Below, in pieces: positions 1 to 64,000 of a DNA stretch of 64,000 bases; positions within the stretch are counted from its first letter, which is position 1; every line of letters starts with the position of its first letter. Under the pieces are notes generated by a model. That model was not told where the DNA came from. It worked only from the letters and a program-made list of their open reading frames with translations, and searched no databases. The position numbers and the translations under genes are program-made. Source of the DNA: an uncultured SAR324 cluster bacterium (GTDB lineage Bacteria; SAR324; NAC60-12); contig CACIWU010000002.1 in assembly GCA_902590435.1 (NCBI GenBank), positions 631 through 64,630 of the forward strand, written 5' to 3'.

Positions 1-1249
1 TAGTTTTTTCTATACGCCAGAAATCTATTGTTCCACCTACTATTAATTTGTCTTTATGAGACCTACCTCGTCTCATTCCCACTCCACCTAACAAAAGATC
101 TATCAACCCTCTTAACTGCCAGAGGATGTCCCATGCATACCAGCCGTTTTCGCCACCAATATGTTTAATTGGATTAAAAGCTATCTCTGCAGGAACATTT
201 ATATTTAAAGTTCTGGCGTCTATCAGTCTCTCACCAAATTTATATTCTTTATCAGAATTTGTGTTCCCCGAAGATGAGGTTGAGTCATACCACCGAGATA
301 ATGGCGATTCCCTGTTCTCCAATTTAATAGCACGCTGAATTGCTTCTTCAACACCAATTGGCTTTATTTTGAAATTTCGCATTGCAGTATCATCGCTAAC
401 AACAGTCGAATGAACAATACTTTCAACAAGTTTCCTGCCGATGCGCGCATATAATGGAGTTATTAATCCGAGCCACAAACTTGATAGGTACGGAGTAAGA
501 ACCGGAACTGGTATCATCAACACTTTTTTATTAATATTTTTTGCATATATACGCATAATATCTAAATAAGATACTTGATCAAAACCACCTATTTCAAAGA
601 GGTAGTTTGCATTATCATTCATAAAAAGAGACTCCATTAAATATAGTATCAAATCGTCTATAGCAATTGGTTGAGCAAACATAAGGGCCCATTTCGGTAT
701 CAACATGACTGGTAATCTTTCAACAAGAGATTTGATCATTTCAAAAGAAAGACTCCCTGATCCAATAACTATCGAAGCCCTGAACTCAATAACAGGCACA
801 TTTGAATCCCTTAAAATATGCCCCACTTCCTGACGACTACGAAGATGAGAGGATAAGCTTTCTTCCTCATTTCCTAAACCACCCAGATAAATTATACGTT
901 CTACTCCAACTTCTTTGGCAATTTCACCGAAGTTCTGAGCAGCAATCCTGTCATTTTCTTCAAATGATCCTGCTGAACCCATTGAGTGAACCAGGTAAAA
1001 AGCTATCTTAACTCCATTCATTGCTGAAAGAAGACTGCTGCGATCCAACACATCGCCTTTTACGACATCAGTTTTTGAATCAACTCTTGGGCACAGTAAT
1101 TCCGGTCGTCTTGCTAAACATCTTAAACGGAAGTTATTTTCCTCAAGAACTTTCAGTAGTCTACCTCCAACATATCCAGTCGGACCGGTTAGAAGAATTA
1201 AATTTTTATTTTTAAATTCTTTTTGAGCAGTATTTGAAATAGTTGGCAT
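1..1249 (-). CDS. SDR-family NAD(P)-binding protein with DUF2867-like C-terminal region (C-terminus outside window)
   Basis: Absent from the ORF track because it runs off the left edge. Reverse complement from ATG at 1249-1247 reads MPTISNTAQKEFKNKNLILLTGPTGYVGGRLLKVLEENNFRLRCLARRP... with no stop down to position 1. Rossmann GxxGxxG (TGPTGYVGG). Distal ...HIGGENGWYAWDILWQLRGLIDLLLGGVGMRRGR... resembles DUF2867. Confidence 0.75.
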   Translation of the reverse strand, partial: MPTISNTAQKEFKNKNLILLTGPTGYVGGRLLKVLEENNFRLRCLARRPELLCPRVDSKTDVVKGDVLDRSSLLSAMNGVKIAFYLVHSMGSAGSFEENDRIAAQNFGEIAKEVGVERIIYLGGLGNEEESLSSHLRSRQEVGHILRDSNVPVIEFRASIVIGSGSLSFEMIKSLVERLPVMLIPKWALMFAQPIAIDDLILYLMESLFMNDNANYLFEIGGFDQVSYLDIMRIYAKNINKKVLMIPVPVLTPYLSSLWLGLITPLYARIGRKLVESIVHSTVVSDDTAMRNFKIKPIGVEEAIQRAIKLENRESPLSRWYDSTSSSGNTNSDKEYKFGERLIDARTLNINVPAEIAFNPIKHIGGENGWYAWDILWQLRGLIDLLLGGVGMRRGRSHKDKLIVGGTIDFWRIEKT

Positions 1250-1264
1250 TTCTATGCTTATAAA

Positions 1265-1771
1265 CTAAATTTTTCTTGAATCATAAGCCCAGTGAAGAAG
1301 TGCTTGACTTTGTTTAATTCGACATTCTAGATCACCTTGCTTGCAATTTTTTTTTATCTGGGAAATGTGCCTATGCATAGCCTGCCAACGTTTTATCTGG
1401 CGCTCATCATCTATACATCTGCGCCCCATATAGTATCTGCAGTACCATTGAAACCATCCTCTCGGGTCTTCTAGATATATCCAATTTTTCTTTCTCCAAT
1501 ATGCCAAAGGTTGGGATGCGTTAACATTAAAAAAATTTAATTCCGGATTATGACGTTGACTACATAAAATAGCATTATCAAACCAGTCTGAAGGGAACTC
1601 TAGAGTACAGTCAGTCATGTATTTTCCTCCAAATATACCAAGTTCCAACATTTCCTTTGGAGTAAGTTCTGGACAAAAAGTTTTGTGAAAATTCTTCCCT
1701 AAAGGTTCTGTGAGAAAGTAGGAAAAATCTTTCTGCATCAAATCTTCAATTACTACACGTTGCCTTTTCAT
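1265..1771 (-). CDS. conserved hypothetical protein (WFQWYCRYYMGRR motif)
   Basis: 168-aa ORF, co-oriented with the SDR gene and 15 nt upstream of it. Aromatic/Cys-rich core DPRGWFQWYCRYYMGRR...DDERQIKRW looks conserved. I cannot name the family with certainty. Confidence 0.55.
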   Translation of the reverse strand: MKRQRVVIEDLMQKDFSYFLTEPLGKNFHKTFCPELTPKEMLELGIFGGKYMTDCTLEFPSDWFDNAILCSQRHNPELNFFNVNASQPLAYWRKKNWIYLEDPRGWFQWYCRYYMGRRCIDDERQIKRWQAMHRHISQIKKNCKQGDLECRIKQSQALLHWAYDSRKI

Positions 1772-2189
1772 ATGTTTAATATGAAATAATTTAATTAATT
1801 ATTTTGATCACTTTGCTAATCACAAATTTTTTAAGAATTGCATCAACAGGAACCACTTTAGTTTTCAGATAAACAGACTATCTAAAGTAATCGGATAGCT
1901 GCAAATTAAATGCTGATTCAAATTTCCAGAAAAATACTTATCTTGACGAATGGATGACAATAAATTGTCAGGAAACTTTAAGCCTTAGAGGTTTTCACTG
2001 TAATTACATCATTTTTCTGAATGATTTTCCTCAAACTTGAGGTGACTTGGTTTTCAATACTTTGTTTCAGGAACAATATGTAAAGTCTTTTTTCGGTACT
2101 TCCATCCCCATTCCCTGATTTTATTATAATTTTTTCTTATGAAGCTTCTCATTTTTCTAATATTTTTTATTTTTATAAACCAGGTTTTA

Positions 2190-2738
2190 CTATAGAAGTG
2201 ATTCTATAGCCGAAGTTATCTCATCTTGATTTGGATGCACGTTAGAACGAAAACGCCTGACTAGTTTGCCTTCACGGCTTACCAGAAATTTCTCAAAATT
2301 CCAGCGTATTTCTCCCATACTTTTTCCATTTGAGTCTTCTGTCAGGTATTTAAATACTTGCTGTTTTTCAAATCCCTTAACTTTTCCTTTAGCAAAGATT
2401 GGGAAACTTAATTCATATACTTCACAGAAGTCTTTTATCTCTTCATTAGTTGAAAGTTCCTGCCGGAAGTCATTGCTTGGGAAAGCTAAAACAACAAAAT
2501 CACGTTCTTTGTACTTATTGTATATTTTTTCTAAACTTTTATACTGAGGAGTGAATCCGCACCGAGATGCTGTGTTTACGACTAATAAAATTTTCCCTTT
2601 ATAATTACTTAGAGATACTTCTCTCCCGTCGATACTTGTAGCCTTGAGTTCAAAAATTCTGCCTGAAGCGATGCTGAAACTTAGCATCACAAGCAGCATT
2701 ACTGTGATAAAAATACGATAAATATATTTGACAATCAT
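2190..2738 (-). CDS. gpx: glutathione peroxidase (Cys-type), with N-terminal signal/anchor
   Basis: Motifs NTASRCGFTPQY, LAFPSNDFRQE and WNFEKFLVSREGKLVRRF are classic GPx signatures. Hydrophobic N-terminus. Confidence 0.9.
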   Translation of the reverse strand: MIVKYIYRIFITVMLLVMLSFSIASGRIFELKATSIDGREVSLSNYKGKILLVVNTASRCGFTPQYKSLEKIYNKYKERDFVVLAFPSNDFRQELSTNEEIKDFCEVYELSFPIFAKGKVKGFEKQQVFKYLTEDSNGKSMGEIRWNFEKFLVSREGKLVRRFRSNVHPNQDEITSAIESLL

Positions 2739-2915
2739 AATAATTTTTCTATATATACATTATTAAAGGGACATTTTATGAATTTTATAGAATTTATAAA
2801 AAACACCTGTCGGTGAGTGATGAGAAAGGTTTATTGAGTAAAGGTGTAATCCTCACTTCCTTATTTTTCTTACACAAACCAGATGAGAACCTTGATTCAC
2901 TTTTAATTTAAATAT

Positions 2916-2951
2916 GAGTAGTAATTGCAAGGGTTTGGTGGAGAAGAGGGG
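2916..2951. repeat. decayed copy of tRNA-Ala 3' end plus flank (distal att-like repeat)
   Basis: 2936-2951 TGGTGGAGAAGAGGGG matches the tRNA-Ala 3' end (11721-11736) at 15/16. 2916-2935 GAGTAGTAATTGCAAGGGTT matches 7892-7911 at 17/20. Confidence 0.6.
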
Positions 2952-3234
2952 ACAGTCCATCCTTACTCATGTCGCACCCCTTACTTGTGTTCTACCTTAT
3001 TGTAATCACTTGATAAAAAGTCTTTCTGTCCATGAAGGTTTGACTTCGTGTCTCAAAAAAAGTGTAATTAAAGTGGGTTTAAATTGCAAGTAAAATAGTG
3101 ATTTCCTGCTTATTATTAGCAAGTTAGGTCAAATATCCAATTATCCAAAAGATTACAGAATGTAATAAAAAAGAATAAAATCCATTACAACCAAAAATCC
3201 AATTACAATTATAATTGTTTTTCTATTTCTCATT

Positions 3235-3372
3235 CTAAAAACCAACGAAATACCAATAAACAATCAGACCTCCGATAATAATCCCTTTAACGAATGCTAT
3301 ATACGCAGAAAGAAATGGATGTGTTCTTATAAAATTTTTTCTCCATTTCCAAAACGATTTAATTGTTTCCAT
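3235..3372 (-). CDS. small (45 aa) single-TM protein, hypothetical
   Basis: Below the ORF-track cutoff. Near-perfect SD: AAGGAGGT, 8 nt, then ATG. Reads METIKSFWKWRKNFIRTHPFLSAYIAFVKGIIIGGLIVYWYFVGF, a basic N-terminus followed by one hydrophobic helix. Confidence 0.4.
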   Translation of the reverse strand: METIKSFWKWRKNFIRTHPFLSAYIAFVKGIIIGGLIVYWYFVGF

Positions 3373-3448
3373 TTCTTATTACCTCCTTACGTGTTTAAGT
3401 TGTAGAGAAATATTGTCTTAACATTTACAAATAATTTAGCCCTTTCTC

Positions 3449-4069
3449 TTATGAAAACACAACAAGTCTTACAGAGGTTATATACTCTATTGAATCGTTT
3501 GTCTTTGCGGGTAGGAGTTCCATAGAATTGATATTTTGCTCAGCTAGGGTCATCCGTTTGAAAAGAAAGTCTTCTTTATTCATGGAGTGACCCTGTATGT
3601 ATAATTGTGTCGTTAAAACATTTTCCCTTTCATTCCAAAGCTTCAGGTGGATGTGTGGGGTTCTTCCAGGATATTCTACTGGAATGATAGTTCGGAAGTA
3701 AAAATGACCATTCCGATCTGTGATGGACCTGCCAAATCCCTGAAATTGAACATCCCTCATTTTGCTTCCGAATGAGCCAGTATGTAGATATACACCATTC
3801 ATGTCTGTCTGCCATATCTCAGCGGTCATTCCTTTAATAGGTTTAGAATCACGATTTACAAGACTACCCATTATGTTTAAAATCTTTCCGCCTGCCTCGA
3901 TTGTAGATTGTCCATTTTTTACAAGATCGTTGTCAGTGTCTTCTGGAATTCTATCGGGATAAAATGGTCCTTCTCCTTGCCAAGGTGTTCTGATGAGTTC
4001 CCCTAAGGAAACACCAGGTAAAACAATTGCTCCACATATAGCAAAAAAAGATCTTCTTGAGGTCAACAT
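3449..4069 (-). CDS. intradiol ring-cleavage dioxygenase-like protein with twin-arginine (Tat) signal
   Basis: N-terminus MLTSRRSFFAICGAIVLPG is a Tat motif (SRRxFF). Also GEGPFYP and GRTPHIHLKL (compare RPAHIH of intradiol dioxygenases). Confidence 0.75.
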   Translation of the reverse strand: MLTSRRSFFAICGAIVLPGVSLGELIRTPWQGEGPFYPDRIPEDTDNDLVKNGQSTIEAGGKILNIMGSLVNRDSKPIKGMTAEIWQTDMNGVYLHTGSFGSKMRDVQFQGFGRSITDRNGHFYFRTIIPVEYPGRTPHIHLKLWNERENVLTTQLYIQGHSMNKEDFLFKRMTLAEQNINSMELLPAKTNDSIEYITSVRLVVFS

Positions 4070-4084
4070 AGTTCTTGTATATAT

Positions 4085-4142
4085 AATGTGTTACTCCCCA
4101 AAAGAATAGGGATTGAGAGTAGGATAAGTAGGTGTTTCACTT
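4085..4142 (-). repeat. inverted partial copy of the island 5' module (upstream of the dioxygenase gene)
   Basis: Reverse complement AAGTGAAACACCTACTTATCCTACTCTCAATCCCTATTCTTTTGGGGAGTAACAC. Its first 16 nt are identical to 5470-5485, and the remainder resembles the CCCTCATTCTTGT / AGTAACAC pieces at 6972-6993. Confidence 0.7.
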
Positions 4143-4335
4143 GATTTCTTATTGTTGATTAGTAGAACCCAATATAATATGATTCCCGGGACAATTTCTC
4201 ACATTTCTACTTCAGTAGAAAATGTAATTTTGTTATGAAACATAGCATAATTTGTTTTTATATTAAATTTATTAAAATATTACAATAAATTTTTAAAATC
4301 TGAGAGCCTTTTATATATAGCGCTAACGGATTTTA

Positions 4336-4345
4336 CCCCCCCCCC
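4336..4345. repeat. homopolymeric C10 tract in the divergent dioxygenase/lectin intergenic region
   Basis: Sequence ttttaCCCCCCCCCCttcaa counted directly. It lies 131 nt upstream of the lectin ATG. Confidence 0.95.
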
Positions 4346-4475
4346 TTCAATTTTTTTATTCTACGTAAAGCTTAAATAAGCTACCAATGTGGTGGATATT
4401 TTTTTGCATGCACGGTTATTTTAATATTATTCACAAATCCAAAAAATTTTTGTAATTGAAGAATTATTTTTTTTA

Positions 4476-5321
4476 ATGAAAAACATTTTTTTTATATCTT
4501 TCATATCAACGTTTAGTCTCATAGCCTATTCCTGTAGTGAAAAAGATGACTACAAAAGTTTTGAAAAATATGGTGCCAGTAGTACTAGTAATCCATATAT
4601 TCCTGATAATTTTACTGTTAGCGGAGCAAACAATACTGTAACTATAACTTGGAATCATGTTGATGATGCTACAAGTTATACCATTTTCTGGAATACTGAA
4701 GGAGGAGTTGATACTAGCGACAATGCCATCACTTCAATCACGAATGACAATTACACACATAGTAATTTGGAAGATGGTTCAAGATACTATTACAAGGTAG
4801 CCGCGGTAAGTAAATTTTATGGAACAAGTACACTTTCTTCTGAAGCAAGTGCTATTATTTCTTCAAATATACAAGGTTCTCAAACTTATAACTCTCATAC
4901 ATACGCTATTACAAGCTCAGCTATGAACTTTGCCAATGCTAAAATTCAAGCCGCAGCATTAGGAGGATATCTCACAACAATAAACACTAAAGCTGAAAAT
5001 ACATTTCTGACTACAGAGTTTTACGGAACATATGGCGCTGCAATTTGGATTGGAGCTAATGATATCGAAACAGAAGGAACATGGATATGGGATAATGGTA
5101 CTACATCAGGGGACAATGGATTAACGGATACTATTTGTAATGCACCATCTGGTGATTGTCAACCTAGTAATGCAACATGGGCAGATGGTTCTAGAAAATG
5201 GAATAACGGTGAACCAAATAACGCAGGTAATGAAGACTGCGCTAATATTACCAGAAGTGATGGTACCTGGAATGATCTAAGGTGTTCAAGAACATTGTAC
5301 GGTATTATTGAATTTGATTAA
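4476..5321 (+). CDS. lipoprotein with fibronectin type III domain and C-type lectin domain (EPN/WND)
   Basis: Signal plus lipobox-like MKNIFFISFISTFSLIAYSC followed by acidic SEKDD. Fn3-like VTITWNHVDDATSYTIFWN...YYYKVAAV. CTLD: WIGANDIETEGTWIWDNG...WNNGEPNNAGNEDCANITRSDGTWNDLRCSRTLYGIIEF. Confidence 0.8.
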   Translation: MKNIFFISFISTFSLIAYSCSEKDDYKSFEKYGASSTSNPYIPDNFTVSGANNTVTITWNHVDDATSYTIFWNTEGGVDTSDNAITSITNDNYTHSNLEDGSRYYYKVAAVSKFYGTSTLSSEASAIISSNIQGSQTYNSHTYAITSSAMNFANAKIQAAALGGYLTTINTKAENTFLTTEFYGTYGAAIWIGANDIETEGTWIWDNGTTSGDNGLTDTICNAPSGDCQPSNATWADGSRKWNNGEPNNAGNEDCANITRSDGTWNDLRCSRTLYGIIEFD

Positions 5322-5400
5322 TGAGTTATGAAATACTATCCCCGCCACCTCCACTAAAAATAGTAAAATAACAGACACCAAAAATTTCTTCAAGTAAATT

Positions 5401-5520
5401 CCCTCAATTCTTTTAAAATCCCCCAAGTTTTGGTATATATTGGTTTAATTTAAACACTTATGGGAAACCAAGTGAAACACCTACTCATCATCCTCTCAAT
5501 ACTTCTTCTTTCTTCTCCTG
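5401..5520 (+). repeat. island 5' module copy 1 (promoter-like P box plus signal-peptide-like U box)
   Basis: P box 5401-5440 CCCTCAATTCTTTTAAAATCCCCCAAGTTTTGGTATATAT resembles 6981-7019. The U-box core 5474-5508 is 35/35 identical to 6882-6916. Confidence 0.85.
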
Positions 5521-5919
5521 TGATTGGTCAGTATGATGAAAAATCGAGTGCCACAAACTATTTTGTAACTTACTAAATAAAAAATATGAACTTTGAAGAT
5601 ACACTAACTGGAGGGCACCCAAACTCATTAGGAAAAACTATAATAAGTACGATTACGATGACTAGGATTTTTCCATTTGTGCCACTTTTTTGCCATTGAG
5701 TTTTAAAAAAGGCATAAAAATTAATTAATTCCCTTCCCCACATTAATGTAATTCAACCCCATTATATTTTAATTGACAAACCATTAATGCATTTGTAGGA
5801 TCATGGGGTTGTTAATGTGATAACAAATCTGGGGAGTTAATCAGTACTTATATCAAATAGGATTGAGAACTTCGAATTATTGAGTTTTAAACTATTTATT
5901 AAACCTATAAAGAAGGAAA

Positions 5920-6285
5920 ATGATGCCACTTATAAGAATTGATATACCTGAAGGAGTGTCGAATGAGGATAAAGCAAAGATACAAAAAAATGTCAGAGAG
6001 GTTGTATTAAAAACACTTGCTCCTAAACAAGTGAGATATGATTATGTTTCGATAAGAGAGGCATTTGGCATTATTGGTGATGGTTTGCCAGTAGTAGATG
6101 TTGATTTGAGACCAGGACGTGAACCTGAAAGAAAAAAAGGTTTGGTGGATGGTATTTCTTCTGTTCTTAAAGATATATTAAATGTTGATCCTGAAGACGT
6201 ATATTGTATTTTCAGAGAAACTCCTGCTCACAATCATTATACTGGCGGTGAACCTTTGCCAGATTGGGTTCCTGCAGACAAGTAG
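5920..6285 (+). CDS. tautomerase-superfamily protein (4-OT-like, long form)
   Basis: MMPLIRIDIPEG...: a start at the second Met (5923) would expose the catalytic Pro1. SD-like GAAGGA lies upstream. Size and pattern fit the roughly 120-aa tautomerase family. Confidence 0.7.
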   Translation: MMPLIRIDIPEGVSNEDKAKIQKNVREVVLKTLAPKQVRYDYVSIREAFGIIGDGLPVVDVDLRPGREPERKKGLVDGISSVLKDILNVDPEDVYCIFRETPAHNHYTGGEPLPDWVPADK

Positions 6286-6875
6286 ATTGTTCTCAAAAAC
6301 AATAATACCGGTCATTCCGTACTTCTTAGCAACCTCCACAAACTCTTTGGAAAGATAAACCTTGGAATGTAACAGGATACGACAAAGACGGAAACATCCT
6401 TGGAAAGTTTGTGAATGGGAACCCAACAAAACAATGACCAACCCTACAAATTCCTGAAACTTTTTCCCAAAAAATATTCACAGTCTAACATAATTTTTAA
6501 ACCTCCCTTATCCAGGTAAAACAAACAGATTTATGAGAAATTATTAATCCTCATAACCTCCCGAAATAACCTCCAAGAAAAACCCATTAATTAACTTCAT
6601 TTCCAATTCTTATAATATCTCTATTAATGACACTAAAAGGCTTTTGATAGCAATATTATTTTAGATATAATCCTAATCATATTTTACCTTAAATATAGCT
6701 TAAATAGCGATATATAGCTTTTTAAAGCTATTTTAAACAAGAGTTACCTCATTAATGACAATAATATCTAAAAAGAGATGAAAATAGACTAATCAATAGA
6801 CCAAAAATTAATGAGATATTGGTTAAGTATTTTTTTTAATTTAATTCCTATCTTTATCTATTTTTCAAACCAATA

Positions 6876-7053
6876 AACCATGAAACACCTACTCATCATC
6901 CTCTCAATACTTCTTCGTTTCTCCTGTAAGAAACCCCCACACTTAATTCTTCACAGAGTTAGACAGTCCCCAAGTAACACCCCTCATTCTTGTAAAATCC
7001 CCTATTTTTTGGTATATCTAAGGTTTTAGATTAAATAATCTACTAAAAAACCA
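6876..7053 (+). repeat. island 5' module copy 2 (U box then P box) directly upstream of the 7054 gene
   Basis: 6882-6916 is identical to 5474-5508. The P box 6981-7019 contains TTGTAA, 17 nt, then TATATC, about 35 nt before the ATG at 7054. Confidence 0.85.
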
Positions 7054-7698
7054 ATGAGACATATATTCAAAATCTTTTCTACAATTATTATACTAATTTC
7101 GTTTTCTTTTAACATATTTGCAAATGAAGATAATTCCGTTACTAGAAACAAAACTTTCCAAATACAAGCAATTGTCTATTCATCCTTAGGAACTGGTCTT
7201 AGTCTTAGTTACAGATTCAAGAAAAATATCTGGTTAAACTTTGATACACAATCATTATCTGGAACTATGTCAATAGACTCAAATGACGGATCAACAAGGG
7301 AAGATGCTGATTTTGAATTTCAAACCAAATATATAAATGTGCGAAATTATTTAACTAGTATATTTAGTGATTTATTTATTCAATATGGAATTGTATCAAC
7401 AAATTGGGATACAAAATCTATAGTAAAAAGTAATGAAAATAATCAAAAGAAAGCAGTTTATAAAACAAATTATCCAACCAAAGGAGTTAATTTTGGTGTA
7501 GGAATGAATTGGATTTTTTATAATGGTTTATCTTCAGGACTATATTTAGTTAGAATTATAAGTGAAGAACCATCATTTACCTATGAACTTGAAGAGGATT
7601 GGGAATGCTCTAGTTCTTGTCGATCAAATTATGAGAGTACTGTAAAAAAATATACTCCTAACAATTCATTTTATTTAACTTTTGGTTATAATTTTTAA
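7054..7698 (+). CDS. putative small outer-membrane beta-barrel protein
   Basis: Signal peptide MRHIFKIFSTIIILISFSFNIFA. Alternating aromatic/Gly-rich strands. C-terminal ...FYLTFGYNF ends in Phe, as in OMP sorting signals. Confidence 0.45.
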   Translation: MRHIFKIFSTIIILISFSFNIFANEDNSVTRNKTFQIQAIVYSSLGTGLSLSYRFKKNIWLNFDTQSLSGTMSIDSNDGSTREDADFEFQTKYINVRNYLTSIFSDLFIQYGIVSTNWDTKSIVKSNENNQKKAVYKTNYPTKGVNFGVGMNWIFYNGLSSGLYLVRIISEEPSFTYELEEDWECSSSCRSNYESTVKKYTPNNSFYLTFGYNF

Positions 7699-7782
7699 TT
7701 TAAGATCCACATTATCTCCACTGAGAAACCTCTATTTAATTTCTCTCAGTCAGACAATCAACTCTGTATGAAAAGTCATTTG

Positions 7783-7815
7783 ACTGACACCAAACTGACA
7801 CCAAACTGACACCAA
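7783..7815. repeat. perfect 11-bp tandem repeat x3 (ACTGACACCAA)
   Basis: Read directly. It lies 97 nt from the tRNA-Ala fragment at 7912. Confidence 0.95.
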
Positions 7816-7891
7816 AAACAGGAGAATAAGTAAAAATGGGTTAGACTAATACCTATCCCCCGAAGTCTCGTCAGTTTTTGTAAGGGTTTGC

Positions 7892-7934
7892 GAGTAGTGA
7901 TTGCAAGGGGATGGTGGAGACGAGGGGGATCGAA
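7892..7934. repeat. exact 23-nt copy of tRNA-Ala 3' end plus 20-nt shared flank (att-like direct repeat)
   Basis: 7912-7934 TGGTGGAGACGAGGGGGATCGAA is identical to 11721-11743. Similarity ends at the next base (T versus C). Confidence 0.85.
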
Positions 7935-7991
7935 TTTTAGAGAAATATTGAACCCCCAATGACTTGGAGATAAATAGTTTTAGATTGTAAA

Positions 7992-9023
7992 CTATACTTT
8001 ATTAGAGAGACATTTTTTGAGGCTGTTTGCCATATCATGAATTAGGATAAAGTATAGTTTAGGACCATTTTGGATGGAAGCACCAAGTGGATCAAGTACC
8101 CCCGTTTTTGCTTTAGTTCCTTCTAAAACTGTTGACACCAGTTTTGGTTTGAATTGTGGTTCGGAAAACACACAAAGCGCATTCAATTCCTTAATTTTGG
8201 TTTTCAATTCTTTGATACGTTTTACACCGGGAACTACTTCAGGTGATACAGTGATCGAGCCAACAGCTTTCAAACCAAATCGTTCTTCAAAATACTGGTA
8301 AGCATCATGGAAAACCACAAAACCTTTCCCTTTTGCAGATGTAAGTTTTTCTGAAACTTCAGCGACAAGTCGATTCAGCTTCTCAACTACTCTTTTGGTA
8401 TTTGTTTCATATTTTTTTGCATTTCCTGGGTCAACTTTTTTTAATGCTTCCATGATTTCATTAGCCATAACTTTCGCATTTTCCGGGTCAAGCCAGACAT
8501 GGACATCGAACTTACCGTGGCCATGATCATCATGCGATTCCTCAGCATTATTATCATGCTCTTCTTCGGAGTGGTCTTCATGTTCTTTATGACCATCCTT
8601 ATCGTAATCATCGTGATCATCGTGTTCTTTATGACCACCTTCATCGTGATCATGCTCATCGAAACCTCCACCTTCTCGCATTTCTAATTTTTTCAGCCCA
8701 TGTGAGTCCATAAGCTCGACTACCATGGCTTTGGAGGCAAGTGACTCGAGTGGTTTTTCCAGGAAAGTTTCCAATGAGTGTCCCATCCAAAAAACAAGAT
8801 CAGCTTTCTCAATCTGTTCTGCCTGAGAAGGTTTCAATGCATAGGTATGTGGTGATGCGGCACCTTTTACAATCAGAACTGGGGCACCAATACCCTCCAT
8901 GACAGCTGCAACGAGAGAATGTACTGGCTTGACAGAAGCCACTACATTGATTTTAGCTTGAGCAATGAATGTGATGTTTGAAAGCAAAGTTATTGTAAGG
9001 GTGAGTGATTTAAATAATCTCAT
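7992..9023 (-). CDS. znuA: zinc ABC transporter substrate-binding protein ZnuA with His/Asp/Glu-rich loop
   Basis: The likely start is MRLFKSLTLTITLLSNITFIAQA (signal peptide) at 9023; the track ORF extends to 9077. His-rich loop HDHDEGGHKEHDDHDDYDKDGHKEHEDH...HDDHGHG. Divergent from znuCB. Confidence 0.9.
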   Translation of the reverse strand: MRLFKSLTLTITLLSNITFIAQAKINVVASVKPVHSLVAAVMEGIGAPVLIVKGAASPHTYALKPSQAEQIEKADLVFWMGHSLETFLEKPLESLASKAMVVELMDSHGLKKLEMREGGGFDEHDHDEGGHKEHDDHDDYDKDGHKEHEDHSEEEHDNNAEESHDDHGHGKFDVHVWLDPENAKVMANEIMEALKKVDPGNAKKYETNTKRVVEKLNRLVAEVSEKLTSAKGKGFVVFHDAYQYFEERFGLKAVGSITVSPEVVPGVKRIKELKTKIKELNALCVFSEPQFKPKLVSTVLEGTKAKTGVLDPLGASIQNGPKLYFILIHDMANSLKKCLSNKV

Positions 9024-9041
9024 AATATTATCCTGTGAGAA

Positions 9042-9092
9042 TTGACAATTTAATTGTAATGTTATAACATTATACATTATGTTATAACATTA
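9042..9092. promoter_or_regulatory. znuA/znuC divergent control region: two Zur-box palindromes overlapping promoter elements
   Basis: Perfect 16-bp palindrome TAATGTTATAACATTA (9057-9072) and TTATGTTATAACATTA (9077-9092), with centres 20 bp apart. Plus-strand TTGACA (9042-9047), 17 nt, then TAACAT. Minus-strand TATAAT lies at 9074-9069. Confidence 0.7.
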
Positions 9093-9135
9093 CAAAAAAC
9101 AATCAATAAAAAAATTAAATAATCTGAAAGTCTTC

Positions 9136-9984
9136 ATGATTCAAAAAAATTCCTTCCTGATTAGTCTCAAAAACGCTGGTTTTTTCCGAAGCGGCAGATG
9201 GTTGGTGCGAGGAGTTAACTTAACTGTGAACTCAGGAGAAATTCTCACTCTGATTGGCCCTAATGGTTCTGGAAAATCTACAACAGCTAAAATGGCAATT
9301 GGAGTTTCTAAGCCAGATGAGGGCACTGCTAAAAAACGTAAAGGCCTTAAGATAAGTTATTTGCCACAGAGAATTTCTATCGATTGGACGCTTCCAATAA
9401 AAGTAAATCGCTTCATGAACCTCACGGGCCAGGTTAGAAGAAAAGAAGCCGATGAAGCACTATCTCTTACGGGTGCAATACATTTGGCAAAATCGGATGT
9501 CAGAACTTTATCAGGTGGGGAATTTCAAAGGGTATTGATGGCACGGGCAATAGCACGCAAACCTGAACTAATTGTTCTTGACGAACCGGTACAAGGGGTT
9601 GACTTTAATGGTGAGATTGAGATTTATGAGCTTATTAGAAACATTCGTGATGAATTGAAATGCGGTGTTCTTCTGATCTCACATGATCTGCATGTTGTTA
9701 TGGCTGCTACAGACCGTGTCATTTGCCTCAATGGTCATGTCTGTTGCTATGGTACGCCAATGACTGTGGCTAACAGCAAAGAATACAAAGCCCTTTTTGG
9801 GGCAAGAGCCGTATCAGGTCTCGCTTTATATGAACATCGTCATGACCATGAGCATCTTCCTGATGGCAGTATTCAATCTAAAGATGGAACCATTGATAAT
9901 GATTGCTCTCCTGATCACGGGGATCAATCCCAAATTTATAAATATTCGTTTGAATACAATAGAGCTGAAAACCATGATGGATGA
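9136..9984 (+). CDS. znuC: zinc ABC transporter ATP-binding protein ZnuC with His-rich C-terminal tail
   Basis: Walker A GPNGSGKST, signature LSGGEFQR, Walker B LIVLDEP. Tail YEHRHDHEHLPDG. Confidence 0.9.
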   Translation: MIQKNSFLISLKNAGFFRSGRWLVRGVNLTVNSGEILTLIGPNGSGKSTTAKMAIGVSKPDEGTAKKRKGLKISYLPQRISIDWTLPIKVNRFMNLTGQVRRKEADEALSLTGAIHLAKSDVRTLSGGEFQRVLMARAIARKPELIVLDEPVQGVDFNGEIEIYELIRNIRDELKCGVLLISHDLHVVMAATDRVICLNGHVCCYGTPMTVANSKEYKALFGARAVSGLALYEHRHDHEHLPDGSIQSKDGTIDNDCSPDHGDQSQIYKYSFEYNRAENHDG

Positions 9985-10810
9985 TTTTTTTATTCGAGCA
10001 TTGATTGCTGGAACGGGAGTTGCTTTGGTTGCAGGACCGCTAGGTTGCTACGTTGTATGGCGAAGACTTGCTTATTTTGGTGATACGCTCTCTTGTGCAG
10101 CCCTACTAGGTGTTGCATTAGCACTACTCTTCGAAATAAATACAACATTAGCCGTCTTTTCCGTATCCGTTTTCATTTCTATGGCATTATTACTGTTACA
10201 AAGTAGAGTTAACCTTTCCGCAGATGCGTTGCTCGGACTGCTAGCTCATTCCGCTTTGGCAGTTGGTATGGTCGCTTTAAGTTTTATGACATGGGTCAGG
10301 GTAGATTTGATGGGGTTCCTATTTGGAGATATTTTGGCTGTTACCCCATTCGATATTGCTATCATTTGGGGTGGTGGAGCATTTGTGCTGATCGTACTAG
10401 TAATTTCTTGGCATTCTTTGTTTGCAGCTACTGTAAATGTTGAGATTGCTCAAGCAGAAGGCATGAAACCCGATCAAGCTAATATTGTCTTAATGCTATT
10501 GATGGCTGTTGTTATTGCGATTTCCATGAAAATCGTAGGAGTTTTACTGATTACTTCAATGCTTATATTCCCTGCAGCAATTGCTCGCCGTTTCGCAACC
10601 GGGCCGGAACATATGGCATTGCTTGCAGCCATTATAGGCATCTTAGTAGTTTTTGGTGGAATGTTTGGTTCCCTTCATTGGGATACACCTTCAGGGCCAA
10701 GCATCGTAGTTGCGGCATCAGTATTTTTCATAATTACCGCTATACCGGCAACTTCCTTTCAGATGATTAAAAATGCCTCAATTGAAAAACGTGATACAAA
10801 GCAAAAATAA
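9974..10810 (+). CDS. znuB: zinc ABC transporter permease ZnuB
   Basis: The track ORF starts at 9797 inside znuC. The sensible start is MMDDFFIRALIAGTGVALVAGPLGCYVVWRR at 9974, an 11-nt overlap with znuC. Polytopic membrane protein. Confidence 0.9.
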   Translation: MMDDFFIRALIAGTGVALVAGPLGCYVVWRRLAYFGDTLSCAALLGVALALLFEINTTLAVFSVSVFISMALLLLQSRVNLSADALLGLLAHSALAVGMVALSFMTWVRVDLMGFLFGDILAVTPFDIAIIWGGGAFVLIVLVISWHSLFAATVNVEIAQAEGMKPDQANIVLMLLMAVVIAISMKIVGVLLITSMLIFPAAIARRFATGPEHMALLAAIIGILVVFGGMFGSLHWDTPSGPSIVVAASVFFIITAIPATSFQMIKNASIEKRDTKQK

Positions 10811-10814
10811 AATT

Positions 10815-11054
10815 AAAAAATAAGCATTTAAGCAAAACAACCTTTTAAACTTAGCAAAAAAAGTATTTGGCAATGATTTTCTAGCCAGAGGCGAAAGTAA
10901 AATTAAGTGCCTTCCAAATACTTTATGGTCATAATGATCATGGTTTAAGCCGACTTATACATGTTTACTGGTTTTTAAAAAAACTTTTAGAAATTGGGAT
11001 AGTTCATTAATTGAAAATATCAATGGTTTTGTTGCTTGTCAGTAAGAAAAATGT
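10815..11054 (+). pseudogene. decayed tandem duplicate of the 5' half of zur
   Basis: Hand alignment to 11097-11337, for example GCCAGAGGCGAAAGTAAAATTAAGTGCCTTCCAAATACTT versus GTCAGAGGCGAAGGGACCATTAAGTGCCTACCAAATACTT, and ...TTTGTTGCTTGTCAGTAAGAAAAATGT versus ...TTTGTTGCTTGTCGACAAGAAAAATGT. Multiple stops in the homologous frame. Confidence 0.7.
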
Positions 11055-11064
11055 TATAACATAC
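11049..11064. promoter_or_regulatory. Zur box upstream of zur (autoregulation)
   Basis: AAATGTTATAACATAC shares the ATGTTATAACAT core with the znuA/znuC boxes. It ends about 30 nt upstream of the GTG start. Confidence 0.6.
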
Positions 11065-11094
11065 AAAAATTCATTCTAAATAAAAGATAAAGAA

Positions 11095-11508
11095 GTGAAA
11101 AATAAAGCAAAACAAACTTCTGAGCTTAACAAAAAACAGTCTTTGGTAATGAATTTATTGTCAGAGGCGAAGGGACCATTAAGTGCCTACCAAATACTTC
11201 ATGATCTTAATGATAATGGTTTCAGAGGACCTACACAAGTTTACCGGGTTTTAGATAAACTTTTAGAATTAGGAATGGTTCATCGTATAGAAAGTATGAA
11301 TTCGTTTGTTGCTTGTCGACAAGAAAAATGTCATGAAAAAAATAAAGACATCAACTTGTTTACAATTTGTAAAATTTGTGGGAGTGTTCAGGAACTTTTA
11401 AGCAATGGATTAAAGAATATAGTAAAATCTCTTTCGAAAGATAATAATTTTTTGTTGAAAAGTTCCGTGCTTGAATTAAATGGAGTATGTTCTAAGTGCA
11501 AAGAATAA
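11095..11508 (+). CDS. zur: Fur-family zinc uptake regulator Zur
   Basis: Winged-helix N-terminus (LSAYQILHDL...TQVYRVLDKLLELGMVHRIE). CxxC pairs ICKICG and CSKCKE. Adjacent to znuACB. GTG start; an ATG alternative lies 17 codons in. Confidence 0.8.
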   Translation: MKNKAKQTSELNKKQSLVMNLLSEAKGPLSAYQILHDLNDNGFRGPTQVYRVLDKLLELGMVHRIESMNSFVACRQEKCHEKNKDINLFTICKICGSVQELLSNGLKNIVKSLSKDNNFLLKSSVLELNGVCSKCKE

Positions 11509-11631
11509 TCTTCCGAGATTACCCACCTTTTCCCACTTCCCTCTTCTCACCACAAATTTTGCCAGCTTAATCATAAAAGATTTTAACGATTTATATTTAG
11601 CGGCTAAGGATCTTGAAAAATGATGGAACAA

Positions 11632-11657
11632 ACCTGTCCCAGTTGACCTGTCCCAGT
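11632..11657. repeat. 12-bp direct repeat x2 (ACCTGTCCCAGT, 14-bp period)
   Basis: Read directly. It lies 64 nt from the 3' end of tRNA-Ala. Confidence 0.9.
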
Positions 11658-11720
11658 AAGAAAAAGTCTAACCTTAAATTAATTAATATTATCAGTTAGT
11701 TATTTTGATATTATAAAGGG

Positions 11721-11796
11721 TGGTGGAGACGAGGGGGATCGAACCCCTTACCTCAACGCTGCCAGCGTTGCGCTCTACCAGTTGAGCTACGCCCCC
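11721..11796 (-). tRNA. tRNA-Ala (anticodon GGC), CCA encoded
   Basis: Reverse complement GGGGGCGTAGCTCAACTGGTAGAGCGCAACGCTGGCAGCGTTGAGGTAAGGGGTTCGATCCCCCTCGTCTCCACCA folds as a cloverleaf. Anticodon loop CTGGCAG. G3:U70 Ala identity pair. Confidence 0.95.
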
Positions 11797-11898
11797 AATA
11801 TAAGCTAAGTAAGAGTTAAGCCTTGAATCCTTATCTAATCCAATCAGATCCATTTTACTTGCATTGACTGTACAAGTTTCAAATACTCATTTAATTTG

Positions 11899-11971
11899 CG
11901 TCCCCAAGGGGAGTCGAACCCCTGTTGCCGCCGTGAAAGGGCGGAGTCCTAGGCCACTAGACGATGGGGAC
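11899..11971 (-). tRNA. tRNA-Glu (anticodon UUC), CCA not encoded
   Basis: Reverse complement GTCCCCATCGTCTAGTGGCCTAGGACTCCGCCCTTTCACGGCGGCAACAGGGGTTCGACTCCCCTTGGGGACG. Anticodon loop CTTTCAC. Confidence 0.9.
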
Positions 11972-12100
11972 TAGAAGAAAAATATTATGATTTATTAAAG
12001 AATTTGTCAATTCATTATTAGTTTAATAAGAAATGATTTGCAATTGAATTTTTATGTAACATTAATCTTGGTAAACATTAAAATTTTTATTTTAAAGAGA

Positions 12101-13993
12101 TTAATTTTGAAGGTAATTCAAAATCTCTATAGCTAATTGTTTGGGAACTCCTGGAACCTTTAGAATTTCGTCAATAGAAGCCTTCTTCAAATTTTTTAGA
12201 CTTCCAAAGTGCTTTAGTAAAATTTTTCGTCTTTTTGGTCCTATTCCTGGAATCTTATCAATTTGTGAACCAAGTGTATGATGAAGTTTTAGGCTTCTAT
12301 GAAAATCAATTGCAAAACGGTGAGACTCATTTCTAATTTTTTGTAAAAAATAAAGTACATCAGAATTTCGGCGAATTCGAATTTCGTTTTTTTGATTTGG
12401 TTTTACAACATATTCGTAATCAAAAATTTGTCCTAGGTTTCTTCCTTTCTTTCTTTCGGATCGACCTTTTGCAAGTCCTATGAGATCGACTTTTTTTAAA
12501 ACATCTAGTTCTTTTAGTATTTTAGCGGCTATATTTATTTGACCCTTGCCACCATCAATTAAAATTAAATCAGGGGTTTTAAAACCTTCTTCTTTGCTAT
12601 TTTTGTAATGTCGGGCAAGAACTTCTTTCATACTAGAATAATCATCCTGTCCATTTGAATCACTTATTTTATATTTACGATAATCTTTTTTTGAGGGCAT
12701 ATTATTTTCCCAGCAAACCATTGAAGCTACAGTCATTGTTCCGGAAAGATGCGATATATCAAATGCGTCTACTCTTTTTGGGAGGTGTTTCAATTTCATT
12801 TTGTATTTTACATGTTCTAAGATATTTTTGTTTTGATAGTCACGTTCTTTTTTCTCTGAAAAATTGAATTTAGCGTTATTGAAAGCCATGTTTATTAGTT
12901 CTTTTTTCCGACCTTTTTGTGGATTGATAACTCTGACACGCCTGTCAGATTTTTTGTTCAACTCAGTTTCTAGTATTTTCTTGTCCGAATAGTCAAAAGG
13001 CAATAAAATTTCACTAGGCATGATAGAATCTTCCATCATGTAAATTCTATGCAATACTTGCCCTAACAAATTATTATCAGAAGCATGATTGCTATCTTCA
13101 AAAAAGAAAAAATCTGTTCCTAATAGTCTGCCTTCTCTTATGAACAAAACTTGAACGCCAGTATTTTCAGACTCACGGAAAAGATTAAAAACATCCTGAT
13201 CTTTACCTTTAACATCTAATACCATTTGCTTGGCAAAAATTCGACGCACAGCTTGAATTTGATCCCGTAAATGAGCAGATTTTTCAAATTCAAGTTTTTC
13301 AGCATTAAGCCTCATTCTTTTTTCAAGTTCTTCCAAAAGTTCTTTGTCTCTGCCTTTTAAGAAAAGACGTACTTGCCCGACAATTTTCTGATACTCTTGC
13401 ACATTAACATTTCCCCTACATGGAGCAAGGCACCTTTTCATTTGAAAATTTAAACAAGGGCGAAATTTCTTTTTCCCATCAAGAATCATTTTACTTGTAC
13501 GAAGTGGAAAATATGTAGCGACGGCTTTAAGAACTTGTCTAGCATCTTTAACAGACGTGTAAGGCCCAAAATATTCAGATTCATTATCAATTTTTTCCCT
13601 TACGAGTAAAAGCCTAGGAAACATTTCTCCCACAGTTAGTTTGCAATAGGGATATGATTTACCATCCTTGAGAGCCACATTATAACGAGGGTGGTGTCTC
13701 TTGATTAGTTGATCTTCCAATATTAATGCTTCTGCTTCGGTATCAGTTACAATAATAGAAAAATCATAAATAAGTGATACTAAAATCTTGATTCGTGTAT
13801 TATGTTTCGCGGATTTTTGGAAATAAGAACGAATTCGATTTCTTAAGGATTTAGATTTACCTATATATAGAATACTTCTTTTAAAATCTTTAAAGAGGTA
13901 TACCCCAGGCTGATCCGGTAAGCTTGAAAATTTAATTTTTGCAGGATAAATACCACCATTAATTCTCCTTGAATGGTGATTTTTATTAATCAT
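12101..13993 (-). CDS. uvrC: excinuclease ABC subunit C
   Basis: GIY-YIG N-terminus (GVYLFKD...ILYIGKSKSLRNRIRSYF), UVR domain, C-terminal HhH. 630 aa. Confidence 0.95.
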   Translation of the reverse strand: MINKNHHSRRINGGIYPAKIKFSSLPDQPGVYLFKDFKRSILYIGKSKSLRNRIRSYFQKSAKHNTRIKILVSLIYDFSIIVTDTEAEALILEDQLIKRHHPRYNVALKDGKSYPYCKLTVGEMFPRLLLVREKIDNESEYFGPYTSVKDARQVLKAVATYFPLRTSKMILDGKKKFRPCLNFQMKRCLAPCRGNVNVQEYQKIVGQVRLFLKGRDKELLEELEKRMRLNAEKLEFEKSAHLRDQIQAVRRIFAKQMVLDVKGKDQDVFNLFRESENTGVQVLFIREGRLLGTDFFFFEDSNHASDNNLLGQVLHRIYMMEDSIMPSEILLPFDYSDKKILETELNKKSDRRVRVINPQKGRKKELINMAFNNAKFNFSEKKERDYQNKNILEHVKYKMKLKHLPKRVDAFDISHLSGTMTVASMVCWENNMPSKKDYRKYKISDSNGQDDYSSMKEVLARHYKNSKEEGFKTPDLILIDGGKGQINIAAKILKELDVLKKVDLIGLAKGRSERKKGRNLGQIFDYEYVVKPNQKNEIRIRRNSDVLYFLQKIRNESHRFAIDFHRSLKLHHTLGSQIDKIPGIGPKRRKILLKHFGSLKNLKKASIDEILKVPGVPKQLAIEILNYLQN

Positions 13994-13997
13994 AAGT

Positions 13998-14621
13998 TTA
14001 CTGTATTAAATCTTCTATTGTTTCAGGAACTTTTTTTATAAAGTCTGACATTGTTCCATAGCGACCAATATCCATTTTCATAGCTTGTTGTATAACTACT
14101 GTAGGAGTACCAGTAATTTGATATGTGTCTGATTTAATTTTTCCATTTTCAATCAATTTTTTGACCCAGCCTTGCTGTTTTTCCTTTTTAAATTCTTTGT
14201 AAATACCTAGTGAACGTGCAAGAAAGCTGACTATTCCTGGATCAAATACATTCACACCATGTTCAAAACTAGCTTTGAAAAGTTCATCTTTTACTAAATC
14301 ACCTTTTCCAATTTTTTTTGCAATGAAATAAAGACGCAATGGGGCGTCATTTTGTCCACGGAATAAAATTGGTATATCAACAAATTCAATTATTTCTGAA
14401 TATTTTACACGAAAGTCTTTTGAAGCTTTGTATAATTTATTGCAGTGAGTGCATCCAAAATTAATGAATTCTTCATAAGTCACTTTTTTTAAACTATTTT
14501 TTGTAGGCATTTCACCTACTATAGAATAATTCCCACGAATTGATTCTTTAGAAAAAATAGTATTAAAATTAATCATTATTAGAAATACCATTACTGAAAT
14601 CTTTAAAATTACTTTTTGCAT
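13998..14621 (-). CDS. DsbA-like thiol:disulfide oxidoreductase (thioredoxin fold)
   Basis: Signal peptide and CxxC active site FGCTHCNKL. C-terminal ...ITGTPTVVI (cis-Pro loop). Confidence 0.7.
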   Translation of the reverse strand: MQKVILKISVMVFLIMINFNTIFSKESIRGNYSIVGEMPTKNSLKKVTYEEFINFGCTHCNKLYKASKDFRVKYSEIIEFVDIPILFRGQNDAPLRLYFIAKKIGKGDLVKDELFKASFEHGVNVFDPGIVSFLARSLGIYKEFKKEKQQGWVKKLIENGKIKSDTYQITGTPTVVIQQAMKMDIGRYGTMSDFIKKVPETIEDLIQ

Positions 14622-14663
14622 ATATCTTTTTAAAAAAATGTTTTACTTAATTTTCTGAAAGAA

Positions 14664-15407
14664 TTATTTTAAATCACCCCATAAAAACTGAAGAATGGAG
14701 GTTGCTGTTATTACAGCGGTTTCTGATCTAATTATTCTTGGACCTAAGTCTATGGGAATCAATCCTGATCGAAGAGCTAAATCAATTTCATCACTGTGGA
14801 AGCCACCTTCAGGACCAACAAGAATACGATGGTGCATCTCTACATGCTCTTCTTTGTAAATATTTTTCCATGATACAGAGTTTTCAATTCCAGGAGAAAG
14901 GAGCCAAGAATGAGGACATTTTGTAAGTTTTTCAAGTGTCTTAGCTAAATTCTCATGGAAAAAAATGTCAGGAGGAAACTGCCGACCACATTGTTTGGAG
15001 GCTTCTAAAACGATACGATTCCAACGATCCAGTAGGTTTCTCCTTTTTAAAATTCGAAAAGAAATTGGTGAATGTTTACCACAAAATAAGTCTATTCTAG
15101 TAACTCCTAGTTCTGTTGATTTTTGCAATATCCAGTCAATAGATTTTTCTTTGGTAAGAGCTTGCAAGATTTCTAGACGCAAACTAGAAGGTAGTGGTGT
15201 TGCTACTGAAAACTCAGGGATAAATGTAAGTTCTTTCCTATTAAGTTCAATTATAACAGCTTCAAAACGTTGTCCTTTATAGTCCTGTATTAAAAAACGA
15301 TCACCTGAACGCAAACGTCTAGATCTAATTAAATGTCGAGATTCATCTCCCCCAAGTTCATATTCTTCACCACTTTTAAGAACTCCATCAAAAATGAAAT
15401 ACGACAT
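14664..15407 (-). CDS. rsmE: 16S rRNA (uracil1498-N3)-methyltransferase
   Basis: 247 aa. PUA-like N-terminus and the GPEGGF motif typical of RsmE. Confidence 0.85.
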   Translation of the reverse strand: MSYFIFDGVLKSGEEYELGGDESRHLIRSRRLRSGDRFLIQDYKGQRFEAVIIELNRKELTFIPEFSVATPLPSSLRLEILQALTKEKSIDWILQKSTELGVTRIDLFCGKHSPISFRILKRRNLLDRWNRIVLEASKQCGRQFPPDIFFHENLAKTLEKLTKCPHSWLLSPGIENSVSWKNIYKEEHVEMHHRILVGPEGGFHSDEIDLALRSGLIPIDLGPRIIRSETAVITATSILQFLWGDLK

Positions 15408-15416
15408 TTGTTAATA

Positions 15417-17651
15417 TCAGGAATACTTGAAAGTTAGCTGATCCTTTTTGATATCAATTTTAACCTCTCCTCCGTTTTCAAGCTTTCCAAACAAGACCTC
15501 ATCTGCTAAAGTTGTCTCAATTTCTCTTTGGATTGTCCTTCCCATAGGACGAGCACCAAATATTGGATCATATCCTTTTTTGGCGAGCCATTTTTTCGCT
15601 TTACTAGTTACATTAATAACGACCTTTTGTTGTTGAAGTTTTACCTCTAACTCTACTAGCATTTTTTCTACGACCATCAGAACAACTTTTTCAGGAAGTC
15701 CTGCAAAAGAAATTGTATCGTCAAGACGATTTCTAAATTCAGGACTAAAAACTTTTTCTATAGCTTTTTTAGATGGAGTCTTTGAAACTATTTTACCAAA
15801 TCCAATGGTACTTGAACTCATTTCTTTTGCACCAACATTTGACGTCATAATAAGAACAACATTTCTGAAGTCGGCTCTACGTCCATTGTTATCAGTTAAT
15901 GTAGCATGATCCATGACCTGTAAAAGGATATTAAAAATATCTGGATGCGCTTTTTCAATTTCATCCAGTAAAACCACACAATGAGGATTTTTTCTTACGG
16001 TATCTGTTAACAAACCACCTTGGTCAAATCCGACATATCCTGGCGGAGCTCCTATTAGACGTGAAACGGTATGTTTTTCCATGTACTCGCTCATATCAAA
16101 TCTTTCGAACTTAATTCCCAATATAAATGCTAATTGCTTTGCTAATTCAGTTTTTCCTACTCCAGTAGGTCCAGTAAATAGAAAAGAACCAATGGGATGT
16201 TCAGGATTATGAAGGCCGGCTCTAGAACGTTTTATAGAATGTACCAAAGAATCAATGGCTATATCCTGACCAAAAACCTGCATTTTTAATTCTTTTTCAA
16301 GCATGCGTAATTTGTTCTTGTCAGAAGAATTCATGCGATCAACAGGTACTCGTGCCATACTGGCAACCACCTTTTCAATATCCATTATGCCCACGGTTTT
16401 CCTTTTAGTACCAGGACCTAAACGTACCATTGATCCAGCTTCATCAATAACATCAATTGCTTTGTCAGGCAAATAACGTTCGTTAATATATTTTTCTGAA
16501 AGTTCAGCAGCAAATTTTAGTGAACTAGTTGTGTAACGAAGCTGATGGTGTTTTTCGTAACGAGATTTCAATCCTCTTAGAATTTTGATAGTTTCTACTG
16601 ATGTGGGTTCACAGATATCGATTTTTTGAAAACGACGAGATAGTGCACGATCCTTTTCAAAAATCTTTTTATATTCATCATATGTTGTAGATCCTATACA
16701 GCGAATTTCTCCATTTGCTAATGCCGGTTTTAATAAATTTGAAACATCCATAGAGCCGCTACTTGTAGATCCTGCTCCTATTATTGTATGTATTTCATCA
16801 ATAAATAAAATTGATCCTGGTTTTTTACTCAATGCTTTGAGCACGCCTTTTATTCTTTGTTCAAAATCTCCACGAAACTTTGTTCCTGCCAACAAGGCTC
16901 CGATATCGAGAGAAAAAACTTCAATTTGTTTAAGGATTTCAGGCGTTTCTCCATTAAAGATTTTTAAAGCAAGTCCTTGAGCAACAGCAGTTTTACCTAC
17001 TCCAGGATCACCAACATATATGGGGTTGTTTTTACGACGTCGGCACAAAATTTGGAAAGTTCGTTTAATTTCATTTTCTCTCCCAATTAGTGGATCAATT
17101 TTATTTTCTTCTGCTAACTGACTCAGGTTTTGAGTGTATAGCTCTAATGGATTATGATTTTGTCCGGTATGGTGACCTTCTTCATCTTCAACTATTTCAA
17201 AATCATGCTCTTTTTCTTCTTCAACTGGAGTTTTTGCAATTCCATGAGAAATATAATTTAGAAGATCCAATCTGGAAATATCTTGCTTTTGCAAAAAATA
17301 AGATGCATATGATCTAGATTCTCGGTGGATTGCTACAAGAACATCACCAATATCTGCAGAAGACTTTCCCGAACTATTAACATGCATTATTGCCAAATGA
17401 AGAACGCGTTGGACTGCTTTTGTTTGACGAGGCAATTTGTTTTCGTCAACTTTTTCCTGTTTTGAAAAAAAGTCTTCAAGATCATTTTTAATTATGTTTG
17501 AATCTCCGCCGCAATTGCTAATTACTTTTTGTCCCTCATCATTTTGTAGTAAAGCGAAAAGAATATGCTCAACACATAGATATTCATGATGTCGGTCAAT
17601 TGCCTCACTTTGGGCAGCCATCAAACATATTTCTAAATCTTTTGTAAACAT
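15417..17651 (-). CDS. clpA: ATP-dependent Clp protease ATP-binding subunit ClpA
   Basis: Two AAA+ modules ([16 protein letters not shown]). Immediately downstream of clpS. Confidence 0.95.
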
Positions 17652-17660
17652 GATCCAAAC

Positions 17661-17969
17661 TCAATTTTCTTCCATAGATGCTTGTAAAGGGAACTCATAT
17701 TGTTCTGCCAATCCATGCACAGATTCTACTTTCATTTCTGCAACTTCGTAAGAATAGGCTCCGCAAACTCCTATTCCATTAGTATGAACATGCATCATTA
17801 TTTGGGTTGCTTCGGTTAAACTTTTGTTGAAAATCTTTTCTAAAACGTATACCACAAATTCCATAGTGGTGTAGTTATCATTATGCAATAAAACTTTGAA
17901 ACTCTGGGGAGGTTTTAATTTAAGACGAGACTTTGATTTTAATTTTTCATCAACTTCAAACTCGCTCAT
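17661..17969 (-). CDS. clpS: ATP-dependent Clp protease adaptor ClpS
   Basis: 102 aa. Core FKVLLHNDNYTTMEFVVYVL...ATQIMMHVHTNG. Confidence 0.9.
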   Translation of the reverse strand: MSEFEVDEKLKSKSRLKLKPPQSFKVLLHNDNYTTMEFVVYVLEKIFNKSLTEATQIMMHVHTNGIGVCGAYSYEVAEMKVESVHGLAEQYEFPLQASMEEN

Positions 17970-18080
17970 ATACTTCCCATTACCAAATTATATTATTAAA
18001 TTTGTTTTTTGTTAAAGTTTCTTACTTATTGAACTTTAGACAAATTTTTTGTGAAGTCAATCCGTTTTTTCAAGTTAGCT

Positions 18081-18998
18081 CTATTTTGTTTTCATTATTA
18101 TTTTCTGTCCAGAAGTAATATTCTTCAAAAACACTCGACTTTCTGGAGGGATATCGTCAGTAATCCATACATTACCTCCGATTACTGAACCTTCTCCAAT
18201 TACAACATCTCCCAAAATAGTTGCTCCAGAATATACGATCACATTACTTTCGATTGTTGGGTGTCGTTTTAAGCTGGGATTAGCTAAGGAACTCTGAGGA
18301 CTTAGTGCTCCTAGGGTTACACCTTGATATAGACGGACTTGATCTTTAATTTTGGTCGTTTCACCAATCACAATTCCTGTGCCGTGATCGATCATGAATC
18401 CTTTCCCTATAGAGACGCCTGGATGGATATCAATTCCAGTTTTAGAGTGAATGTATTCAGTCATAATTCTAGGAATTAAAGGGACATTCCTTTTGTGTAA
18501 AAAATTAGCAATTCTGTATACACTTACTGCCTGAAGGCCGGGATAAGCTAAAACAATTTCTCTCTTACTTACTGATGCAGGATCACCATTTAAAATAGCA
18601 TCAACATCTTCTGAAAGGATGTCCCTTAATTGAGGAAGGTATTCTAATAACTCAAAGGCAATAATTTCGACCTGTTGCCCAAATTCTTGTTGATCATCAC
18701 AGTTTTTCCCTTCCTCAGTTGCTTTCCAGCAAAGTACTTGTTCGATATAATCTTTAAGGCGATAGAATATGGAAACAGTTTGTTGACCAATCAAATGTGG
18801 TAAATTCAGGTCATTGAATGAATCTTGTCTTATTAAACCAGGAAATAATAATACCTGAATATCCTGTATAAGTGTGATTATATTTTCCTTAGCAGGTAAT
18901 GTAATGTCACTAATGTGTTCTATTTCAGGATGGTTTTTATAAGAATCCAATAGTTCATCTATTATTTTCTTTAATCTTTTTTCTTTGTTGGTTGACAT
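18081..18998 (-). CDS. cysE: serine O-acetyltransferase (long form)
   Basis: Hexapeptide-repeat C-terminal half DIHPGVSIGKGFMIDHGTGIVIGETTKI..., plus a helical SATase N-domain. Confidence 0.85.
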   Translation of the reverse strand: MSTNKEKRLKKIIDELLDSYKNHPEIEHISDITLPAKENIITLIQDIQVLLFPGLIRQDSFNDLNLPHLIGQQTVSIFYRLKDYIEQVLCWKATEEGKNCDDQQEFGQQVEIIAFELLEYLPQLRDILSEDVDAILNGDPASVSKREIVLAYPGLQAVSVYRIANFLHKRNVPLIPRIMTEYIHSKTGIDIHPGVSIGKGFMIDHGTGIVIGETTKIKDQVRLYQGVTLGALSPQSSLANPSLKRHPTIESNVIVYSGATILGDVVIGEGSVIGGNVWITDDIPPESRVFLKNITSGQKIIMKTK

Positions 18999-19124
18999 AT
19001 TAATTTAACAGCTTATTTATAATTTCTTTATATCATTCAATGAAAGCAAACTTATTCAATATTGAGTAAAAACAAACTAAATGTTATGCTTGGGAAATAT
19101 ATATTGTACAACTAAAAACTTCCA

Positions 19125-19799
19125 ATGCATAATTACAAAAAAGAATTTATTGAATTTATTGTCCGAGTAGACGCAATTCAATTTGGTAATTTTACTCTCA
19201 AAAACGGTAGAAAGTCACCTTATTTTTTCAATTCTTCAAAATTCAACACGGGTATACTAATAGATGAACTTGGTTTATATTATGCTTCTGCTATTGAGGA
19301 AAATGCTCAAGATTGTAATTTGATTTTTGGTCCAGCATACAAAGGCATTCCTTTATGTATATCTTCAGCAAGTGCCCTTTCCAAAAAGTTAAAGCATGAT
19401 ATAGGGTATTTTTTTAATAGAAAAGAGAAAAAAAATTATGGAGATCATGGTATTCTCGTTGGTCAAAACCCCCTTGCAAAAGATGTAGTTGTTATGGTCG
19501 ATGATGTAATAACTGATGGACGTACGAAAATTGAATTAATTGATTTGATTAAAGAACTTTGTGAGGTAGAAGTTAAAGGAGTAGTAGTTGCTTTGGATCG
19601 TATGGAAAAAAACTCACATGGTGTTGACGCAATTAACGAATTTCAGCAAATTACCGGAATTCCTGTCTGGCCAATCATAACAATTAGAGAAATTTATGAC
19701 TACTTAAGATATAGTGAATTTGACAGATCACCAACGCTGGAAAAGTCAACCTATGAGAAAATTGAAAATTATCTTTCAAATTATTGTGTCCAATCCTAA
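19125..19799 (+). CDS. pyrE: orotate phosphoribosyltransferase
   Basis: FTLKNGRKSPYFFN and PRPP-binding loop VVMVDDVITDGRTK. Confidence 0.9.
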   Translation: MHNYKKEFIEFIVRVDAIQFGNFTLKNGRKSPYFFNSSKFNTGILIDELGLYYASAIEENAQDCNLIFGPAYKGIPLCISSASALSKKLKHDIGYFFNRKEKKNYGDHGILVGQNPLAKDVVVMVDDVITDGRTKIELIDLIKELCEVEVKGVVVALDRMEKNSHGVDAINEFQQITGIPVWPIITIREIYDYLRYSEFDRSPTLEKSTYEKIENYLSNYCVQS

Positions 19800-19902
19800 A
19801 CGATCTTACAATTTAAAATCCTCAGTTCAAAAAAAATTTTGTAGTCAGAATCAGTTTATTTTAAATAATTTTTAAAAGTTAAAACTCATATCTAACACAT
19901 CC

Positions 19903-20337
19903 ATGCAAAAATTGCAAGAATCAGAGCGGAGTAACCAACGAGCAAAAATTTCCTGGGAACAATCAAAACAAGATTTGGAAATGGCTAAATCATGTATAAG
20001 AACCAGTCCAGACACGAGTTGTCTTTTGAGCAATCAGTCAGCGATTAATGCTTTTAGCTCAATTTTAAATGCAAAAGGGTTCTTTCAACTTCCAGCATAT
20101 TCATCTATAGAAATGCTAAATATTTGTAGTTCAATTTTTCCAGAATTTGAGAAGACAAGAATTTATTGTGAGACACTTGACAGTTCTTTAAATCGTGATT
20201 TATTGGGGCAGCCTAGACAAAAAAATATTTCTTTTACCGAAGCATTTGCAAAAACTTCCTATGATGCAAGCTTGGCAATTCAAAAAATTATTAAGGACTA
20301 TTTTAAGCAGAATAAGGATCTTTTTTTTGAACCCTAA
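19903..20337 (+). CDS. hypothetical all-helical protein, HEPN-like layout without obvious RxxxxH
   Basis: 144 aa. The helix pattern W..S..DL..A...(loop)...QSAINAFSSILNAKG resembles HEPN, but I see no catalytic Arg/His dyad. Confidence 0.35.
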   Translation: MQKLQESERSNQRAKISWEQSKQDLEMAKSCIRTSPDTSCLLSNQSAINAFSSILNAKGFFQLPAYSSIEMLNICSSIFPEFEKTRIYCETLDSSLNRDLLGQPRQKNISFTEAFAKTSYDASLAIQKIIKDYFKQNKDLFFEP

Positions 20338-20511
20338 ATATTTTTTCAAAAAAATTTAATTTTGAAATTTATCTTCCTCTTAAATTTTAATCATTTCAAG
20401 ATTTTTGTTATTATAATAATTCAGTTTAATAAAACTAATTTAATCAAAAAAATTAAAGAGATAGTGTCTTATTAAGAGTTTGTTTAAACTATGAAAAATT
20501 AATAATTTTTT

Positions 20512-21135
20512 TTGGTTATGTTGAAAAAAATCAGGCAAAGACTTAATGTTTTTCAGCCTAAAAATAATCCAAATTTTCAAAGAAGAGCTTCGGTACTTAT
20601 ACCTCTTATCGAAATTAGAGGTGAAATTTTTGTCTTGTTTACAGTACGCTCCAAACATTTACGTTCACATCCAGGTCAAGTTTCTTTTCCAGGAGGCAAG
20701 CAGGACTATCAAGATTCAAATTCTCTCGAAACAGCACTAAGAGAAACTGATGAAGAAATAGGTTTGAATCCAGAAAAAGTAGAAATTTTAGGAAGAATAG
20801 ATCAAATTATTTCTCTATATAATTATTTGGTTACCCCTTTTGTTGGCCTTATACCCTCAGATTTTTCGCCAAATCCGAACCTAGATGAAATTGAGGAAGT
20901 TTTCAAAGTTCCACTTTCTTTTTTTATGAAAAGTAATAATCATTGGTCGGAAGAATATGAATCTTCATCTTCAAAAGTGCTAATTCATCATTTTGATTTT
21001 GACGGTTTTGATATTTGGGGACTTACAGCAAAATTGATCTTACGATTACTGGATATTGGTTTGGGTTACGCGCCAGATTTTCAAGTACATCACCCTGACT
21101 TTCCTACATGGATGGAAAGAGCCCAAGAAAACTGA
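20512..21135 (+). CDS. NUDIX hydrolase, CoA pyrophosphatase type
   Basis: VLFTVRSKHLRSHPGQVSFPGGKQD...LETALRETDEEIGL: a Nudix box preceded by the LRxHxGQxxFPGG CoA-pyrophosphatase signature. Confidence 0.8.
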   Translation: MVMLKKIRQRLNVFQPKNNPNFQRRASVLIPLIEIRGEIFVLFTVRSKHLRSHPGQVSFPGGKQDYQDSNSLETALRETDEEIGLNPEKVEILGRIDQIISLYNYLVTPFVGLIPSDFSPNPNLDEIEEVFKVPLSFFMKSNNHWSEEYESSSSKVLIHHFDFDGFDIWGLTAKLILRLLDIGLGYAPDFQVHHPDFPTWMERAQEN

Positions 21136-21570
21136 AATTAAAAGAACCATCTTTTTTTATTGAAAAATGGTTTGCTTTAATATTTAGAACTTAAAAAGAG
21201 ATTAGATTAGTAAAATTTTAAAATTCTAATTTGTAATAATGATATTAAATTTAAATTTACTAATTCTCTTTTTTGAGAATTTCTTTAAAAAGCCTATTCA
21301 TAGAATATTGGTAAAAAATTAATTACGGCATCTATAAATTGGAAATAATTATTCATAAGTTTTTAAAAAATATTTCTTTTCTGTATTATTTATGCTGTTT
21401 TAAAGATTTAAAAATTTTATTTATGGAGAAAAAGTCTTTTTATTTTGTATTCTAAAAAATTGTTAGGCTTAAAGATTGCATCTTTTTAAGGAAATCTTTG
21501 AATGAGATTTGTAAATTGAAGGCTTGGGGAACTCGCTTTTTTATGGTCAACCTTTTCATTAAGGGAATTT

Positions 21571-22236
21571 ATGAAGAAAAAAATTTGCTTGCTGTATTTA
21601 TTGGTTTTTTACTACAGCGCAATTGTGTATGCTCAAGAAGGAGGAGGCGAGTCAGCGAGTAACAGATTAGGACAAATTTTAAGATTAGGACAGAAAACCG
21701 GAATTCATTTGATGTACTCTACATCACAGCCGTTTGTACTAGATTTTCCCGGTGAAGTTTGGACAATGGGAATAGCTTCTGGATCAGGGAAATATGATTA
21801 TACTTACTCAGACTATAATTCATCAACTGGAAATACCTCTACAAAATCACAAAGTATTAATTTTAGTCTCTCAGAATTGAATTTTAGATTCTATATAGGA
21901 AATTCATTCAATATTCCCTTTGGTTATGCTAATTACAAAATTTCATATCCTGATTGGATATATTCTGGTGTTACTTATGATATTGATTATTCTATAACTC
22001 AGTTAAATTACGGTATCGGAAATGAGTGGACCTATGATTGGGGAGGTTATCTTGGAATAGATTGGTACCAAAGTGGAAATATTCTTAGTGAAGAAATAAC
22101 TGTAAAACATAAGTCTGGAACAGAAACTTCCACTACATTGGCAAAAGCAAAAGAAACATCAACCGATATTGAGGCTTTTTCTGGAACTTTTGTGGTTACA
22201 TTCGGATTCGGATTCGGAGGCGGAGAAGGGGAGTAA
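21571..22236 (+). CDS. putative small outer-membrane beta-barrel protein
   Basis: Signal peptide ...YSAIVYAQE. Tyr/Gly/Trp-rich strand pattern. C-terminal FVVTFGFGFGGGEGE. Confidence 0.4.
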   Translation: MKKKICLLYLLVFYYSAIVYAQEGGGESASNRLGQILRLGQKTGIHLMYSTSQPFVLDFPGEVWTMGIASGSGKYDYTYSDYNSSTGNTSTKSQSINFSLSELNFRFYIGNSFNIPFGYANYKISYPDWIYSGVTYDIDYSITQLNYGIGNEWTYDWGGYLGIDWYQSGNILSEEITVKHKSGTETSTTLAKAKETSTDIEAFSGTFVVTFGFGFGGGEGE

Positions 22237-22254
22237 TTAAATATTTAATTACCC

Positions 22255-22629
22255 TTACTGAATTTTTTCCAAAATTTTTTCTGACCATTCTTCAGGATAT
22301 AATGTTTTTTTAGCTTCCTCTAGAATATCTTTAATTTCATCTTTGTTTTTAATGGGATGTAGTATTCGAACACCTTTTTGGACACCAGTACCACTCGGGG
22401 ACTCAAAAGCACGATTTGTTTTACTATATCTGAGACCTATCTTGGGTAGCCATTCTAGAACTATTTCTCCAAAAATAAATTGAAACTGGTGAATATTTTT
22501 TTCATAGTCAATCCAAATGAATCCGTAGGCGTTAGCTCGATTTACACATCCAAATGTTATTTTTTTTAGTCCGTTTACTTCCTCTTTTGATTTTTTAGAA
22601 CTGATTACATAAAAATGAATATGACTCAT
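22255..22629 (-). CDS. hypothetical protein
   Basis: 124-aa ORF with no recognisable motif. Isolated between convergent and divergent neighbours. Confidence 0.45.
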   Translation of the reverse strand: MSHIHFYVISSKKSKEEVNGLKKITFGCVNRANAYGFIWIDYEKNIHQFQFIFGEIVLEWLPKIGLRYSKTNRAFESPSGTGVQKGVRILHPIKNKDEIKDILEEAKKTLYPEEWSEKILEKIQ

Positions 22630-22776
22630 AATTCAATTCTCCTTGTCTTGCCTTTTCACAATATTTCGCTGATTATGCTATTTTAACTTTAATGGTTCAG
22701 ACAAAACAGTTTTTTTTGTCTTTTGTGAAATTTGCTAGATTTATATATTCCTGAAAAATAATATTGTTAATTAAAT

Positions 22777-23511
22777 ATGAGCCTTGTAAGGGTTGTTGTC
22801 AACGGATCAAAAGGTCGAATGGGCAAGGAATCGGTCAGAGCAGTAAGTGAGGATTCTGAATTGGATTTAGTAGGTCAGACTGATATAAATGATAATCTTT
22901 CTGAAATAATTAGCCAAAGAAAGGCACAAGTTGTATTGGATTTCACACATGCAGATGTTGTGATGGAAGTAGCTGTTAGTATTATCAAATCAGGAGCGAG
23001 ACCGGTAATTGGAACTAGTGGTTTGTTGCCTCAACAAGTTGATGAGCTTCAAAAGCTTTGCAGAAAACAAAAAATTGGCGGTGTGATTGCTCCGAATTTT
23101 GCCATTGGAGCGGTATTGATGATGAAATATTCCCAGGATGCAGCTAAATATTTACCTAATGCTGAAGTGATTGAATTTCACCATGATGGCAAGTTAGATT
23201 CACCTTCAGGAACTGCAATCAAAACAGCAAATTTAATTGCAGGAGTCCGTAAAAATATTACAAAAACTTCATCTGAAAAAGAAATTATCAAGGGATCTAG
23301 AGGCGGGGATTCTGAAGGGGTTCAAATTCATTCTGTTAGGCTTCCTGGTTTGATTGCTCATCAGGAAGTAATTTTTGGTGGACAAAGCCAGACTTTGACT
23401 ATAAGACACGATTCAATGCACCGAGAATCATTTATGCCGGGAGTTTGTCTTGCTTGCAAAAAAGTTATGGACTTAAAAGAACTTGTATATGGATTAGAGA
23501 CTTTACTTTAA
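22777..23511 (+). CDS. dapB: 4-hydroxy-tetrahydrodipicolinate reductase
   Basis: VVNGSKGRMG N-terminal Rossmann motif. EFHHDGKLDSPSGTA catalytic motif. Confidence 0.9.
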   Translation: MSLVRVVVNGSKGRMGKESVRAVSEDSELDLVGQTDINDNLSEIISQRKAQVVLDFTHADVVMEVAVSIIKSGARPVIGTSGLLPQQVDELQKLCRKQKIGGVIAPNFAIGAVLMMKYSQDAAKYLPNAEVIEFHHDGKLDSPSGTAIKTANLIAGVRKNITKTSSEKEIIKGSRGGDSEGVQIHSVRLPGLIAHQEVIFGGQSQTLTIRHDSMHRESFMPGVCLACKKVMDLKELVYGLETLL

Positions 23512-23527
23512 TAAAAATGAAAAAAAT

Positions 23528-24451
23528 TTATTTTTTTTTTTCAGAAAATTTTTGACCTCTTGGATGCAGTTTATGATAAATATTGAAAAAATCGGGACGA
23601 TTTATATGTGAATATTGTAAAGTCGCATCAAGGCTGACATATCCGAATAAGCTCATAATGTCTGATAAATCTACTCCATTTTGCAAAAGGTGTACAGCAA
23701 ACGAGTGTCGTAAAATCCTAGGGTTAATATTATTTGTGATACCTGCTCGTATCGCATGTTTTTTTATCATTGACCAGAACCCTACTCGGCTCATTCGAGT
23801 ACCATTCCTGCCTGGGAATAAGCATGGATCTTCTGAATTAAGCAAACGATTTGTTCTTCCTTGATTAATGTATACCCTTAGAAATTCTATGGCTTTTGAT
23901 GTAATCGGAACCATTCGCTCTTTTTTTGATCGAATTTTCAAAAATTCCAAATCCAAAAAGATATCTTCTAAATCAAGTCCTAGTAATTCTTTGACTTTTA
24001 GACCACTAGAATATAGTAATTCCATCATTGCTCTGTCCCTTAATCCTAAGTAATGGTCAATTGAAGGTGATTCAAGTAGAGCAATTACCTCTTCTGTGGA
24101 TAAAATTTCTGGGGCTTCTGGCATGATTTCTGGGAAACGAAGTCTGTGAGCTGGGCTAGTAGTTATAATACCTCTTAATTCTAAGTGACTAAAAAATAGT
24201 TTCAATGATGAAATGTGTCTAGCCAAAGTTCTTGGTTTATACTTTTTACCTAGAAGGATAACGTATTCTTCAATGTCAGATTGTTTTAGTTTGCGTAATA
24301 GATAAACAAGTTTTTTGTTGTCTAAATTTTCTTCTTTGACATCAAACCATTTAAAAAATTTTTTTAAATCCTGTTGGTGAGAGCTAATACTATTAGTTGC
24401 ATATTTTTTGCTCCGAAGTGTTTCTATAAACTCCAAAACAATTTCCTGCAT
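23528..24451 (-). CDS. tyrosine recombinase, XerC/XerD-like
   Basis: SAM-like N-domain. Catalytic region ...LYSSGLKVKELLGL..., RHSFAVHLLQNGVDLSDIMSLFGYVSLDATLQYSH (R..H-R-Y pattern). Confidence 0.8.
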   Translation of the reverse strand: MQEIVLEFIETLRSKKYATNSISSHQQDLKKFFKWFDVKEENLDNKKLVYLLRKLKQSDIEEYVILLGKKYKPRTLARHISSLKLFFSHLELRGIITTSPAHRLRFPEIMPEAPEILSTEEVIALLESPSIDHYLGLRDRAMMELLYSSGLKVKELLGLDLEDIFLDLEFLKIRSKKERMVPITSKAIEFLRVYINQGRTNRLLNSEDPCLFPGRNGTRMSRVGFWSMIKKHAIRAGITNNINPRILRHSFAVHLLQNGVDLSDIMSLFGYVSLDATLQYSHINRPDFFNIYHKLHPRGQKFSEKKK

Positions 24452-24511
24452 AGGTTACAATTTTTATAGGGAATTTAAACTGGTTTAATATATGAGATTT
24501 GCCAAAGTAAA

Positions 24512-24700
24512 CAAAAAGTCCGCGATGTCGTGTGTAAAATGCGCTTTTGTTTCCTTGTTCACACAAGGTGGAGTAATGTTATAAAAGGTTCAGGCTTGCT
24601 GCTTAATTTGCAGCCATGCACACTCCTTTCAGGGACTAACTCCTATCTGAAAAAATCAGGAAGCAAAAGTTTCACATCACGATCACCGCAGACAATATTT
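24512..24700 (-). ncRNA. ssrS: 6S RNA
   Basis: Immediately downstream of zapA, as in E. coli. About 185 nt. 5' CTGCGGTGATCGTGATGTG pairs with 3' CACACGACATCGCGG, followed by a T-run. Internal AGTCCCTGA, apical GCATGGCTGC-AAATTAA-GCAGCAAGCCT and 3'-side hairpin CCACCTTG-TGTGAA-CAAGG occur in the same order as the E. coli elements GUCCCCUGA, GCAUGCUCGG..CCGAGAAGCCU and CACCUUGAACCAAGG. Confidence 0.7.
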
Positions 24701-24789
24701 TGAATCCTTAAATTCAAGATATTTAAGCTGCTTTTTAATTTTTTAATTTGATAAGAAATTAAATCTTCCTGAAATCAACAGTCAAAATA

Positions 24790-25083
24790 TTATTTTGTTA
24801 GAACTTCTTCAAGTCGGAAACATAAGTTATTAAGATCGTCTTCAATACCGTCATATTTGGAAATGCTTTTTTTTAATGTTAGGAGTTTATCAGCCAAATT
24901 TAATGCTACCAATAAAGCTACATTTGTCGGGCCAAAAGCGTCTGTATTTTCACTAACATCAGCGATTTGTTGATCTAAAAATTTTTCTACTTCTCTTACG
25001 TGATCTTCGCCGTAAGGGCTTGAAATAGAGAATCTGTTCCCGTTTATATTTATCTGGTATTGTCTACTATCGTTCTGCTCCAA
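24790..25083 (-). CDS. zapA: cell division protein ZapA
   Basis: 97 aa. YQININGNRFSISSPYGEDHVREVEKFLDQQI... followed by a coiled-coil tail. Confidence 0.8.
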   Translation of the reverse strand: MEQNDSRQYQININGNRFSISSPYGEDHVREVEKFLDQQIADVSENTDAFGPTNVALLVALNLADKLLTLKKSISKYDGIEDDLNNLCFRLEEVLTK

Positions 25084-25310
25084 AAAAACTCCTTTTTTGA
25101 AAACTGTGTGATGTTTTTCCGCCTCAACTTATTTATAACAAATTAAATTTCAAAGTGATACCTATCAATAGAAGCAGATGCGAAAAATCTCAAGATGTGA
25201 TAGGATTGAAATCCTCTACTTACAGGCATAATTTCTAACAGGTTTTTTTTGATAAAGCAATTCCATTTTGACTGTAATAAATAAATAAATACATTTTGTT
25301 TTGAAAGTTA

Positions 25311-26207
25311 ATGAAAAAGATGTCTTATTCAAGAATATTAAGTGATGAGACCCGCAAAGAATTTGGAGGGTTAATTATATTAGATCAGCTTATGCGATAT
25401 GATCTATTGTTTGAGGAAAGAGAAGGGTTAAAAGTGACAATTGATAAGCTTGAAGTGATAATTTCTGAATTAAATAAGGGGTTTTTTCATTCTGAAGAAC
25501 AAGAACAAGAACTAAATTTTCAAAAAGAAGAGTTAGACGAAGCCAAAGATGCATTTTCTCAAATAGAAAAAGAAATTGAAGAAAATGAAAAATTCAGAAT
25601 TAATATTGCTCTTGTTGAAAAAAATGAATCTGGACTTGAGTCTTTATTAAATTTTCTGGAAGAACGAAAGGTGTTGACCGTAGGTGAAGATAATTATTAC
25701 TGGCCGACCAAAAAAGGAAGAGAGTTATATTGTCAATTGGTAGAACAACTAGAAACTTATATAATCCATTTTGAGGTTTTTGCATATGTTGATCTAGAGA
25801 ATGGAGATTTTGGTGATCCAAAAAATGATTTACTTGAAGGGAATCGATGGTCTGATTTAAGAGTTGCAGTTGCCGAGTTTAAAGGGATTGATCCTTTTAG
25901 AGTAGTTTTTTTATCAATGATGAGCGATGAAATATTTTTTGAAAATCCCGACTGGAAATTTGATTTAGGACTTGGAACTCTTTTTGATGAATTGGAACAA
26001 ATAGTTCAAGATCAACTAGGTATAGATGATTTGAGTTACGAAGATCAAGAGGGGACGGTCTCAGGGGAGGACGTTATAAGAGATATTATAGAACAAGGTA
26101 AGTTTTTAGCGGATAAAAGTCGTAAAAGTAAAATCGAGACAGAAAAAAATATTCAAATTGGTGAATTAGCTAATGAACAAATTTTAACAAAAAACTATTT
26201 GTGGTAA
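25311..26207 (+). CDS. hypothetical acidic protein with coiled-coil N-terminal half
   Basis: 298-aa ORF, Glu/Asp-rich. No motif I can name. Confidence 0.5.
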   Translation: MKKMSYSRILSDETRKEFGGLIILDQLMRYDLLFEEREGLKVTIDKLEVIISELNKGFFHSEEQEQELNFQKEELDEAKDAFSQIEKEIEENEKFRINIALVEKNESGLESLLNFLEERKVLTVGEDNYYWPTKKGRELYCQLVEQLETYIIHFEVFAYVDLENGDFGDPKNDLLEGNRWSDLRVAVAEFKGIDPFRVVFLSMMSDEIFFENPDWKFDLGLGTLFDELEQIVQDQLGIDDLSYEDQEGTVSGEDVIRDIIEQGKFLADKSRKSKIETEKNIQIGELANEQILTKNYLW

Positions 26208-26247
26208 GAAACTTACTTTCCAGAATAAATTAGGAAAATATCTTAAA

Positions 26248-27129
26248 ATGTTAGAAAAAATTGATATGGGGGGCATAATAAATTGGTATCCTGGCCATAT
26301 GCGCAAAACCAAAAATGAATTGGCGAAACTACTAAAATCTGTCGATGTTGTGCTTGAAATGAGAGATGCTAGAATTCCTATTTCTTCTGTAAATCATGAT
26401 TTAGAGGGACTACTTTATAATAAAAAAAGAATTTTAATTTTCAACAAGACTAGTCTGGCAGATAGTAAAATAACGAAAAAATGGCATTCAATTTTTAAAA
26501 AATCTGAAAGCCCATTTCTTTTTATAGATGCTCTAAATAAAATTGATTTACCTAAAATTTTGCCTCTTGCCCGCTCAATGATGCAACAAAAATGGTCTTC
26601 TTTTCGTTGTAAAGGAATTTATCCCCCTCCACTAAAGCTGATGATAGTTGGTATTCCTAATGTTGGTAAATCTAGCTTAATAAATCGACTATCGAATCGT
26701 AAGGCAGCTCAAATCGGGCCTAATCCGGGTGTTACAAAACATAATGATTGGATCAAATTGGATAAAAATGTAGAATTATTGGATACTCCTGGAATTTTAT
26801 GGCCGAGAATAGAAAATTATGAAATAGGATTGAGATTGACTATTACGGGAGCCATAAAAGATTCAATAGTAGGGACTTCTAAATTGAGTATTTATTTGCT
26901 TTGTATTTTGAAGAAAGTTGAACCAAAAAAATTGGAAAAATTTTATCAACTAGATCTTTCAGATATGGATTTACCCCCTGCAAATTTGATAAACAAGATC
27001 GCAAAAAAACGAGGCTGCTTGAAAAAGGGGGGTATAATTGACCTTCCTAGAGCAGAGAGGCTGCTTCTCAAAGATTTTAGATCTGGGAAATTAGGGAGAT
27101 TAAGTTTTGATATTCCAGAAATAATATAA
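26248..27129 (+). CDS. rbgA: ribosome biogenesis GTPase A (YlqF/RbgA)
   Basis: INWYPGHMRKTKNEL...DVVLEMRDARIP. Circularly permuted GTPase with NKTSL (G4) preceding GIPNVGKSS (G1) and DTPG. Confidence 0.9.
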   Translation: MLEKIDMGGIINWYPGHMRKTKNELAKLLKSVDVVLEMRDARIPISSVNHDLEGLLYNKKRILIFNKTSLADSKITKKWHSIFKKSESPFLFIDALNKIDLPKILPLARSMMQQKWSSFRCKGIYPPPLKLMIVGIPNVGKSSLINRLSNRKAAQIGPNPGVTKHNDWIKLDKNVELLDTPGILWPRIENYEIGLRLTITGAIKDSIVGTSKLSIYLLCILKKVEPKKLEKFYQLDLSDMDLPPANLINKIAKKRGCLKKGGIIDLPRAERLLLKDFRSGKLGRLSFDIPEII

Positions 27130-27197
27130 TGTTTTTTTAAATAAAATTAGTTAAATTAAATCCTAATTTTTTTTCAAGAAAAACTCTTATTTTAGTT

Positions 27198-29429
27198 TTA
27201 GTTTAGCCATTGTTCAACCTTGAATTCTAGAGTTCTGTTAATCTGATCTGCGTTCAATAATAAAATTTCCAAACGTTTCCCACCCTGTATTACTTGTTTT
27301 TTACTACGGCTCTGTAATGATATGCTAGCCTCATCATAAATGTAGGAGTCGTTCGGAATTGATTCTAGTAGTAGAAACCATTCAATACCATGTGGCTCTA
27401 TATTTATTCTAAATCCATTGCTTTCTATATGTGTAACAATTGCTTGAAAAGTTTGACCGATTAGATTAGCAAAAAAATCAACTTTTATTAAATCGATGCT
27501 CTGTCGTTCAGCCTTTTCAGCCCTCCGCTCTTGTTGGGAACAAAATTCAGCTAATTCACTATTTATTAATGATTCAGTATTTTCGTTTTTTTGATCAGAA
27601 TTAATTTTTTTCTTTAATGCGCGATGCACTAATAAGTCTGGATATCTTCTAATTGGAGAGGTGAAATGTGTATAATATTTAGCAGCTAATCCAAAATGAC
27701 CTTTGTTATTTGTCTCGTAAACGGCTAGCGACATAGAACGTAAAAGGAGAACTTGTAGTTGTTCAAAATTTGAAAAGTCTTTAATTTTTTCTAGAATATC
27801 ATTGAATTTTTTAGGATTATTTAATGATGACATTGAATTTCGTATACCAAAACGATGAAATACTTTCTGTAATTTTTTTAATTTTTTCATGTCCGGACTA
27901 TCATGTACTCTGAATATGGATGGAATGCCATTATTTTTGCAGTGTTTTGCAACAGTTTCATTTGCTTCAAGCATGAATTGCTCAATAAGTTTCATCGAGC
28001 TAGATTGATAATTTCTCTTAACTCCGATCATACGTTCATCTTTATCAAAATTAAAAACTTCTTCGGCGAAACGAAACTGTACTGCGCCTCGCTGAAATCT
28101 TTTTCTTTCAAGAATTTTTGAAAGATGATTCATTTTTTTTATGCTTGATTGAAGTTTAGGGTCACGAATAGATGAAATTTTACCATCAATTAGATCGGCA
28201 ACATCTTCATAAATTAATCTTGCACGGCTTTGAATAATGCTTTCATATATTGAGTAATCTTCAATTTCTCCATAAGAATTAATTTGCATTTCACAAGTTA
28301 ATGTTAGTCGATTAACTTTAGGACGCAAACTGCATAAATTATTGGAAAGCTCTTCAGGGATCATGTGAACGGAATATCTAGGGAAATATACACTTGTTCC
28401 TCGCAAATATGCTTCTTTATCAACTGGATCCCCGGGTTTCACGTAATGAGCTACATCTGCAATAGAGACATAAAGTATGAAACCTCCGGACAATTTTCTG
28501 TTCTCAATTACGCATACTGCGTCATCAAAGTCACGAGCGTCTTTTCCATCAATAGTTATAAAATTTAAATTTCTTAAATCCTTTCTTCCTGAATCTGAAT
28601 CAAATCGTACTTGTTTTGGGAATTTTTTTAAATATTCTTTAGCGTTTTCAGGATATTTTGTTCGAATTAGATTTTCATTAATAATTAATTGAAGGCCTAA
28701 TTCAAGATTGCTTGTTTCGTCTATAGCCCTTAAAAATCGACCACTTGGTTTAGAGAAGTTTCTATTCGATATTTTTTTATCTTTCAAAAGTTCTACTTCA
28801 ATCAAAGTTCCAGATTCTAATTCTTTGATATCATCTTTATTTTCAATCCTAAGAAATGGGAAACCAATATTTTTTAGTATTGGTACTGCGAGGGTTTCCC
28901 TTTTTGTCCTCTTCACCCTTGCCAATATTTCGTTGGATGCCCGTTCCAGAATTCTAACAATTTGACCTTTTCTCTTACCGCGAAATCCTCGTGAACGTTG
29001 AATTTTTATTTTAACTAAATCCCCTTCCATAGCATAGAATTGTTCGTTTTCTCCAATAAATACATCTGAAAGACCAACTCCTATGTTAACAAAACCAAAT
29101 CCTTTTCTATTTCTGGTGAAATAACCCGTTTCAGTTTTCAAGACATGATTTTTTTTCTCTGTATGAGAATGTTTTTTTGTAAAAAAGCTTTTTTTATGAT
29201 CTCTCTTTATTTTTTCTTTAGGTAATGTTTTTTCTTTTGAAGTCTTATTCAGGAAAAAACGGGTCCCTTGCTTTATAATTTTTTTGTCTTTAATCAATTT
29301 TTGCAACTCTGCTTTAACTTTTACAGTTGCGGTTTTTTTAAGACCAAGAGCAGCACGTATTTGTTTAGTAGACATAGAGTCTCCGTTTTTTTCTAGCATG
29401 TGGAGTATATATTTTTTCCGTAATTTCAT
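27198..29429 (-). CDS. rnr: ribonuclease R
   Basis: 743 aa. N-terminal HTH, cold-shock-like region (GFGFV), RNB domain (ITIDGKDARDFDDAV), C-terminal S1-like domain. Confidence 0.95.
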   Translation of the reverse strand: MKLRKKYILHMLEKNGDSMSTKQIRAALGLKKTATVKVKAELQKLIKDKKIIKQGTRFFLNKTSKEKTLPKEKIKRDHKKSFFTKKHSHTEKKNHVLKTETGYFTRNRKGFGFVNIGVGLSDVFIGENEQFYAMEGDLVKIKIQRSRGFRGKRKGQIVRILERASNEILARVKRTKRETLAVPILKNIGFPFLRIENKDDIKELESGTLIEVELLKDKKISNRNFSKPSGRFLRAIDETSNLELGLQLIINENLIRTKYPENAKEYLKKFPKQVRFDSDSGRKDLRNLNFITIDGKDARDFDDAVCVIENRKLSGGFILYVSIADVAHYVKPGDPVDKEAYLRGTSVYFPRYSVHMIPEELSNNLCSLRPKVNRLTLTCEMQINSYGEIEDYSIYESIIQSRARLIYEDVADLIDGKISSIRDPKLQSSIKKMNHLSKILERKRFQRGAVQFRFAEEVFNFDKDERMIGVKRNYQSSSMKLIEQFMLEANETVAKHCKNNGIPSIFRVHDSPDMKKLKKLQKVFHRFGIRNSMSSLNNPKKFNDILEKIKDFSNFEQLQVLLLRSMSLAVYETNNKGHFGLAAKYYTHFTSPIRRYPDLLVHRALKKKINSDQKNENTESLINSELAEFCSQQERRAEKAERQSIDLIKVDFFANLIGQTFQAIVTHIESNGFRINIEPHGIEWFLLLESIPNDSYIYDEASISLQSRSKKQVIQGGKRLEILLLNADQINRTLEFKVEQWLN

Positions 29430-30784
29430 ATTATTAATTTATTCTCTCCATGCAGTTTTAATATGTGTGATTCAATATTTTGAAACGCTAATTTTTTTAA
29501 GCGAGGGTCAATACCTAAATAAAGTTTTTCTAAAATTTCCTGTTTTGAAAAACCTGAATTATATAACGTAAGAATTTGGGATTCTCGCTTAATTCGGTGT
29601 TTTAATGTTTCTTTCAGGCGGTGGGTACTTCGAGTAGGTATTCCATGTGATGGAATAATTACTTCAGGATTTAAAGCAATTATTTTTTCTAGAGTTGAAA
29701 AATAGGAAGCCATATTCCCCTCCGGAGAGGGAATTACCACTGTACCAACCCCTTGAATCAAATCTCCAACAATAAACCATTTCATCGAATCAGGAGCTAA
29801 GCCGAGATGACCAGCATCATGCCCCGGAATTTCAAAAACCCTCACAGGGATACCGTGCCATTTTGTTACTTCTTCATTTTCAACGGAATTATGTAATTTG
29901 ATTTTTTCAAAGTAATCGGGACCAAATTTATTTGCCAGTCTTTTTTGAGTGTCCGTACTGAGTATGATAGGAATATTTAGTTTCAGAGCAAGCTGGTTAG
30001 AAAATTGGTGGTGATCTGGATGGTGATGCGTAATGAAAATTGAATCAATTTTTCTGTTTTCAATCGTATTGAGCAATCTCTGGAACTCTTTTTTTGAATT
30101 AGGAGAAGGATCAACTAATAATTGTGGCGCATCGTGATCTCCTAATAAGAAGGCATTTGTCCTGCTTGCAGGTGGAAGTGTGGATGATCTAACTGCTAGG
30201 ATTTCAATACCTTCCAATATTTCCAAACAAGGAACCTTATCCTTTTTTTCATAATTTTCCGATAAATAACCAAGCTGTTTAGCTTTTGGTGCATTTTGTA
30301 ATTGTTTTAAAACCCATCGTGTAGGGGGAACCATCAAACTGTTTCCTGCACGAAAATTATCTAATAGTGCCTTTGGAGATTCCCAAAAGCCAATTTCAAA
30401 TTCTCCTGAATCTAAACGAAAATTTATTTTTTTGTTTAGATCTACTCGATAAAACCATGTTCTGAATCGTAACTGTGCAAACTCTGGAGCCAAAACTTCA
30501 GCAAGTTCAGAAACGGAAAACACTTCACCACTATTTACACCTGCTTCGAGATCATAACCTAACTCTTCTTGAATTTCTCTCTGTAAAGCTCGCATGAGAG
30601 TAGCATCATATTCACTAAGAAATTTTGTTTTATATGGTTTTGATGATTCATCTATATCAATTTTCCCTCCGGGGAAAGATAGGTATCCTGGGAAAGCTTT
30701 AAGATATGACTGACGCTGTACAGTAAAAATCTTATTTTTAAAAATGAACAAGACCGAAACGGAATTTATTGGCGGGGTGTTCAT
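29426..30784 (-). CDS. NUDIX hydrolase fused to MBL-fold metallo-hydrolase
   Basis: N-terminal Nudix box GGKIDIDE...REIQEELGY, with a 15-aa insert. C-terminal HxHxDH as ITHHHPDHH. ATGA overlaps at both ends (30781-30784 and 29426-29429). Confidence 0.8.
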   Translation of the reverse strand: MNTPPINSVSVLFIFKNKIFTVQRQSYLKAFPGYLSFPGGKIDIDESSKPYKTKFLSEYDATLMRALQREIQEELGYDLEAGVNSGEVFSVSELAEVLAPEFAQLRFRTWFYRVDLNKKINFRLDSGEFEIGFWESPKALLDNFRAGNSLMVPPTRWVLKQLQNAPKAKQLGYLSENYEKKDKVPCLEILEGIEILAVRSSTLPPASRTNAFLLGDHDAPQLLVDPSPNSKKEFQRLLNTIENRKIDSIFITHHHPDHHQFSNQLALKLNIPIILSTDTQKRLANKFGPDYFEKIKLHNSVENEEVTKWHGIPVRVFEIPGHDAGHLGLAPDSMKWFIVGDLIQGVGTVVIPSPEGNMASYFSTLEKIIALNPEVIIPSHGIPTRSTHRLKETLKHRIKRESQILTLYNSGFSKQEILEKLYLGIDPRLKKLAFQNIESHILKLHGENKLII

Positions 30785-31557
30785 ATGGTTTTTGTTTGAT
30801 TAATATTTTTAATTCCTTGTTCTATTTGATCTTGACCTTTAATAAAATCTTCATTACATACTTTGACTATCTTAATAGAATGTGGAGCAAATTTTTCGAT
30901 AAAAATGAAGAAAAAATCAGTAGTTTTATTTGTTAATTGATATATTCCTCTAGTGTACCAACCAGCTTGTAAAGAGAACTCATTTTTTATCGGTTTTATT
31001 GAAGCAGCTTTTATTATATTTTTGGTGAATTTAAGATCTACAATTTTTCTAGAATCACTATCCAGCCAATCTAATCGAGCTTTGCAATTCAATCCATATT
31101 CTGAGTCTTTCCAGTGTAAGGAAACTTCACTATTACCATTTGAAAACAATTGTTGGACTTGCGGATGAATTTGAAAACACTTTTTTATTTTTTGTAATCT
31201 AGCCCAATCACTAAAACTAAGTACTATTTTCCCACTATGAAGTTCACAAAATTCTCTCCAACTATTTTTACCTTTTTTACCTCTTTGGCTTAGATTCTTT
31301 GGCGCACTTAAATAAAGATTTTCAAATTTTTCTGGCTCCAAAAGCATGCAATGTCCAGCATTACCGAATTTTAATGCTTGCGAATTAATATAAGTTTTTA
31401 CCTGTGTATAACCATTGGGAATTATCTGCTTTATCTTAGACTGATTAAGAGCAGGTATTTGTTGATATTCATCAAAAGGGAGGTTGTGAAAAACTCCGAA
31501 AGTATCGGCTTGATTCACTCTTCTTCCTCGAATATTTCCATTGGAGGGCATGAACAT
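30781..31557 (-). CDS. PD-(D/E)XK nuclease-family protein (RecE/Cas4-like core, DUF3799-like)
   Basis: Motifs ...CKARLDWLD..., IVDLKFTK (D-x-K), SLQAGWYTRGIY (QxxxY). The ATG at 31557 overlaps gcvP by 43 nt. The in-frame GTG at 31518 gives a GTGA overlap with the gcvP stop. Confidence 0.7.
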   Translation of the reverse strand: MFMPSNGNIRGRRVNQADTFGVFHNLPFDEYQQIPALNQSKIKQIIPNGYTQVKTYINSQALKFGNAGHCMLLEPEKFENLYLSAPKNLSQRGKKGKNSWREFCELHSGKIVLSFSDWARLQKIKKCFQIHPQVQQLFSNGNSEVSLHWKDSEYGLNCKARLDWLDSDSRKIVDLKFTKNIIKAASIKPIKNEFSLQAGWYTRGIYQLTNKTTDFFFIFIEKFAPHSIKIVKVCNEDFIKGQDQIEQGIKNINQTKTI

Positions 31558-34418
31558 ACAACGTTTCTATCTCCGAAAACATTGTCGATTCTAGCCGAAC
31601 CAGGAAAGTATTTTTTTAGACGAAGTGATGCTAAAGGATAAAAGGCAATTTCTTTAGAATAAAGATGCTCCCAGTTTGGATCAGTTAAATCTTCAGAAGT
31701 ATGTGGTGCATTTTTTAGTGGATTATCAACTTTGTCCCAATCTCCTGATTCAATTTTTTTTGTTTCTTTCTTAATAGAAATCATTGCATCGCAAAAACGG
31801 TCAATTTCTTCTTTAGGCTCACTTTCTGTAGGTTCGATCATTAAAGTGCCTGGAACTGGCCAGGACATGGTAGGTGCATGAAATCCGTAATCAATTAATC
31901 GTTTGGCAATATCCTCTTCCGTTATTCCTAAAGTATCTTTCAAGTTACGAATATCAATAATACATTCATGTGCAATTAACCCATTTTTTCCCGTAAATAC
32001 AATGGAGAAATGTTTTTTTAATCTTTCTGCTAAATAGTTAGCATTTAGTATTGCGACTTGAGAAGATTTTTTAAGACCGTCTCCCCCCATAAGTTTGATA
32101 TAAACTAATGATATAGGTAGGATACTGGAACTGCCCCACGGAGCTGCAGAAACCGCAGTATTTTCTTTAGGCAATCCTTCTAAATTTATGATACAGTGGT
32201 TTGGTGCAAATGGGGAAAGATGAGATTTCAATCCGATGGGCCCCATTCCAGGACCACCGCCACCGTGAGGAATACAAAAAGTTTTGTGCAAGTTAATATG
32301 TAAAACGTCAGGTCCTAATTTTCCAGGTTGCGCAATTCCCATCAATGCATTTAAATTAGCTCCATCCATATATACTTGCCCTCCGTTTTCATGAATAATT
32401 TCACAAATAGAGATTAAACTTTCCTCGAAAACTCCGTGAGTTGAAGGATAAGTTATCATTAAAGCAGCTAGATTTTCAGAATGTTTTTCTACTTTTTCCT
32501 TTAAATTGTTCATATCAATGTTTCCATCTTTATCACATTTAACACTTACAATTACCATATTGGCTAATGATGCGCTCGCGGGATTTGTGCCATGCGCAGA
32601 ACTTGGAATAATGCAGATATTCCTATTATTATTACCATTTGAAATGTGATATTTTCTAATAGCAAGTAATCCTGCGTATTCACCTTGTGCTCCAGAGTTA
32701 GGTTGCATTGAAATTGAATCAAATCCTGTTATGCGAATGAGACAATTTTCTAGTTCATTAATCATTTCAATGTAACCTAGAGTCTGCTCAGGAGGGGCAA
32801 AAGGGTGGATATCTGCAAATTCAGGCCAGCTAATAGGAATCATTTCTGAAGTAGCATTGAGTTTCATCGTACAAGATCCTAGTGGGATCATGGCTCTGTC
32901 AAGGGCTATATCTTTGTCCTGTAGAAATCGTAAGTAACGTAACATTGCAGTTTCAGAATGATATTTGTTAAAGACAGGGTGTATTAAAAATTCTGAGGAG
33001 CGGCATAATTTTCTTGGAATTCTTTCTTCAGTTAGGCCTTTTACTATTAATGAATCAATTTCATTGATTGATGGTAAATCTTTACCAGCATAAAATACGC
33101 TTAATATTTTTTTAACATCTTCTCTTCCTGAGGTTTCATCTAGATTAATACCCAATTCTTCTGAATCAATTTTACGAAGATTAATACCTTTCTCTAATGC
33201 AATTTCGTAAAAATTATCGCGCTTACTACCAAGTGATAGAGTAATGTTATCGAAAAAAAAAGAATTTTTTATGGGAATTCCCAGTTTTTTAAGTCCTTCT
33301 ACGAGAATACTTGTCAGTCTATGGATTCGTTTTGCAATTATTCTTAACCCTTCAGGACCATGGTAAACAGCATAACAACTTGAAATAACTGCTAGCAAAG
33401 CTTGTGCTGTACAAATGTTGCTTGTGGCTTTTTCTCGGCGAATGTGTTGTTCTCTAGTTTGTAATGCCATACGAAGAGCAGTTTTTCCTCGACGGTCAAC
33501 AGATGCACCTATTATCCTGCCAGGAATATTGCGCAAGTATTTTTCGTGTGATGCAAAAAAAGCAGCGTGTGGTCCGCCAAAACCCATAGGAATACCAAAG
33601 CGTTGTGCTGTCCCAAAAACAACATCAGCTCCTAATTCCCCTGGAGGCTTTAATAAAACAAGACTCATTGGGTCTGAAGAAACTGAGACTATTGTTCCTG
33701 ATTGGTTAAATTTTTTAATAATTTGTTCTATATCATGAATATCTCCAAATGTACCAGGATACTGAATTAATGCTCCAAAAAAATGGTTATCTTTTTGTTC
33801 CATTTGCTCCATTAAATTTCCAATAACTAACTCAAATTCCAATGGTTCAGCTCTTGTTTTAAGGACATCAATTGTTTGGGGATGACAGTCTTCTGCGACA
33901 AAAAAGCGCATACTTTTACTGTTTGAAACTCGTTTACAAAAGGTCATTGCTTCAGCAGCTGCAGTAGCTTCATCTAATAAGGATGCATTTGCGACTTCCA
34001 TTCCAGTAAGATCTATAATCATTTGTTGAAAATTCAATAATGCTTCCAAGCGTCCTTGAGATACTTCGGGTTGGTATGGAGTATAAGCTGTGTACCATCC
34101 AGGATTTTCCAACAAATTTCTCTGAATGACATAAGGCATTTTGGTGTTATGATAACCCATACCAATCATAGATTTTACTATCCTATTTCGATTTGCAATG
34201 ACTCTCATTTCATCTAGTGTTTCAACCTCAGGAAGGCTATCTGGAAGGTTGAGTTCACCTGACATACGGATTGAATCAGGAACAGCTTTCTTGATTAAAT
34301 CATTTAGCGAAGATAGTTTGAGAGTCAGGAGCATTTCTGAGATGTCTTTTTCAGAAGGTCCTATGTGACGATGAATAAATATGTCTTTTTGTTCTAGAGT
34401 TTCTAATTTCAGAGTCAT
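31515..34418 (-). CDS. gcvP: glycine dehydrogenase (decarboxylating), single-chain P protein
   Basis: 967 aa. Colinear GcvP pattern (YTPYQPEVSQGRLE..., NLHKTFCIPHGGGGPG PLP-lysine region). Confidence 0.95.
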   Translation of the reverse strand: MTLKLETLEQKDIFIHRHIGPSEKDISEMLLTLKLSSLNDLIKKAVPDSIRMSGELNLPDSLPEVETLDEMRVIANRNRIVKSMIGMGYHNTKMPYVIQRNLLENPGWYTAYTPYQPEVSQGRLEALLNFQQMIIDLTGMEVANASLLDEATAAAEAMTFCKRVSNSKSMRFFVAEDCHPQTIDVLKTRAEPLEFELVIGNLMEQMEQKDNHFFGALIQYPGTFGDIHDIEQIIKKFNQSGTIVSVSSDPMSLVLLKPPGELGADVVFGTAQRFGIPMGFGGPHAAFFASHEKYLRNIPGRIIGASVDRRGKTALRMALQTREQHIRREKATSNICTAQALLAVISSCYAVYHGPEGLRIIAKRIHRLTSILVEGLKKLGIPIKNSFFFDNITLSLGSKRDNFYEIALEKGINLRKIDSEELGINLDETSGREDVKKILSVFYAGKDLPSINEIDSLIVKGLTEERIPRKLCRSSEFLIHPVFNKYHSETAMLRYLRFLQDKDIALDRAMIPLGSCTMKLNATSEMIPISWPEFADIHPFAPPEQTLGYIEMINELENCLIRITGFDSISMQPNSGAQGEYAGLLAIRKYHISNGNNNRNICIIPSSAHGTNPASASLANMVIVSVKCDKDGNIDMNNLKEKVEKHSENLAALMITYPSTHGVFEESLISICEIIHENGGQVYMDGANLNALMGIAQPGKLGPDVLHINLHKTFCIPHGGGGPGMGPIGLKSHLSPFAPNHCIINLEGLPKENTAVSAAPWGSSSILPISLVYIKLMGGDGLKKSSQVAILNANYLAERLKKHFSIVFTGKNGLIAHECIIDIRNLKDTLGITEEDIAKRLIDYGFHAPTMSWPVPGTLMIEPTESEPKEEIDRFCDAMISIKKETKKIESGDWDKVDNPLKNAPHTSEDLTDPNWEHLYSKEIAFYPLASLRLKKYFPGSARIDNVFGDRNVVCSCPPMEIFEEEE

Positions 34419-34703
34419 TTTTGATATTTGGAGTTATTCTTAATTAATTAACAATAAAAAGTGAATTACTAAATAAAGTAGAATAATTTTCAAAAAAAAA
34501 TTTTTCTACTTAAATTCTATCAGGTTAGTTTAATAAAAAAAATACATAACGAAAATATTAGAATGAAATTAATTAAATGCATGTGAGTTAAATTTCTAAT
34601 TATTTTACGGTTATAATTGATAAAATAGAAGGTAAGGACTATTATATTTAGTATTAATCTAATTGAATAAAGAATTTTTAATCACAATTAAATTTTAAGA
34701 AAG

Positions 34704-35996
34704 ATGAACATTGCGAAAAATAAATTGTTACTGATTTTTATATTACTTTCTATCTATTTTGTAGAATCATTATATGCCTTTGAAATTAATCGAAGAAGAG
34801 AACAATTTAACAAACAATATGGACAATTATTTGTTCCTCTACCTTATTCTATCCCAGGATTGGGTACAGGGTTACTATTTATCGGAAATTTTGGAAATAT
34901 AGCAGATACGACTACTGATTTAGCTGCTATTGGCGGGATAGGAGATGCTGAATTTGTATTTTTTTTCCTCGATGAATTTTTTGTATTTTCAGATATATTA
35001 TATCTTCAATATTTAAGAGCTCATGGATTTAAGTTTGCGCTTTCGCAATATAGTTCGAGGGGAATGGATACATCGAAATTCGATTTCAAATATGGTATTG
35101 GAAATTCTTGGGATCTAGATGCCCCAACAATAAGATTAACTTTTTTGAAAAAAATGTTGGAAATAGGCCTTGGTTTCAATAAGCAGAGTGGTACTTTTCA
35201 AAAATTTGTATCACCAGATAGTGACGATCCAACAAAACAAGGTGAAACTGTTGCTATATTTGACCCAGGATTGGAAATAAATATTGCCAACAAAATTGAA
35301 TTTAGCACAAAATTAGATTACACAGATGACTACAAGGATCCAAGAAAAGGAATCAGGAACACTCTTTTTCTGGACAGACAGACAGCTACAACAAGCTCTG
35401 AACCTTCTTTTGATGTAATTACTAATGATCTTCAAATCTATTTCCCAGTTCTTGAAAAAAGTACAATAGTTTTTGATCTTCAAGTTTCAGATGCATATAT
35501 CTCAAGAAAGGGAGAGACTGATATTGATGTTTTAAAATATAAGAATGGTTATAGTCAATGTAATTCTAATGCAGCATGCGAGGCAAATGCAGAAAATCTT
35601 GCGAATACGGAGTTAGCAGTTAATTCAAATGGTACTTCTTTGAGTCTTGGTGGCAGTGATCGCTTGAGATCATTTCCTGAGGGCAGGTTTCAAGGAGCGC
35701 ATACAATTTATTATGCAGCTGAATTTAGATGGAATTTTTCATCATCGGAAGGGAAAAAATTAGATCTATTTTTTATTGAGGATTTAGTAGAAGAGCTCCA
35801 GTTAGCATTTTTTTATGAACAAGGATCGGTTAGTGAAAAAAAATCTGACCTAGGTAAAACGGTTAAATATTCTTTAGGTTCAGGCTTTAGATTCTTGAGT
35901 GGATCAGGGAATGTTTACAGAGCAGATTTCGCGATAGGAAATGAGGGCCCTAATTTTTCAGTTATTATTCAATATCCTTGGACTTATAGACTTTAG
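34704..35996 (+). CDS. outer-membrane beta-barrel protein, Omp85/bacterial-surface-antigen-like, no POTRA evident
   Basis: Signal peptide. C-terminal ...GSGNVYRADFAIGNEGPNFSVIIQYPW resembles the Omp85-family barrel end. Confidence 0.4.
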   Translation: MNIAKNKLLLIFILLSIYFVESLYAFEINRRREQFNKQYGQLFVPLPYSIPGLGTGLLFIGNFGNIADTTTDLAAIGGIGDAEFVFFFLDEFFVFSDILYLQYLRAHGFKFALSQYSSRGMDTSKFDFKYGIGNSWDLDAPTIRLTFLKKMLEIGLGFNKQSGTFQKFVSPDSDDPTKQGETVAIFDPGLEINIANKIEFSTKLDYTDDYKDPRKGIRNTLFLDRQTATTSSEPSFDVITNDLQIYFPVLEKSTIVFDLQVSDAYISRKGETDIDVLKYKNGYSQCNSNAACEANAENLANTELAVNSNGTSLSLGGSDRLRSFPEGRFQGAHTIYYAAEFRWNFSSSEGKKLDLFFIEDLVEELQLAFFYEQGSVSEKKSDLGKTVKYSLGSGFRFLSGSGNVYRADFAIGNEGPNFSVIIQYPWTYRL

Positions 35997-36059
35997 TTTA
36001 GAGGATCAAAAAACATTTAAAATTTTTTAATCTTATCATTGAAAAAAATAGTTTAAGCA

Positions 36060-36530
36060 TTAAGATAAAAGATAGGTTATTATTGAGGCTCCCATAAGTA
36101 AATTAGCGAAGTATATGCGAAGGCAACCAAAGCAAATAATTTGTAATTTTAAAAGCATAATAAAGGCATAATAAAAAGTTGCTACAACTGCAAAAAGTAT
36201 TTCAATATTAATCCAGTAGAGGTAAATATCTTCCTCATTACTCAATATAATAATTTGCAAAAGCAAAACGACATAAAATATAACGGCCAAATATGCTATA
36301 GGAATTTTTATAAAGAACGCCTCTTTTGAAAGTAAAATTTTGTTACATGATGTTTGATTTTTGGATACTTTTGAAGTGTAATGATTTATAGCAAGTTTTA
36401 GTGCACCTTGTAATCCGAAAATAGAAGCAAGGCCTAGAGCAATAAGGGTAAATATTTCTGAGTTGATCATAAAAAATAGTTTTATTTTGGTGGATAAGAT
36501 TATTAATATTAAATAAAAAAATTGTGACAA
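36060..36530 (-). CDS. polytopic membrane protein, VKOR/DsbB-like (tentative)
   Basis: 4-5 TM helices. Loop Cys (TSCNKIL), a SKEAFFIKIPIAYLA segment and an intramembrane CxxC (ICFGCLRIY). The likely start is the internal MINSEIF. Confidence 0.35.
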   Translation of the reverse strand: MSQFFYLILIILSTKIKLFFMINSEIFTLIALGLASIFGLQGALKLAINHYTSKVSKNQTSCNKILLSKEAFFIKIPIAYLAVIFYVVLLLQIIILSNEEDIYLYWINIEILFAVVATFYYAFIMLLKLQIICFGCLRIYFANLLMGASIITYLLS

Positions 36531-36579
36531 ACATTTTTCTTGATGACTGCAAATTCCCTACCTTAATATTTTAAGTAAA

Positions 36580-37611
36580 ATGAAAAAAACTCCAGCATGG
36601 AAACTTATAAATCTTAGTATAGATCAAATTGAGATTAATGAGAGTCAATTTAACTGGTTCCCAAACTCCTTATCAGAAAAGGATAGTAATTCAATTTTAA
36701 ATCATGGAATTCAATTACCTTGTCTCGTACAGGAAGTTCGAGATTCAAAATATAATTTAGTGGATGGTTTTAAAAGAGTTATATGGATTAGATCGTTAGA
36801 TGATTCTTGTAAAAAGGGAAACATTACTTGTTTAGTTATCCCTGGGGCATTGTCTTTTTGGGAAGTAGTAATGATACGAGTTGAAACTTTGACTAATGGT
36901 GAAAATAAATTCCCGGGATTTAGAGTATGTACTTTATTAAAAATGTTGCACAAAAGTGGCTTCCAAAAAAATGAAATTGCAAATAATGTATTGCCACAAC
37001 TTGGATTAGAATCTTCACTAAGATTAGCTAGTAAACTTATTGATATGGGCAATATTTTGATGAAATTGGAAGAGAAAAAACAGTTTGTTTTTTCAGAATT
37101 TTTTAAAAAGCTAAGTTGTGAAGATTTAATTACATTACAAAAATTTTCAGGTAATGGAATTTTGCCAATATTAAATTTTGTAGGTAAGATGGAATTAAGA
37201 GGGAAAAAATTACGATACATCCTTCAGATTCTTGATGAAGTTAGCCGTTTTCAAGAAATTTCAGCAGGAGAAATATTAGATATAAAACAGTTTAAGGAGG
37301 TTTTGCTAAAAAAAAATATTCAAAATCCAGAGCGTTACCGTTTGATAAAAGAATTGCTAAATTCTATCCGTTATCCAAAACTTTATGATTTTAGGAAAAA
37401 ATTTACTCAGAGGCGTGAAATCCTTAATTTGCCGAGAAGAGTGTCTCTTGATTGTGATTACAATTTTGAGGATGAAGATATGATTTTAAAATTACAATTT
37501 AGCAGCTTGAATGAACTTAAAAAACAATTGAATGATCTGGAAGTCATATCATCTAAAAAAAATAATGGAGACAAATGTGGTTGGGAGGATCTATTTTCTC
37601 TGTTAAAGTAA
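36580..37611 (+). CDS. ParB/Srx-fold N-terminal domain protein (tentative)
   Basis: LSIDQIEINESQ...NLVDGFKRVIWIRSL resembles the ParB-like nuclease/CTPase N-domain. The rest is helical and unassigned. Confidence 0.35.
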   Translation: MKKTPAWKLINLSIDQIEINESQFNWFPNSLSEKDSNSILNHGIQLPCLVQEVRDSKYNLVDGFKRVIWIRSLDDSCKKGNITCLVIPGALSFWEVVMIRVETLTNGENKFPGFRVCTLLKMLHKSGFQKNEIANNVLPQLGLESSLRLASKLIDMGNILMKLEEKKQFVFSEFFKKLSCEDLITLQKFSGNGILPILNFVGKMELRGKKLRYILQILDEVSRFQEISAGEILDIKQFKEVLLKKNIQNPERYRLIKELLNSIRYPKLYDFRKKFTQRREILNLPRRVSLDCDYNFEDEDMILKLQFSSLNELKKQLNDLEVISSKKNNGDKCGWEDLFSLLK

Positions 37612-37783
37612 AAAATGTTTTACTTGGGTTACTTATAATTTACTAAAAGGTTAGTCGTTTAAAAAATTTTTCTAAGAATTTTTATTAAAAGTGATTTTTC
37701 TCAAAGAGTAGATCTGGGTTAATGAATGATTATGAAAAAATGATTTAAATCATTGGATTAGGTGTTTTTTTAGTGATCCAACT

Positions 37784-38209
37784 TTAACTTACCTTCAGGA
37801 CTTCTATTTTAAAGATCAGATCTGCATTTGGCGGGATACCCATTGATGGAACACCTTGGGAACCGTAAGCTAGTTTACTGGGGATTTTAATTTGTAATTT
37901 TGTTCCTTGTCTTAAATCTTTGAGTGCAATCTCCCAACCCTTTATTAGACTGCCTTTTCCTAAATCAAACTCAAAAGGGCTTCTCTTTGCGCGACTACTG
38001 TCGAATAATTTAAAATTATCAGCTAGCCAACCTTCATAGTGAACTTTGACATGGCTACCGTCTTTTGTTTTTTCTCCATGACCTGGACGTTCGATATAGA
38101 TTTTGATGCCAGATTTGCCTGTTTTAAAAGCTTCATCAATGGCTAATTGAGGACGTTTGTTGATTTTTTTAGATTGTTGGGATAATCCTTCTGAAGCCGA
38201 AACTTTCAT
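37784..38209 (-). CDS. FKBP-type peptidyl-prolyl cis-trans isomerase
   Basis: VKVHYEGWLADNFKLFDSS...FEFDLGKGSLIKGWEIAL...LAYGSQGVPSMGIPPNADLIFKIEVL. Confidence 0.9.
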   Translation of the reverse strand: MKVSASEGLSQQSKKINKRPQLAIDEAFKTGKSGIKIYIERPGHGEKTKDGSHVKVHYEGWLADNFKLFDSSRAKRSPFEFDLGKGSLIKGWEIALKDLRQGTKLQIKIPSKLAYGSQGVPSMGIPPNADLIFKIEVLKVS

Positions 38210-39477
38210 CTACACTTAAAGATCAAAGGAGAATTCTCTCCGAGGACTGTCATTTGTATAGGAGCTTTATTAGCTCCTTGAGCGACGCCTTTATTAACAT
38301 CTAGGTATAAATTTATAGTATCTCCCTGGAGATGAAATTTTCCTGATTGAACTTCTGCGTTGCCTTCTAATAATATAGTTTGAGTAATTTCATCAAAACT
38401 TGCTTTGTCAGATTTTGCGACTCTTCCAGGTTGTTCAAAACAAACATCTTGTTCAGCTTTAATGGATACTAATTCTTGAGATTGTCCAAGATTTAAAGTT
38501 ATTTTTCCTGAGTGTATAAAAAGATTATCAGGTATACGCTCCATTTCAACATCGCCTTCAAACATTGCCTGCTGTTTATAATTGTCTAATACAGCTCGAG
38601 AAGCTAATAGTATAACTTTTTGTGAATCCGTAGCTTTTTTTTCATCATTTTCTAAATTAGTTGTTATAGTTTTTAGAGTAGATTCTTCTTTTTTTGTCTC
38701 TAAATCACTTAAATTTGCTTCAACTTTGATACGTCCTTCTTTACTAGTGTCAGGCCCCTCAAGAGTTGCATGTTGATGTAAGATATCTAAAAGGACACTA
38801 TCACTGCGAACCAATCCTTGTGAAGCTTTAATTAATACATTCCCTTTTAATTGTAATGTTTGTTGTACAGAGTTATTTTTTTTTGAAGAAGAGTTCATTC
38901 CATTATTACTATTTTCAAGGCCTTTTTGAGTATATACTGCATAATCTGAACGTGTTTCCCGATCCCATTGTTTAACTTGTACTCCACCTTCACCTATTAA
39001 TTTTTCGGAATTATCATCTATTCCCGAGACTAGGCGAAGTTTAGCTGTAGTTAATTCAATGTTTTCTCGCGGTACAAACCCTTTAACATTCCCACGAAAA
39101 ATAGCAGCATTTTCATTTAAATCACTACTAAATTCCTCAGCTTGAATTTTAATTTTTTCGGTGGAGGCATAACGTAAAAGGATTTCTTGGTGTTTTTCCA
39201 CAAGTAATATTGGTAACGCTGTTATGAAATCAGAACGAGTCAAATAAATTTTATTTAGCATAGGGATAAACATTTCGGTTAGAGCTTTTGTAAATCCTTC
39301 TCTTTGAAGATGATCTAGAGTATTCCGTGTAATCTTGAAATTATTTTTTGGGGAAGCAAAACCGATATGATTTAAACTCCATTTAGATTCAACTTCAAAC
39401 ATTATATTTGATAGTAATACCAAAATAGCGATTATTAAGGATGTACGCTTAAATATTCTTAAATTTGGTAGTTTCAT
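38206..39477 (-). CDS. periplasmic protein with LptA/OstA-like beta-jellyroll repeats (tentative)
   Basis: N-terminal anchor. Repeated segments of the type LKGNVLIKASQG..., LEGNAEVQSGKFHLQGDTINLYLD. 4-nt overlap with the FKBP gene. Confidence 0.35.
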   Translation of the reverse strand: MKLPNLRIFKRTSLIIAILVLLSNIMFEVESKWSLNHIGFASPKNNFKITRNTLDHLQREGFTKALTEMFIPMLNKIYLTRSDFITALPILLVEKHQEILLRYASTEKIKIQAEEFSSDLNENAAIFRGNVKGFVPRENIELTTAKLRLVSGIDDNSEKLIGEGGVQVKQWDRETRSDYAVYTQKGLENSNNGMNSSSKKNNSVQQTLQLKGNVLIKASQGLVRSDSVLLDILHQHATLEGPDTSKEGRIKVEANLSDLETKKEESTLKTITTNLENDEKKATDSQKVILLASRAVLDNYKQQAMFEGDVEMERIPDNLFIHSGKITLNLGQSQELVSIKAEQDVCFEQPGRVAKSDKASFDEITQTILLEGNAEVQSGKFHLQGDTINLYLDVNKGVAQGANKAPIQMTVLGENSPLIFKCR

Positions 39478-41121
39478 TTAATTAGTTTTATTATTGTTAA
39501 TACGTTTTTTACGTTTTAAGAAGGCTGCTTCAATAAAAGAGGAAAATAGAGGATGTGGCTTTAAAGGTTTTGATTGCAATTCCGGATGATATTGGCAACC
39601 TATAAACCAAGGGTGATCTTTTATCTCAATAGTTTCAACTAAGTCCCTCTCAGGATGTTTCCCTGTAATTGAAAGACCTGCTTCCTCAAATTTGTTAACA
39701 AAATCATTCATCACTTCATATCGATGTCTATGACGTTCGGAAATGGTTGTTTTGTCGTAAATCTTGGCAATTAAAGAGTCTTCTTTGAGAACTGTAGTTT
39801 GACTTCCCAATCGCATTGTGCCACCAGTTTCTTCATGTCCTGATTGTTCAGGCATTAAATCAATAACATTTTCGATGTGATTAGGACGATTTTCACCAGA
39901 ATTAGCATTTTCAATTCCGACAACATTTCTGGCGAACTCGATAATTGCCATTTGCATTCCAAGACAAATTCCAAAAAAAGGTATTTTTTCTGTTCGGGCT
40001 GTTTTTACCGAAACAATTTTTCCTTCGGTACCACGTTCGCCAAATCCAGGAGCAACCAAAATACCGTCCATCTTTCCCAAAATTTCAGTTGAATTTTCGG
40101 TCGTTATATTTTCAGAATCAAAATAGTGTAATTTTACTTTTAGACGGTTTGCAATCCCGCCATGAATTAATGCCTCATTAAGACTTTCATATGAATCACG
40201 ATTAGAGACATATTTACCAACAAAAGCAATTTCAACTTTATCATGGGGATTTTTATAGTTTTCAATCAAATTGATCCATGGTTGAAGTTTTGGACTACCA
40301 GTCCAAATTTGCAGGTATGTCATAATTATGTCATCTAATTCTTGTTGGTGGAACATCAATGGGACCTCATAAACGGAATCAACATCAAGTCCGTCTATTA
40401 CAGAATTACCTGGTACATTTGTAAATAAGGAAATTTTAGACCGAACTTTTTCTGTAAGTTTTTTGGAAGTTCTGCAAATAAGAATGTCTGGTTGAATTCC
40501 AATTTCCCTTAATTTACCAACACTATGTTGTGTAGGTTTTGTTTTCATTTCAGTTGTTTCAATAATTAGAGTGAGGTGAATGAATAAAGTATTTTCTCTT
40601 CCAAAATCATGTCTATATTGACGGATAGCTTCAAGGAATGGTAAAGACTCTATGTCCCCTACTGTACCTCCAATTTCAACAATACATATATCAGCCTTTT
40701 TCTGACTAAAATCATTATCAGTCAATTTCGCCGCATCTGAAATTGTTTGTTTTATTTCATCTATTACGTGAGGAATTACCTGAACTGTAGCACCTAAATA
40801 GTCTCCTGCTCGCTCTTTCCTAATTACGGTATCATAAATTTGACCTGTAGTTCTATTGTGTCTGCGAGTTAAAACAGCATTTGTATAGCGCTCGTAATGA
40901 CCTAAATCTAAATCAGTTTCTGCTCCGTCTACCGTTACAAAAACTTCTCCATGTTGAAAAGGATTCATGGTTCCTGCATCAACATTAATGTATGGATCTA
41001 GTTTCATAAGGCTAATTGTAAGTCCTCTTGACTCAAGCAGTGATCCAATAGAAGCAGCAGCAATACCTTTCCCAAGTCCTGAAACTACTCCTCCAGTTAT
41101 AAATATGAACTTTGTTTGCAT
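39478..41121 (-). CDS. pyrG: CTP synthase
   Basis: [19 protein letters not shown]... and the GATase domain GICLGMQ...HRHRYE. Confidence 0.95.
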
Positions 41122-41202
41122 CTAAAACTACATTTTTTATTGTTTATAGAGAACAGTGGAACTTTAATGTAGCAAGAACTTTTTGACAAGCTAAAGAAAG
41201 TT

Positions 41203-41622
41203 TCACTTTCCTGAAATATGAATAATAATTTGTCTAATATTTCCCGTAATTCTGTGTTCCCATAAAAAAATTCCTTGCCATGTTCCCAGAAGTAATTTTC
41301 CTCCATTGAGAGGAATCTGTTCAGAGGTTTTGGTAATTGCGCTTCTAATATGAGATGGCATATCATCTGATCCTTCTATTGTGTGAGTATAACCTAAATC
41401 GTTTTCAGGAACCAGTTTTCCAAAAAAATATTCTAAATCTTTTTGTACATCAGGATCAGCATTTTCTTGAATCAGAAGACTAGCGGATGTATGTTGAATA
41501 AATAAATTACAAAGTCCTGAATTAATTCTAGATGCTTCTACAACTTCTTCGATATATTTTGTTATTTCATTTAGTCCTTTTCCCTTAGTCTGCACCCTAA
41601 TTACTTTTTGGAAATTTTTCAT
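41203..41622 (-). CDS. yjbQ: YjbQ/UPF0047 family protein (secondary thiamine-phosphate synthase)
   Basis: 139 aa. LFIQHTSASLLIQENADPDVQKD...GSDDMPSHIRSAI. Confidence 0.85.
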   Translation of the reverse strand: MKNFQKVIRVQTKGKGLNEITKYIEEVVEASRINSGLCNLFIQHTSASLLIQENADPDVQKDLEYFFGKLVPENDLGYTHTIEGSDDMPSHIRSAITKTSEQIPLNGGKLLLGTWQGIFLWEHRITGNIRQIIIHISGK

Positions 41623-41638
41623 ATTATTTTGAAAATCT

Positions 41639-43891
41639 TTATTTGACAGGGAGTTCTATTGTAAAACAAACTCCTCCTGAATCAAGATTTTGAAAACGGG
41701 TATATCCATTATGATCAGCAACAGTTTGTCTTACGATTGATAAACCAAGTCCTGTACCGTGTTCTTTAGTTGTGGTATAAGGCTCAAAAAGTTGATCAGA
41801 AATTTCTGGAGAAATTCCAGTTCCATTATCCTCAATATCAAGAAAAATAATATTTAATTCATCATTATATCTTGTACGGACAATAATTTCTCCTTGTCGG
41901 AAAATTCGTGAAAGTGTTCCTTTTTTTTCGATTGAACTAATGGAATTGTCAACTAGATTAATAATAACTCGTCTAATTTGTTCGCTATCTAAAGGAATTT
42001 TAGGAAGTTCATCAGCTAATTCTGCAATAATTGAAATTCTAGTTGGCATATTTTCTTGATATAATTGGAGAGTCTTCTTTGTAATCTTGTTAAGGTCATT
42101 CAACTGTGGATTTGATTCTGGAATTTTAGCAAATTGAGAGAACTCACTTACCATTTGCTTAAGACGCTGCACTTCATTAATTATTGTTTGTGTAGACTGT
42201 TCTAATGCAACATCATCAGATACCTCTCCGGCATATTTTCTTTTTATTCTTTCGGCAGAAAGTTGAATTGGCGTTAATGGATTTTTTATTTCATGTGCTA
42301 TACGTCGAGCTACTTCCCTCCATGCTCTGGCACGCTGTAGCCTATGTATCTCTGTGATATTGTTGTAAACGCATACCATTCCTTCAGATTTATGTTCACT
42401 GTTTTGGAGAAGAAGGAGTGTTGCAGAAACTTGAACGGAGATGTCTTTTTTTTGAACTAAAAAATGACGAGAAATTGAATTCTCTTTTGTACTCTCAATT
42501 TGATTAACCATTTCCTCAAAAATTTGAAGAGATTCCTTTTCTAAAATTTTTCTATAGTTCTCTCCAACTTCTACTTTTTGATTAACTTGTAGCATTTGTT
42601 TTGCGGACTGGTTTAGTATCTCTATATTCCCTTTCATATCAAGTGACATTACCCCTGTTGTTATATTTTCTAAAACTAACTCAACGAATCGGATTTGATT
42701 TTTTAAGTTCTGGTGACTTTCTTTTAAATTTTTGTTTGTCTTGTCTAGTGCGATTTGATGGTCTAGAAGATCTCTACTCATAGAGTTGAAAGACTGCATT
42801 AGTAAAGCAAAGTCTTTATCTAAAGGGCCTCTTAGTTTAACTTGGAAACCAAGTTCACCCTCTGAAACTCGCTGAGTTGCTATAGCTAAATCTTCGATGG
42901 GTTGTACAAATCCACGAGCTAGATAGAAAGCAAGCCAAGTAGCGACAAAAATAATGAATAGAGTCATTAGTAAGAAAATAATTAGATAATATTCTCGAAC
43001 CATGTTCTCTGATTCGCTTAAAAATTGAGTATTTTTGTCCTGTGCTATGATTTCTTTGATTGCTCCAGAAATATAGGTTTCTACCGGATAAAAAATTTCT
43101 AAAAAAACAATTTTATTTTCTAAATTAATTTGACGTATGTAACGATAAACATAACTTTTATCTGATTTTTTTGTGAACCAAAATTGAGATTTAATTTGAT
43201 CCCATTCTTTTTTAGATGGTTTAGTCCAAAAAACTTTTGAATTAGAGCTTTTTATCCATTGATTTATAATTTCTTTTTCTTCAGAATATAAAGTGATTGT
43301 TGAATCAATTTTTTCTAGAATCATCAAGCGCGTTACTTCTTTGTTTTCCATTTTTAAATAGTTTTCCCAAATTAAACTTTGAATTTCCATTTTTTTGCGA
43401 AGGTTACTATGATAAGCTTCGGTAATTTTTTGTGCATTATTGATCATTGATTCTTGCTGTCCTTTAAGCCATGTTTCCAAATTTGTAGCGATAAAGAAAC
43501 TAGCAAATAGGTGGAAGCCCATTGCGGGCAATGAGAGTACAATAAATGAGGTAATTAATTTTTTTTTGAGATTTACTCCTAGAATTTGTTTTTGTCTTTC
43601 ATGTGAGAGCTTGAGTAGGTTTCGAGCAATCATATAGAAAACAATTGCAATTAAAACAATATTTATATTGATAGCTACAAAAACCATCAGCTGTGATCCT
43701 GATTGATTTAAAACAGAAAATCCCTGGCGCATACTAAACAAGAAAAGCACAATTAACAAAACTAATAAGATAATTACTACAAGTATCCTGTTTCTAATAT
43801 TTTGATCGGAATTGAGTAACTCTTTGTAATTATTGAGAGTATCTTGAAGGCGTGATATCATTATCTTGTTAATTTTCTTAGTGCAGTTCAA
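41639..43891 (-). CDS. NtrY-like sensor histidine kinase (TMs-HAMP-PAS-HisKA-HATPase)
   Basis: HEIKNPLTPIQLSAERIKRKY H-box, GTGLGLSIV G2 box, N-terminal multi-TM region. No response regulator adjacent. Confidence 0.8.
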   Translation of the reverse strand: MNCTKKINKIMISRLQDTLNNYKELLNSDQNIRNRILVVIILLVLLIVLFLFSMRQGFSVLNQSGSQLMVFVAININIVLIAIVFYMIARNLLKLSHERQKQILGVNLKKKLITSFIVLSLPAMGFHLFASFFIATNLETWLKGQQESMINNAQKITEAYHSNLRKKMEIQSLIWENYLKMENKEVTRLMILEKIDSTITLYSEEKEIINQWIKSSNSKVFWTKPSKKEWDQIKSQFWFTKKSDKSYVYRYIRQINLENKIVFLEIFYPVETYISGAIKEIIAQDKNTQFLSESENMVREYYLIIFLLMTLFIIFVATWLAFYLARGFVQPIEDLAIATQRVSEGELGFQVKLRGPLDKDFALLMQSFNSMSRDLLDHQIALDKTNKNLKESHQNLKNQIRFVELVLENITTGVMSLDMKGNIEILNQSAKQMLQVNQKVEVGENYRKILEKESLQIFEEMVNQIESTKENSISRHFLVQKKDISVQVSATLLLLQNSEHKSEGMVCVYNNITEIHRLQRARAWREVARRIAHEIKNPLTPIQLSAERIKRKYAGEVSDDVALEQSTQTIINEVQRLKQMVSEFSQFAKIPESNPQLNDLNKITKKTLQLYQENMPTRISIIAELADELPKIPLDSEQIRRVIINLVDNSISSIEKKGTLSRIFRQGEIIVRTRYNDELNIIFLDIEDNGTGISPEISDQLFEPYTTTKEHGTGLGLSIVRQTVADHNGYTRFQNLDSGGVCFTIELPVK

Positions 43892-43943
43892 AAATAGGAT
43901 CTATAGATTTGTTGGTTTGGTTCAGACTTAATTTTTTGATTTT

Positions 43944-44381
43944 CTACTGAAATTTTATCGATTTGTAATAATTTTCTTTGTTTTTACTATGTTTATCTTC
44001 TACTCTGTATTCCTCACTATGTTTGACAAGTAATTGAGTCGCTTCAAATTTTTCCCCATTCATTTTACCTTCTACTACAACCCCTTGACCTTCACGGAAC
44101 AAGTCAGGTTTAGATCCATTGAAAAAAACGGGAATGAATTCTTTCCCATTTTCAGTAATATTGAAAGAGAGTTGGATTCCTTTTGCATTCCATATAACGC
44201 TTCCTGTTTGTACAAGCGCTCCAATGCGAAGAGTCTTGTTTTCAAACTTACTAGGAGTCGCTAAAATTTCCGCAGGTGTATAAAAGAAAATAGTTTTTTC
44301 TTGAAGTTCTTGTATTGAGAAAGCGATTATAATTCCGATAATCACTGTTCCACCAATAAAGAATTTATTCCTTGTTTTCAT
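43944..44381 (-). CDS. ccmE: cytochrome c maturation heme chaperone CcmE
   Basis: N-terminal anchor, OB fold, heme-binding LVKHSEEY (HxxxY). Confidence 0.9.
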   Translation of the reverse strand: MKTRNKFFIGGTVIIGIIIAFSIQELQEKTIFFYTPAEILATPSKFENKTLRIGALVQTGSVIWNAKGIQLSFNITENGKEFIPVFFNGSKPDLFREGQGVVVEGKMNGEKFEATQLLVKHSEEYRVEDKHSKNKENYYKSIKFQ

Positions 44382-44550
44382 TATTGTTAGATTTTACTGT
44401 GTTTTGAGTTGAACCTGAACTTTTTTTTTCAAGTGCAACAATTGTTTTAATTAAATCTTTTTTTCGTCTCTTATTTATAAAAATATAAATAACAAAAGTG
44501 CAAATCCAAATGCCATAAGCCATTAAAACATATTCTAAACCTGTAATCAT
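44365..44550 (-). CDS. ccmD: heme exporter protein CcmD
   Basis: 61 aa, single TM (YVLMAYGIWICTFVIYIF) followed by a basic stretch. Sits between ccmC and ccmE. Confidence 0.6.
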   Translation of the reverse strand: MITGLEYVLMAYGIWICTFVIYIFINKRRKKDLIKTIVALEKKSSGSTQNTVKSNNNENKE

Positions 44551-45249
44551 TTAATTTAGTGTCTTTGAAATTAGTTCATTAATTTTTTCTTCATATTTTG
44601 TGTTTTGATAACGAAGCAGTAGCAAATATGTATATAAAGAAAGCATGAAAATTATAGAAAATGTTAATGGATTAATTAACACATCGGAAATTGAAGGATT
44701 TATTTGTTCATTTTCAACTTTTAGAAAAGTAGTCGGTTGGTGCAGAGTCCGTCCTTTAGCCCATTCGATAGATTTGTGTATGATCGGGATGTCCAAACAA
44801 CCAATTATTCCCAAAACTGCTGCGAGTCGTGCTTCTTTATCTTTATCATTTATTGCTTTGCGTAGTAGGAAATATCCTACAAATATTAGAAAAAGTAACA
44901 ATGTTGAGACTAATCTAACATCCCACCAAACCCAATATGTTCCCCAAGTTGGCCTACCCCAGATTGCTCCGGTAACTAAAACAAGTGAACAAAAAACCAA
45001 ACCTACTTCAGCAGAAGATTTTGCTATCTGATCAAATATCAACTCACGTTTCCAAAGGTAGATTATGCTGTATACAAAAACTACAAAAAAAGCCAAATAT
45101 GTTGAGATTACTGAGGGAACATGAAGATACATAATTTTTTGTGGAAATCCTTGATTTATTTCTAATGGAGTTAGCAAAAATATCCAAAGTCCACAAACCA
45201 GAAGTCCTGAAATTGAACCCCACTCTAAAAATAGAACTAATTTTTTCAT
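44551..45249 (-). CDS. ccmC: heme exporter protein CcmC
   Basis: WWD motif WGTYWVWWDVRL. 6 TM. Confidence 0.9.
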   Translation of the reverse strand: MKKLVLFLEWGSISGLLVCGLWIFLLTPLEINQGFPQKIMYLHVPSVISTYLAFFVVFVYSIIYLWKRELIFDQIAKSSAEVGLVFCSLVLVTGAIWGRPTWGTYWVWWDVRLVSTLLLFLIFVGYFLLRKAINDKDKEARLAAVLGIIGCLDIPIIHKSIEWAKGRTLHQPTTFLKVENEQINPSISDVLINPLTFSIIFMLSLYTYLLLLRYQNTKYEEKINELISKTLN

Positions 45250-46683
45250 TTATTTTTCCAATTTATTTTTTAAAAGGTTATTTATCAATGAGGGATTCGC
45301 TTTACCTTTAGTTTGCTTCATAATTTGTCCGACAAAGAATCCAATGACTTTTGTTTTCCCCGACCGATATTGTTTGACAAGGTCTTGATTTTCATTGAGT
45401 ATGTCTTCAATTATTTGTCCTAGTTCGTCCTTATCTGATATTTGTTTCAAATTTTTTTTATCTATTATAACATCGGGTTTTTGACCGGTTGAGATCATTT
45501 CCTCAAAAATACTTTTTGCAATTTTACTACTTATTTCACCTTTTTCGATGAATTTAGTCAAATCCGCAATGTTTTCTGGTGGGAGGGGAAGTTCTTTAAT
45601 AGATTTACCTGATTCATTAACAACTCGAGTAATATCGCCGATAACCCAGTTACAAGCAATTTTAGGAGATGCTCCATTTTCGATTATTTTTTCGAAATAC
45701 TCAGACATTTCAGCACTAGCAGAAAGTATTTCGGAATCATATTTACTAAGGCTGTATTTATTCATAAATCTAAAAAGTTTCTTTTCCGGAAGTTCGGGAA
45801 GATTTTTTCTAAGAGTTTCTATTCTTTCTGGGGAAAAATTTATAACTGGCAAATCTGGGTCTGGGAAATAACGGTATTCATCTGCTTCTTCTTTTGAACG
45901 CATGCTGAAAGTTATTTTTTGCTCATTGTCCCAAAGTCGGGTTTCTTGGACTATTTTTTTGCCGTCCAAAATTTCTTCATACTGTCTATTTATTTCGTAT
46001 TTAATAGCATCTTTAACAAAACGAAAAGAATTGAGGTTTTTTGTTTCTGTCCGTATGCCAAATTTTTTATTTCCTGTTTCTCGCAAAGATACGTTTGCAT
46101 CGCAGCGCAGATGACCTTTTTCCATATCCCCATGAGAAACACCGATTGCAATTGCAATTTGATGAATTTTTTCCATATAGATTTTAGCTTCTTCAGCAGA
46201 ACGTATATCTGGTTCACTAACGATTTCAAGCAATGGTATTCCTGCACGGTTTAAATCAATTAAACTTTCATTTTTTTCTCCCGAATGGATTAATTTCCCT
46301 GCATCCTCTTCCATATGAATACGGTTTATTCCAATTCTTGTTTCTCCTCTTGTTTCTGTATCGATCTTGAGCCATCCATTTTCGCAAATGGGTCTATCGA
46401 ATTGAGAAATTTGATAGGCCTTTGGAAGATCTGGATAGAAATAATTTTTCCGAGCGAATTGAGAATCGAGTCTAATCTCACAATTTAATGCAATTCCAAG
46501 CTGAACGGCAAATTCTGGTACTTGTCTGTTTAATACAGGCAATGCTCCTGGCAATCCAAGGCATACAGGGCATGTATTTTCGTTTGGAGGCCTACCAAAT
46601 TCTGTTGAGCAACTGCAAAAAATTTTTGAAAATGTAGCCAATTGAAGATGGATTTCTAAACCGATTATAGATTCATATTTCAT
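45250..46683 (-). CDS. gatB: Asp/Glu-tRNA(Asn/Gln) amidotransferase subunit B
   Basis: MKYESIIGLEIHLQL...CPVCLGLPGALPVLN. 477 aa. Confidence 0.95.
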   Translation of the reverse strand: MKYESIIGLEIHLQLATFSKIFCSCSTEFGRPPNENTCPVCLGLPGALPVLNRQVPEFAVQLGIALNCEIRLDSQFARKNYFYPDLPKAYQISQFDRPICENGWLKIDTETRGETRIGINRIHMEEDAGKLIHSGEKNESLIDLNRAGIPLLEIVSEPDIRSAEEAKIYMEKIHQIAIAIGVSHGDMEKGHLRCDANVSLRETGNKKFGIRTETKNLNSFRFVKDAIKYEINRQYEEILDGKKIVQETRLWDNEQKITFSMRSKEEADEYRYFPDPDLPVINFSPERIETLRKNLPELPEKKLFRFMNKYSLSKYDSEILSASAEMSEYFEKIIENGASPKIACNWVIGDITRVVNESGKSIKELPLPPENIADLTKFIEKGEISSKIAKSIFEEMISTGQKPDVIIDKKNLKQISDKDELGQIIEDILNENQDLVKQYRSGKTKVIGFFVGQIMKQTKGKANPSLINNLLKNKLEK

Positions 46684-46698
46684 AAAAATATTTTCAAA

Positions 46699-47361
46699 TT
46701 AAATTAAAACAGAGCCTCTTTTTTGTTTTTCCAAAATTAAAGTTTTTAGTTCATCTTTTTTGAATAAATCTTCGAATCCATTTCCAGGAAAATGTATTGC
46801 CCATTCATAAACATTAGACAGAATTTTTTCGTTGCTATAAATCGAAGGTTCTTTCAAAACAAGATCAAACTCAGCATTTATTTTTTTTGATAATTTTTCG
46901 TAAAAACGTTCTATGATTGCAGAAGTTAAACCTCCTTTTCTCCATTCTTCTTGATACCATGACATAGCATTTATAGATAAAGTACGCGTTCTGGGATATC
47001 CAGAACACATTAAGTTCCATGGGTCTCCGCGTTCCTGATCACCGGCAGCACGAAAATCTGAACGTAGTATAACAGCCGGTATATCAAGTGCCTTGGAGAA
47101 TAAAAATTCGATAACTGTTCCAGAATCAAGTTCTGTTCCATCAAAATTAAGAAGTATCAAATCAGCTTTGACAATCTCACGTAAATCATTATTGCGAATT
47201 TCAATAGAGCGAGAAGTGCTCTGTTCAAGATGCTGAGGAACAATGCAAACGAAACGTCCAGAAGAAAATTTCTCGATGGACTCGGACAATAGTAGATTCC
47301 CTACTAAATCTTTATGATTGAATAAATCGCCAGCGAAATAGATAGAAAAAGAATCAAACAT
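46699..47361 (-). CDS. nucleoside 2-deoxyribosyltransferase-like protein
   Basis: IYFAGDLFNHKD N-terminal motif and ...LDSGTVIEFLFSKALDIPAVIL, as in the NDT/Rcl fold. Confidence 0.55.
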   Translation of the reverse strand: MFDSFSIYFAGDLFNHKDLVGNLLLSESIEKFSSGRFVCIVPQHLEQSTSRSIEIRNNDLREIVKADLILLNFDGTELDSGTVIEFLFSKALDIPAVILRSDFRAAGDQERGDPWNLMCSGYPRTRTLSINAMSWYQEEWRKGGLTSAIIERFYEKLSKKINAEFDLVLKEPSIYSNEKILSNVYEWAIHFPGNGFEDLFKKDELKTLILEKQKRGSVLI

Positions 47362-47389
47362 AAATGTATTTTACGATTAATTTCAATAT

Positions 47390-47917
47390 TTATTTTATTA
47401 ACTTTGGAATTTCTTTCCAACTTGAAAAAGGGGTTGCATATTGGTCCATTCCTTTTGTATAGACGTGCCAGTCAGGGTAAAAAACTGAAATCCCTGAATT
47501 ATTGAAGGACTTAATTAATTTCGGTCGATCTTCAAGCATTACGTCCGGCTTTATTTCTTCAATAATAACCCTCTCTTTCAAAAAATCTCCTACACATTGC
47601 AGTGAAGAATAATTAAGCGAATTCAAATTTTCTTTGCGTTTTTTAAATTGTTCTGGCTCCAATGCTGACACAAGATGCAATTCATTATTTTTAGAAAGTA
47701 AGTTTAAGATTTTTTGTGAATGGTCATAAAATTTTAATTTTCTTAAATAATTACCTGCATGGAATTTTTCATATATTGCATCGTTATCAGGGAAATTACT
47801 AATAACTCCGTATAGATTTGGGTTATATGTATAAGGGATGTTTTCTTCCTTAGTGAAATCTATAAAGCCTTGGATGTAATCTAGAATTACACCATCAACA
47901 TCAGAACAAATTTTCAT
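47390..47917 (-). CDS. HAD-superfamily 5'(3')-deoxyribonucleotidase-like (NT5C-like) protein
   Basis: The DxDGV motif at the N-terminus (MKICSDVDGVILDY) and the size fit NT5C-type nucleotidases. Confidence 0.5.
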   Translation of the reverse strand: MKICSDVDGVILDYIQGFIDFTKEENIPYTYNPNLYGVISNFPDNDAIYEKFHAGNYLRKLKFYDHSQKILNLLSKNNELHLVSALEPEQFKKRKENLNSLNYSSLQCVGDFLKERVIIEEIKPDVMLEDRPKLIKSFNNSGISVFYPDWHVYTKGMDQYATPFSSWKEIPKLIK

Positions 47918-47981
47918 ACGAGTTAATTTTTTTAAAAGATTTATTATATTCTGGCAGGAAAATGTAATCAGTTCAAGATTC

Positions 47982-48377
47982 CTAATCTTCTTCTAGTTTA
48001 AGAGAAACTGAATTAATGCAATAACGTAAACCAGTTGGTGCAGGGCCATCTTCAAAAACATGTCCTAAATGAGCATTGCAAATTTTGCAAATTACTTCAG
48101 TCCTTTTCATGGAAAGACTAAGATCTTCCTGGATATTAATGTTATTTTCTCCGATTGAATCGTAAAAACTAGGCCAACCTGATCCCGAATCAAATTTTGT
48201 GTCTGATTTAAACAATGGATTGCCACAGCAAATACATTTATATGTACCTTTTGTTTTAGTGTTAAGATATTTCCCGCTATATGGAGGCTCAGTACCTCTT
48301 TTTATACAAATCTGAAATTGTTCATCAGTAAGAATATCTTTCCATTTCTCATCACTGAAATATTTTTTGTCATTCAT
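47982..48377 (-). CDS. msrB: peptide-methionine (R)-S-oxide reductase
   Basis: Two CxxC Zn pairs (CICCG, CKICN), [14 protein letters not shown]. Confidence 0.95.
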
Positions 48378-48653
48378 AAATATCCTATTTTTATCTTTTT
48401 TAAGAAATGTTTTGATTTAATTGCCTTCAACTAAAATCAGATGTCTTGTTTGTGAAATATAAAAGTGTTACAAATATCATGAAACTTGAGATTAAATCAA
48501 TAATAATGCAGAATTAAGTATAATTATATATTTTTTAGACTAAGTTTTTGGAAATTGTGATATATAATTTTTTAGGAGTTCATGATTTATTTTTTTGGTA
48601 TTTGTCTAAGTTTTGAGTTATTTAGTAATTTTTTTAATTATACAGACAACTAA

Positions 48654-50273
48654 TTGAAATTACTTTTACAAACATATCTGAAATTGAATTTGAATAAATT
48701 TAAAATAACGCTGATTAATTTGTTGCTTTTATGTAACTTTTATGGTTTGAATATTCATGCTCAGGAACAATCTTCATTGAGTAATGAAATGGTACAGTTG
48801 TTCAAACAATTGAATTTAAGAACAATTGATGGAAGAGACATGGCAGATGTCTCCTTAAGTTTTGTTCTAAATACGGTAATAGATTATAGTATCACATTAA
48901 AAGCTTCAAAACTAGGGATAACATTAGCAAAGCATGCCTTGATTTCGACTCAGGAAAGTAATAATCCAAGTATTACAAGCAGTTTTGGATATTCTAGTAC
49001 ACCTTCTCTTTCTGCTGCTTCATCGTGTTCTCCGAACGAACTATGTGGTAGTAGTTCTGATACAACTTCTTTTTCTTCGGCATATAGCTTAAAATCTGAT
49101 GAAGGGATTACTTATGGTCTTACTTATTCAGAGCAAAATACAAAATCTACGACTCTTTCTCTTTCTGAAATGGGGGGAGATGTAACTTCAGGAAGTACTG
49201 GTGATCCTCTGAGCAAAACCAGTTTGACGGGATCGGTTTCAATTCCTTTTTTTCAGGACTGGGGAATCGAATACAACGAAATCCCAGTGCGTTTGGCTGA
49301 AATTGGAATCAAAAGAAGTAGTTTAAATTCAAAGCAAACGGAATTATCACTACTCAAGCAGATCGCATCGATTTATTGGGATTTAGTAGGTATTTTAGAA
49401 ACTGTTGAGGTTAAAAAAAAGGCAGTTAAACTTTCGGAAAAACTTTTACGAGACAATAAAGCTCGTTTTAAAGCAGGATTATTAAATGCTACTGAAGTTA
49501 AGGTTATAGAAAATCAATTGATGCGGGATCGCCATAGTTTGCTTTCTGCAAGTTTAGATGCGCTACGTATCGAAGACCAAGTACGTGCAGCTCTTAACAT
49601 AAAAAACTTACCTGTTGGACTTTATCCTGTGGATAGGCCTGTCGATCTGATAGAAATTTCAGAAATTGACTCTGACTTACGAAAAAAAATGTATAAAAAT
49701 GACTCTCAAATTGGCTTGATGCAATCATCATTAGAACAAAACCGTTATCAATTAGAACAAGAACTCAACAAGCAAAAAACCAATCTGGATTTGAATGTTT
49801 CTTATATTTTGAATGGATATAGTAAAAACTTTTTTGGTGGAACCTCAGATTTTAGCAAAAGTAAACTTCATGGTATAAGTGCAACTATGACGTGGAATGT
49901 TCCTTTAGGTAACCAATCAGTTGTTGAAAATATTAAGAGTAAACGATTAGAACAACAACAATTGATAATGCAAATTGAAGATAGGAAATCTCAACTTGAT
50001 CTTAATTTACAGTCACAATTAAGGTCTTTAAGTTTGATAGAAAAAGAAAAACAGAATGCTGCTGCTGTAAGTAAACTATCTAAAGATCAGTTGAAAAATG
50101 AAATTAAGCGCTTTAAATTTGGAAAAAGTACAAGTTATCAAATTTCAAAATTCCAACAGGATGTAGTGGAAGCCGAGCAGCAAGAAATTCTTATACGTAT
50201 TCGTCAAGAAAAGATTAGGTTAGAACTCTTAATTTTAACTGGAGAGTTCAAGGAAAAATATGGAATAAATTGA
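48654..50273 (+). CDS. TolC-family outer membrane efflux protein
   Basis: A TTG start is needed to retain the signal peptide. Two-repeat coiled-coil/OEP pattern. 539 aa. Confidence 0.8.
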   Translation: MKLLLQTYLKLNLNKFKITLINLLLLCNFYGLNIHAQEQSSLSNEMVQLFKQLNLRTIDGRDMADVSLSFVLNTVIDYSITLKASKLGITLAKHALISTQESNNPSITSSFGYSSTPSLSAASSCSPNELCGSSSDTTSFSSAYSLKSDEGITYGLTYSEQNTKSTTLSLSEMGGDVTSGSTGDPLSKTSLTGSVSIPFFQDWGIEYNEIPVRLAEIGIKRSSLNSKQTELSLLKQIASIYWDLVGILETVEVKKKAVKLSEKLLRDNKARFKAGLLNATEVKVIENQLMRDRHSLLSASLDALRIEDQVRAALNIKNLPVGLYPVDRPVDLIEISEIDSDLRKKMYKNDSQIGLMQSSLEQNRYQLEQELNKQKTNLDLNVSYILNGYSKNFFGGTSDFSKSKLHGISATMTWNVPLGNQSVVENIKSKRLEQQQLIMQIEDRKSQLDLNLQSQLRSLSLIEKEKQNAAAVSKLSKDQLKNEIKRFKFGKSTSYQISKFQQDVVEAEQQEILIRIRQEKIRLELLILTGEFKEKYGIN

Positions 50274-50403
50274 AGAGGATTTTTTCTTTATTGTAAAATG
50301 AATCCTATTATGTGGAGGTAGAAGGAACTGGATTTTAATTTTTAAAAAAATATAATCTCTAAGAAAAAGGATTCCAATCTAAAACTGTAACTAAGGAGTT
50401 ATT

Positions 50404-51330
50404 GTGTCCAATATAATGTTATTAAGAAAATTAATTTTTTTTATTTTCATAATTTTACCTATTAATTTAGTTTTTGCTACAAATCCATATAAAACACCAA
50501 TTTCATTGTCAGGCACAATAATGCCAGCAGAGACTTTGAAGATTCAGGCTAGCGCAGGAGGCAGAATAATTGATCTTTATATTGATGAAAATCAACAAGT
50601 TACAAAAGGTCAATTATTGTTGACTCTTAAAAATGATTCTCAGAAACGAAAACTTGAACTAAGTCGTTTACAAATCCAGATTAACGAAAATAATGTTATA
50701 GATAGTAAGACTCAAATTGAAATAAGTACAAATAATGTTGAGGATTTGGAAACCAATTTAAAGGATATAAAGCGAAGATTAAAAGAAGAACAGACTTTGT
50801 TTGAACAAGGCTCATCTACTCGCTCTCAGTTTGATGCATTGCAGCTTCAATATAGCAGAGGCGAAGTATCTTTGAAAAATGCGAGATTGTCTCTGGAAAA
50901 ATCAAAGATTTCTGTGCTCAAGTCACAGCTAACTCTTGAACGTTCAAAACAAGAACTTGCAATGAGCGAGGAGGCTTTGCAAGATACCGAATTAAGAGCT
51001 AAAATTGGTGGAATAATTACTGCAAAATCTTATGAAGAGGGAGAAATGATAAGTCCTGGTGCAGTTCTTTTTCAAATAATTAATGTGAGGGAAGTAGAAA
51101 TTCCAATTTTAGTTGAGGAAGGAGATTTGACAATGATCAGCGAAGGGCAGAAGGTTGTTTTTACAACGCCAAGTTATCGAGATATTGAATTTTCAGGAAT
51201 AGTAGATCGAATTTCATGGTCGGCTGACCCGGAAACAGGAAGATTCCCATTATATGTTAAAGCAAAAAATCCTGGACTTAAGTTAAGAGCCGGAATGAGT
51301 GCAAAAGTCTATTTATTGCGGAAGAATTAA
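50404..51330 (+). CDS. efflux periplasmic adaptor (membrane fusion protein, HlyD/RND-MFP type)
   Basis: Lipoyl-like GRIIDLYIDENQQVTKGQLLLTL, long coiled-coil hairpin, beta-barrel C-terminus ...RAGMSAKVYL. Confidence 0.8.
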   Translation: MSNIMLLRKLIFFIFIILPINLVFATNPYKTPISLSGTIMPAETLKIQASAGGRIIDLYIDENQQVTKGQLLLTLKNDSQKRKLELSRLQIQINENNVIDSKTQIEISTNNVEDLETNLKDIKRRLKEEQTLFEQGSSTRSQFDALQLQYSRGEVSLKNARLSLEKSKISVLKSQLTLERSKQELAMSEEALQDTELRAKIGGIITAKSYEEGEMISPGAVLFQIINVREVEIPILVEEGDLTMISEGQKVVFTTPSYRDIEFSGIVDRISWSADPETGRFPLYVKAKNPGLKLRAGMSAKVYLLRKN

Positions 51331-51342
51331 ATTTGGCAAAGG

Positions 51343-52404
51343 TTAGAGAATTAAATGTTTCCTTATAATTGTAGCTAGCGTTTCAACCCATTCTGGATGG
51401 TTGTTTAGAGACGGCACTAATTGCAGATCTTCTCCTCCGTATTTTATGAAGTTTTTAGATGCTGTTATTCCTATTTCTTCTATTGTTTCTAGGCAATCAG
51501 CTACAAATGAAGGACAAAAAATGGTTACACGTTTCAAACCTTTTTCTGCAAGCTCCTTTAGATGTTGTTCCGTGTAGGGCTGGATCCATTCATCGCGTCC
51601 AAGACGAGATTGAAAACTGACTGACCAATTATCTTCCTTAATCTCCAATTTTTCTGCTATTAATTTTGCAGTATAATGACATTGTGCACTATAACAATAG
51701 CGATTTTCTTTTACGAGGGAATTACAACAAATTAGATTGTTTTTACACCATTTTTTTGAAGGATCACTCTTCTTCAAATGTCTAATAGGTAAGCCATGAA
51801 AACTGAACAGTACATGATCGGGATTATTTTTGATGTAAGGGAGTCCAATTTTCGCCCATGTATCGATAAATAGAGGATTGGAAAAAATTGGAGGAATAAT
51901 CTGGAAGTAAGGCATGTTCCATTTGTGCAAATTTTCTTTGTAAAGATCTTCAATAGCAGAACCATAAGAACTTGAAGCATATTGAGGATAAAGAGGTAAA
52001 ACTATGATTTTGTCACAATCCTTATCACGGAGACCTTCTAGAGCACTTTTTAAAGATGGTTTGCCACATTGCATTCCTAATTCTACATATATATTTTCTC
52101 CTGATAGTTTCTCTTTTAAGTCTTTTTTTAGATTTTTACTATTTACTAAAAGAGGTGAGCCATGTTCCATCCAAATTTCTTTGTAGGCTCGAGCAGATTT
52201 TTTTGGTCTAAATGGTAGAATTAAAAAATTTAATAATATCCAACGTGCTAGAGGATTAATATCAATTACTCGATCAGAAGTTAATAATTGGCGTAAGTAA
52301 ATACGAACATCTTTTGTACTAGGAGAGTCTGGCGTACCGAGGTTTATCAATAAAACACCTGTTTTATTTTTCTGTAATTCTAATTTAGGATTTATTTTTT
52401 TCAA
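51343..52404 (-). CDS. hemH: ferrochelatase
   Basis: GVLLINLGTPDSPS..., LPLYPQYASSS, FSFHGLP. Confidence 0.9.
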   Translation of the reverse strand: MKKINPKLELQKNKTGVLLINLGTPDSPSTKDVRIYLRQLLTSDRVIDINPLARWILLNFLILPFRPKKSARAYKEIWMEHGSPLLVNSKNLKKDLKEKLSGENIYVELGMQCGKPSLKSALEGLRDKDCDKIIVLPLYPQYASSSYGSAIEDLYKENLHKWNMPYFQIIPPIFSNPLFIDTWAKIGLPYIKNNPDHVLFSFHGLPIRHLKKSDPSKKWCKNNLICCNSLVKENRYCYSAQCHYTAKLIAEKLEIKEDNWSVSFQSRLGRDEWIQPYTEQHLKELAEKGLKRVTIFCPSFVADCLETIEEIGITASKNFIKYGGEDLQLVPSLNNHPEWVETLATIIRKHLIL

Positions 52405-52498
52405 ATCTTTATAATTGTTTTTTTTGAATTCAAGTGGGCAAGTAAACTAAAAGAGTTTTAATTCCTTTGTTAAGTTTAAATAATGAGATATTCTTAAT

Positions 52499-53689
52499 TT
52501 AAGTTGTGTAGAAGGCATTTTCTTCAATATAATCTTTTGTAAGATCACATCCCCAAACTGTTTCAGAAAAGCCTCCATTGCCTACCACAACCTCTATAAA
52601 AACTTCATTAAGTTCCAATAATTTCGAGATAGCATCTAAATTAACAGTATTTGAATTTATATTTTTAGCGTTAATATTTTCAACCTTGTCTCCTTTTCCA
52701 AAGTAGATTGATAAATCATCTAAAGATACAGGATAATCAAAAACCTTACCTATAGCCATAACAAATCGTCCCCAATTTGGATCTGCACCATGGATTGCTG
52801 TTTTGATCAATGGTGAATTAATTATTGATTTAGAAATTTTCAAAGCCATTGACTGCGATTTTGCTCCCGAAACAGTTAGCTCGATAAGCTTTGTGGCCCC
52901 TTCTCCATCACAAGCAATTTGTTTAGCTAATTTTATAGCACTTTTTGTAAAAGTTTTTTCAAATAGATCGGTATCAATTGGACCTGCAAGCCCATTTGCA
53001 AGGATTATAACGGAATCACTAGTAGATGTGTCTGAATCAATTGAAATTCGATTGAAGGATTTATTAACAACCCTTTTTAGCATAGATTGAAGTTGTTTAG
53101 AGCTAATTTTTGCATCTGTTACAAAGAAGCTGAGCATGGTTGCCATATTCGGCTCAATCATTCCGGATCCTTTTGCAATTCCAAGTAAAGATGATGTTTC
53201 TAAAGAATCGTAACACCATTTTGGATGTGTATCTGTTGTTAGTATCGCCCGACTAAAATTTTCAATAAATTTTGGCGAGGAACCTATTTTATCGGGAATT
53301 TTATTACATCCCAAACGAATTTTTTCCATAGGTAGGCGCTTACCAATTACACCAGTAGAAAAAGGGAGGACTAAATCATTATCAATCCCCAGTGCTTCAC
53401 CAGTCCAGGAACACATTTTTTCTGCATCCTCAATTCCAGCATTCCCAGTTGCAACATTGGCATTTTTTGAATTAACTACTATAGCTTGAATTTGTCCGTT
53501 TTTAATGTTCTTTTTGCCTACTATAATAGGTGCCCCTGGAAGATTATTTCGAGTAAAAACTCCTGCACATGAGCATTTACATTCAGATGAGATTATTCCA
53601 AAATCCAAGGAATCATCTTTAATGCCTATATTCACTCCTAACCATGAGAATCCTGGGATATTTTTCAATTTGGTATAGTTCATTGCCAT
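52499..53689 (-). CDS. argJ: bifunctional ornithine acetyltransferase / N-acetylglutamate synthase
   Basis: Autoprocessing site region ...PNMATMLSFFVTDA. 396 aa. Confidence 0.9.
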   Translation of the reverse strand: MAMNYTKLKNIPGFSWLGVNIGIKDDSLDFGIISSECKCSCAGVFTRNNLPGAPIIVGKKNIKNGQIQAIVVNSKNANVATGNAGIEDAEKMCSWTGEALGIDNDLVLPFSTGVIGKRLPMEKIRLGCNKIPDKIGSSPKFIENFSRAILTTDTHPKWCYDSLETSSLLGIAKGSGMIEPNMATMLSFFVTDAKISSKQLQSMLKRVVNKSFNRISIDSDTSTSDSVIILANGLAGPIDTDLFEKTFTKSAIKLAKQIACDGEGATKLIELTVSGAKSQSMALKISKSIINSPLIKTAIHGADPNWGRFVMAIGKVFDYPVSLDDLSIYFGKGDKVENINAKNINSNTVNLDAISKLLELNEVFIEVVVGNGGFSETVWGCDLTKDYIEENAFYTT

Positions 53690-53792
53690 ATTTAACTCCT
53701 TGTGTATAATTAGAGCAGTCTGGAATATCTAGTTTACGGTTAGAAAATATAACCGTCAACTTTTATGCTTATAATTTTTTATCTAGTTACTA

Positions 53793-55052
53793 ATGGATAT
53801 TTCGATTCCTGAGGATTTAAGCTTATTAGGAGTTACTCCTAAGGATTTTGAAGAGAAAAAAAATGATTTAGCCAAATCTGAAAAGGTTGAAGTTAAAGAA
53901 AATGATGTCATTTGGGAGCTCTATAATGATTTATTAAAAAAAGCTCTTAATTTTGAGATTTTACAGATGATATACTGGAATATGGCTATTTTTAAGGATA
54001 AACTCGGTCAAAAATCTTTTGAATTTCAACAAAAATCACACCAATCTCGTTTATTGCATCTATTTCATCAAGGTAATACTAAGGTAAAAATAAATGCTAT
54101 AGGTTGTTCTTCTTCTTGCAGAAAACTTCATAACCTAATCATTTCCGTTCCAAATGCGTTAAGGAATTTACCTGTTCCAAATCCTAAGTGTGAATCAATT
54201 TTACATTCATCTAACATGTTTTGTTCTTCAATTTATCAAATTGCAAAAGATAGTGAAGTCGAATCGAAAAAACTATTACCACCTCTTACTAAAATTCCTA
54301 AACTTCCAGAGTTGAATAATTATTCTACTTATTCGACTTCTTATATAGAAGATCTAGGAACTGATAAAACTGACGAACGTTTTTGGAATTGGATTTATTT
54401 GTTAACATTTTTTTTAGGAATCGTATTATTTTTTTATTCACCAATTTCATCTTTAATTCTTATTTTTTGGAGTATTCCTTTCTTCCCTCCACTAATGAAA
54501 CGTTTAAGTAGAGTATTTCCTTTTTTTAAAAAAAAATGGGAACTATTAGGAACACTTGGAATAGGGATCTTAATAGCTATTTTGGCCTGTTTACTTAGTT
54601 TATTATCGGAAAGAAAAATTAATTTCTTTGAGGGAAAAAGTGATCTTCCGTCTTATGAAATTATATTAATTGAGGATATGAGTATAAATACGAGGTCAAG
54701 ATTGAATGTAATTATCACAGCACCAGAAGCTTTAAATTCTAAAGATCGAGCAAAAGTTGTGATGGAAGCGGCTAGAAAAATTCATGCTAAAGAAGTTTAT
54801 GATGATCAAAATAAATTTAAATACGATTATGTTTTTGTGACTTTAGAAGCAAGTAAAAATAATATTGGTCAAGGGTATGTCCTAGCTGAAGCTGAATTTG
54901 CAGCGGACGGGGAAGGATTTTTAGGTCCTTTAAGTAATAGTGAGAACAAATGGAAATGGAATGTTCGTACCTCAAATATTCGAACAAAATCTAATGAAAC
55001 TAAGTCTCTACAAAAAATTAAAGGGACATTGAAGACCTTTTTAATGAGATAA
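53793..55052 (+). CDS. hypothetical membrane protein, co-transcribed with gspF
   Basis: 419 aa. Cytoplasmic N-domain with a Cys cluster (GCSSSC...CESIL...FCSS), 3-4 TM helices, C-terminal soluble domain. 6-nt gap to gspF. Confidence 0.5.
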   Translation: MDISIPEDLSLLGVTPKDFEEKKNDLAKSEKVEVKENDVIWELYNDLLKKALNFEILQMIYWNMAIFKDKLGQKSFEFQQKSHQSRLLHLFHQGNTKVKINAIGCSSSCRKLHNLIISVPNALRNLPVPNPKCESILHSSNMFCSSIYQIAKDSEVESKKLLPPLTKIPKLPELNNYSTYSTSYIEDLGTDKTDERFWNWIYLLTFFLGIVLFFYSPISSLILIFWSIPFFPPLMKRLSRVFPFFKKKWELLGTLGIGILIAILACLLSLLSERKINFFEGKSDLPSYEIILIEDMSINTRSRLNVIITAPEALNSKDRAKVVMEAARKIHAKEVYDDQNKFKYDYVFVTLEASKNNIGQGYVLAEAEFAADGEGFLGPLSNSENKWKWNVRTSNIRTKSNETKSLQKIKGTLKTFLMR

Positions 55053-55058
55053 TTTGAA

Positions 55059-56306
55059 ATGCCTATTTATAAATACGAAGCTTTTGATTCAGAAGGAGTC
55101 TTACAAAAGGGTTCTAAAGATGCTGGTTCTGAATCTGAAGTAAGACAATATCTTCGTAGTAAAGATCTTTTTCCCAAAGAAATTAGAACTAGTCGTTTTA
55201 CTCAAGTAAAAATAGATGGTGGAGAAAAAACTAGAAAAATAAAGCTGCCTAATTTTATCTTTCATAAAACTATATCAATAAAGATACTAACTCAATTCAC
55301 TCGACAATTAGAAGTTTTATTAGATGCAACTATACCTTATGATAAGGCATTTCAACTAATTATTCCCCATACAGAGGACTCTGGTTTCCAAAGTATTTTG
55401 TCAGATGTGCGTGGACGTGTTGTAGAAGGTGGTTCATTGGCGGGGGCGATGGGAATGCATCCCCAAGTTTTTCCAAAAATGTACGTTAGCATGGTTCGTT
55501 CTGGGGAAAATGCAGGAAATTTAGGAACAATTATGAGTCGTCTTGCAAACTACTATGAATCACAAGAACGCCTTCGTTCAAAACTAAAAGGAGCCCTTAT
55601 TTATCCAGCTTTTATGATGGTATTTGGTCTCGCAGTTGTAATATTTATGGTTACTTCTATTGTTCCAAAAATTACTAGTATTTTTGAAAATCAGGCAGTT
55701 GCACTACCTTTGCCTACTCGAATTTTAACTAGTGTAAGCAATTTTGTAGTAGACTATTGGTTTTTGTTAATTTTTGTTATGTTAGGATTTTTTTTAGGCA
55801 TATCATCTTTTTTTCGTACTAAACGTGGAAGAGAATGGAAAGATAAAATGGAGTTAAAATTACCAATACTTAGTAAATTGAGGATCAAAATCATGGTATC
55901 TCGCTATTGTCAGACTCTCGGAACTTTGTTAAAAAGTGGTGTGGATCTAAAAACTTCTCTTGAAATATCGAAGCATGTAGTTGTGAATAAAATTTTTGTT
56001 CAAAAGCTAGATCAAATGATTATAGATGTAAATAATAAGGGCATTCCTCTTTCTGTTGCGATGTCTAGGATCGGCTATTTCCCCGAATACGTTCATCATG
56101 TTGTTACAATTGGTGAGGAAGCTGCTAGGGTAGATGAATTGCTTGAGAAAGTCTCTGATCGTATGCAAGAGGAGGTAAGTTCATTGCTAGAAGCATTGAC
56201 CACACTATTACAGCCAGCTTTGATTTTGGTAATGGGAGGAGTGGTAGGATTTATAGCACTTGCTGTTCTGTTACCAATGCTAAATATGAGCCAGATTCTA
56301 CAATAA
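55059..56306 (+). CDS. gspF: type II secretion / type IV pilus platform protein GspF/PilC family
   Basis: MPIYKYEAFDSEGVLQKGSKDAGSESEVRQYLRSKDLFP... Two T2SF repeats. 3 TM. Confidence 0.85.
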   Translation: MPIYKYEAFDSEGVLQKGSKDAGSESEVRQYLRSKDLFPKEIRTSRFTQVKIDGGEKTRKIKLPNFIFHKTISIKILTQFTRQLEVLLDATIPYDKAFQLIIPHTEDSGFQSILSDVRGRVVEGGSLAGAMGMHPQVFPKMYVSMVRSGENAGNLGTIMSRLANYYESQERLRSKLKGALIYPAFMMVFGLAVVIFMVTSIVPKITSIFENQAVALPLPTRILTSVSNFVVDYWFLLIFVMLGFFLGISSFFRTKRGREWKDKMELKLPILSKLRIKIMVSRYCQTLGTLLKSGVDLKTSLEISKHVVVNKIFVQKLDQMIIDVNNKGIPLSVAMSRIGYFPEYVHHVVTIGEEAARVDELLEKVSDRMQEEVSSLLEALTTLLQPALILVMGGVVGFIALAVLLPMLNMSQILQ

Positions 56307-56372
56307 AAAGGATTAAAAGTAAGCTAAAAATTTCAAAAACATTTATTTAGAGTTATTCTGGTGAGTAATTTC

Positions 56373-57380
56373 CTACAAGTTAGTCCAGATAGGAATTTTT
56401 GGTGAGTTTTTATTTATCACAGAATAAAGAGAACCTTCCTTTTTACCAATACACTCAATTGACCTTCCATAGTAATTAGGTACAGAAAATAAATCTCCCG
56501 AATTTAGTAAAAAACTACCTTTTTGTCCATCCCCAGACCAATCTACTTTCCAGGATCCTCTATAACAAATGAAAACTTCTTTTTCAGGCCTCTTAAATGA
56601 TTTATATCCTCCTCCTGGTTCAGCTTCAAAAATTAATAGTTCAAATCCATCTCCACCCTGAATTTTTGTTTCTTCAGATCCAATCAAACGATTTATTTGA
56701 ATTGAGCCAAATTCTCCAAGTTTTAAAGGGTGAATTGTTAATGGATTTTTGGAACCGGATCTGTATATTCGTTTCTCCATTTCTTCAATTGAGTAATTAT
56801 CATAATTTGCAGCTTTTGAATTACTCATTGGACTAACCGATTTTGCTCCTTTTGGAATGGGTTTTTTATTTTTATCCCATACGCCATAATCTTCAAGCAA
56901 TACTAGTCCATGATCCTCAGCTGCTTTGAATACTTTTGGAGCCCATTCTACTCCACCAGTATCGTCTCCTCCTAGAATTGTAAAGAGGAATCCATATTTT
57001 TCGCCGACATTTTCAAAACCACGAAAACAATGTGTTGGTATTGAGACTACATCTCCTTCAAATAGAGTTGTCCTGTTCTTACCATCCAACCCCCAATATA
57101 TTTCGAAAGTTCCTTCGTGAATCATGAATACTTCTGCCGTAAAGTGGCTATGAAGAGAATTTTTTATGTGAGGTGGCTGACCTGCAGCCCCGATGTTGAA
57201 TCCATGGGGTTCGCGAATATTGATGAACTGTTCTTTATTTTCAGTTACACCCGGCCCAATTATACTAAAGTTATCTTTAAGATGGCTTCCTGGAGTATGG
57301 GCGTCAATAAAGGCACTTTTGCATGGCATCATTTCACTCCTTCGAACTAATCTTTTTTTTATTCCTGAGTGGGTTTTCAT
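56373..57380 (-). CDS. bicupin protein (N-terminal cupin with metal-binding motif)
   Basis: Cupin motif 1 HSHFTAEVFMIHEG (HxHxxxE) and motif 2-like GDVVSIPTHCFRGFEN. The second cupin lacks the His ligands. Confidence 0.7.
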   Translation of the reverse strand: MKTHSGIKKRLVRRSEMMPCKSAFIDAHTPGSHLKDNFSIIGPGVTENKEQFINIREPHGFNIGAAGQPPHIKNSLHSHFTAEVFMIHEGTFEIYWGLDGKNRTTLFEGDVVSIPTHCFRGFENVGEKYGFLFTILGGDDTGGVEWAPKVFKAAEDHGLVLLEDYGVWDKNKKPIPKGAKSVSPMSNSKAANYDNYSIEEMEKRIYRSGSKNPLTIHPLKLGEFGSIQINRLIGSEETKIQGGDGFELLIFEAEPGGGYKSFKRPEKEVFICYRGSWKVDWSGDGQKGSFLLNSGDLFSVPNYYGRSIECIGKKEGSLYSVINKNSPKIPIWTNL

Positions 57381-57477
57381 GGTTAAAACAGATAAGTATT
57401 ATTAATCAAATCGATCAAAAAAATTAACTACTGAATTCTACTGGTTGAATTTATATTAAGTTTTTATTGAAAAGATT

Positions 57478-58620
57478 TTACCAAAGCTTTCTTGAAGCTA
57501 GACTCGCACCTTTTGCCAGTGATGATAGTTTTTCGTAAGTTATGTCAGCATCGACGGATCCGAAACCAGCGAAAGTGGAAAATCCACAATCTGAACCCGC
57601 AATTACTCGATTTCGTCCTACGATATCTGCGTATCGACAAATTCGCTCTGAAACCAGTTCTGGATGCTCTACAAAGTTAGTTGTTGAATCTAGAACACCC
57701 GGAATCAAAATCTTTTCTTCTGGAATTTTGATATCTCTGAATACTGTCCATTCGTGACTGTGTCTAGGATTTGATCCTTCAAATGAAAGAGCCTGAGGTT
57801 TAGCTTTTAGGACTGTTGGAAGAATTTTCTTCATTTCTATATCATAGTGGTGAGGACCCTGATAATTACCCCAACAGACGTGCAGGCGAATTTTTTCTGA
57901 TGGAATGTTTGTAAGTGCATGATTTAGAGCTTCAATATGTAATTCAATTGCAGAAATAAATTCTTTTTCATTTTTATCTTTGAAAGTTACATGACGACCT
58001 AGAGCTAAATCAGGACTATCAATCTGAATTAGAAAACCTGCATTAGCAATTCCCTCATATTCGATTTTCATTGCATCTGAAAGAGCATATAAGTAACTTT
58101 TGTGATCTTTATAATATTCATTCGGTTGGAACAAAGCAATTACACCTGGCGAAGCTGAATTCATGAATGCTTCAGTGTATTTACTCTTATCAAGAGCATT
58201 TTGGAAATTTTCTAAATCAATTTCAAGAGGTTTCATGTCTTTAACTGAAATCGGACCAGAACAGCGTGGGCGTTTGTATGAAGGGACACCGCCAGATTTT
58301 GACGCTCTTGCAGAAAATTCTGGGAATTCTTCAAGATCTTTTGGAGTGTTTCTTGGGCTGTCACCCTCAAATCCATTCAGTCGATCTTTTATATATGTGG
58401 CATAACTTATTTTACTTTGCTCTCCATCACTGACGACATCTATCCCCGCTTCATACTGCTTTTTTACGACTTCTTTTACAGCCGCAGCTATAATTTCATC
58501 ATATTCTTTTTTGTTTAAATTTTTTCCTTCTTCTCTTGCAAAGACAAGTTTGAAAACTTTTTCAGAACGAGGAAGGCTTCCTACATGTGTGGTTAATATT
58601 CTATCATTACTTAATTGCAT
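57478..58620 (-). CDS. MetE-like (cobalamin-independent methionine synthase C-domain family) Zn-dependent alkyltransferase
   Basis: LTTHVGSLPRS N-terminus. HxC Zn motif (RLHVCWGNY) and distal GSDCGFS. 380 aa, i.e. the single-domain form. Confidence 0.75.
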   Translation of the reverse strand: MQLSNDRILTTHVGSLPRSEKVFKLVFAREEGKNLNKKEYDEIIAAAVKEVVKKQYEAGIDVVSDGEQSKISYATYIKDRLNGFEGDSPRNTPKDLEEFPEFSARASKSGGVPSYKRPRCSGPISVKDMKPLEIDLENFQNALDKSKYTEAFMNSASPGVIALFQPNEYYKDHKSYLYALSDAMKIEYEGIANAGFLIQIDSPDLALGRHVTFKDKNEKEFISAIELHIEALNHALTNIPSEKIRLHVCWGNYQGPHHYDIEMKKILPTVLKAKPQALSFEGSNPRHSHEWTVFRDIKIPEEKILIPGVLDSTTNFVEHPELVSERICRYADIVGRNRVIAGSDCGFSTFAGFGSVDADITYEKLSSLAKGASLASRKLW

Positions 58621-58640
58621 TTTATTTTTTGGTTGATTAA

Positions 58641-59648
58641 TTATTTCCCTATTATCTCCCTGGTACGTTCAAAAATGTCTAGCCCTTGTTGTTTCAGCCA
58701 CCAAGGAATGTCAATTATGACCCAGTTTTCAGAGAGTTTTTCACCTTGACGACGGTATATATCCACCACTCTCATATCTATTGATTTTTCTCCAGCAGGC
58801 ATTCCTAAAAAACCTCCTTTAGGAGTATTTGTTAAATTGGGCCAACCAAAGAATCCGGCATAGTTTCCTTCAGCAAATCTACATATGTGGCCGTTAAAAG
58901 TCTTATCTTTAAGGCCGTTTCTGAATGGATATTGGTGCTGCTTCTGGTAACGCGGGATTGTGTAAGATGCTCCAATACCAGATGGTCCATACCAAATCAT
59001 ATCATCATGCCACGTTTTTGCCAATGAATCTGGAGATGGGTGGTCATTTCCACTTTTATTAAGTTCTGTAAGGGCACCTATCATTCTATTAACTAAATCA
59101 AGTGTTATTTTGGATTCGTTAGGATCCTGAGGATAAAATAATAGTCCGTCATGAGTTCTTGGGCCAGGATAAATGAAAGATGTTCCAGTTTGTGTAGGTA
59201 GTGGATTTATTCCTAATTGATTCATGACGCTAATGATATCACAGAAAAAGCTGCTTTTAACTATTTTGCCATTTTCAATACTATTGAAATCAGCATAGCG
59301 TAGGAAAGTTATTTTTCGATTGGTTGGAAAACCTAACCACTCATTGTCCACGAATCCCATAAAATGACCCATGCTTATAACCCAATCTGTATTGTCGACT
59401 TCACTTGTTCCCGCAATAAAAATATCCTGACGGCGTTGAAGATTTGTCCAAGATGATAGAAAGGGAATCCAGAAAGCTTCAGCTACGTTTTCTGCTCCCG
59501 TTTGTTCATTGAAGGGGAATACTCCGTACCAATGAAAATTTGGGACAGTATATTTTTGGATGACTTTTACAATGTTGTCTTCATTTGCACCTTCAATTTC
59601 ATCATAATAGGATAAAATCAATTTTTTTTGATCTTGATAGCTTTTCAT
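58641..59648 (-). CDS. tandem double SnoaL/NTF2-like (ester-cyclase-like) domain protein
   Basis: Both halves end in the same pattern: FLRYADFNSIENGKIVKSSFFCDIISVMNQLGINP and MRVVDIYRRQGEKLSENWVIIDIPWWLKQQGLDIF. Confidence 0.65.
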   Translation of the reverse strand: MKSYQDQKKLILSYYDEIEGANEDNIVKVIQKYTVPNFHWYGVFPFNEQTGAENVAEAFWIPFLSSWTNLQRRQDIFIAGTSEVDNTDWVISMGHFMGFVDNEWLGFPTNRKITFLRYADFNSIENGKIVKSSFFCDIISVMNQLGINPLPTQTGTSFIYPGPRTHDGLLFYPQDPNESKITLDLVNRMIGALTELNKSGNDHPSPDSLAKTWHDDMIWYGPSGIGASYTIPRYQKQHQYPFRNGLKDKTFNGHICRFAEGNYAGFFGWPNLTNTPKGGFLGMPAGEKSIDMRVVDIYRRQGEKLSENWVIIDIPWWLKQQGLDIFERTREIIGK

Positions 59649-59657
59649 TTTTTATTA

Positions 59658-60707
59658 TTATTTTAATGATATTCCTGTTTCTGAATCAAAACCTTTTTTT
59701 GCTTTGTTAAATTCACGAATTCTTGCAAAGACATCAACACCGATCTGGTCATAGACATCCAGCAAATCAACTAGAACCCAGTTCTCCCTGATTAGCCCAT
59801 TTTCAATTCTCCAAAAATCAAGACTTCTCATGGAAATTTTTTTACCTGATGGAGCAATACCCATCCAACCTCCATCAGACATAGTTTGTATCATGTTTGG
59901 CCATCCTGTAACTCCAACATAATTTTCATCTCCAATGAAATGGCATTTAATCTTATCAACATTTTGGCCTCTGTCAGGCATTGCCGCAAGAAATGGTATC
60001 TGGTGCCAATTGCGAAATCCTTCTACTCCTCTTCCAGTTCCTATCCCAGCAGGTCCATACCAGTTCATTTTTGGATGCCAGAATCTTTCCATTTCCATAA
60101 CTTCGGGACCTCCTTTAGAAGGATGTTTCTTCATTGAGTTAAGCATATCAATTACTATCTTTTTGGATGCTGAACTTGTATTTTCATTATGGGGACCTTT
60201 TTTAATTCCATCTTGTTTTGCTGGTCCGGGAACCTGCCATTCAAGACCTAGACTTGGCGCCATAGGCCAAGATCCAGCCTGAATCATAACTTCTGGTACA
60301 TCCCATAGTGCATGTACTTCAGTCACCTTATTCTCTAAAAAACAATAGAATTCATGGAATCTCATAGCTATTTGATGACCTGTTGGAGGGATATCTAACC
60401 ATGCTTCAACGAATGTACCTGTGTAATAACCACAGCAACCAACCCAATCAATACCTTCTTCAGTTGATCCCCCTATCAAAATAGTGTCCCGTCTTTCTAT
60501 ATCAGGTAAAGCTCTTTGAAGTGGCGCATAAAAGTCATTAAAATAATTTTCTCTTCCAATTTTTTCTCCAAGTGGATAGCAAAAGCGAAATACAGTATTT
60601 TCACTAAAGAGATTTTCTATTGCTTTTCTTAACAGATTTTCATTAAAATCATACATAGTCTTTCTTAAAGGATCTATTAGTACCTTGTTCTTTGAGTGTT
60701 TATCCAA
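59658..60707 (-). CDS. tandem double SnoaL/NTF2-like domain protein (paralogue of 58641-59648)
   Basis: IAMRFHEFYCFLENKVTEVHALWDVPEVMIQAG and ISMRSLDFWRIENGLIRENWVLVDLLDVYDQIGVDVF. Confidence 0.65.
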   Translation of the reverse strand: MDKHSKNKVLIDPLRKTMYDFNENLLRKAIENLFSENTVFRFCYPLGEKIGRENYFNDFYAPLQRALPDIERRDTILIGGSTEEGIDWVGCCGYYTGTFVEAWLDIPPTGHQIAMRFHEFYCFLENKVTEVHALWDVPEVMIQAGSWPMAPSLGLEWQVPGPAKQDGIKKGPHNENTSSASKKIVIDMLNSMKKHPSKGGPEVMEMERFWHPKMNWYGPAGIGTGRGVEGFRNWHQIPFLAAMPDRGQNVDKIKCHFIGDENYVGVTGWPNMIQTMSDGGWMGIAPSGKKISMRSLDFWRIENGLIRENWVLVDLLDVYDQIGVDVFARIREFNKAKKGFDSETGISLK

Positions 60708-60775
60708 ATCTAATCCTAAAAATAATAATAATTTTGTTTAATCTATAAAATACATTTATTTATAAATTCCAATTC

Positions 60776-61276
60776 TCATTTATCAAAAATTTCCCAACCT
60801 TTGCCATTAAATGGGTCTACACCTAATTGTCTCAATACATGAGGAAAATCTACCATCACCCAGTTATCTATAATCTTACCATCTTTAACCTTCCAAAAAT
60901 CCATGTACCGTATTTCCAGTCTTTTCCCAGTTGGCGCGATTCCCATAAATATTCCGCTATGTGTGGCTTCTTGTCTTCCAAATGCAGCCATCCACTCTCC
61001 TTCAGTCAAACGAGCTTCGTCAATACATACCTTATCAGAAAAAGCTCTTTGAAAAGGAATTTGCCAATTTTTTTGAAATTCTTTAAGACCATTCTTAGTC
61101 CCACATCCAGCATTACCTCTCCAACGAAAATTTTTGCTAAAAAAAGCTCCCATTCCCTCTATTTCATGATCATTTAAACCATCTACCATTGATTCAACAA
61201 CCTTTCTTGTTTCTTCGGTTTTGGACAAGTCGTTTCCTTTGGTTAATTCTGCTTGAGGTGGACGTAATCCTTTCAT
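60776..61276 (-). CDS. single-domain SnoaL/NTF2-like (ester-cyclase-like) protein
   Basis: FMGIAPTGKRLEIRYMDFWKVKDGKIIDNWVMVDFPHVLRQLGVDPF. Confidence 0.7.
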   Translation of the reverse strand: MKGLRPPQAELTKGNDLSKTEETRKVVESMVDGLNDHEIEGMGAFFSKNFRWRGNAGCGTKNGLKEFQKNWQIPFQRAFSDKVCIDEARLTEGEWMAAFGRQEATHSGIFMGIAPTGKRLEIRYMDFWKVKDGKIIDNWVMVDFPHVLRQLGVDPFNGKGWEIFDK

Positions 61277-61457
61277 TTCATATCTCCATAAATTATTTTT
61301 GAATTAAATCAATTTAAACCAATTACCATAACTATTATAGTTTTCAACTTTTTTTTCAGAAATTGATTACGATTTATTTTGGAATTAAATATCATTTTTG
61401 TTATTGAAATACAAATGTATTATTTACTTATTTTTCCATTAGAAAAAGATAATTTTC

Positions 61458-61485
61458 TTGAATTTAAGGTGCAGACATGTATAAT
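61458..61485 (+). promoter_or_regulatory. candidate sigma70-type promoter for the ABC transporter genes
   Basis: TTGAAT (61458-61463), 16 nt, then TATAAT (61480-61485). It lies about 120 nt upstream of the strong SD GGAGGTGG and the ATG at 61604. Confidence 0.4.
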
Positions 61486-61603
61486 TCAAAAATCTTTATT
61501 TGCTAGCTCTAAATCAAATTGGAATATGGCAAAGGGGAGTAGTTCTATAAAATATAATAAGATTTAAAATCAATAAATTAATCGTTTTTATTGGAGGTGG
61601 AAG

Positions 61604-62839
61604 ATGAAAATATTATCTAAGTTAGTTTTCACATTGGCGTTAATGTCTTTGTGTGGGCATACCATATATGCTGGTTGTGGTATTAGTAGTGGATCAATAC
61701 ATATTTTGGCAAATGACTTTCCTGCATTACGAACTTATACTGATACAGCCAAAGCTTGCGCAGGTGTTAGTGCTGATTTCAAAGTGAATCATACTTCAGA
61801 ACACAATAATCTTGCAATGGCGGCTCTTTCAGCAAATCCTGCAGAATATTCTGTTAGGATTGGTGCAAATAGTTCTGTTGTACCTTTGATGAATGAGGGT
61901 TTAATTAGACCGATGGATGATCTTGTAGCAAAATACGGTCAAGGATTACAAAAATCTCAGTTAATTACTATAAATGGTAAAGTCATGGCTGTTGCATTTA
62001 TGGCTAATACCCAGCATTTATATTATCGTAAAGATATTTTGAATGAACTTGGGATTGAAGTACCGAAAACATACGAAGAAGTTGTTTCAGCCGCTAAGAA
62101 AATTCGTTCTTCAGGAAAATTGTTAAATCCATATGCAGCAGCTTATAAGGCAGGATGGAATTTGGCAGAAGAATTTGTAAACATGTTCCTCGGATATGGA
62201 GGAGAATTTTTTAAACCTGGATCTGCAGAACCAAATATAAATAACGAAAAAGGTATCTCAACACTCAAAATGTTAAAAACCTTAGCAGGGTTGAGTAATC
62301 CCGATTATCTGACTCATGATTCAGAAGCAATAAAAGTTGAATGGGAAGCAGGTAAAGTTGCCCTTATGACTTTATGGGCATCAAGATCCGGTACTTTACT
62401 AGATGATGAAGGAGATCCAGCAATTACTGCTGCTACAAAATTAGCGGCACCCGCAACTGTTGGAGGAGGGTCTATTCCAGCGGCTACTTTATGGTGGGAT
62501 GGTTTCACTTTGGCAACTAATAGATCGGATAAAGATGCTGAAGCGAGTTTTAAAGCACTTGTTCATGCTGCTACTTCAAAGAAAATGGCAAATGAAGCAT
62601 CAGATCAAGCAGTTTGGCTAGTTGATGGATTTAAACCGGGTCCAAAATCTGTTGGAGTATTAGCTGCAGCTAAGATGGGAGCAAAACCTTATCCAATGCT
62701 GCCTTACATGTCACTTATGCATGGTGCACTGGGCTCAGAAATTGTCGATTTCTTAAAAGGGAAAGAGTCCGCTCAACAAGCACTTGCTGATACTGAAGCA
62801 GCTTATAGGGGAAAAGCGAAAGAAAAAGGATTCCTCTAG
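61604..62839 (+). CDS. ABC transporter substrate-binding lipoprotein (family 1 solute-binding protein)
   Basis: Signal plus lipobox ...LCGHTIYAGC. 411 aa with the two-lobe SBP pattern. Followed by a permease gene. Confidence 0.85.
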   Translation: MKILSKLVFTLALMSLCGHTIYAGCGISSGSIHILANDFPALRTYTDTAKACAGVSADFKVNHTSEHNNLAMAALSANPAEYSVRIGANSSVVPLMNEGLIRPMDDLVAKYGQGLQKSQLITINGKVMAVAFMANTQHLYYRKDILNELGIEVPKTYEEVVSAAKKIRSSGKLLNPYAAAYKAGWNLAEEFVNMFLGYGGEFFKPGSAEPNINNEKGISTLKMLKTLAGLSNPDYLTHDSEAIKVEWEAGKVALMTLWASRSGTLLDDEGDPAITAATKLAAPATVGGGSIPAATLWWDGFTLATNRSDKDAEASFKALVHAATSKKMANEASDQAVWLVDGFKPGPKSVGVLAAAKMGAKPYPMLPYMSLMHGALGSEIVDFLKGKESAQQALADTEAAYRGKAKEKGFL

Positions 62840-62853
62840 AACATTAGATTATA

Positions 62854-62888
62854 GAAAGGTGGAAATTTTGCCACCTTTCTGCTTTTTA
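62854..62888 (+). terminator. rho-independent terminator/attenuator after the SBP gene
   Basis: AGAAAGGTGG, loop aaattttg, CCACCTTTCT, followed by GCTTTTT. Confidence 0.7.
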
Positions 62889-63336
62889 ATATTTTTTTAT
62901 TCGTAAAAAATAAAATATTTTTAAGCATATTTAGATTTGCCAAACTGAGTTTTGAACAATATTAAATTTAAAAAATTTTTTAATGTGAGTATTATTTGTA
63001 AATTCATGTTTTAGTTGATGGGTAAGCAAATATATTTAATTTCGAAATTTGGTAATTCCTTTTATCTTACTTTCTATCTCTTTTCTGTCTTTAGATACTT
63101 TTTGAACACTCCTTTTAAAAACTTAATTTTGTGTGCTTTTCTTTATAAAAACTTGATTTTAAAAGATAATTATTTTTTAATCGGTCCCCGATAAGTATAT
63201 TTTTTGAATTTCGTTATTTAAAATTTTAGATTCAAAAACTATTTGATTACTAAATTAGGAATATCAATCTCTGTTCAAATAATACCAAATTTTTATTTTC
63301 CTAATTTAAATAAAAATTATTAATGAAGTTTTTCTA

Positions 63337-64000
63337 ATGGGACATAAAACATTTTTTTGGTTCATGTTTCCCACTTGTGTGGCAATGGTATTTTTTATCG
63401 CAATACCTATAGTATCAATTTTTGTACAATCTCTTTATGTTGAACATCAGAAACCTTTAATAGAAATTGAGACATGCGATCCATTTGGTTGTAAAAAGGA
63501 GGTAGGAGTAGATGTTGAAGCTTTTGCAGAGCTTAACAAAGAAAAACCTCTAGGAAGATTTAATGGTTTAAAAACTTACACCGATAGGAACCATTTAGCA
63601 TTTGAAGAATTGTCTGAAGGTTGGAAAAAATCAAAAAACTTAAAAGAATTTTCAGAAGTTTTTTTGAATTTACCTTTTTATAAGGCATTAATTTTTACAT
63701 TAACCTATACATTTTTTGTTACACCTTTTGTAATATGTTTAGGTTTTATTATAGCACTTTCCATTAATACTTTGACTCAGAAAATAAGAGGTCCCGCAAT
63801 TTTTGCTACAATTCTGCCAATGATTGTTACTCCTTTAGTTGGTTCTCTTGTACTTTTCTGGATGATTGATGCTGAAGGTATAATTGGAGCAACAATACAA
63901 TATTTATTTAATGATCCATATTTGTCTTTGAAAGCTTCAACTGCCCTTACTTGGGTTACTTTGATAATTTATGGCATTTGGCATCATTCTCCTTTTGCTT
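63337..64000 (+). CDS. ABC transporter permease (MalF/UgpA-like), 3' end outside window
   Basis: Absent from the ORF track (no stop in window). ATG at 63337 reads MGHKTFFWFMFPTCVAMVFFIAIPIVSIFVQSLY...(periplasmic loop)...LPFYKALIFTLTYTFFVTPFVICLGFIIALSIN..., open to position 64000. Confidence 0.8.
   Translation, partial: MGHKTFFWFMFPTCVAMVFFIAIPIVSIFVQSLYVEHQKPLIEIETCDPFGCKKEVGVDVEAFAELNKEKPLGRFNGLKTYTDRNHLAFEELSEGWKKSKNLKEFSEVFLNLPFYKALIFTLTYTFFVTPFVICLGFIIALSINTLTQKIRGPAIFATILPMIVTPLVGSLVLFWMIDAEGIIGATIQYLFNDPYLSLKASTALTWVTLIIYGIWHHSPFA

Follow-up and report, generated by a model that had tools for sequence, protein, structure and literature searches.

The window, a 64,000-nucleotide (64-kb) stretch of DNA from an uncultured SAR324 cluster bacterium, contains fragments of the 3′ end of tRNA-Ala(GGC) that lie kilobases from the tRNA gene itself, and the question is whether the segments between them were added by successive site-specific integration. 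The 23-mer TGGTGGAGACGAGGGGGATCGAA occurred at exactly two sites in the window (7912-7934 and 11721-11743) and was absent from 100 shuffles, even when three mismatches were allowed. The 16-mer TGGTGGAGAMGAGGGG occurred at exactly three sites (2936, 7912, and 11721) versus 0.04 expected from shuffles. Thus, the exact second copy and the decayed third copy at 2936-2951 (15 of 16 positions) described in the initial annotation were both borne out. Moreover, the flank GAGTAGTRATTGCAAGGG was found solely at 2916-2933 and 7892-7909 in the window (0.09 expected from shuffles), and repeat search reproduced the reported 20-nt flank common to the two distal copies, giving a composite 36-mer of flank plus snippet with 32 of 36 positions (89%) identical. 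All copies were direct and on the 3′ side of the minus-strand tRNA, facing its 3′ end as originally described, and no further copies were found within the 64 kb. Contiguous identity between copies 1 and 2 stopped at the next base, as had been claimed (T at 7935 versus C at 11744), but a second short T-arm match at 7947-7957, exact in the sibling strains L177 and L178 (GGGGTTCGAT), indicates that tRNA homology is not wholly finished at 7934.

Crossovers of tRNA-targeting tyrosine integrases usually fall in the T-loop and 3′ half of the tRNA, and the tRNA 3′ end serves as attB for prophages and for classical tRNA-linked genomic or pathogenicity islands. Parsing of the sequence divided the 23-mer into the T-loop TTCGATC, the T-stem 3′ strand CCCCT, the acceptor 3′ strand CGTCTCC, an A, and CCA. 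Identity thus starts at base 1 of the 7-nt T-loop and extends to CCA, as expected after integration of an attP matching the T-loop-to-CCA segment. In copy 3, the T-loop was replaced and the stem/acceptor region carried one mismatch. The flank common to copies 2 and 3 most plausibly represents the integrase-proximal arm of an element family and not ancestral chromosome. As a separate observation, the same tRNA-Ala(GGC) 23-mer was present in unrelated high-GC IMG/VR contigs, one of which had, besides a complete tRNA-Ala, a partial second copy at which no tRNA was called.

Table 1. Features of the tRNA-Ala island in the window, from the tRNA anchor outward
Feature	Position	Strand	Evidence or remark
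tRNA-Glu(TTC)	11898..11971	-	ARAGORN and Rfam; part of conserved uvrC-tRNA-Glu-tRNA-Ala anchor
tRNA-Ala(GGC)	11721..11796	-	ARAGORN; Rfam tRNA, 62.4 bits; integration target; 3′ 23 nt (11721-11743) are copy 1
Arm A	11621..11720	-	tRNA-proximal end of islet 2; 87-91% identity to sequence immediately following tRNA-Ala (L010) or the middle snippet (L178)
Arm A 11-nt direct repeats CTGGGACAGGT	11632-11642, 11646-11656		Candidate arm-type integrase sites
zur (Fur-family regulator)	11095..11508	+	Pfam FUR, 6e-7; islet 2 cargo
Degenerate tandem duplicate of zur 5′ region	10803..11077	+	Stops and frameshift; repeat search
znuB (ABC-3 permease)	9974..10810	+	Pfam ABC-3, 1e-65; ATG at 9974
znuC (ABC ATPase)	9136..9984	+	Pfam ABC_tran
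20-nt palindrome between znuA and znuC	9054..9095	.	95% complementary; kept in relatives
znuA (periplasmic Zn-binding protein, His-rich loop)	7992..9077	-	Pfam ZnuA, 1.5e-68
Second short T-arm match GGGGGTTCAAT	7947..7957	-	10/11; islet 2 distal end, 12 nt from copy 2
Copy 2 (middle snippet)	7912..7934	-	Exact 23-nt tRNA-Ala 3′ snippet; islet 2/islet 1 boundary
Flank F	7892..7911	-	20 nt, common to copy 3; related to L177 integrase-proximal arm (ATCACTAC motif)
Three tandem 11-nt units (G/A)ACTGACACCA	7782..7814	+	~80-130 nt from copy 2; candidate arm-type sites
214-aa exported beta-barrel protein	7054..7698	+	45 relatives, 58-98% identity; islet 1 cargo
MORN-protein gene 5′-end remnant	6880..7029	+	Signal peptide MKHLLIILSILL...; repeat search and comparison with relatives
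MORN-protein C-terminus remnant	6330..6437	+	..PWNVTGYDKDGNILGKFVNGNPTKQ, then stop
Tautomerase-family protein	5920..6285	+	Pfam Tautomerase, 6e-19; islet 1 cargo
Second MORN signal-peptide remnant	5472..5576	+	
fn3 and C-type-lectin lipoprotein	4476..5321	+	Pfam Lectin_C, 9e-13; fn3, 1e-6; islet 1 cargo
Noncoding block	4295..4341	.	46-47 nt identical to block in insert of L010 (other SAR324 species)
Third MORN signal-peptide remnant	4100-4139	inverted	
Exported intradiol-dioxygenase-like protein	3449..4069	-	Pfam Dioxygenase_C, 1e-21; islet 1 cargo
45-aa membrane protein gene	3235..3372	-	Gene and RBS also present in L010 and L175, with different neighbors
Copy 3	2916..2951	-	Decayed snippet 2936-2951 (15/16) and flank F′ 2916-2935
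Spacer	2809..2915	.	No counterpart in any relative; between copy 3 and start of GSHPx-contig homology
Glutathione peroxidase (GSHPx)	2190..2738	-	First gene left of repeats

The order rsmE-dsbA-uvrC-tRNA-Glu-tRNA-Ala was kept in 16 SAR324 loci; the upstream side was syntenic, and all sequence beyond tRNA-Ala varied across SAR324 species. None of the window genes at 1-11700 was found downstream of tRNA-Ala in the 16 loci, five MAG contigs terminated at the 3′ end of tRNA-Ala to within 1 nt, and no contig among the close strains spanned tRNA-Ala to zur. Other species had tRNA-Ala snippets of their own (L010, with an insert of ~0.95 kb; L026, 1.7 kb; L019, 74 nt), and in the window and relatives alike the copies were all co-oriented and confined to the tRNA-Ala island. 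The strongest evidence was provided by a closely related strain, L177, which was 93.5% identical to window positions 11277-7894, a region taking in znuCBA, the snippet, and 18 flank nucleotides, beyond which an intact 603-aa DUF6538-type integrase took the place of islet 1. L178 was 93% identical to 11512-7904 and continued with arm A and a metzincin lipoprotein; the homology of both strains with the window therefore ended at 7894-7904, within the snippet/flank. In L175, the outer membrane protein (OMP) gene, at 93% identity, was followed by the 45-aa gene and by two further snippets, both decayed. L010 matched the window along 85 nt of arm A (91%), in a 47-nt block (100%), and at the start of the 45-aa gene (88%). 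The conservation of these ends, despite core genes ~69% identical and an unalignable tRNA spacer, argues for recent horizontal spread of island ends. In L179 to L182, the closest znu contigs (96%), homology broke off at 7981, 47 nt short of the snippet, with no snippet beyond. The sister species L183 (80.7%) carried the znu-zur module elsewhere, between 34-nt inverted repeats together with a different tRNA-like fragment. The arrangement in L183 indicates that processes besides the DUF6538 integrase also move or reshape modules.

No integrase, excisionase, or transfer gene was found in the 64-kb window, in agreement with the description of the islets as integrase-less. In relatives, tyrosine integrases were found next to the tRNA or a snippet. 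Homologues with DUF6538 and Phage_integrase domains (34-42% identical; phrog_1) were encoded in L009, L015, L026, and L177 by genes beginning 110-190 nt past the tRNA or a snippet. The L177 integrase sits exactly at the middle snippet of the window, and in L026 the integrase is followed by a Rep-like gene. In L022, an unrelated Phage_integrase adjoins the tRNA. Adjacency suggests that the DUF6538 integrases are specific for the tRNA-Ala site, and we infer that this family made the junctions of the window.

Islet 2 (7935-11720) is a zinc-uptake module that is common in the population, with ~40 ZnuA clusters at 90-94%, and not a rare strain-specific insert. The true start of znuA is probably the Met at ~9023 (ZnuA relatives are 332-349 aa), and the mechanical open reading frame of znuB starts at 9797 (relatives' proteins are 278-283 aa). 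The palindrome is a probable Zur operator, and the zur 5′ duplication is also present in L183. The 11-nt direct repeats of arm A may be arm-type binding sites; the 11-nt tandem units of islet 1 (2952-7911) were absent in L175 and L177. The proteins of islet 1 had been called orphans, a description that did not survive comparison, as they include a dioxygenase, an fn3/C-type-lectin lipoprotein, a tautomerase, and a beta-barrel protein with relatives, alongside MORN debris. A Pfam search with the beta-barrel protein gave no match, and one of its relatives is named outer-membrane beta-barrel protein. The MORN debris matches intact MORN genes that come after the integrase in L009 and L026.

The distal boundary, placed at 2916 in the initial annotation, proved soft. 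Homology with GSHPx contigs on the left side begins at 2767-2808, 110-150 nt from copy 3, and thus the boundary and the repeat do not coincide. GSHPx neighborhoods varied among relatives and never adjoined tRNA-Ala; in seven contigs whose GSHPx regions were 87-95% identical, GST/ABC1 or DoxX lay beside the gene. An empty site, in which tRNA-Ala is followed by the sequence left of 2916, had been suggested as a check and was not found in the relatives searched. The island may continue beyond the left end of the window.

We consider it likely that the locus is a tRNA-anchored additive flexible island that was built by successive site-specific integrations and whose integrase has since been lost in this genome. 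Successive integration into the tRNA-Ala 3′ end, as initially proposed, is upheld by the variable downstream region and by the snippets and integrases of relatives at the same site. In the proposed mechanism, ~600-aa tyrosine integrases (DUF6538 N terminus plus Phage_integrase catalytic domain) would recombine at the tRNA-Ala T-loop, each incoming element would restore the tRNA by bringing its own T-loop-to-CCA segment, and the older 3′ segment would be displaced outward as a "snippet." The window would accordingly be read as tRNA, module 2 (arm A, zur, znuCB, and znuA), snippet plus arm F, module 1 (beta-barrel OMP, MORN debris, tautomerase, lectin lipoprotein, dioxygenase, and 45-aa protein), and decayed snippet plus arm F′, followed by more flexible genes, and we infer the order of integration events from this layout. 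The integrase of this genome would have been lost through deletion or replacement, such that both modules would now be integrase-less remnants, or cargo cassettes keeping att-like ends.

Whether the modules are dead bears on a possible, if doubtful, alternative, namely that they are integrase-less cassettes mobilized in trans, or in cis by accretion in CIME-like hitchhiking, with arm A plus core as the portable recombination end and a DUF6538 integrase in the same cell or in neighboring elements as the mobilizing enzyme. Att-like cores are kept at both ends of both modules. Arm A, including the two 11-nt repeats, is conserved at 87-91% between species with ~69% core-gene identity, and it stands ahead of four different cargos: znu (window), a small gene (L010), the metzincin (L178), and a decayed version (L175). 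Moreover, the intact L177 integrase adjoins the znu module, that module has a different context in L183, and CIME/accretion is an established concept (PMC5704250) that was also put forward for the ssrA islands of Dehalococcoides (PMC3146451). Yet the window has no integrase within 64 kb, copy 3 with its replaced T-loop and one stem/acceptor mismatch is probably no longer a substrate, and the distal (P-side) ends of arm-A inserts are mutually unrelated, which leaves no single defined attP. In addition, no circular junction or excised form was seen, and arm A and the core-plus-arm pattern were absent in IMG/VR.

The snippets could instead be real old scars within a mosaic made by homologous recombination, deletion, and rearrangement among strains, the islets never having been discrete elements and the znu operon and islet 1 genes being ordinary flexible genes between surviving scars. 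Breaks indeed often lie off the snippets (L179 to L182 at 7981, L175 at 7762, and GSHPx contigs at 2767-2808 and 1912), the 45-aa, OMP, and GSHPx genes each occur in several different neighborhoods, the L183 znu module lies between inverted repeats, and Hackl et al. describe most island material as not consisting of recognizable elements (bioRxiv 10.1101/2020.12.28.424599). We nonetheless think such an origin improbable, as znu between an intact tRNA and a displaced snippet requires entry on the tRNA side, for which integration is the simplest explanation; L177 and L178 homology does end inside the snippet/flank, and island ends are conserved across species. That the repeats are decayed whole-tRNA duplicates, a dispersed family, or chance matches unrelated to site-specific recombination is effectively refuted. 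An extra short match (CCCCTTAC) ~24-25 nt inside copy 3 and one L175 copy is readable as tRNA derived, but 3′ segments from the T-loop alone were present, no 5′ halves were detected, and neither ARAGORN nor Rfam (E≤1) gave a tRNA match in 2700-8100. Shuffles expect 0-0.09 matches, all copies are co-oriented and restricted to the tRNA-Ala island, and integrases adjoin snippets in relatives.

As in classical tRNA-linked islands and prophages, the distal boundary carries a direct repeat of the tRNA 3′ end, but those elements bear their own integrase and phage or ICE genes, whereas the window segments (3.8 and 5 kb) contain nothing but cargo. The model published for Prochlorococcus islands matches the one proposed here: tRNA-Ala(GGC) is among the targets, zinc genes are among the cargo, partial tRNAs divide tandem elements, and degenerate remnants occur. 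Tycheposon-related elements have been reported in Deltaproteobacteria (bioRxiv 10.1101/2020.12.28.424599). Like the window, tycheposon islands adjoin specific tRNAs, including tRNA-Ala(GGC), newer elements push older ones outward, tandem elements are split solely by a partial tRNA, remnants and partial tRNAs accumulate, and the cargo serves nutrient uptake and zinc homeostasis. [quoted passage not shown] The host here is SAR324 and not a cyanobacterium, however, and the window lacks an integrase or replication gene; no hallmark tycheposon genes were identified in it, and the relatives' integrases are ~600 aa with a DUF6538 N terminus. Dehalococcoides ssrA islands, in which the insertion point maps to the T-loop (McMurdie et al. 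2011; PMC3146451), likewise form multiple tandem islands downstream of one small-RNA gene, with an ~20-bp direct repeat of the gene 3′ end and extra conserved flanking nucleotides. Some of their units have no integration module, and cis-mobilization was proposed for these (PMC3146451); the window modules are also integrase-less. They differ in having a tmRNA target, a CcrB-like serine recombinase, and a six-gene integration module, in contrast to tRNA-Ala and the tyrosine recombinase of relatives. Streptococcus ICE/IME systems show tandem accretion and CIMEs at tRNA or other 3′ gene ends, and CIMEs have lost integration/transfer genes and retained attL and attR (PMC5704250). CIMEs are defined as decay products of conjugating ICEs/IMEs, whereas no conjugation or mobilization genes were seen in the window or the relatives' elements; the att sites here are putative. 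We read the SAR324 locus as a tRNA-anchored additive island of integrase-less modules, like tycheposon islands, ssrA islands, and CIMEs. We conclude that the locus is a clear example of an already known route by which marine bacteria build variable gene islands.

The 3′ end of tRNA-Ala(GGC) recurs on the 3′ side of the gene. When the 64-kb window was searched allowing 3 mismatches, the 23-mer TGGTGGAGACGAGGGGGATCGAA was found exactly (23/23) at the tRNA and at a middle site, with no further copy even at 3 mismatches (shuffle expectation, 0), and its 16-mer core was found at a third site with 1 mismatch (15/16; 0.04 expected). The flank GAGTAGTRATTGCAAGGG occurred in the window at 2916 and 7892 only (0.09 expected), and the composite 36-mer was 32/36 identical. 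All copies were co-oriented with tRNA-Ala. The initial annotation had reported 23-nt repeats of the tRNA-Ala 3′ end, a decayed third copy, and a shared flank, and these were borne out as written by exact coordinates, shuffles, and the composite identity.

Coordinates of features in the window
Feature	Position	Strand	Basis or detail
tRNA-Ala(GGC)	11721-11796	minus	ARAGORN + Rfam
tRNA-Glu(TTC)	11898-11971	minus	ARAGORN + Rfam
23-mer, tRNA copy	11721-11743		23/23
23-mer, middle copy	7912-7934		23/23
16-mer core, decayed copy	2936-2951		15/16
Second T-arm match	7947-7957		10/11
Three 11-nt repeats	7782-7814		
OMP gene (islet 1)	7054-7698		
MORN signal-peptide 5′ ends	5472-5576, 6880-7029		
MORN signal-peptide 5′ end, inverted	4100-4139		
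MORN C-terminal remnant	6330-6437		
Non-coding block shared with L010	4295-4341		
45-aa protein gene with RBS	3235-3372	minus	
zur 5′ region, tandem copies	10803-11077, 11078-11352		
20-nt palindrome	9054-9095		
Palindrome half-site	11051-11062		
uvrC	12101-13993		
6S RNA	24513-24697	minus	Rfam RF00013, 70.9 bits

At tRNA attachment (att) sites, the repeat begins at a loop, either the T-loop or the anticodon loop, and the stem flanks form a symmetric core. Parsing of the 76-nt tRNA-Ala sequence resolved the 23-mer into the T-loop (TTCGATC), the 3′ strand of the T-stem (CCCCT), the 3′ strand of the acceptor stem (CGTCTCC), the discriminator A, and CCA, such that repeat identity ran from the first T-loop base to CCA and started at the loop, as in an att core. 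This footprint is as expected if an integrase swaps strands in the T-loop, the stem arms act as the symmetric core, and the element supplies the loop-to-CCA sequence; the loop-start rule is also drawn from PMC3146451. A second T-arm match lay 12 nt past the middle copy and was exact in two sibling strains. Snippets in relatives had 19 to 29 nt in common with their own tRNA, lengths that fit elements differing in the extent of attP/attB identity. Derivation from a tRNA pseudogene and coincidental matching were both ruled out for practical purposes. We note that the window tRNA-Ala has G5 opposite U68 (a G·U pair), that closer SAR324 relatives (uvrC 62 to 74% identical) have A5-U68, and that a decayed distal snippet (at 3454) of the OMP-bearing contig L175 has C68. 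The single-base difference is a weak hint that the present tRNA 3′ half may have come with an incoming element.

The surroundings of tRNA-Ala were compared through UvrC, which found SAR324 genomes at ≤74% amino acid identity. The order uvrC, tRNA-Glu, tRNA-Ala(GGC) was present in 16 SAR324 loci, and rsmE and dsbA-like genes were also common to the closer loci among them. Downstream of tRNA-Ala, no window gene of 1-11700 was found in any of the 16, and the relatives combined a syntenic tRNA 5′ side with variable content downstream, as a genomic island does. Moreover, contigs ended ≤1 nt from the tRNA-Ala 3′ end in five SAR324 metagenome-assembled genomes (L001, L003, L007, L008, and L014), and two more contigs (L013 and L020) stopped at tRNA-Glu. 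The tRNA-Ala locus is a systematic assembly breakpoint, and the breaks are assembly behavior at a population-variable or repeated region. We conclude that a tRNA-anchored island explains the frequent SAR324 contig breaks at tRNA-Ala.

Exact-sequence look-ups of the window GSHPx, UvrC, and ZnuC gave no match, so strains close to the window were compared via homologues of window proteins. ZnuA, encoded in the znuACB-zur module (islet 2) between the tRNA and the middle repeat, had approximately 40 clusters at 90 to 94% identity in the protein database. The ZnuA-bearing contig L177 was 93.5% identical to window 11277-7894, a stretch that takes in znuB, znuC, znuA and the 47 nt that follow it, the snippet (1 mismatch), and 18 nt of flank, beyond which it diverged and an intact 603-aa DUF6538 integrase began ∼160 nt after the snippet. 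Thus, the integrase occupies the exact place of islet 1, the window segment between the middle and decayed repeats. A second contig, L178 (93%), matched the window as far as 7904 and continued into a copy of arm A, the tRNA-proximal end of islet 2, that was 87% identical to window 11743-11629 and kept both CTGGGACAGGT repeats, with a metzincin lipoprotein encoded beyond it. Contigs L179 to L182 (96%) parted from the window earlier, at 7981, and had no snippet. On the islet 1 side, the OMP gene had 45 relatives, and in L175 (93% over 6972-7762) it was followed by a 45-aa gene and two further decayed snippets with a spacing of 176 nt, and arm-A-like sequence came after one of them. We conclude from L177, L178, and L175 that interchangeable modules truly meet at the middle repeat.

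No close-strain contig reached from tRNA-Ala to zur. A ZnuA scan of metagenome contigs gave only relatives of ≤62% identity. Most were high-GC proteobacteria that arrange znuA / znuCB-zur as the window does, and the tRNA core was absent from them; the scan was uninformative on the junctions. A concatenated OMP-plus-Zur query returned 45 OMP relatives and no Zur match, though zur is present in L178, L179, and L183, and the missing matches were treated as a limit of word-based search rather than as absence.

The initial annotation had described both segments as lacking an integrase. Consistent with that description, no homologue of five integrase queries was detected in the window (tblastn and phmmer; all ORFs of ≥70 aa), and Pfam, NCBIfam, and PHROGs assigned the islet ORFs cargo functions only, with ten small ORFs giving no match. 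No recombinase gene therefore adjoins an att end in the window; one does in relatives L009, L015, L022, L026, and L177. In L026, a 1.7-kb insert without an integrase, encoding a repeat protein and an SRA-HNH protein, separates the tRNA from a snippet; a 620-aa integrase comes next, then a Rep_1-like gene, a resolvase, and a MORN protein. A frameshifted integrase homologue begins 120 nt past the tRNA in L009 and precedes many MORN-repeat exported proteins, the N terminus of an integrase homologue is reached before the contig end in L015, and an unrelated Phage_integrase abuts the tRNA in L022. The L009, L026, and L177 integrases are 34 to 42% identical to one another, carry DUF6538 and Phage_integrase domains, and match phrog_1 ("integrase"). 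Co-oriented snippets of the relatives' own tRNA-Ala lay 945 nt (L010), 74 nt (L019), and ∼1,700 nt (L026) downstream of the tRNA. A reading of the sequence that follows the snippets in L010 and L026 as ancestral chromosome, which would make L002 an "empty site," was rejected because the same sequence lies ahead of the integrase genes of L026 and L009.

In IMG/VR, neither the L026 integrase nor the arm-A repeat nor a core-plus-arm pattern had a match, and the 23-mer matched solely unrelated contigs of higher GC content (0.38 to 0.56). The tRNA 3′ end is thus also found in unrelated viral contigs, which is uninformative on SAR324. One of these (IMGVR_UViG_3300045988_059457) has a complete tRNA-Ala(GGC) plus a repeat of the tRNA 3′ portion (∼40 nt shared, tRNA uncalled), an arrangement resembling that of a provirus integrated at this tRNA in another phylum. 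Separately, a single-cell genome (GCA_902533665.1; L176, 3757-4017) places an islet 1 OMP homologue beside tRNA-Leu(CAA)/tRNA-Pro(TGG), with MORN genes and signal-peptide repeats past the tRNA-Pro 3′ end, and this locus may be a second tRNA-anchored SAR324 island.

The dispersed "repeat" of islet 1 proved to derive from genes for MORN-repeat exported proteins: its parts are a conserved signal-peptide exon (MKHLLIILSILLLSSP) and a fragment of the C-terminal end. Intact paralogues of these genes are numerous after the integrase in L009 and are also present in L026 and L176. As the same cargo accompanies the integrase in L009 and L026, the debris fits islet 1 being the remnant of an integrase-bearing element. 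PHROGs found no capsid, terminase, primase, or AlpA-type genes of prophage or PICI-like elements among the islet proteins; their sole phage-type match was a weak fn3 hit to a tail protein, and their Pfam domains were metabolic and transport related. Conjugation or mobilization genes were absent from the window and from the relatives' elements, and the islets matched no Rfam family. An integron-like cassette array was dropped, as there was no IntI and there were no attC-like sites.

Within islet 2, the zur 5′ region is tandemly duplicated (∼276 to 279 nt) between znuB and zur, and the upstream copy is degenerate, with stops and a frameshift. The sister-species contig L183 has the same duplication (1481-1735 versus 1759-2014, 90 to 97% identical), its upstream copy being a 62-aa ORF. 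The duplication is thus an old one whose copies have been kept similar, possibly by gene conversion or because the region supplies a working small Zur-like product or operator. Between the divergent znuA and znuC lies a near-perfect 20-nt palindrome (TTGTAATGTTATAACATTAT / ATTATGTTATAACATTACAA), whose half-site ATGTTATAACAT is found again upstream of zur; the palindrome is a probable Zur operator conserved in relatives.

Repeated integrase-mediated insertion at the tRNA-Ala T-loop would produce an additive island. We think it probable that this process built the island and that two integrase-less modules between three att-derived snippets are what the window would retain. The initial reading of the repeats as integration scars was supported, with corrections, by the relatives' snippets and integrases and by the module junction; the distal boundary is soft. 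Relatives of the GSHPx region (87 to 95% nucleotide identity) aligned to the window from 2767-2808 leftwards only, and 2809-2915 was found in the window alone among the relatives compared. Seven GSHPx-bearing contigs had GST/ABC1 or DoxX upstream and no tRNA or snippet; no empty site joining the tRNA to the distal flank was found among them, and no close-strain contig spanned the tRNA. Junctions do not all fall at repeats. A partial alternative, which we regard as improbable, is a mosaic that would have arisen largely through homologous recombination and deletion between old scars.

Window 1-2738, which matches the gene order of a single relative, L171 (91%), encodes GSHPx, a 168-aa protein without a Pfam match, and an SDR/NmrA + DUF2867 gene running off the left end. 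In closer GSHPx relatives, parts of this gene set are missing or rearranged (GSHPx-SOUL in L168 to L170, GSHPx-DUF3750 in L172 to L174), indicating that the left flank is flexible too, and the three genes may themselves be flexible. L183, 80.7% identical over window 7997-11513, holds znu-zur between 34-nt inverted repeats (97%; 1038-1071 / 4843-4876). Beside it, 1183-1210 resembles the T-arm, acceptor, and CCA of another tRNA (GCACGTTCGAATCGTGCCGGGTGCGCCA), for which ARAGORN and Rfam made no call. Mechanisms besides insertion at tRNA-Ala thus also relocate the znu-zur module, and the arrangement may reflect a different mobilization route or an inversion.

Some island sequence is shared across species. 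Identity between the window and L010 was ∼69% across clpA-rsmE-uvrC, and the tRNA-Glu/tRNA-Ala spacers were unalignable. Arm A, directly after the tRNA in both, was 91% identical over 85 nt, a 46- to 47-nt non-coding block (L010 9348-9394) was 100% identical, and the 45-aa gene was 88% identical over its RBS and start. Such conservation argues either that this sequence spread horizontally not long ago or that its function is under strong constraint; the 47-nt block could be a promoter, small RNA, or recombination site. The 45-aa gene, for a predicted membrane protein, is 85 to 98% conserved with its RBS in three different neighborhoods within tRNA-Ala island material (the window, L010 10787-10838, and L175 2976-3125). 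Arm-type integrase sites usually lie 80 to 130 nt from the core. The paired 11-nt arm-A repeats and three further 11-nt repeats lie at that distance from a core, from which we infer candidate arm-type sites. We tentatively propose, as an unlikely reading, that arm A (∼100 nt, paired CTGGGACAGGT, after the tRNA-Ala core) is the portable end of integrase-less SAR324 cargo cassettes that parasitize neighbors' DUF6538 integrases and move between SAR324 species. If so, zinc uptake here and metzincin or small genes elsewhere would be cargo, and the cassettes would be minimal "att-only" hitchhikers, a conjugation-independent, tRNA-anchored analogue of integron cassettes and of cis-mobilizable elements (CIMEs).

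To our knowledge, the assembly of the SAR324 flexible genome has been little described. Tyrosine-integrase elements were already reported in SAR324. SAR324 is among the most abundant dark-ocean bacterial lineages and has a very high structural-variant density (PMC12379486). The window matches the CIME and accretion concept (PMC5704250): like a CIME, which lacks integration and transfer genes and keeps attL and attR, the islets have neither gene type, a likeness at the sequence level only, with both cores intact around islet 2 and the distal core of islet 1 decayed. CIMEs arise by decay of an ICE or IME and are excised along with a functional element next to them; that the window modules are still mobilizable in trans is conceivable but somewhat unlikely. 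Tandem ssrA islands of Dehalococcoides offer a further match, with 20-bp repeats, T-loop insertion, and putative cis-mobilizable units (PMC3146451). tRNA-Ala(GGC) is one of seven targets of tycheposons, island elements of Prochlorococcus, and related elements were noted in Deltaproteobacteria (bioRxiv 10.1101/2020.12.28.424599). The window shares with tycheposons integration at an island-associated tRNA that leaves partial tRNAs, the tRNA-Ala(GGC) target, zinc cargo, tandem elements split by partial tRNAs, and degenerate remnants. The tycheposon replication-module layout is not in the window, which holds cargo only, but is in L026, from snippet through integrase, Rep_1-like gene, and resolvase to MORN cargo. 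The tycheposon-specific clade comprises tyrosine recombinases, and the relatives' integrases match generic Phage_integrase, DUF6538, and phrog_1 models only.

The finding is confirmatory rather than surprising. The core sequence at the locus is now defined, and there are candidates for the arm sites and for the integrase (that of L177). We conclude that the tRNA-anchored, integrase-driven island building of Prochlorococcus also operates in SAR324, at the same tRNA (Ala-GGC), and that a zinc (trace-metal) uptake operon is a plug-in module at the tRNA-Ala island.

What the first reader, a model, noticed from the sequence alone, without database searches (positions are those of the whole stretch)
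4085..7053. Recycled promoter/signal-peptide module shared by unrelated genes and by gene stumps in the distal islet
Two sequence blocks recur. The first is a promoter-like P box, CCCTCA(A)TTCTTKTAAAATCCCC...TTTTGGTATAT (5401-5440 and 6981-7019, with TTGTAA-17nt-TATATC in the second copy). The second is a U box, AACCA(A)(G/-)TGAAACACCTACTCATCATCCTCTCAATACTTCTTC, with 35/35 identity between 5474-5508 and 6882-6916. An inverted 16-nt-identical partial copy lies at 4127-4142, just upstream of the dioxygenase gene. The U box reads as a start codon plus signal peptide ((M/V)KHLLIILSILL...). In both full copies it terminates after 34 and 49 codons, so these are stumps. P box copy 2 drives the intact gene at 7054, whose own start context (AAACCAATGAGACAT) is homologous to P-box-copy-1 plus U (AAACCAAGTGAAACAC). 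Starts fed by the module have no Shine-Dalgarno, and the lectin start also lacks one. Other genes have strong ones, for example GGAGGTGG at 61590 and AAGGAGGT at 3380. This looks like a portable 5' expression/export cassette that has been repeatedly recombined onto different cargo, leaving truncated remnants.
Basis: seen in the sequence. Interest (0 to 1): 0.6.

Follow-up and report, generated by a model that had tools for sequence, protein, structure and literature searches.

The report
Shared promoter and signal-peptide gene head
The repeated blocks are pieces of a ready-made gene "head" (promoter, leader and export signal) that one genus of uncultured marine bacteria re-uses in front of dozens of genes, many of them unrelated; this window holds a decayed row of such genes, so the kind of thing is known from other bacteria but this example is new.

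Summary

- **What the blocks are.** The P and U boxes are two segments of a modular head of about 185 nt: a 21-nt "T box", a -60 box, an extended -10 promoter (TTGTAA, 17 nt, TGnTATATA), a G-poor unstructured leader, a GTG/ATG start, and the signal peptide MKHLLIILSILLLSSPVIGQ.
- **Distribution.** P+U matches occur in 12 of 17 genomes of the genus and in 0 of 24 outside it. One relative has at least 25 U boxes and 67 T boxes.
- **Cargo.** Most U-box cargo is secreted MORN-repeat protein in tandem arrays. The same DNA also heads SBBP beta-propeller, FecR and DUF6242 proteins. T/P alone heads cytoplasmic genes.
- **DNA conservation.** U-box codons are the genome's rare ones (CTC, ATC). Heads are 70-80% identical where gene bodies are at random level.
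- **This window.** 5348-7757 is a decayed cassette row: a head plus MORN 5' stump, a MORN 3' tail remnant, a decayed junction, an "empty" U-to-T joint, and an intact outer-membrane-protein gene. A fourth head, with a U-box upstream ORF, precedes the dioxygenase.
- **Closest analogues.** Borrelia erp/UHB and the Staphylococcus aureus lpl cluster.

The parts
4100..4177 (-). Partial head in front of the dioxygenase gene: -10 region, leader, GTG at 4142 and a U box truncated after about 13 codons
   Evidence: Inverted match to 5436-5511 (I1). nhmmer PU profile hit, E 3.6e-11. The same head-to-dioxygenase junction is found in G005 and is absent from the 57%-identical homologue in G009.
4065..4142 (-). 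U-box upstream ORF (25 codons plus stop). Its TGA overlaps the dioxygenase start (ATGTTGA)
   Evidence: Translation VKHLLILLSIPILLGSNTLYIQELC* and sequence reading. The G005 version stops elsewhere (18 codons), so the tail is not conserved.
3449..4069 (-). Cargo: Tat-signal (SRRSFF) intradiol-dioxygenase-like gene
   Evidence: Pfam PF00775, E 1.3e-21.
5348..5380 (+). Degenerate T box of head 1 (CCACTAA...ACAGACAC)
   Evidence: Alignment to the head consensus.
5388..5471 (+). Head 1: -60 box (TTCAAGTAAATTCCC), -35 TTTTAA 5411-5416, TG plus -10 TATATA 5431-5439, leader ending in GGGAAACCAA
   Evidence: nhmmer P profile, E 2.6e-11. Matches in relatives start at 5388.
5472..5576 (+). U box 1 (signal peptide codons 5472-5534) plus a stump of a MORN-type gene; 34 aa
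   Evidence: U profile E 1.3e-17. Homology with an intact MORN gene head (L021) runs to 5543 and then breaks.
5920..6285 (+). Tautomerase-family gene with its own SD. It is not a family member and lies between the MORN 5' stump and the MORN 3' remnant
   Evidence: Pfam PF01361, E 5.9e-19.
6348..6437 (+). Remnant of the conserved C-terminal tail of a MORN-family gene (WKDKPWNVTGYDKDGNILGKFVNGNPTKQ*)
   Evidence: tblastn with many family members, best E 4e-6. blastn to 3' ends of G005 MORN genes, E down to 8e-16.
6438..6545 (+). Decayed inter-cassette junction: pre-T, T box (TATTCACAGTCTAACA), -60 box and P-box remnant (GTAAAACAAACAGATTTATG)
   Evidence: Alignment A1 to the consensus head and to the G005 L010 head. 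blastn of 6516-6669 to L010, E 2e-10.
6860..6942 (+). Type-B (array-internal) junction AAACCAATAAACC, then ATG 6880 and U box 2. It runs straight into the pre-T/T box of the next head, making an "empty cassette" stump. The ORF continues to 7029
   Evidence: The same U-to-T joints occur in G005 (L039, L038).
6944..7053 (+). Head 3: T box 6944-6966, -60 box about 6967-6985, -35 TTGTAA 6990-6995, TG plus -10 TATATC 7010-7018, leader to 7053
   Evidence: nhmmer P profile, E 2.9e-12. Alignments.
7054..7698 (+). Cargo: conserved 214-aa outer-membrane beta-barrel protein. Its first 13 nt (ATGAGACATATAT) match U-box variants and are grafted onto the protein's own signal peptide
   Evidence: 56 homologues, 58-98% identical; one is named an OMP beta-barrel protein in UniRef. 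Orthologous loci carry a P box plus a U-box stump, or an in-frame U fusion, directly upstream.
7710..7757 (+). pre-T (CATTATCTCCACTGAGAAAC) plus T box (TTAATTTCTCTCAGTCAGACAA) closing the outer-membrane-protein cassette
   Evidence: Fuzzy T-box match. Alignment.

Best explanation
The P and U boxes are segments of a genus-specific modular gene head.

**Order of the head, 5' to 3'**
1. An optional pre-T segment, which is a collapsed junction plus U box.
2. CCCCCAC and the T box TAATTCTTCACAGTCAGACAC.
3. The -60 box CCTCCAAGTAAAATCCCC.
4. A sigma-70-type extended -10 promoter: TTGTAA, 17 nt, TGnTATATA.
5. A G-poor, unstructured leader of about 30 nt with at most a weak AGGA.
6. A GTG or ATG start.
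7. About 20 codons for the Sec signal peptide MKHLLIILSILLLSSPVIG|Q. Variants end in a lipobox.

**How it spreads.** The head belongs chiefly to tandem arrays of secreted MORN-repeat proteins. Inside arrays a shorter junction (stop, CCCTAAAACCAACCAATAAACT, ATG plus U box) links the genes. I infer that recombination within and between arrays duplicates, deletes and shuffles gene bodies while the block "3' tail, intergenic region, 5' head" stays intact. This is most likely helped by the repetitive MORN coding DNA. Occasional illegitimate joins at varying points have put the head, or only its T/P part, in front of unrelated genes. The join points seen here are U-box codon 5, about codon 13, about codons 14-16, or upstream of the start.

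**What this window holds.** It carries the debris of such events:
- head plus MORN 5' stump (5348-5576);
- a foreign tautomerase gene;
- a MORN 3' tail (6348-6437);
- a decayed junction (6438-6545);
- an empty U-to-T joint (6860-6966);
- an intact head-driven outer-membrane-protein gene (7054-7698);
- a head whose truncated U box acts as, or is merely tolerated as, a short upstream ORF overlapping the dioxygenase start.

**Shown:** the repeats, their genus-wide distribution, unrelated cargo, rare-codon DNA conservation, lack of RNA or DNA structure, and conserved promoter geometry.

**Inferred:** promoter activity, export, the recombination mechanism, and that the stumps are non-functional.
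For: - **Distribution.** P+U DNA matches 12 of 17 same-genus genomes and 0 of 24 in other genera. G005 has 25 U-box cores, against 0 for the reversed control.
- **Cargo.** Of 35 U-box ORFs of at least 80 aa, 28 form one MORN cluster and 7 are unrelated singletons. Pfam gives MORN at 1.7e-113, SBBP at 5.6e-66, FecR at 7.4e-8, DUF6242, and none for the rest.
- **Head versus body identity.** The first 60 nt of the U box are 0.80 identical (MORN pairs) or 0.74 (unrelated cargo). The 118 nt upstream are 0.69-0.70. The next 240 nt of gene body are 0.55 and 0.489. Shuffled sequence gives 0.49.
- **Rare codons.** CTC is 4% of genomic Leu codons and ATC is 10% of Ile codons. Yet they fill U-box codons 5, 8 and 6 in 36, 35 and 33 of 39 copies. 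A codon-blind peptide search found 41 N-termini, and 40 of them lie within 5 mismatches of the DNA core.
- **Promoter geometry.** The spacer is 17 nt in 37 of 45 heads, the -35 is TTGTAA in 33 of 45 and TG is present in 36 of 45, while spacer sequences differ.
- **Two upstream contexts.** Type A and type B are shown.
- **Window remnants.**
- **Conserved head-gene joins across species.** The dioxygenase join is.
- **Independence of family and head.** MORN genes elsewhere in G000 carry other signal peptides.
- **Literature analogues.** Borrelia erp genes derive from one promoter/leader sequence plus diverse bodies (PMC10016077). In S. aureus lpl the evolving unit is 3' ORF, intergenic region and 5' ORF (PMC2568036).
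Against: - No transcript, transcription start or export data exist.
- U boxes are no more alike within a genome than between genomes (Hamming distance 10.1 against 10.4). Ongoing gene conversion is therefore not shown. The DNA-level conservation of old copies may instead need selection on the mRNA or DNA.
- T boxes are dispersed over all contigs of G005. Their numbers run 67, 30, 5, 2 and 1 across five congeners. That spread looks more like an expanding repeat than passive array recombination.
- The own genome is only 54% complete.
Confidence: 0.7

Rival explanations
1. Regulon reading. The T box and -60 box are operator or activator sites for one transcription factor. The heads are alike because selection keeps a long composite control region in front of co-regulated genes, not because DNA is recombined between loci.
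For: T/P heads precede functionally diverse genes, including cytoplasmic ones. The T box sits at a fixed distance upstream of the -35, and units can be tandemly iterated like iterons. Some head-gene pairs are orthologously conserved between species. No within-genome homogenisation was detected. Borrelia erp heads contain operators bound by BpaB and EbfC.
Against: Conservation covers about 110 nt of non-coding DNA plus synonymous sites of 20 codons, with 20 exact 21-mers in one genome. That is far more than known operators need. Copy number runs 67, 30, 5, 2 and 1 across five congeners. Truncated and nested forms and stumps are common. This reading is compatible with the best explanation rather than exclusive of it.
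Confidence: 0.25
2. Mobile-cassette reading. T box, pre-T and U box are recombination sites of an integron-like or other site-specific system. The system docks accessory genes behind a resident promoter and signal peptide. U-to-T joints and pre-T segments are empty-site footprints.
For: Accessory genes are bracketed by U or head on the 5' side and pre-T/T on the 3' side. Examples are the outer-membrane-protein gene (6944 to 7757), the GNAT gene on C17, which has no orthologue in 17 congeners, and a lectin on L058. Recurrent U-to-T empty joints occur. The direct repeat TCTCCTGTGA lies at the end of the U box and in pre-T. Clusters are uniformly oriented. In G001:C72 an IntI-like pseudogene lies 2.4 kb from T-box cassettes and is transcribed divergently from them.
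Against: No IntI hit reaches the family cut-off (best 105.7 bits against 265). The T region forms no hairpin (z about -1 on both strands), whereas attC sites are defined by one. Junctions between the U box and foreign cargo fall at different codons, which suggests illegitimate rather than site-specific joining. T boxes are dispersed. No recombinase is linked in the window. Only 1 viral contig of 2.9 million carries a T box.
Confidence: 0.1
3. Functional-stump reading. The short U-box ORFs are not debris. They act as regulatory upstream ORFs, giving translational coupling to the dioxygenase, GNAT and outer-membrane-protein genes, or they encode small secreted or membrane peptides.
For: The stump stop overlaps or closely precedes the start of an SD-less downstream gene at three loci (dioxygenase ATGTTGA; GNAT; outer-membrane-protein orthologues L027 and L029). 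The head-stump-dioxygenase arrangement is kept in two species.
Against: Stump lengths and tails differ between species (25 against 18 codons) and between copies (18-55 aa with unrelated tails). One outer-membrane-protein orthologue has an in-frame stop inside its U box (L029). The G005 dioxygenase behind the stump is itself a pseudogene.
Confidence: 0.12
4. Assembly artefact. The repeated modules caused chimeric joins in a fragmentary assembly, so the stumps are not real.
For: G000 has 106 contigs and is 54% complete. Repeats often break or mis-join assemblies.
Against: The same stump architectures recur in a 5-contig relative and in independent metagenome contigs. The dioxygenase head junction matches base for base in two assemblies.
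Confidence: 0.03

Closest known systems
Borrelia burgdorferi erp / upstream-homology-box (OspE/OspF/Elp) genes
   Same: One conserved promoter/operator plus leader-peptide sequence is joined to many bodies of independent origin that recombine often. [quoted passage not shown]
   Different: The erp loci are allelic sites on cp32 prophage plasmids of a host-associated spirochaete, and all are lipoproteins. Here the heads are chromosomal and dispersed, in an uncultured marine bacterium. They serve both SPase I and lipoprotein cargo. Their promoter part also serves cytoplasmic genes. There is no sequence homology.
Staphylococcus aureus lpl tandem lipoprotein-like cluster (Tsuru and Kobayashi 2008)
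   Same: The conserved evolving unit is [quoted passage not shown]. Recombination inside the ORFs shuffles the bodies (PMC2568036). This matches the MORN tail, junction and U-box units seen here.
   Different: In lpl all members are paralogues within one island. No spread to unrelated genes and no dispersed upstream repeat are described.
Mycoplasma variable lipoprotein families (vsp, vlp, vsa)
   Same: From my own knowledge: the 5' UTR and signal peptide are highly conserved in front of divergent, repeat-rich surface proteins arranged in clusters.
   Different: Those systems switch by promoter phase variation or site-specific inversion. Neither was found here.
Integron gene cassettes and chromosomal attC repeats (for example Vibrio VCRs)
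   Same: A conserved repeat lies between small, co-oriented accessory genes.
   Different: There is no attC hairpin, no intact IntI, and each unit carries its own promoter.

Membership tests
Sec-type signal peptide (SPase I or lipoprotein SPase II) | Positively charged n-region, hydrophobic h-region of 7-15 residues, and a c-region with small residues at -3/-1 or a lipobox ending in Cys | tested here: met
   Read directly from 40 or more N-termini: MK(H), LLIILSILLL, then SSPVIG|Q or SSPLFG|Q. Lipobox variants include FISC, IISC, LTSC and LNSC. No dedicated signal-peptide predictor was available and there is no export assay.
MORN-repeat proteins (Pfam PF02493), as the main cargo | Repeats score above the Pfam gathering threshold | tested here: met
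   364.3 bits (15 repeats) and 75 bits against a cut-off of 22.5. A precomputed PF02493 hit is recorded on L027. The window itself keeps only a 30-codon tail remnant.
erp/UHB-like shared promoter-leader module (functional class) | The same upstream DNA and leader codons sit in front of mature parts that are not homologous | tested here: met
   Head identity is 0.70-0.74, against body identity of 0.489 and a shuffled value of 0.487. Cargo belongs to distinct Pfam families.
erp/UHB family proper (Borrelia) | Location at the allelic erp locus of cp32 prophages, and homology to the erp operator/leader | tested here: not met
   The heads are chromosomal, in a genus labelled delta-proteobacterial. 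Only 1 of 2.9 million viral contigs carries a T box. The resemblance is one of mechanism only.
Integron cassette / attC | attC site folding as an imperfect hairpin with R''/L''/L'/R' boxes | tested here: not met
   Single-stranded DNA folds give -3.6 and -4.6 kcal/mol, z -0.9 and -1.1. The GTYAGAC and GAGTAAC motifs are only 32 nt apart.
Integron cassette / attC | Integron integrase (TIGR02249) above the cut-off next to the array | tested here: not met
   The best hit is 105.7 bits against a cut-off of 265. The hits are fragments or pseudogenes, and none lies in the window.
MITE / REP / Correia-type intergenic repeats | Terminal inverted repeats or a stable palindromic hairpin | tested here: not met
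   No significant fold. No inverted-repeat arms bound the module.
Known cis-regulatory RNA (Rfam) | Match to a covariance model, or a conserved structure with covariation | tested here: not met
   No Rfam match at E up to 1. The RNAalifold consensus energy is -0.05 kcal/mol with no compensatory pairs.
Sigma-70 extended -10 promoter | -35-like hexamer, spacer of about 17 nt, TGn, and a -10 TATAAT-like hexamer; a measured transcription start | tested here: inconclusive
   Sequence features are conserved while spacers diverge. The generic scan is no better than shuffles in this AT-rich DNA, and no transcript data could be obtained.

The most novel reading that the evidence does not exclude
The T box, pre-T and U box may be the boundaries of a cassette system without hairpins. 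In this reading, accessory genes are docked between a resident U box and the next T box, acquiring a promoter, a leader and, if in frame, an export signal in one step. U-to-T "empty" joints such as 6880-6966 and the widespread pre-T segment would be excision footprints. A dedicated, still unidentified recombinase or DNA-binding protein would recognise the 21-nt T box.
Probability: 0.1. Interest if true: 0.85.

Novelty: new variant of a known kind. Interest (0 to 1): 0.5.

Why it matters
The finding shows how a free-living marine bacterium equips new or shuffled genes with expression and export signals. It re-uses a single stretch of DNA rather than evolving signals gene by gene.

It defines a genus-specific repeat with up to 67 copies per genome. 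The repeat marks flexible-genome cassettes and will confuse gene callers, which will report stump ORFs, upstream ORFs and false N-terminal extensions.

It offers candidate parts for an uncultured lineage: an SD-poor, unstructured leader, an extended -10 promoter and a signal peptide.

The strict retention of rare codons in the signal peptide across unrelated cargo is a natural data set for the debated role of non-optimal codons in export.

If the cassette reading were true, this would be a new kind of gene-capture system.

Tried and rejected
- **Genome-contig scan.** The U-box pattern found only six small contigs labelled Marinimicrobia, Deltaproteobacteria and others. The genus's own genomes seem to be withheld there, so it gave no taxonomy.
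- **Exact look-up.** A search for the 7054 protein found nothing.
- **Identity metric.** My first metric, with free end gaps, had a 0.74 baseline and was discarded. It was replaced.
- **Concerted evolution.** The test of within-genome against between-genome U-box distance showed no difference. I therefore do not claim ongoing gene conversion.
- **Integron/attC reading.** No hairpin and no intact IntI.
- **Cis-regulatory RNA.** No Rfam hit and no consensus structure.
- **Consensus promoter scan.** Uninformative in AT-rich DNA.
- **Empty/filled site comparison for the GNAT cassette.** No orthologue exists in 17 congeners.
- **Phage carriage.** One of 2.9 million viral contigs for the T box and none for the U box.
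- **Lectin cassette comparison with L058.** Only 66% DNA identity, so cassette-level transfer could not be tested.
- **SAR324 literature.** It gave no decisive taxon assignment. The only label is that a homologue comes from \"uncultured delta proteobacterium HF0130_20J24\".


Full report
**1. Observation**

- The U box is an exact 36-mer at 5473-5508 and 6881-6916. None is expected in shuffles.
- The P boxes at 5407-5438 and 6986-7017 are 88% identical.
- The inverted 16-mer at 4127-4142 is the core of a 76-nt match at 76% identity (4101-4176 against 5436-5511).
- The two U-box ORFs end after 34 and 49 codons.
- The window is contig C2:631-64630 of a 1.51-Mb draft genome with 106 contigs, 54% completeness and 32.6% G+C.

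**2. The U box is the signal peptide of a large gene family**

- A DNA search of related genomes with 5340-5600 matched 12 of 17 genomes of the same genus and 0 of 24 in other genera of the family and order. The matches cover query positions 49-193, so P and U occur together as one unit.
- A 25-nt U core with up to 3 mismatches occurs 25 times in the near-complete relative G005. It occurs 4 times in G000 and never in the reversed control.
- I collected 55 copies. They open ORFs that begin M/V-KHLLIILSILLLSSPVIGQ.
- Of 35 ORFs of at least 80 aa, 28 fall into one blastp cluster and 7 are singletons.
- Pfam assigns the cluster to MORN repeats (364 bits). It assigns singletons to SBBP beta-propeller, FecR and DUF6242, and finds nothing for four others.
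- About a third of the copies are stumps of 18-55 aa.
- Some variants replace SSPVIG with a lipobox (FISC, LTSC and similar). The shared part is therefore the n- and h-regions, and it serves both signal peptidase I and II cargo.

**3. The similarity is in the DNA, not only in the peptide**

- Between genes with unrelated bodies, the first 60 nt are 74% identical and the 118 nt upstream are 70% identical. The next 240 nt are 48.9% identical, the same as shuffled sequence at 48.7%.
- The U box uses the genome's rare codons. CTC makes up 4% of Leu codons and ATC 10% of Ile codons, yet they occupy codons 5, 8 and 6 in 36, 35 and 33 of 39 copies. TTA, which makes up 36% of Leu codons, is almost absent.
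- A codon-blind search for the peptide motif found 41 N-termini, and 40 lie within 5 mismatches of the DNA core. The result is therefore not caused by how the copies were collected.
- Distances within a genome and between genomes do not differ, so I do not claim active gene conversion.
- From my own knowledge, non-optimal codons in signal peptides have been proposed to aid export (work of Zalucki and Jennings). That could help preserve these codons.

**4. Anatomy of the head**

Alignments show two upstream contexts.

- **Type A** is a conserved block of about 120 nt. It consists of CCCCCAC, the T box TAATTCTTCACAGTCAGACAC, the -60 box CCTCCAAGTAAAATCCCC, TTGTAA, a 17-nt spacer, TGnTATATA, the leader GGGTTCTCCTAAACCACCAATAGGAAACCAA, and usually GTG.
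- **Type B** is the junction inside tandem arrays. It consists of the conserved MORN C-terminal tail (..WNGT.YDKDGNI.GK.VNG..*), about 25-35 nt (CCCTAAAACCAACCAATAAACT), and ATG.
- About 40% of T boxes (23 of 58 sampled in G005) are preceded by a "pre-T" segment (AACCAACCCCATCATCTCCTGTGAGTAAC). It reads as a type-B junction plus a U box with two internal deletions.
- Full U boxes fused directly to a T box also occur.

Among heads with a -60 box, the spacer is 17 nt in 37 of 45, the -35 is TTGTAA in 33 of 45, and TG sits at -15/-14 in 36 of 45. The spacer sequences themselves differ. This is the pattern expected of a working extended -10 promoter, but it remains an inference.

The leader plus U box has no conserved RNA structure (-0.05 kcal/mol, no covariation) and almost no G. 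The T region has no DNA hairpin (z about -1). Rfam has no match.

**5. The T/P part is a dispersed repeat used by many genes**

- The 21-nt T box with up to 3 mismatches occurs 67 times in G005, including 20 exact copies on all large contigs. It occurs 30 times in G001, 5 in G009, 1 in G004 and 2 in G000, and never in the reversed control.
- Of 58 sampled G005 copies, 32 carry the -60 box, 21 the canonical promoter and 6 a U box.
- Downstream genes include a GST-like protein, an adenylate cyclase, a RidA-like protein, an aminotransferase-like protein and other lipoprotein families.
- In G000 itself, P boxes precede an McrB-N-like gene (C22) and an adenylate cyclase (C57). The G005 orthologue of the cyclase also has a P box.
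- T units can be tandemly repeated.

**6. What the window contains**

- **Plus strand, 5348 to 7757.** In order:
  - degenerate T box plus head 1 plus U1, whose homology to an intact MORN gene head ends at 5543;
  - a tautomerase gene with its own SD;
  - a 30-codon MORN tail remnant at 6348-6437;
  - a decayed pre-T/T/P junction at 6438-6545;
  - a type-B junction plus U2 that runs straight into the next T box, an "empty cassette" (6860-6966);
  - head 3 driving the gene at 7054;
  - a closing pre-T/T at 7710-7757.
- **The 7054 gene.** It encodes a conserved outer-membrane beta-barrel protein with 56 homologues. In three other loci a P box plus a decayed U-box stump, or an in-frame U fusion, lies directly upstream. 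Here only the first 13 nt (ATGAGACATATAT) match U-box variants such as ATGAGACATATAC.
- **Minus strand.** A partial head (4100-4177) precedes the Tat-dioxygenase gene. Its U box is a 25-codon ORF whose stop overlaps the dioxygenase ATG. The same junction occurs in G005. It is absent from a 57%-identical homologue in G009.
- **Fourth U box in G000.** It lies on C17 as a 21-codon ORF between two genes. The downstream GNAT gene is followed by pre-T/T and has no orthologue in 17 congeners.
- **No intact cargo in G000.** None of the four U boxes in G000 heads an intact exported protein. The other MORN genes in G000 have different signal peptides.

**7. Mechanism**

The best reading is a recombination-propagated promoter/leader/signal-peptide module of a tandem multigene family. 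It has been co-opted in whole or in part by unrelated genes, and the stumps are by-products.

Variable junction points argue for illegitimate joins rather than a fixed site. The points seen are codon 5, about codon 13, about codons 14-16, and upstream of the start.

Rival readings are scored separately:
- A regulon reading, in which the T box is an operator. It is compatible with the best reading.
- A cassette-system reading. Weak hints are the bracketed accessory genes, the empty joints, and an IntI-like pseudogene near T boxes in G001. Against it are the missing hairpin and the missing intact integrase.
- Functional upstream ORFs.
- An assembly artefact.

**8. Comparison with known systems, and novelty**

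- The closest known systems are the Borrelia erp/UHB genes, with one promoter/leader and diverse bodies, and the S. aureus lpl cluster, where the unit of evolution spans 3' ORF, intergenic region and 5' ORF.
- This case differs in several ways. It lies in an uncultured marine lineage labelled delta-proteobacterial. It couples the module to a dispersed 21-nt upstream repeat. It serves both exported and cytoplasmic genes.
- I rate it a new variant of a known kind, of moderate interest.
- Earlier scan notes on this window gave context only. They covered the tRNA-flanked islets, the Tat-dioxygenase, and the short tandem repeats at 7783-7815.

Noticed in passing
L055 (G001:C72) 5659-6007; L056 (G005:C3:317341-317592): Integron-integrase-like pseudogene fragments (73.7 + 56.9 bits and 105.7 bits to TIGR02249, below the 265-bit cut-off) lie at a syntenic spot next to core genes. 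In G001 three T boxes and small co-oriented genes lie 2.4-4 kb away and are transcribed divergently from the fragment.
   Followed up: partly
L035 (G005:C4:585001-603000): A second repeated family: lipoproteins starting MKKLKFLFFPTILALAFGLMLSC. Each gene is preceded by a T box plus a different conserved promoter-like block (...TTGACTTCAAAATGAAAATTATATAGAAT...). The T box therefore combines with more than one downstream module.
   Followed up: no
L041 (G005:C3:442.8-442.9 kb) and L010 4200-4260, 5990-6050, 8600-8660: The unit of about 38-40 nt (TAATTCTTCACAGTCAGACAC CCTCCAAGTAAC CCCCAC) is tandemly repeated two to four times at some loci, like iterons.
   Followed up: no
L058 (IMGVR_UViG_3300031811_000423) 1243-2768: The only viral-collection contig with T boxes carries an Fn3 plus C-type-lectin lipoprotein between two T boxes. 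It is a distant homologue (66% DNA identity) of the window's lectin gene at 4476-5321. The contig looks bacterial rather than viral.
   Followed up: partly
P0045/P0046; L028 5001-5684: Some orthologues of the 7054 outer-membrane protein have a 17-aa N-terminal extension (MxNLIIIISTRxLxSPL...). It is a decayed U box fused in frame ahead of the protein's own signal peptide.
   Followed up: partly
L011 10701-12462 (G005:C3 about 155.7-157.5 kb): A split tyrosine-integrase-like ORF pair (186 + 418 aa) lies at the edge of the large MORN array, suggesting the array sits in an island.
   Followed up: no
L024 1300-2000: A public MAG contig labelled Deltaproteobacteria CPC1 has many N characters inside a MORN array behind a perfect U box. 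This suggests population heterogeneity or collapsed paralogues in the assembly.
   Followed up: no
window 4336-4345: A run of ten C lies in the 406-nt divergent region between the dioxygenase head and the lectin gene. An earlier scan entry also noted it. The heads themselves are rich in short C runs (CCCCCAC, ATCCCC).
   Followed up: no
G000 C17:3553-3600 and C54:7524-7560: Isolated pre-T plus T boxes follow gene 3' ends and continue ...GACAATCAACAC instead of into a promoter. This is a promoter-less variant of the element.
   Followed up: partly

Follow-up and report, generated by a model that had tools for sequence, protein, structure and literature searches.

The EPN-class CRDs of animal lectins, among them those of collectin-11/CL-K1 (4YLI, 9SRK), DC-SIGN and DC-SIGNR (1K9I, 1K9J), Endo180 CTLD2 (9QY1), mincle, langerin, SP-D and MBP, belong to the same Pfam family and have the same fold as a domain encoded in the window, the 64,000-nucleotide stretch of SAR324 cluster DNA that we have analysed. 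When compared with a predicted structure of the window's domain, these CRDs give target-normalised TM scores of 0.73–0.89 with an rmsd of about 2–3 Å, and they share with it the WIGx motif, the long loop region, both Ca2+ sites (predicted ones in the bacterial protein) and the C3–C4 disulfide. Over the GEPNNA..EDC..WND..C stretch, collectin-11 and the bacterial domain are about 50% identical. Overall identity to the animal CRDs is 23–28%, and their C1–C2 and C0–C0′ disulfides are replaced here (A159/I278 and T142). Unlike the animal CRDs, the window's domain contains, after the WxWxNG strand and ahead of the EPN loop, a 29-residue insert with a Cys pair, and it is carried on a lipoprotein anchor and an fn3 stalk, whereas animal lectins have a coiled-coil neck or a transmembrane stalk.

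Bacterial and phage binding proteins with the C-type lectin-like superfold include intimin/invasin and the proteins of diversity-generating retroelements (Mtd, TvpA). These have no long loop region and no Ca2+/EPN/WND site and belong to other sequence families, whereas the window's domain matches Lectin_C directly and has a loop region with both predicted Ca2+ sites. A compact C-type lectin fold of the intimin/invasin or retroelement type was excluded for it because the loop region and the Ca2+ sites are present. Other bacterial and phage Lectin_C proteins have the domain in common with it; in many of them EPN or QPD occurs alongside WND and EDC, a GH(T/x)Y N-terminal strand is common, and the bacterial ones have secreted or surface architectures; a Lectin_C protein of a Baltic Flavobacterium phage is 35.6% identical. 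The window's protein differs from them in the insert at residues 211–239 and in its lipoprotein-(fn3)n layout. MpPA14 and LecB of Pseudomonas aeruginosa work alike, in that Ca2+ directly coordinates vicinal sugar hydroxyls, but they have unrelated folds and families and occur as RTX adhesin modules or soluble tetramers, not as lipoproteins. MpPA14, the PA14 domain of a Marinomonas ice-binding adhesin, mediates the association of the bacterium with diatoms (PMC8092209). Our literature search returned no study of a bacterial PF00059 protein, its match for ‘bacterial C-type lectin’ being LecB with its different fold. It likewise returned no bacterial Lectin_C protein characterised biochemically or structurally, and the relatives detectable in the PDB are all animal. 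The window's protein is a further case of the known but unstudied bacterial Lectin_C proteins.

The gene lies at 4476..5321 of the window (+ strand, stop codon included) and encodes a complete lipoprotein-fn3-Lectin_C protein of 281 aa, as judged from the open reading frame list, Pfam and homologues, of which 627 were found at the protein level. It is under purifying selection, with dN/dS ratios of 0.18–0.36 against its three closest copies. Pfam, the structural model and Foldseek together delimit a C-type lectin-like domain at residues 130–281 (4863..5318, + strand). The match to Lectin_C (PF00059) covers residues 149–275 and profile positions 2–102 of 107, scoring 49.3 bits against a cut-off of 22.6 with an E-value of 9.3e-13; in a whole-genome scan the score was 50.7 bits. 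When solved structures were searched by sequence, only animal lectin domains were recovered, the best being those of collectin-11, MRC2/Endo180 and DC-SIGN(R). The AF2 model of the whole protein had a pLDDT of 80.7, and that of the lectin domain by itself had a pLDDT of 86.8 and a pTM of 0.84. The modelled domain adopts the C-type lectin fold, with two helices, two sheets and a long loop region. With the predicted structure as query, Foldseek gave 519 matches in the PDB at E≤1e-3, and the top 50 were animal lectin domains throughout, with target-normalised TM scores reaching 0.89 and query-normalised TM scores of 0.65–0.72. The matches include Endo180 CTLD2 (target-normalised TM 0.89, rmsd 1.9 Å), DC-SIGN, CL-K1, langerin, mincle, SP-D and MBP, and several of the best are structures solved with sugar bound. 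An earlier note on this DNA, made from the letters alone, had described a true Lectin_C domain with EPN and WND; Pfam, the superposition on animal lectins and the aligned site residues all agree with this, and the HMM search that it had proposed placed both Lectin_C and fn3 above their Pfam cut-offs.

The motifs quoted in that note were WIGANDIETEGTWIWDNG, at residues 191–208, and WNNGEPNN...GIIEF, at residues 242–280. In HMMER alignments to collectin-11 and MRC2, the first contains the WIGL equivalent WIGA (residues 191–194) and the predicted site-1 residues D196 and E200 (5046..5075, + strand); W191, G193, D196 and E200 are invariant in 121/121 family members. The first half of the predicted Ca2+/sugar site, E246-P247-N248-N249 ... 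E253-D254-C255 (5211..5240, + strand), aligns gaplessly to GEPNNA..EEDC of collectin-11. P247, N248, D254 and C255 are present in all 121 family members, and E246 and E253 in 119 each. Sequence alignments also place W265-N266-D267 (WND) together with C270, the disulfide partner of C255, at 5268..5285 (+ strand); the three WND residues are conserved in 120, 119 and 120 of the 121 members, respectively, and C270 in every one. The complete EPNN..EDC..WND..C run could be aligned to collectin-11 without internal shifts, and IGxNDxExEG to the site-1 loop. AF2 places no ions, and the geometry of the Ca2+ sites was deduced from these alignments and the fold superposition: site 1 is predicted to comprise D196, E200, N249 and D254, and site 2 E246, N248, E253, N266 and D267. 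The five putative site-2 ligands fall at the EPN..E..WND positions of collectin-11 and MRC2, each in at least 119/121 members, in line with the intact EPN/WND set claimed earlier, and the site-1 residues are present too. Among the 121 family members, conservation is at least 98% at every one of the nine Ca2+/sugar-site residues, and the flanking positions 244–245, 250, 252, 260–264, 269 and 271–274 are variable.

Judged by these residues and by the model, the protein probably binds Man/GlcNAc/Fuc-type glycans in a Ca2+-dependent manner. A glycan-binding adhesin, as the earlier note had proposed, seems the most reasonable reading, the prediction being favoured by the Pfam and fold matches and the intact site residues. 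Sugar binding is absent from the majority of animal C-type lectin-like domains, and type II antifreeze proteins bind ice. The ligand could accordingly be a protein, a mineral surface, ice or something else that is not a sugar, and it speaks for such a ligand that a Ca2+-independent type II antifreeze protein (2zib) is among the fold matches and that the large insert alters the loop region. We nevertheless regard a non-sugar ligand as improbable, since the complete set of residues that predicts sugar binding is present and nearly invariant, and in both the sequence and the fold comparisons the top matches are without exception Ca2+-dependent sugar binders, several with a sugar in the solved structure.

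The cysteines were a further element of the original description, which had listed conserved Cys pairs. Of the canonical disulfides, the C3–C4 pair (C255–C270) alone is retained. The C1 position is taken by A159 in 121/121 family members and the C2 position by I278 in 119/121, the N-terminal C0–C0′ pair is missing, and the C0′ position is T142. The claim stands for C255–C270, and the domain does not have the four cysteines (C1–C2, C3–C4) plus C0–C0′ of the long form. Since C1–C2 is likewise absent from other bacterial Lectin_C domains, this cysteine set is not universal in the Pfam family. The family-specific insert of 29 residues, SGDNGLTDTICNAPSGDCQPSNATWADGS, was delimited by family HMM alignment to residues 211–239 (5106..5192, + strand) and contains the Cys pair C221/C228. 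All non-family bacterial lectin domains aligned to the family HMM in two pieces, skipping positions 82–110, and a paralogue has a short 20-residue variant of the insert without Cys. In the model the insert has no regular secondary structure and a pLDDT of 66–74. With two of the three long-form disulfides missing and the insert modelled at moderate confidence, the binding loop could behave unlike that of animal domains. HMMER aligned both TWIWDNGT and NATWADGS to one and the same MRC2 segment, a double match that hints at a local duplication.

The N-terminal part of the protein is that of a lipoprotein. A signal peptide (4476..4535, + strand), read from the sequence, ends in the lipobox I-A-Y-S-C, with lipidation predicted at Cys20. 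K2 is followed by NIFFISFISTFSLIAY and then A-Y-S-C20, which gives the basic start, the hydrophobic core and the lipobox with its Cys within the first 15–35 residues that are expected of a bacterial lipoprotein, and the predicted cleavage, MKNIFFISFISTFSLIAYSC/SEKDD, conforms to the PROSITE-type lipobox rule. A comparable [LIVM]-x-S-C box is present in 105 of the 120 best homologues, mostly with an acidic stretch after it. In the window's protein this stretch is S-E-K-D-D, at mature positions +2 to +6 (4536..4550, + strand); it recurs across the family as GESDD, AEKDE, SADDT, SSEES, GEKEE and similar. We infer that it might act as a sorting signal; a crude genome-wide lipoprotein scan for acidity at +3 to +6 comprised only 26 candidates, a small set. 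The fn3 module (PF00041) at residues 43–117 (4602..4826, + strand), identified by Pfam and the model, is a probable stalk. It scores 29.1 bits against a cut-off of 25 (E 1.2e-6) and is modelled as all-beta with seven strands at a pLDDT of about 88–95. Together with the lipobox in the homologues, this bears out the Fn3 module and the lipoprotein signal with acidic C-SEKDD recognised earlier. Family members have one (n=15), two (n=97) or three (n=8) fn3 modules, and the longer ones contain poly-Thr/Ser linkers.

Taken together, we propose with moderate confidence that the protein is a SAR324-type envelope lipoprotein in which an fn3 stalk presents a canonical C-type lectin head for glycan attachment or capture, encoded by a self-contained mobile cassette. 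From the lipid-anchored Cys20 the chain would run through a short acidic linker and one fn3 stalk module to the C-terminal lectin domain. In seawater, with about 10 mM Ca2+, the domain would hold Ca2+ at site 2, where EPN/WND would ligate the equatorial 3-/4-hydroxyls of mannose-, GlcNAc-, glucose- or fucose-type residues, and the 29-residue insert beside site 2 probably shapes an extended or secondary binding surface. Weak affinity is expected of the monomer, so that function would rely on many copies per cell, each standing clear of the membrane on one to three fn3 modules. Such a protein would most likely serve to attach to or capture glycans, be they on particles, on the surfaces of algae or protists, or on polysaccharide gels.

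The mobility invoked in this proposal was examined by aligning the three closest copies, which encode proteins 88–94% identical to that of the window. They are alignable only within 4385..5360 (+ strand), an approximate unit of ~90 nt upstream, the ORF and a ~40-nt tail, with sharp boundaries and unrelated flanks. In the nearest congener the homologue sits in a different neighbourhood, and the genes of the window's islet are spread over separate contigs. The host genome (the source MAG is 54% complete) contains one paralogue and one fragment of the lectin gene; decayed copies elsewhere are frameshifted or stop-containing. The family defined by the insert at 211–239 and the lipoprotein-(fn3)n layout occurs only in the window's genus among 88 phylum genomes. 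In a set of 1.84 billion representative proteins it accounts for about a dozen clusters at 50% identity, and a search of a named genome collection with the family alignment gave no relative. With GcvP as the query, the closest named matches were MAGs labelled ‘Candidatus Lambdaproteobacteria’ and ‘Deltaproteobacteria’, at 76–78%, which we equate with SAR324. No conserved neighbour pointing to a glycan pathway was found around family members. These comparisons suggest that the gene behaves as a ~1-kb self-contained cassette in unrelated contexts, belonging to a flexible, multi-copy and often decaying family. The ‘acquired islet’ of the earlier note is upheld as far as cassette-like, context-variable behaviour goes; the gene seems to have come from a pool of flexible genes within the lineage itself. 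A family member is also present on one 4.4-kb IMG/VR contig, whose other ORFs lack any Pfam match and whose flanks differ in composition; phage carriage of the family was not accepted on this basis. A consensus scan of the conserved upstream block gave a weak candidate promoter, TTTGCA-16-TATTAT (4403..4430, + strand). Promoter-like sites in the region number 14 against 10.5 ± 3.3 expected, which is not above chance; TTTGCAT and TTTTAAT elements are conserved in the three closest copies.

The behaviour of the family also bears on the side of the envelope at which the lectin would act. Gram-negative lipoproteins face the periplasm by default, surface-export machinery or an export signal has not been demonstrated for the SAR324 lineage, and EPN-type sites accept GlcNAc and glucose too. 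All three points would suit an outer-membrane lipoprotein that faces the periplasm and uses the same lectin chemistry to bind the cell's own envelope glycans, with no adhesion outside. Candidate ligands of such a protein would be peptidoglycan ends, LPS or capsule intermediates and periplasmic glucans. We consider a periplasmic role unlikely, though worth weighing: the patchy presence of the gene, with a full copy in 4/17 congeners, would be unexpected for a housekeeping envelope protein, and the several paralogues, the frequent pseudogenes, the varying number of stalk modules and the cassette-like mobility also argue against it, as do the poly-Thr/Ser linkers of the longer members, which are typical of extracellular stalks. 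An outward-facing adhesin remains the reading that we prefer. In congeners the lipoprotein-fn3 stalk carries NHL propeller heads too, and the window's gene is located in a variable region close to tRNA-associated repeats. A bolder version of the adhesin reading, to which we attach little credence, would see the insert-bearing lectins as a recognition repertoire specific to this genus of marine SAR324 bacteria, with exchangeable heads (C-type lectin or NHL) on promoter-equipped cassettes shuffling between tRNA-linked flexible islands and the conserved insert (GTTSGDxGxTD) acting as a second ligand site. If this were true, cassettes would be gained, duplicated and inactivated fast, the insert would confer a specificity unseen in animal lectin domains, and recognition would be of a specific partner, host or prey rather than generic stickiness.

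Domains of this type had been called uncommon in bacteria, which proved overstated. Lectin_C exceeds its Pfam cut-off in 12/88 SAR324, 9/201 Pseudomonadota and 25/151 Planctomycetota species genomes, that is, in about 4–17% of the sampled species genomes of three phyla, and in the genomes of 14 well-known model bacteria it does not occur. Among bacteria Lectin_C cannot be called rare; it is fairly common in uncultured ones and present in a sizeable minority of environmental bacteria. Many of the bacterial copies retain EPN or QPD plus WND, and they are fused to bacterial modules (PEP-CTERM, RTX, PPC, TIG and PD40). Since such domains are fairly common, the window's protein is a solid but ordinary adhesin candidate.

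The same survey bears on the label ‘animal-type’, taken as a statement of origin. Recent horizontal transfer from an animal or other eukaryote would fit the solved-structure matches, every one of which is animal, the absence of the domain from the 14 model genomes and the location of the gene near tRNA-associated repeats. However, identity to animal domains is low, and in phmmer searches with the same query the best single animal domain scored 55 bits, against 73 for a domain from another SAR324 genus and 62 for one from Planctomycetota. The gene has a GC content of 0.355 and a GC3 of 0.221, matching the host core genes (GC3 0.21–0.24); Lectin_C is widespread in bacteria within bacterial architectures, and the lipoprotein signal and fn3 stalk are common to other proteins of the genus. 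With animal domains no closer than bacterial ones and a host-like GC3, there is therefore no sign of recent animal import, and we rejected such a transfer on scores and composition as extremely improbable. When a 5.8-billion-protein set was searched with the lectin domain alone, the hits were all fragments of the same family, none of them a named animal protein. What the earlier note observed is genuine, but it is common; neither its supposed rarity nor its supposed animal origin holds, and the same goes for the supposed phase switch. SAR324 ranks among the most abundant uncultured groups in the dark ocean. With its 281 aa, a single stalk module and a single lectin domain, the protein is one of the smallest complete cases, and it is therefore a convenient construct with which to ask whether bacterial EPN/WND domains bind sugar like animal ones and which glycans a deep-ocean bacterium holds.

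The phase switch had been suspected in a C10 homopolymer near the gene. A run scan located it at 4336..4345 (no strand assigned), and it is indeed the sole C/G run of at least 9 in the window, where 0.02 would be expected by chance. The candidate −35 follows about 58 nt downstream of it, and the start codon 131 nt downstream. Slippage in such a run might turn lectin expression on and off, but we judge this very doubtful. The run is upstream of the homology boundary of the cassette and is missing upstream of all three closest lectin copies, so that the link to a phase switch is unsupported. It is neither placed in a promoter spacer or reading frame nor kept in relatives, as it would be in a phase-variable gene. 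A terminator-like hairpin at 4381–4395 and the candidate promoter at 4403–4430 intervene before the gene, and the run is part of a separate repeated element that adjoins other genes. It might equally well affect the divergent dioxygenase-like gene, and an artefact of the assembly is just as conceivable. On the side of slippage, three congeners have C6 in the homologous element, against C10 here, and the length of the run therefore changes over evolutionary time.

The open reading frame at 4476-5321 on the forward strand encodes a 281-residue protein, in whose translation the motif strings quoted in the earlier note lie at residues 191-208 and 242-280. Pfam searches bore out both of the domains proposed for it, with matches above the respective cut-offs for Lectin_C (residues 149-275, E 9.3e-13, 49.3 bits, cut-off 22.6) and fn3 (residues 43-117, E 1.2e-6, 29.1 bits, cut-off 25); an NCBIfam search with the protein returned no model. 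When all PDB chains were searched with phmmer, 108 sequences were matched, and those listed were animal C-type lectin domains with the sole exception of the bacterial fn3-like structure 3mpc, which matched the stalk. The top matches were collectin-11, MRC2/Endo180, the mannose receptor and DC-SIGN/DC-SIGNR. AF2 modelling gave a mean pLDDT of 80.7 for the whole protein, and a pLDDT of 86.8 with a pTM of 0.84 for the lectin domain alone, modelled from a 98-sequence alignment. In the predicted structure, this domain has the C-type lectin fold anticipated from the sequence: in Foldseek comparisons with the PDB, the model superposed best on the methyl fucoside complex of Endo180 CTLD2 (TM 0.89 normalised to the target and 0.72 to the query, rmsd 1.9 Å), followed by DC-SIGN, CL-K1, DC-SIGNR, langerin, mincle, SP-D and MBP. 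The identity of the lectin domain is close to certain.

The EPN/WND motif set was also present. HMMER aligned RKWNNGEPNNAGN-EDCANITRSDGTWNDLRCSRTLYGIIEFD of the protein to a 42-residue segment of collectin-11, and IWIGANDIETEGTW to VFIGINDLEKEGAF. Carrying roles over from mannose-binding protein A, we take E246, N248, E253, N266 and D267 to constitute predicted Ca2+ site 2, and D196, E200, N249 and D254 predicted site 1. Alignment to the family HMM showed that the predicted site residues are kept in 119-121 of the 121 family sequences, with N, D or Q at position 249 and free variation at the neighbouring positions 244-245, 250, 252, 260-264, 269 and 271-274. The protein would act as a Ca2+-dependent lectin for Man/GlcNAc/Glc/Fuc-type glycans. 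Sugar binding is likely, the alternative being that the domain has a non-sugar ligand.

The conserved cysteine pairs claimed for the domain were found only in part. C255-C270 is the sole canonical disulfide pair; the C1 and C2 positions are occupied by A159 and I278 across the whole family, and the N-terminal hairpin of long-form domains (strands 132-138 and 141-146) is kept with T142 in place of cysteine. The remaining two cysteines, C221 and C228, lie within a 29-residue insert at residues 211-239, which every other extracted bacterial lectin domain skips exactly in two-piece alignments to the family HMM. On these alignments, the insert is specific to this lectin family. Its start, GTTSGDxGxTD, is nearly invariant, and the genome's own paralogue carries a 20-residue form lacking cysteines. 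In the model, the insert region has a pLDDT of 66-74 and no regular secondary structure. Since TWIWDNGT and NATWADGS both aligned to one MRC2 segment with HMMER, a local duplication is suggested, though not demonstrated, as the origin of the insert.

At the N-terminus, the predicted signal MKNIFFISFISTFSLIAYSC followed by SEKDD is consistent with the lipobox rule, as the earlier note had proposed, and a comparable lipobox occurs in 105 of the 120 best homologues. Among these, one fn3 domain is found in 15, two in 97 and three in 8. The acidic stretch after the predicted lipid-anchored cysteine is like the signal by which lipoproteins of Bacteroidota are exported to the surface; the host itself, however, is not a member of the Bacteroidota. 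Lipid anchor and fn3 stalk would hold the lectin domain away from the cell, where attachment to, or capture of, extracellular glycans would be its most likely task. Surface exposure and the ecological role are inferred; in a rival reading, the protein would instead act from the periplasm on the envelope of the cell itself. In congeners, the stalk with its signal and fn3 part, 44% identical across residues 1-135, bears NHL-propeller heads in place of the lectin domain, and so seems to serve as a common scaffold whose heads can be exchanged. Such NHL-headed lipoproteins, with the same signal, an acidic or poly-Thr linker and the fn3 stalk, are encoded at 3-1427 of locus L009 (G001:C89) and 214-2265 of locus L010 (G003:C52). 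A transposase-like ORF lies beside the NHL-headed gene in L009.

The assembly containing the window comprises 1.51 Mb (54% complete, 32.6% G+C), and its GcvP is 76-78% identical to that of MAGs labelled 'Candidatus Lambdaproteobacteria' or 'Deltaproteobacteria', labels that we take to denote the SAR324 group; all other matches fell below 62%. A large protein collection yielded 627 clusters at E<=1e-3, nearly all of marine metagenomic or single-cell origin, and each with the signal-(fn3)n-Lectin_C layout. The insert-bearing family accounts for about a dozen 50% clusters among 8,696 Lectin_C-like matches (E<=1e-3, 1.84 billion representatives); full insert-bearing copies occur in 4 of 17 congeners, and Lectin_C in other genera of the phylum is without the insert. 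A second full copy in the host genome encodes 284 residues, 56% identical to the lectin protein.

The earlier note called Lectin_C domains with intact motifs uncommon in bacteria; in the wider searches they proved less rare than that. Matches above the Pfam cut-off were found in 12 of the 88 species genomes sampled from the SAR324 phylum, in 9 of 201 sampled Pseudomonadota genomes and in 25 of 151 sampled Planctomycetota genomes (26 at E<=0.001). The 14 well-known genomes used as controls gave no such match. Of the 27 loci inspected, about half retain EPN or QPD with WND. Bacterial partner modules in the representatives search included PEP-CTERM, RTX repeats, PPC, TIG and PD40. Flavobacterium phage vB_FspM_immuto from the Baltic Sea (NC_055915.1, 2809-3807) encodes a protein annotated as Lectin_C that shares 35.6% identity with the lectin domain; its gene adjoins nuclease and ribonucleotide-reductase genes, with a cohesin-domain protein nearby. 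A 369-residue family member with the short form of the insert is encoded at 1447-2556 of a 4.4-kb contig catalogued as viral (IMGVR_UViG_3300031811_000423). On one side it has ORFs that match no Pfam family, on the other an ORF like those of aldo/keto reductases, whose G+C is much higher. This contig may be misclassified or chimeric. The original observation is confirmed and its interpretation partly supported. Lectin_C proteins of this kind are known but unstudied, and the gene is a further member.

Another rival reading is a recent animal origin. With one 152-residue lectin-domain query used throughout, the nearest non-family domain in another SAR324 genus scored 73 bits and a Planctomycetota domain 62 bits, against 55 bits for the best single animal domain; other bacterial domains scored 30-50 bits. 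Identity to animal domains in the structural comparison is 23-28%, and both the G+C (0.355) and the GC3 (0.221) of the gene equal those of the window's core genes (GC3 0.21-0.24). These comparisons show no sign of animal import.

The only unusual traits of the gene are its lineage-specific insert and its cassette-like behaviour in populations. The proteins of the three closest copies (L138-L140, metagenomic) are 88-94% identical to the lectin protein. At the DNA level, the homology of these copies with the window begins only at about 4385, roughly 90 nt before the ATG, and ends about 40 nt after the stop codon; on either side of this stretch, each copy resembles neither the window nor the other two. 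The nearest congener has 83% nucleotide identity in the genes it shares. There, the genes at 2.9-7 kb of the window are dispersed over separate contigs, and next to the lectin homologue are a locus for a sugar ABC transporter and an adenylate cyclase. On the basis of these unrelated flanks and the congener's different neighbourhood, the gene is, by sequence comparison, an independent unit about 1 kb long that occupies different sites. Its neighbours, encoding a 206-residue Dioxygenase_C protein with a twin-arginine-like leader (3449-4069, reverse strand) and a 121-residue tautomerase (5920-6285, forward strand), form no operon with it, since each lies on a different contig in the nearest congener.

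The 23-nt 3' end of tRNA-Ala(GGC) at 11721-11743 is exactly duplicated at 7912-7934, bracketing a znuA/znuC/znuB/zur block; the exact duplicate supports an integration-type origin of this zinc-uptake block; the lectin gene lies beyond it. A weaker copy (15/17) is found near 2936-2952. Around the gene itself are copies of a module of about 140 nt, comprising a promoter-like stretch and the signal-peptide start MKHLLIILSILLL, at 5388-5532, 4101-4176 (inverted), 6881-6919 and 6986-7017. The copies at 4101-4176 and 5436-5511 form an inverted repeat (76 nt, 76% complementary) with the lectin gene between its arms. The module is multi-copy in every congener, with clusters, for example, at G005:C3:133-152 kb and G005:C4:616-626 kb.

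The run of ten C at 4336-4345, which had raised the possibility of phase-variable control of the lectin gene, is real and unusual, C/G runs of ten occurring only twice in the whole 1.5-Mb assembly. Yet it is no part of the conserved lectin unit and belongs to a separate repeated element (…TCTGAGAGCCTTTTATATATAGCGCTAACGGATTTTA-Cn-TT…, 4284-4393) that has C6 at this position in three congeners. The run is absent upstream of L138-L140, and between it and the conserved candidate promoter (4403-4430) stands a terminator-like hairpin (4381-4395). A link of the run to a phase switch is not supported.

The dN/dS of the gene (0.18-0.36) indicates purifying selection. As judged from its copies, the family decays often. 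The Cys228 codon is TGA in one close copy, and one congener holds two frameshifted copies plus a copy inside a giant repeat protein, with a site degenerated to NPN...WDD. In the host genome, a truncated paralogue of 120 codons (L003, G000:C12, 1008-1092 and 1393-1755) has QPD (galactose-type) replacing EPN and is interrupted by a stop. It is found some 300 nt downstream of tRNA-Leu(TAG), a second tRNA-linked site of the family in this genome. A family-type domain whose site is degenerate in this way (NPN...WDD, no EDC) sits at about 5880-7337 of locus L135 (G005:C4:675000-689000), amid a long run of repeat-rich ORFs that has the look of a giant surface protein, perhaps broken into fragments.
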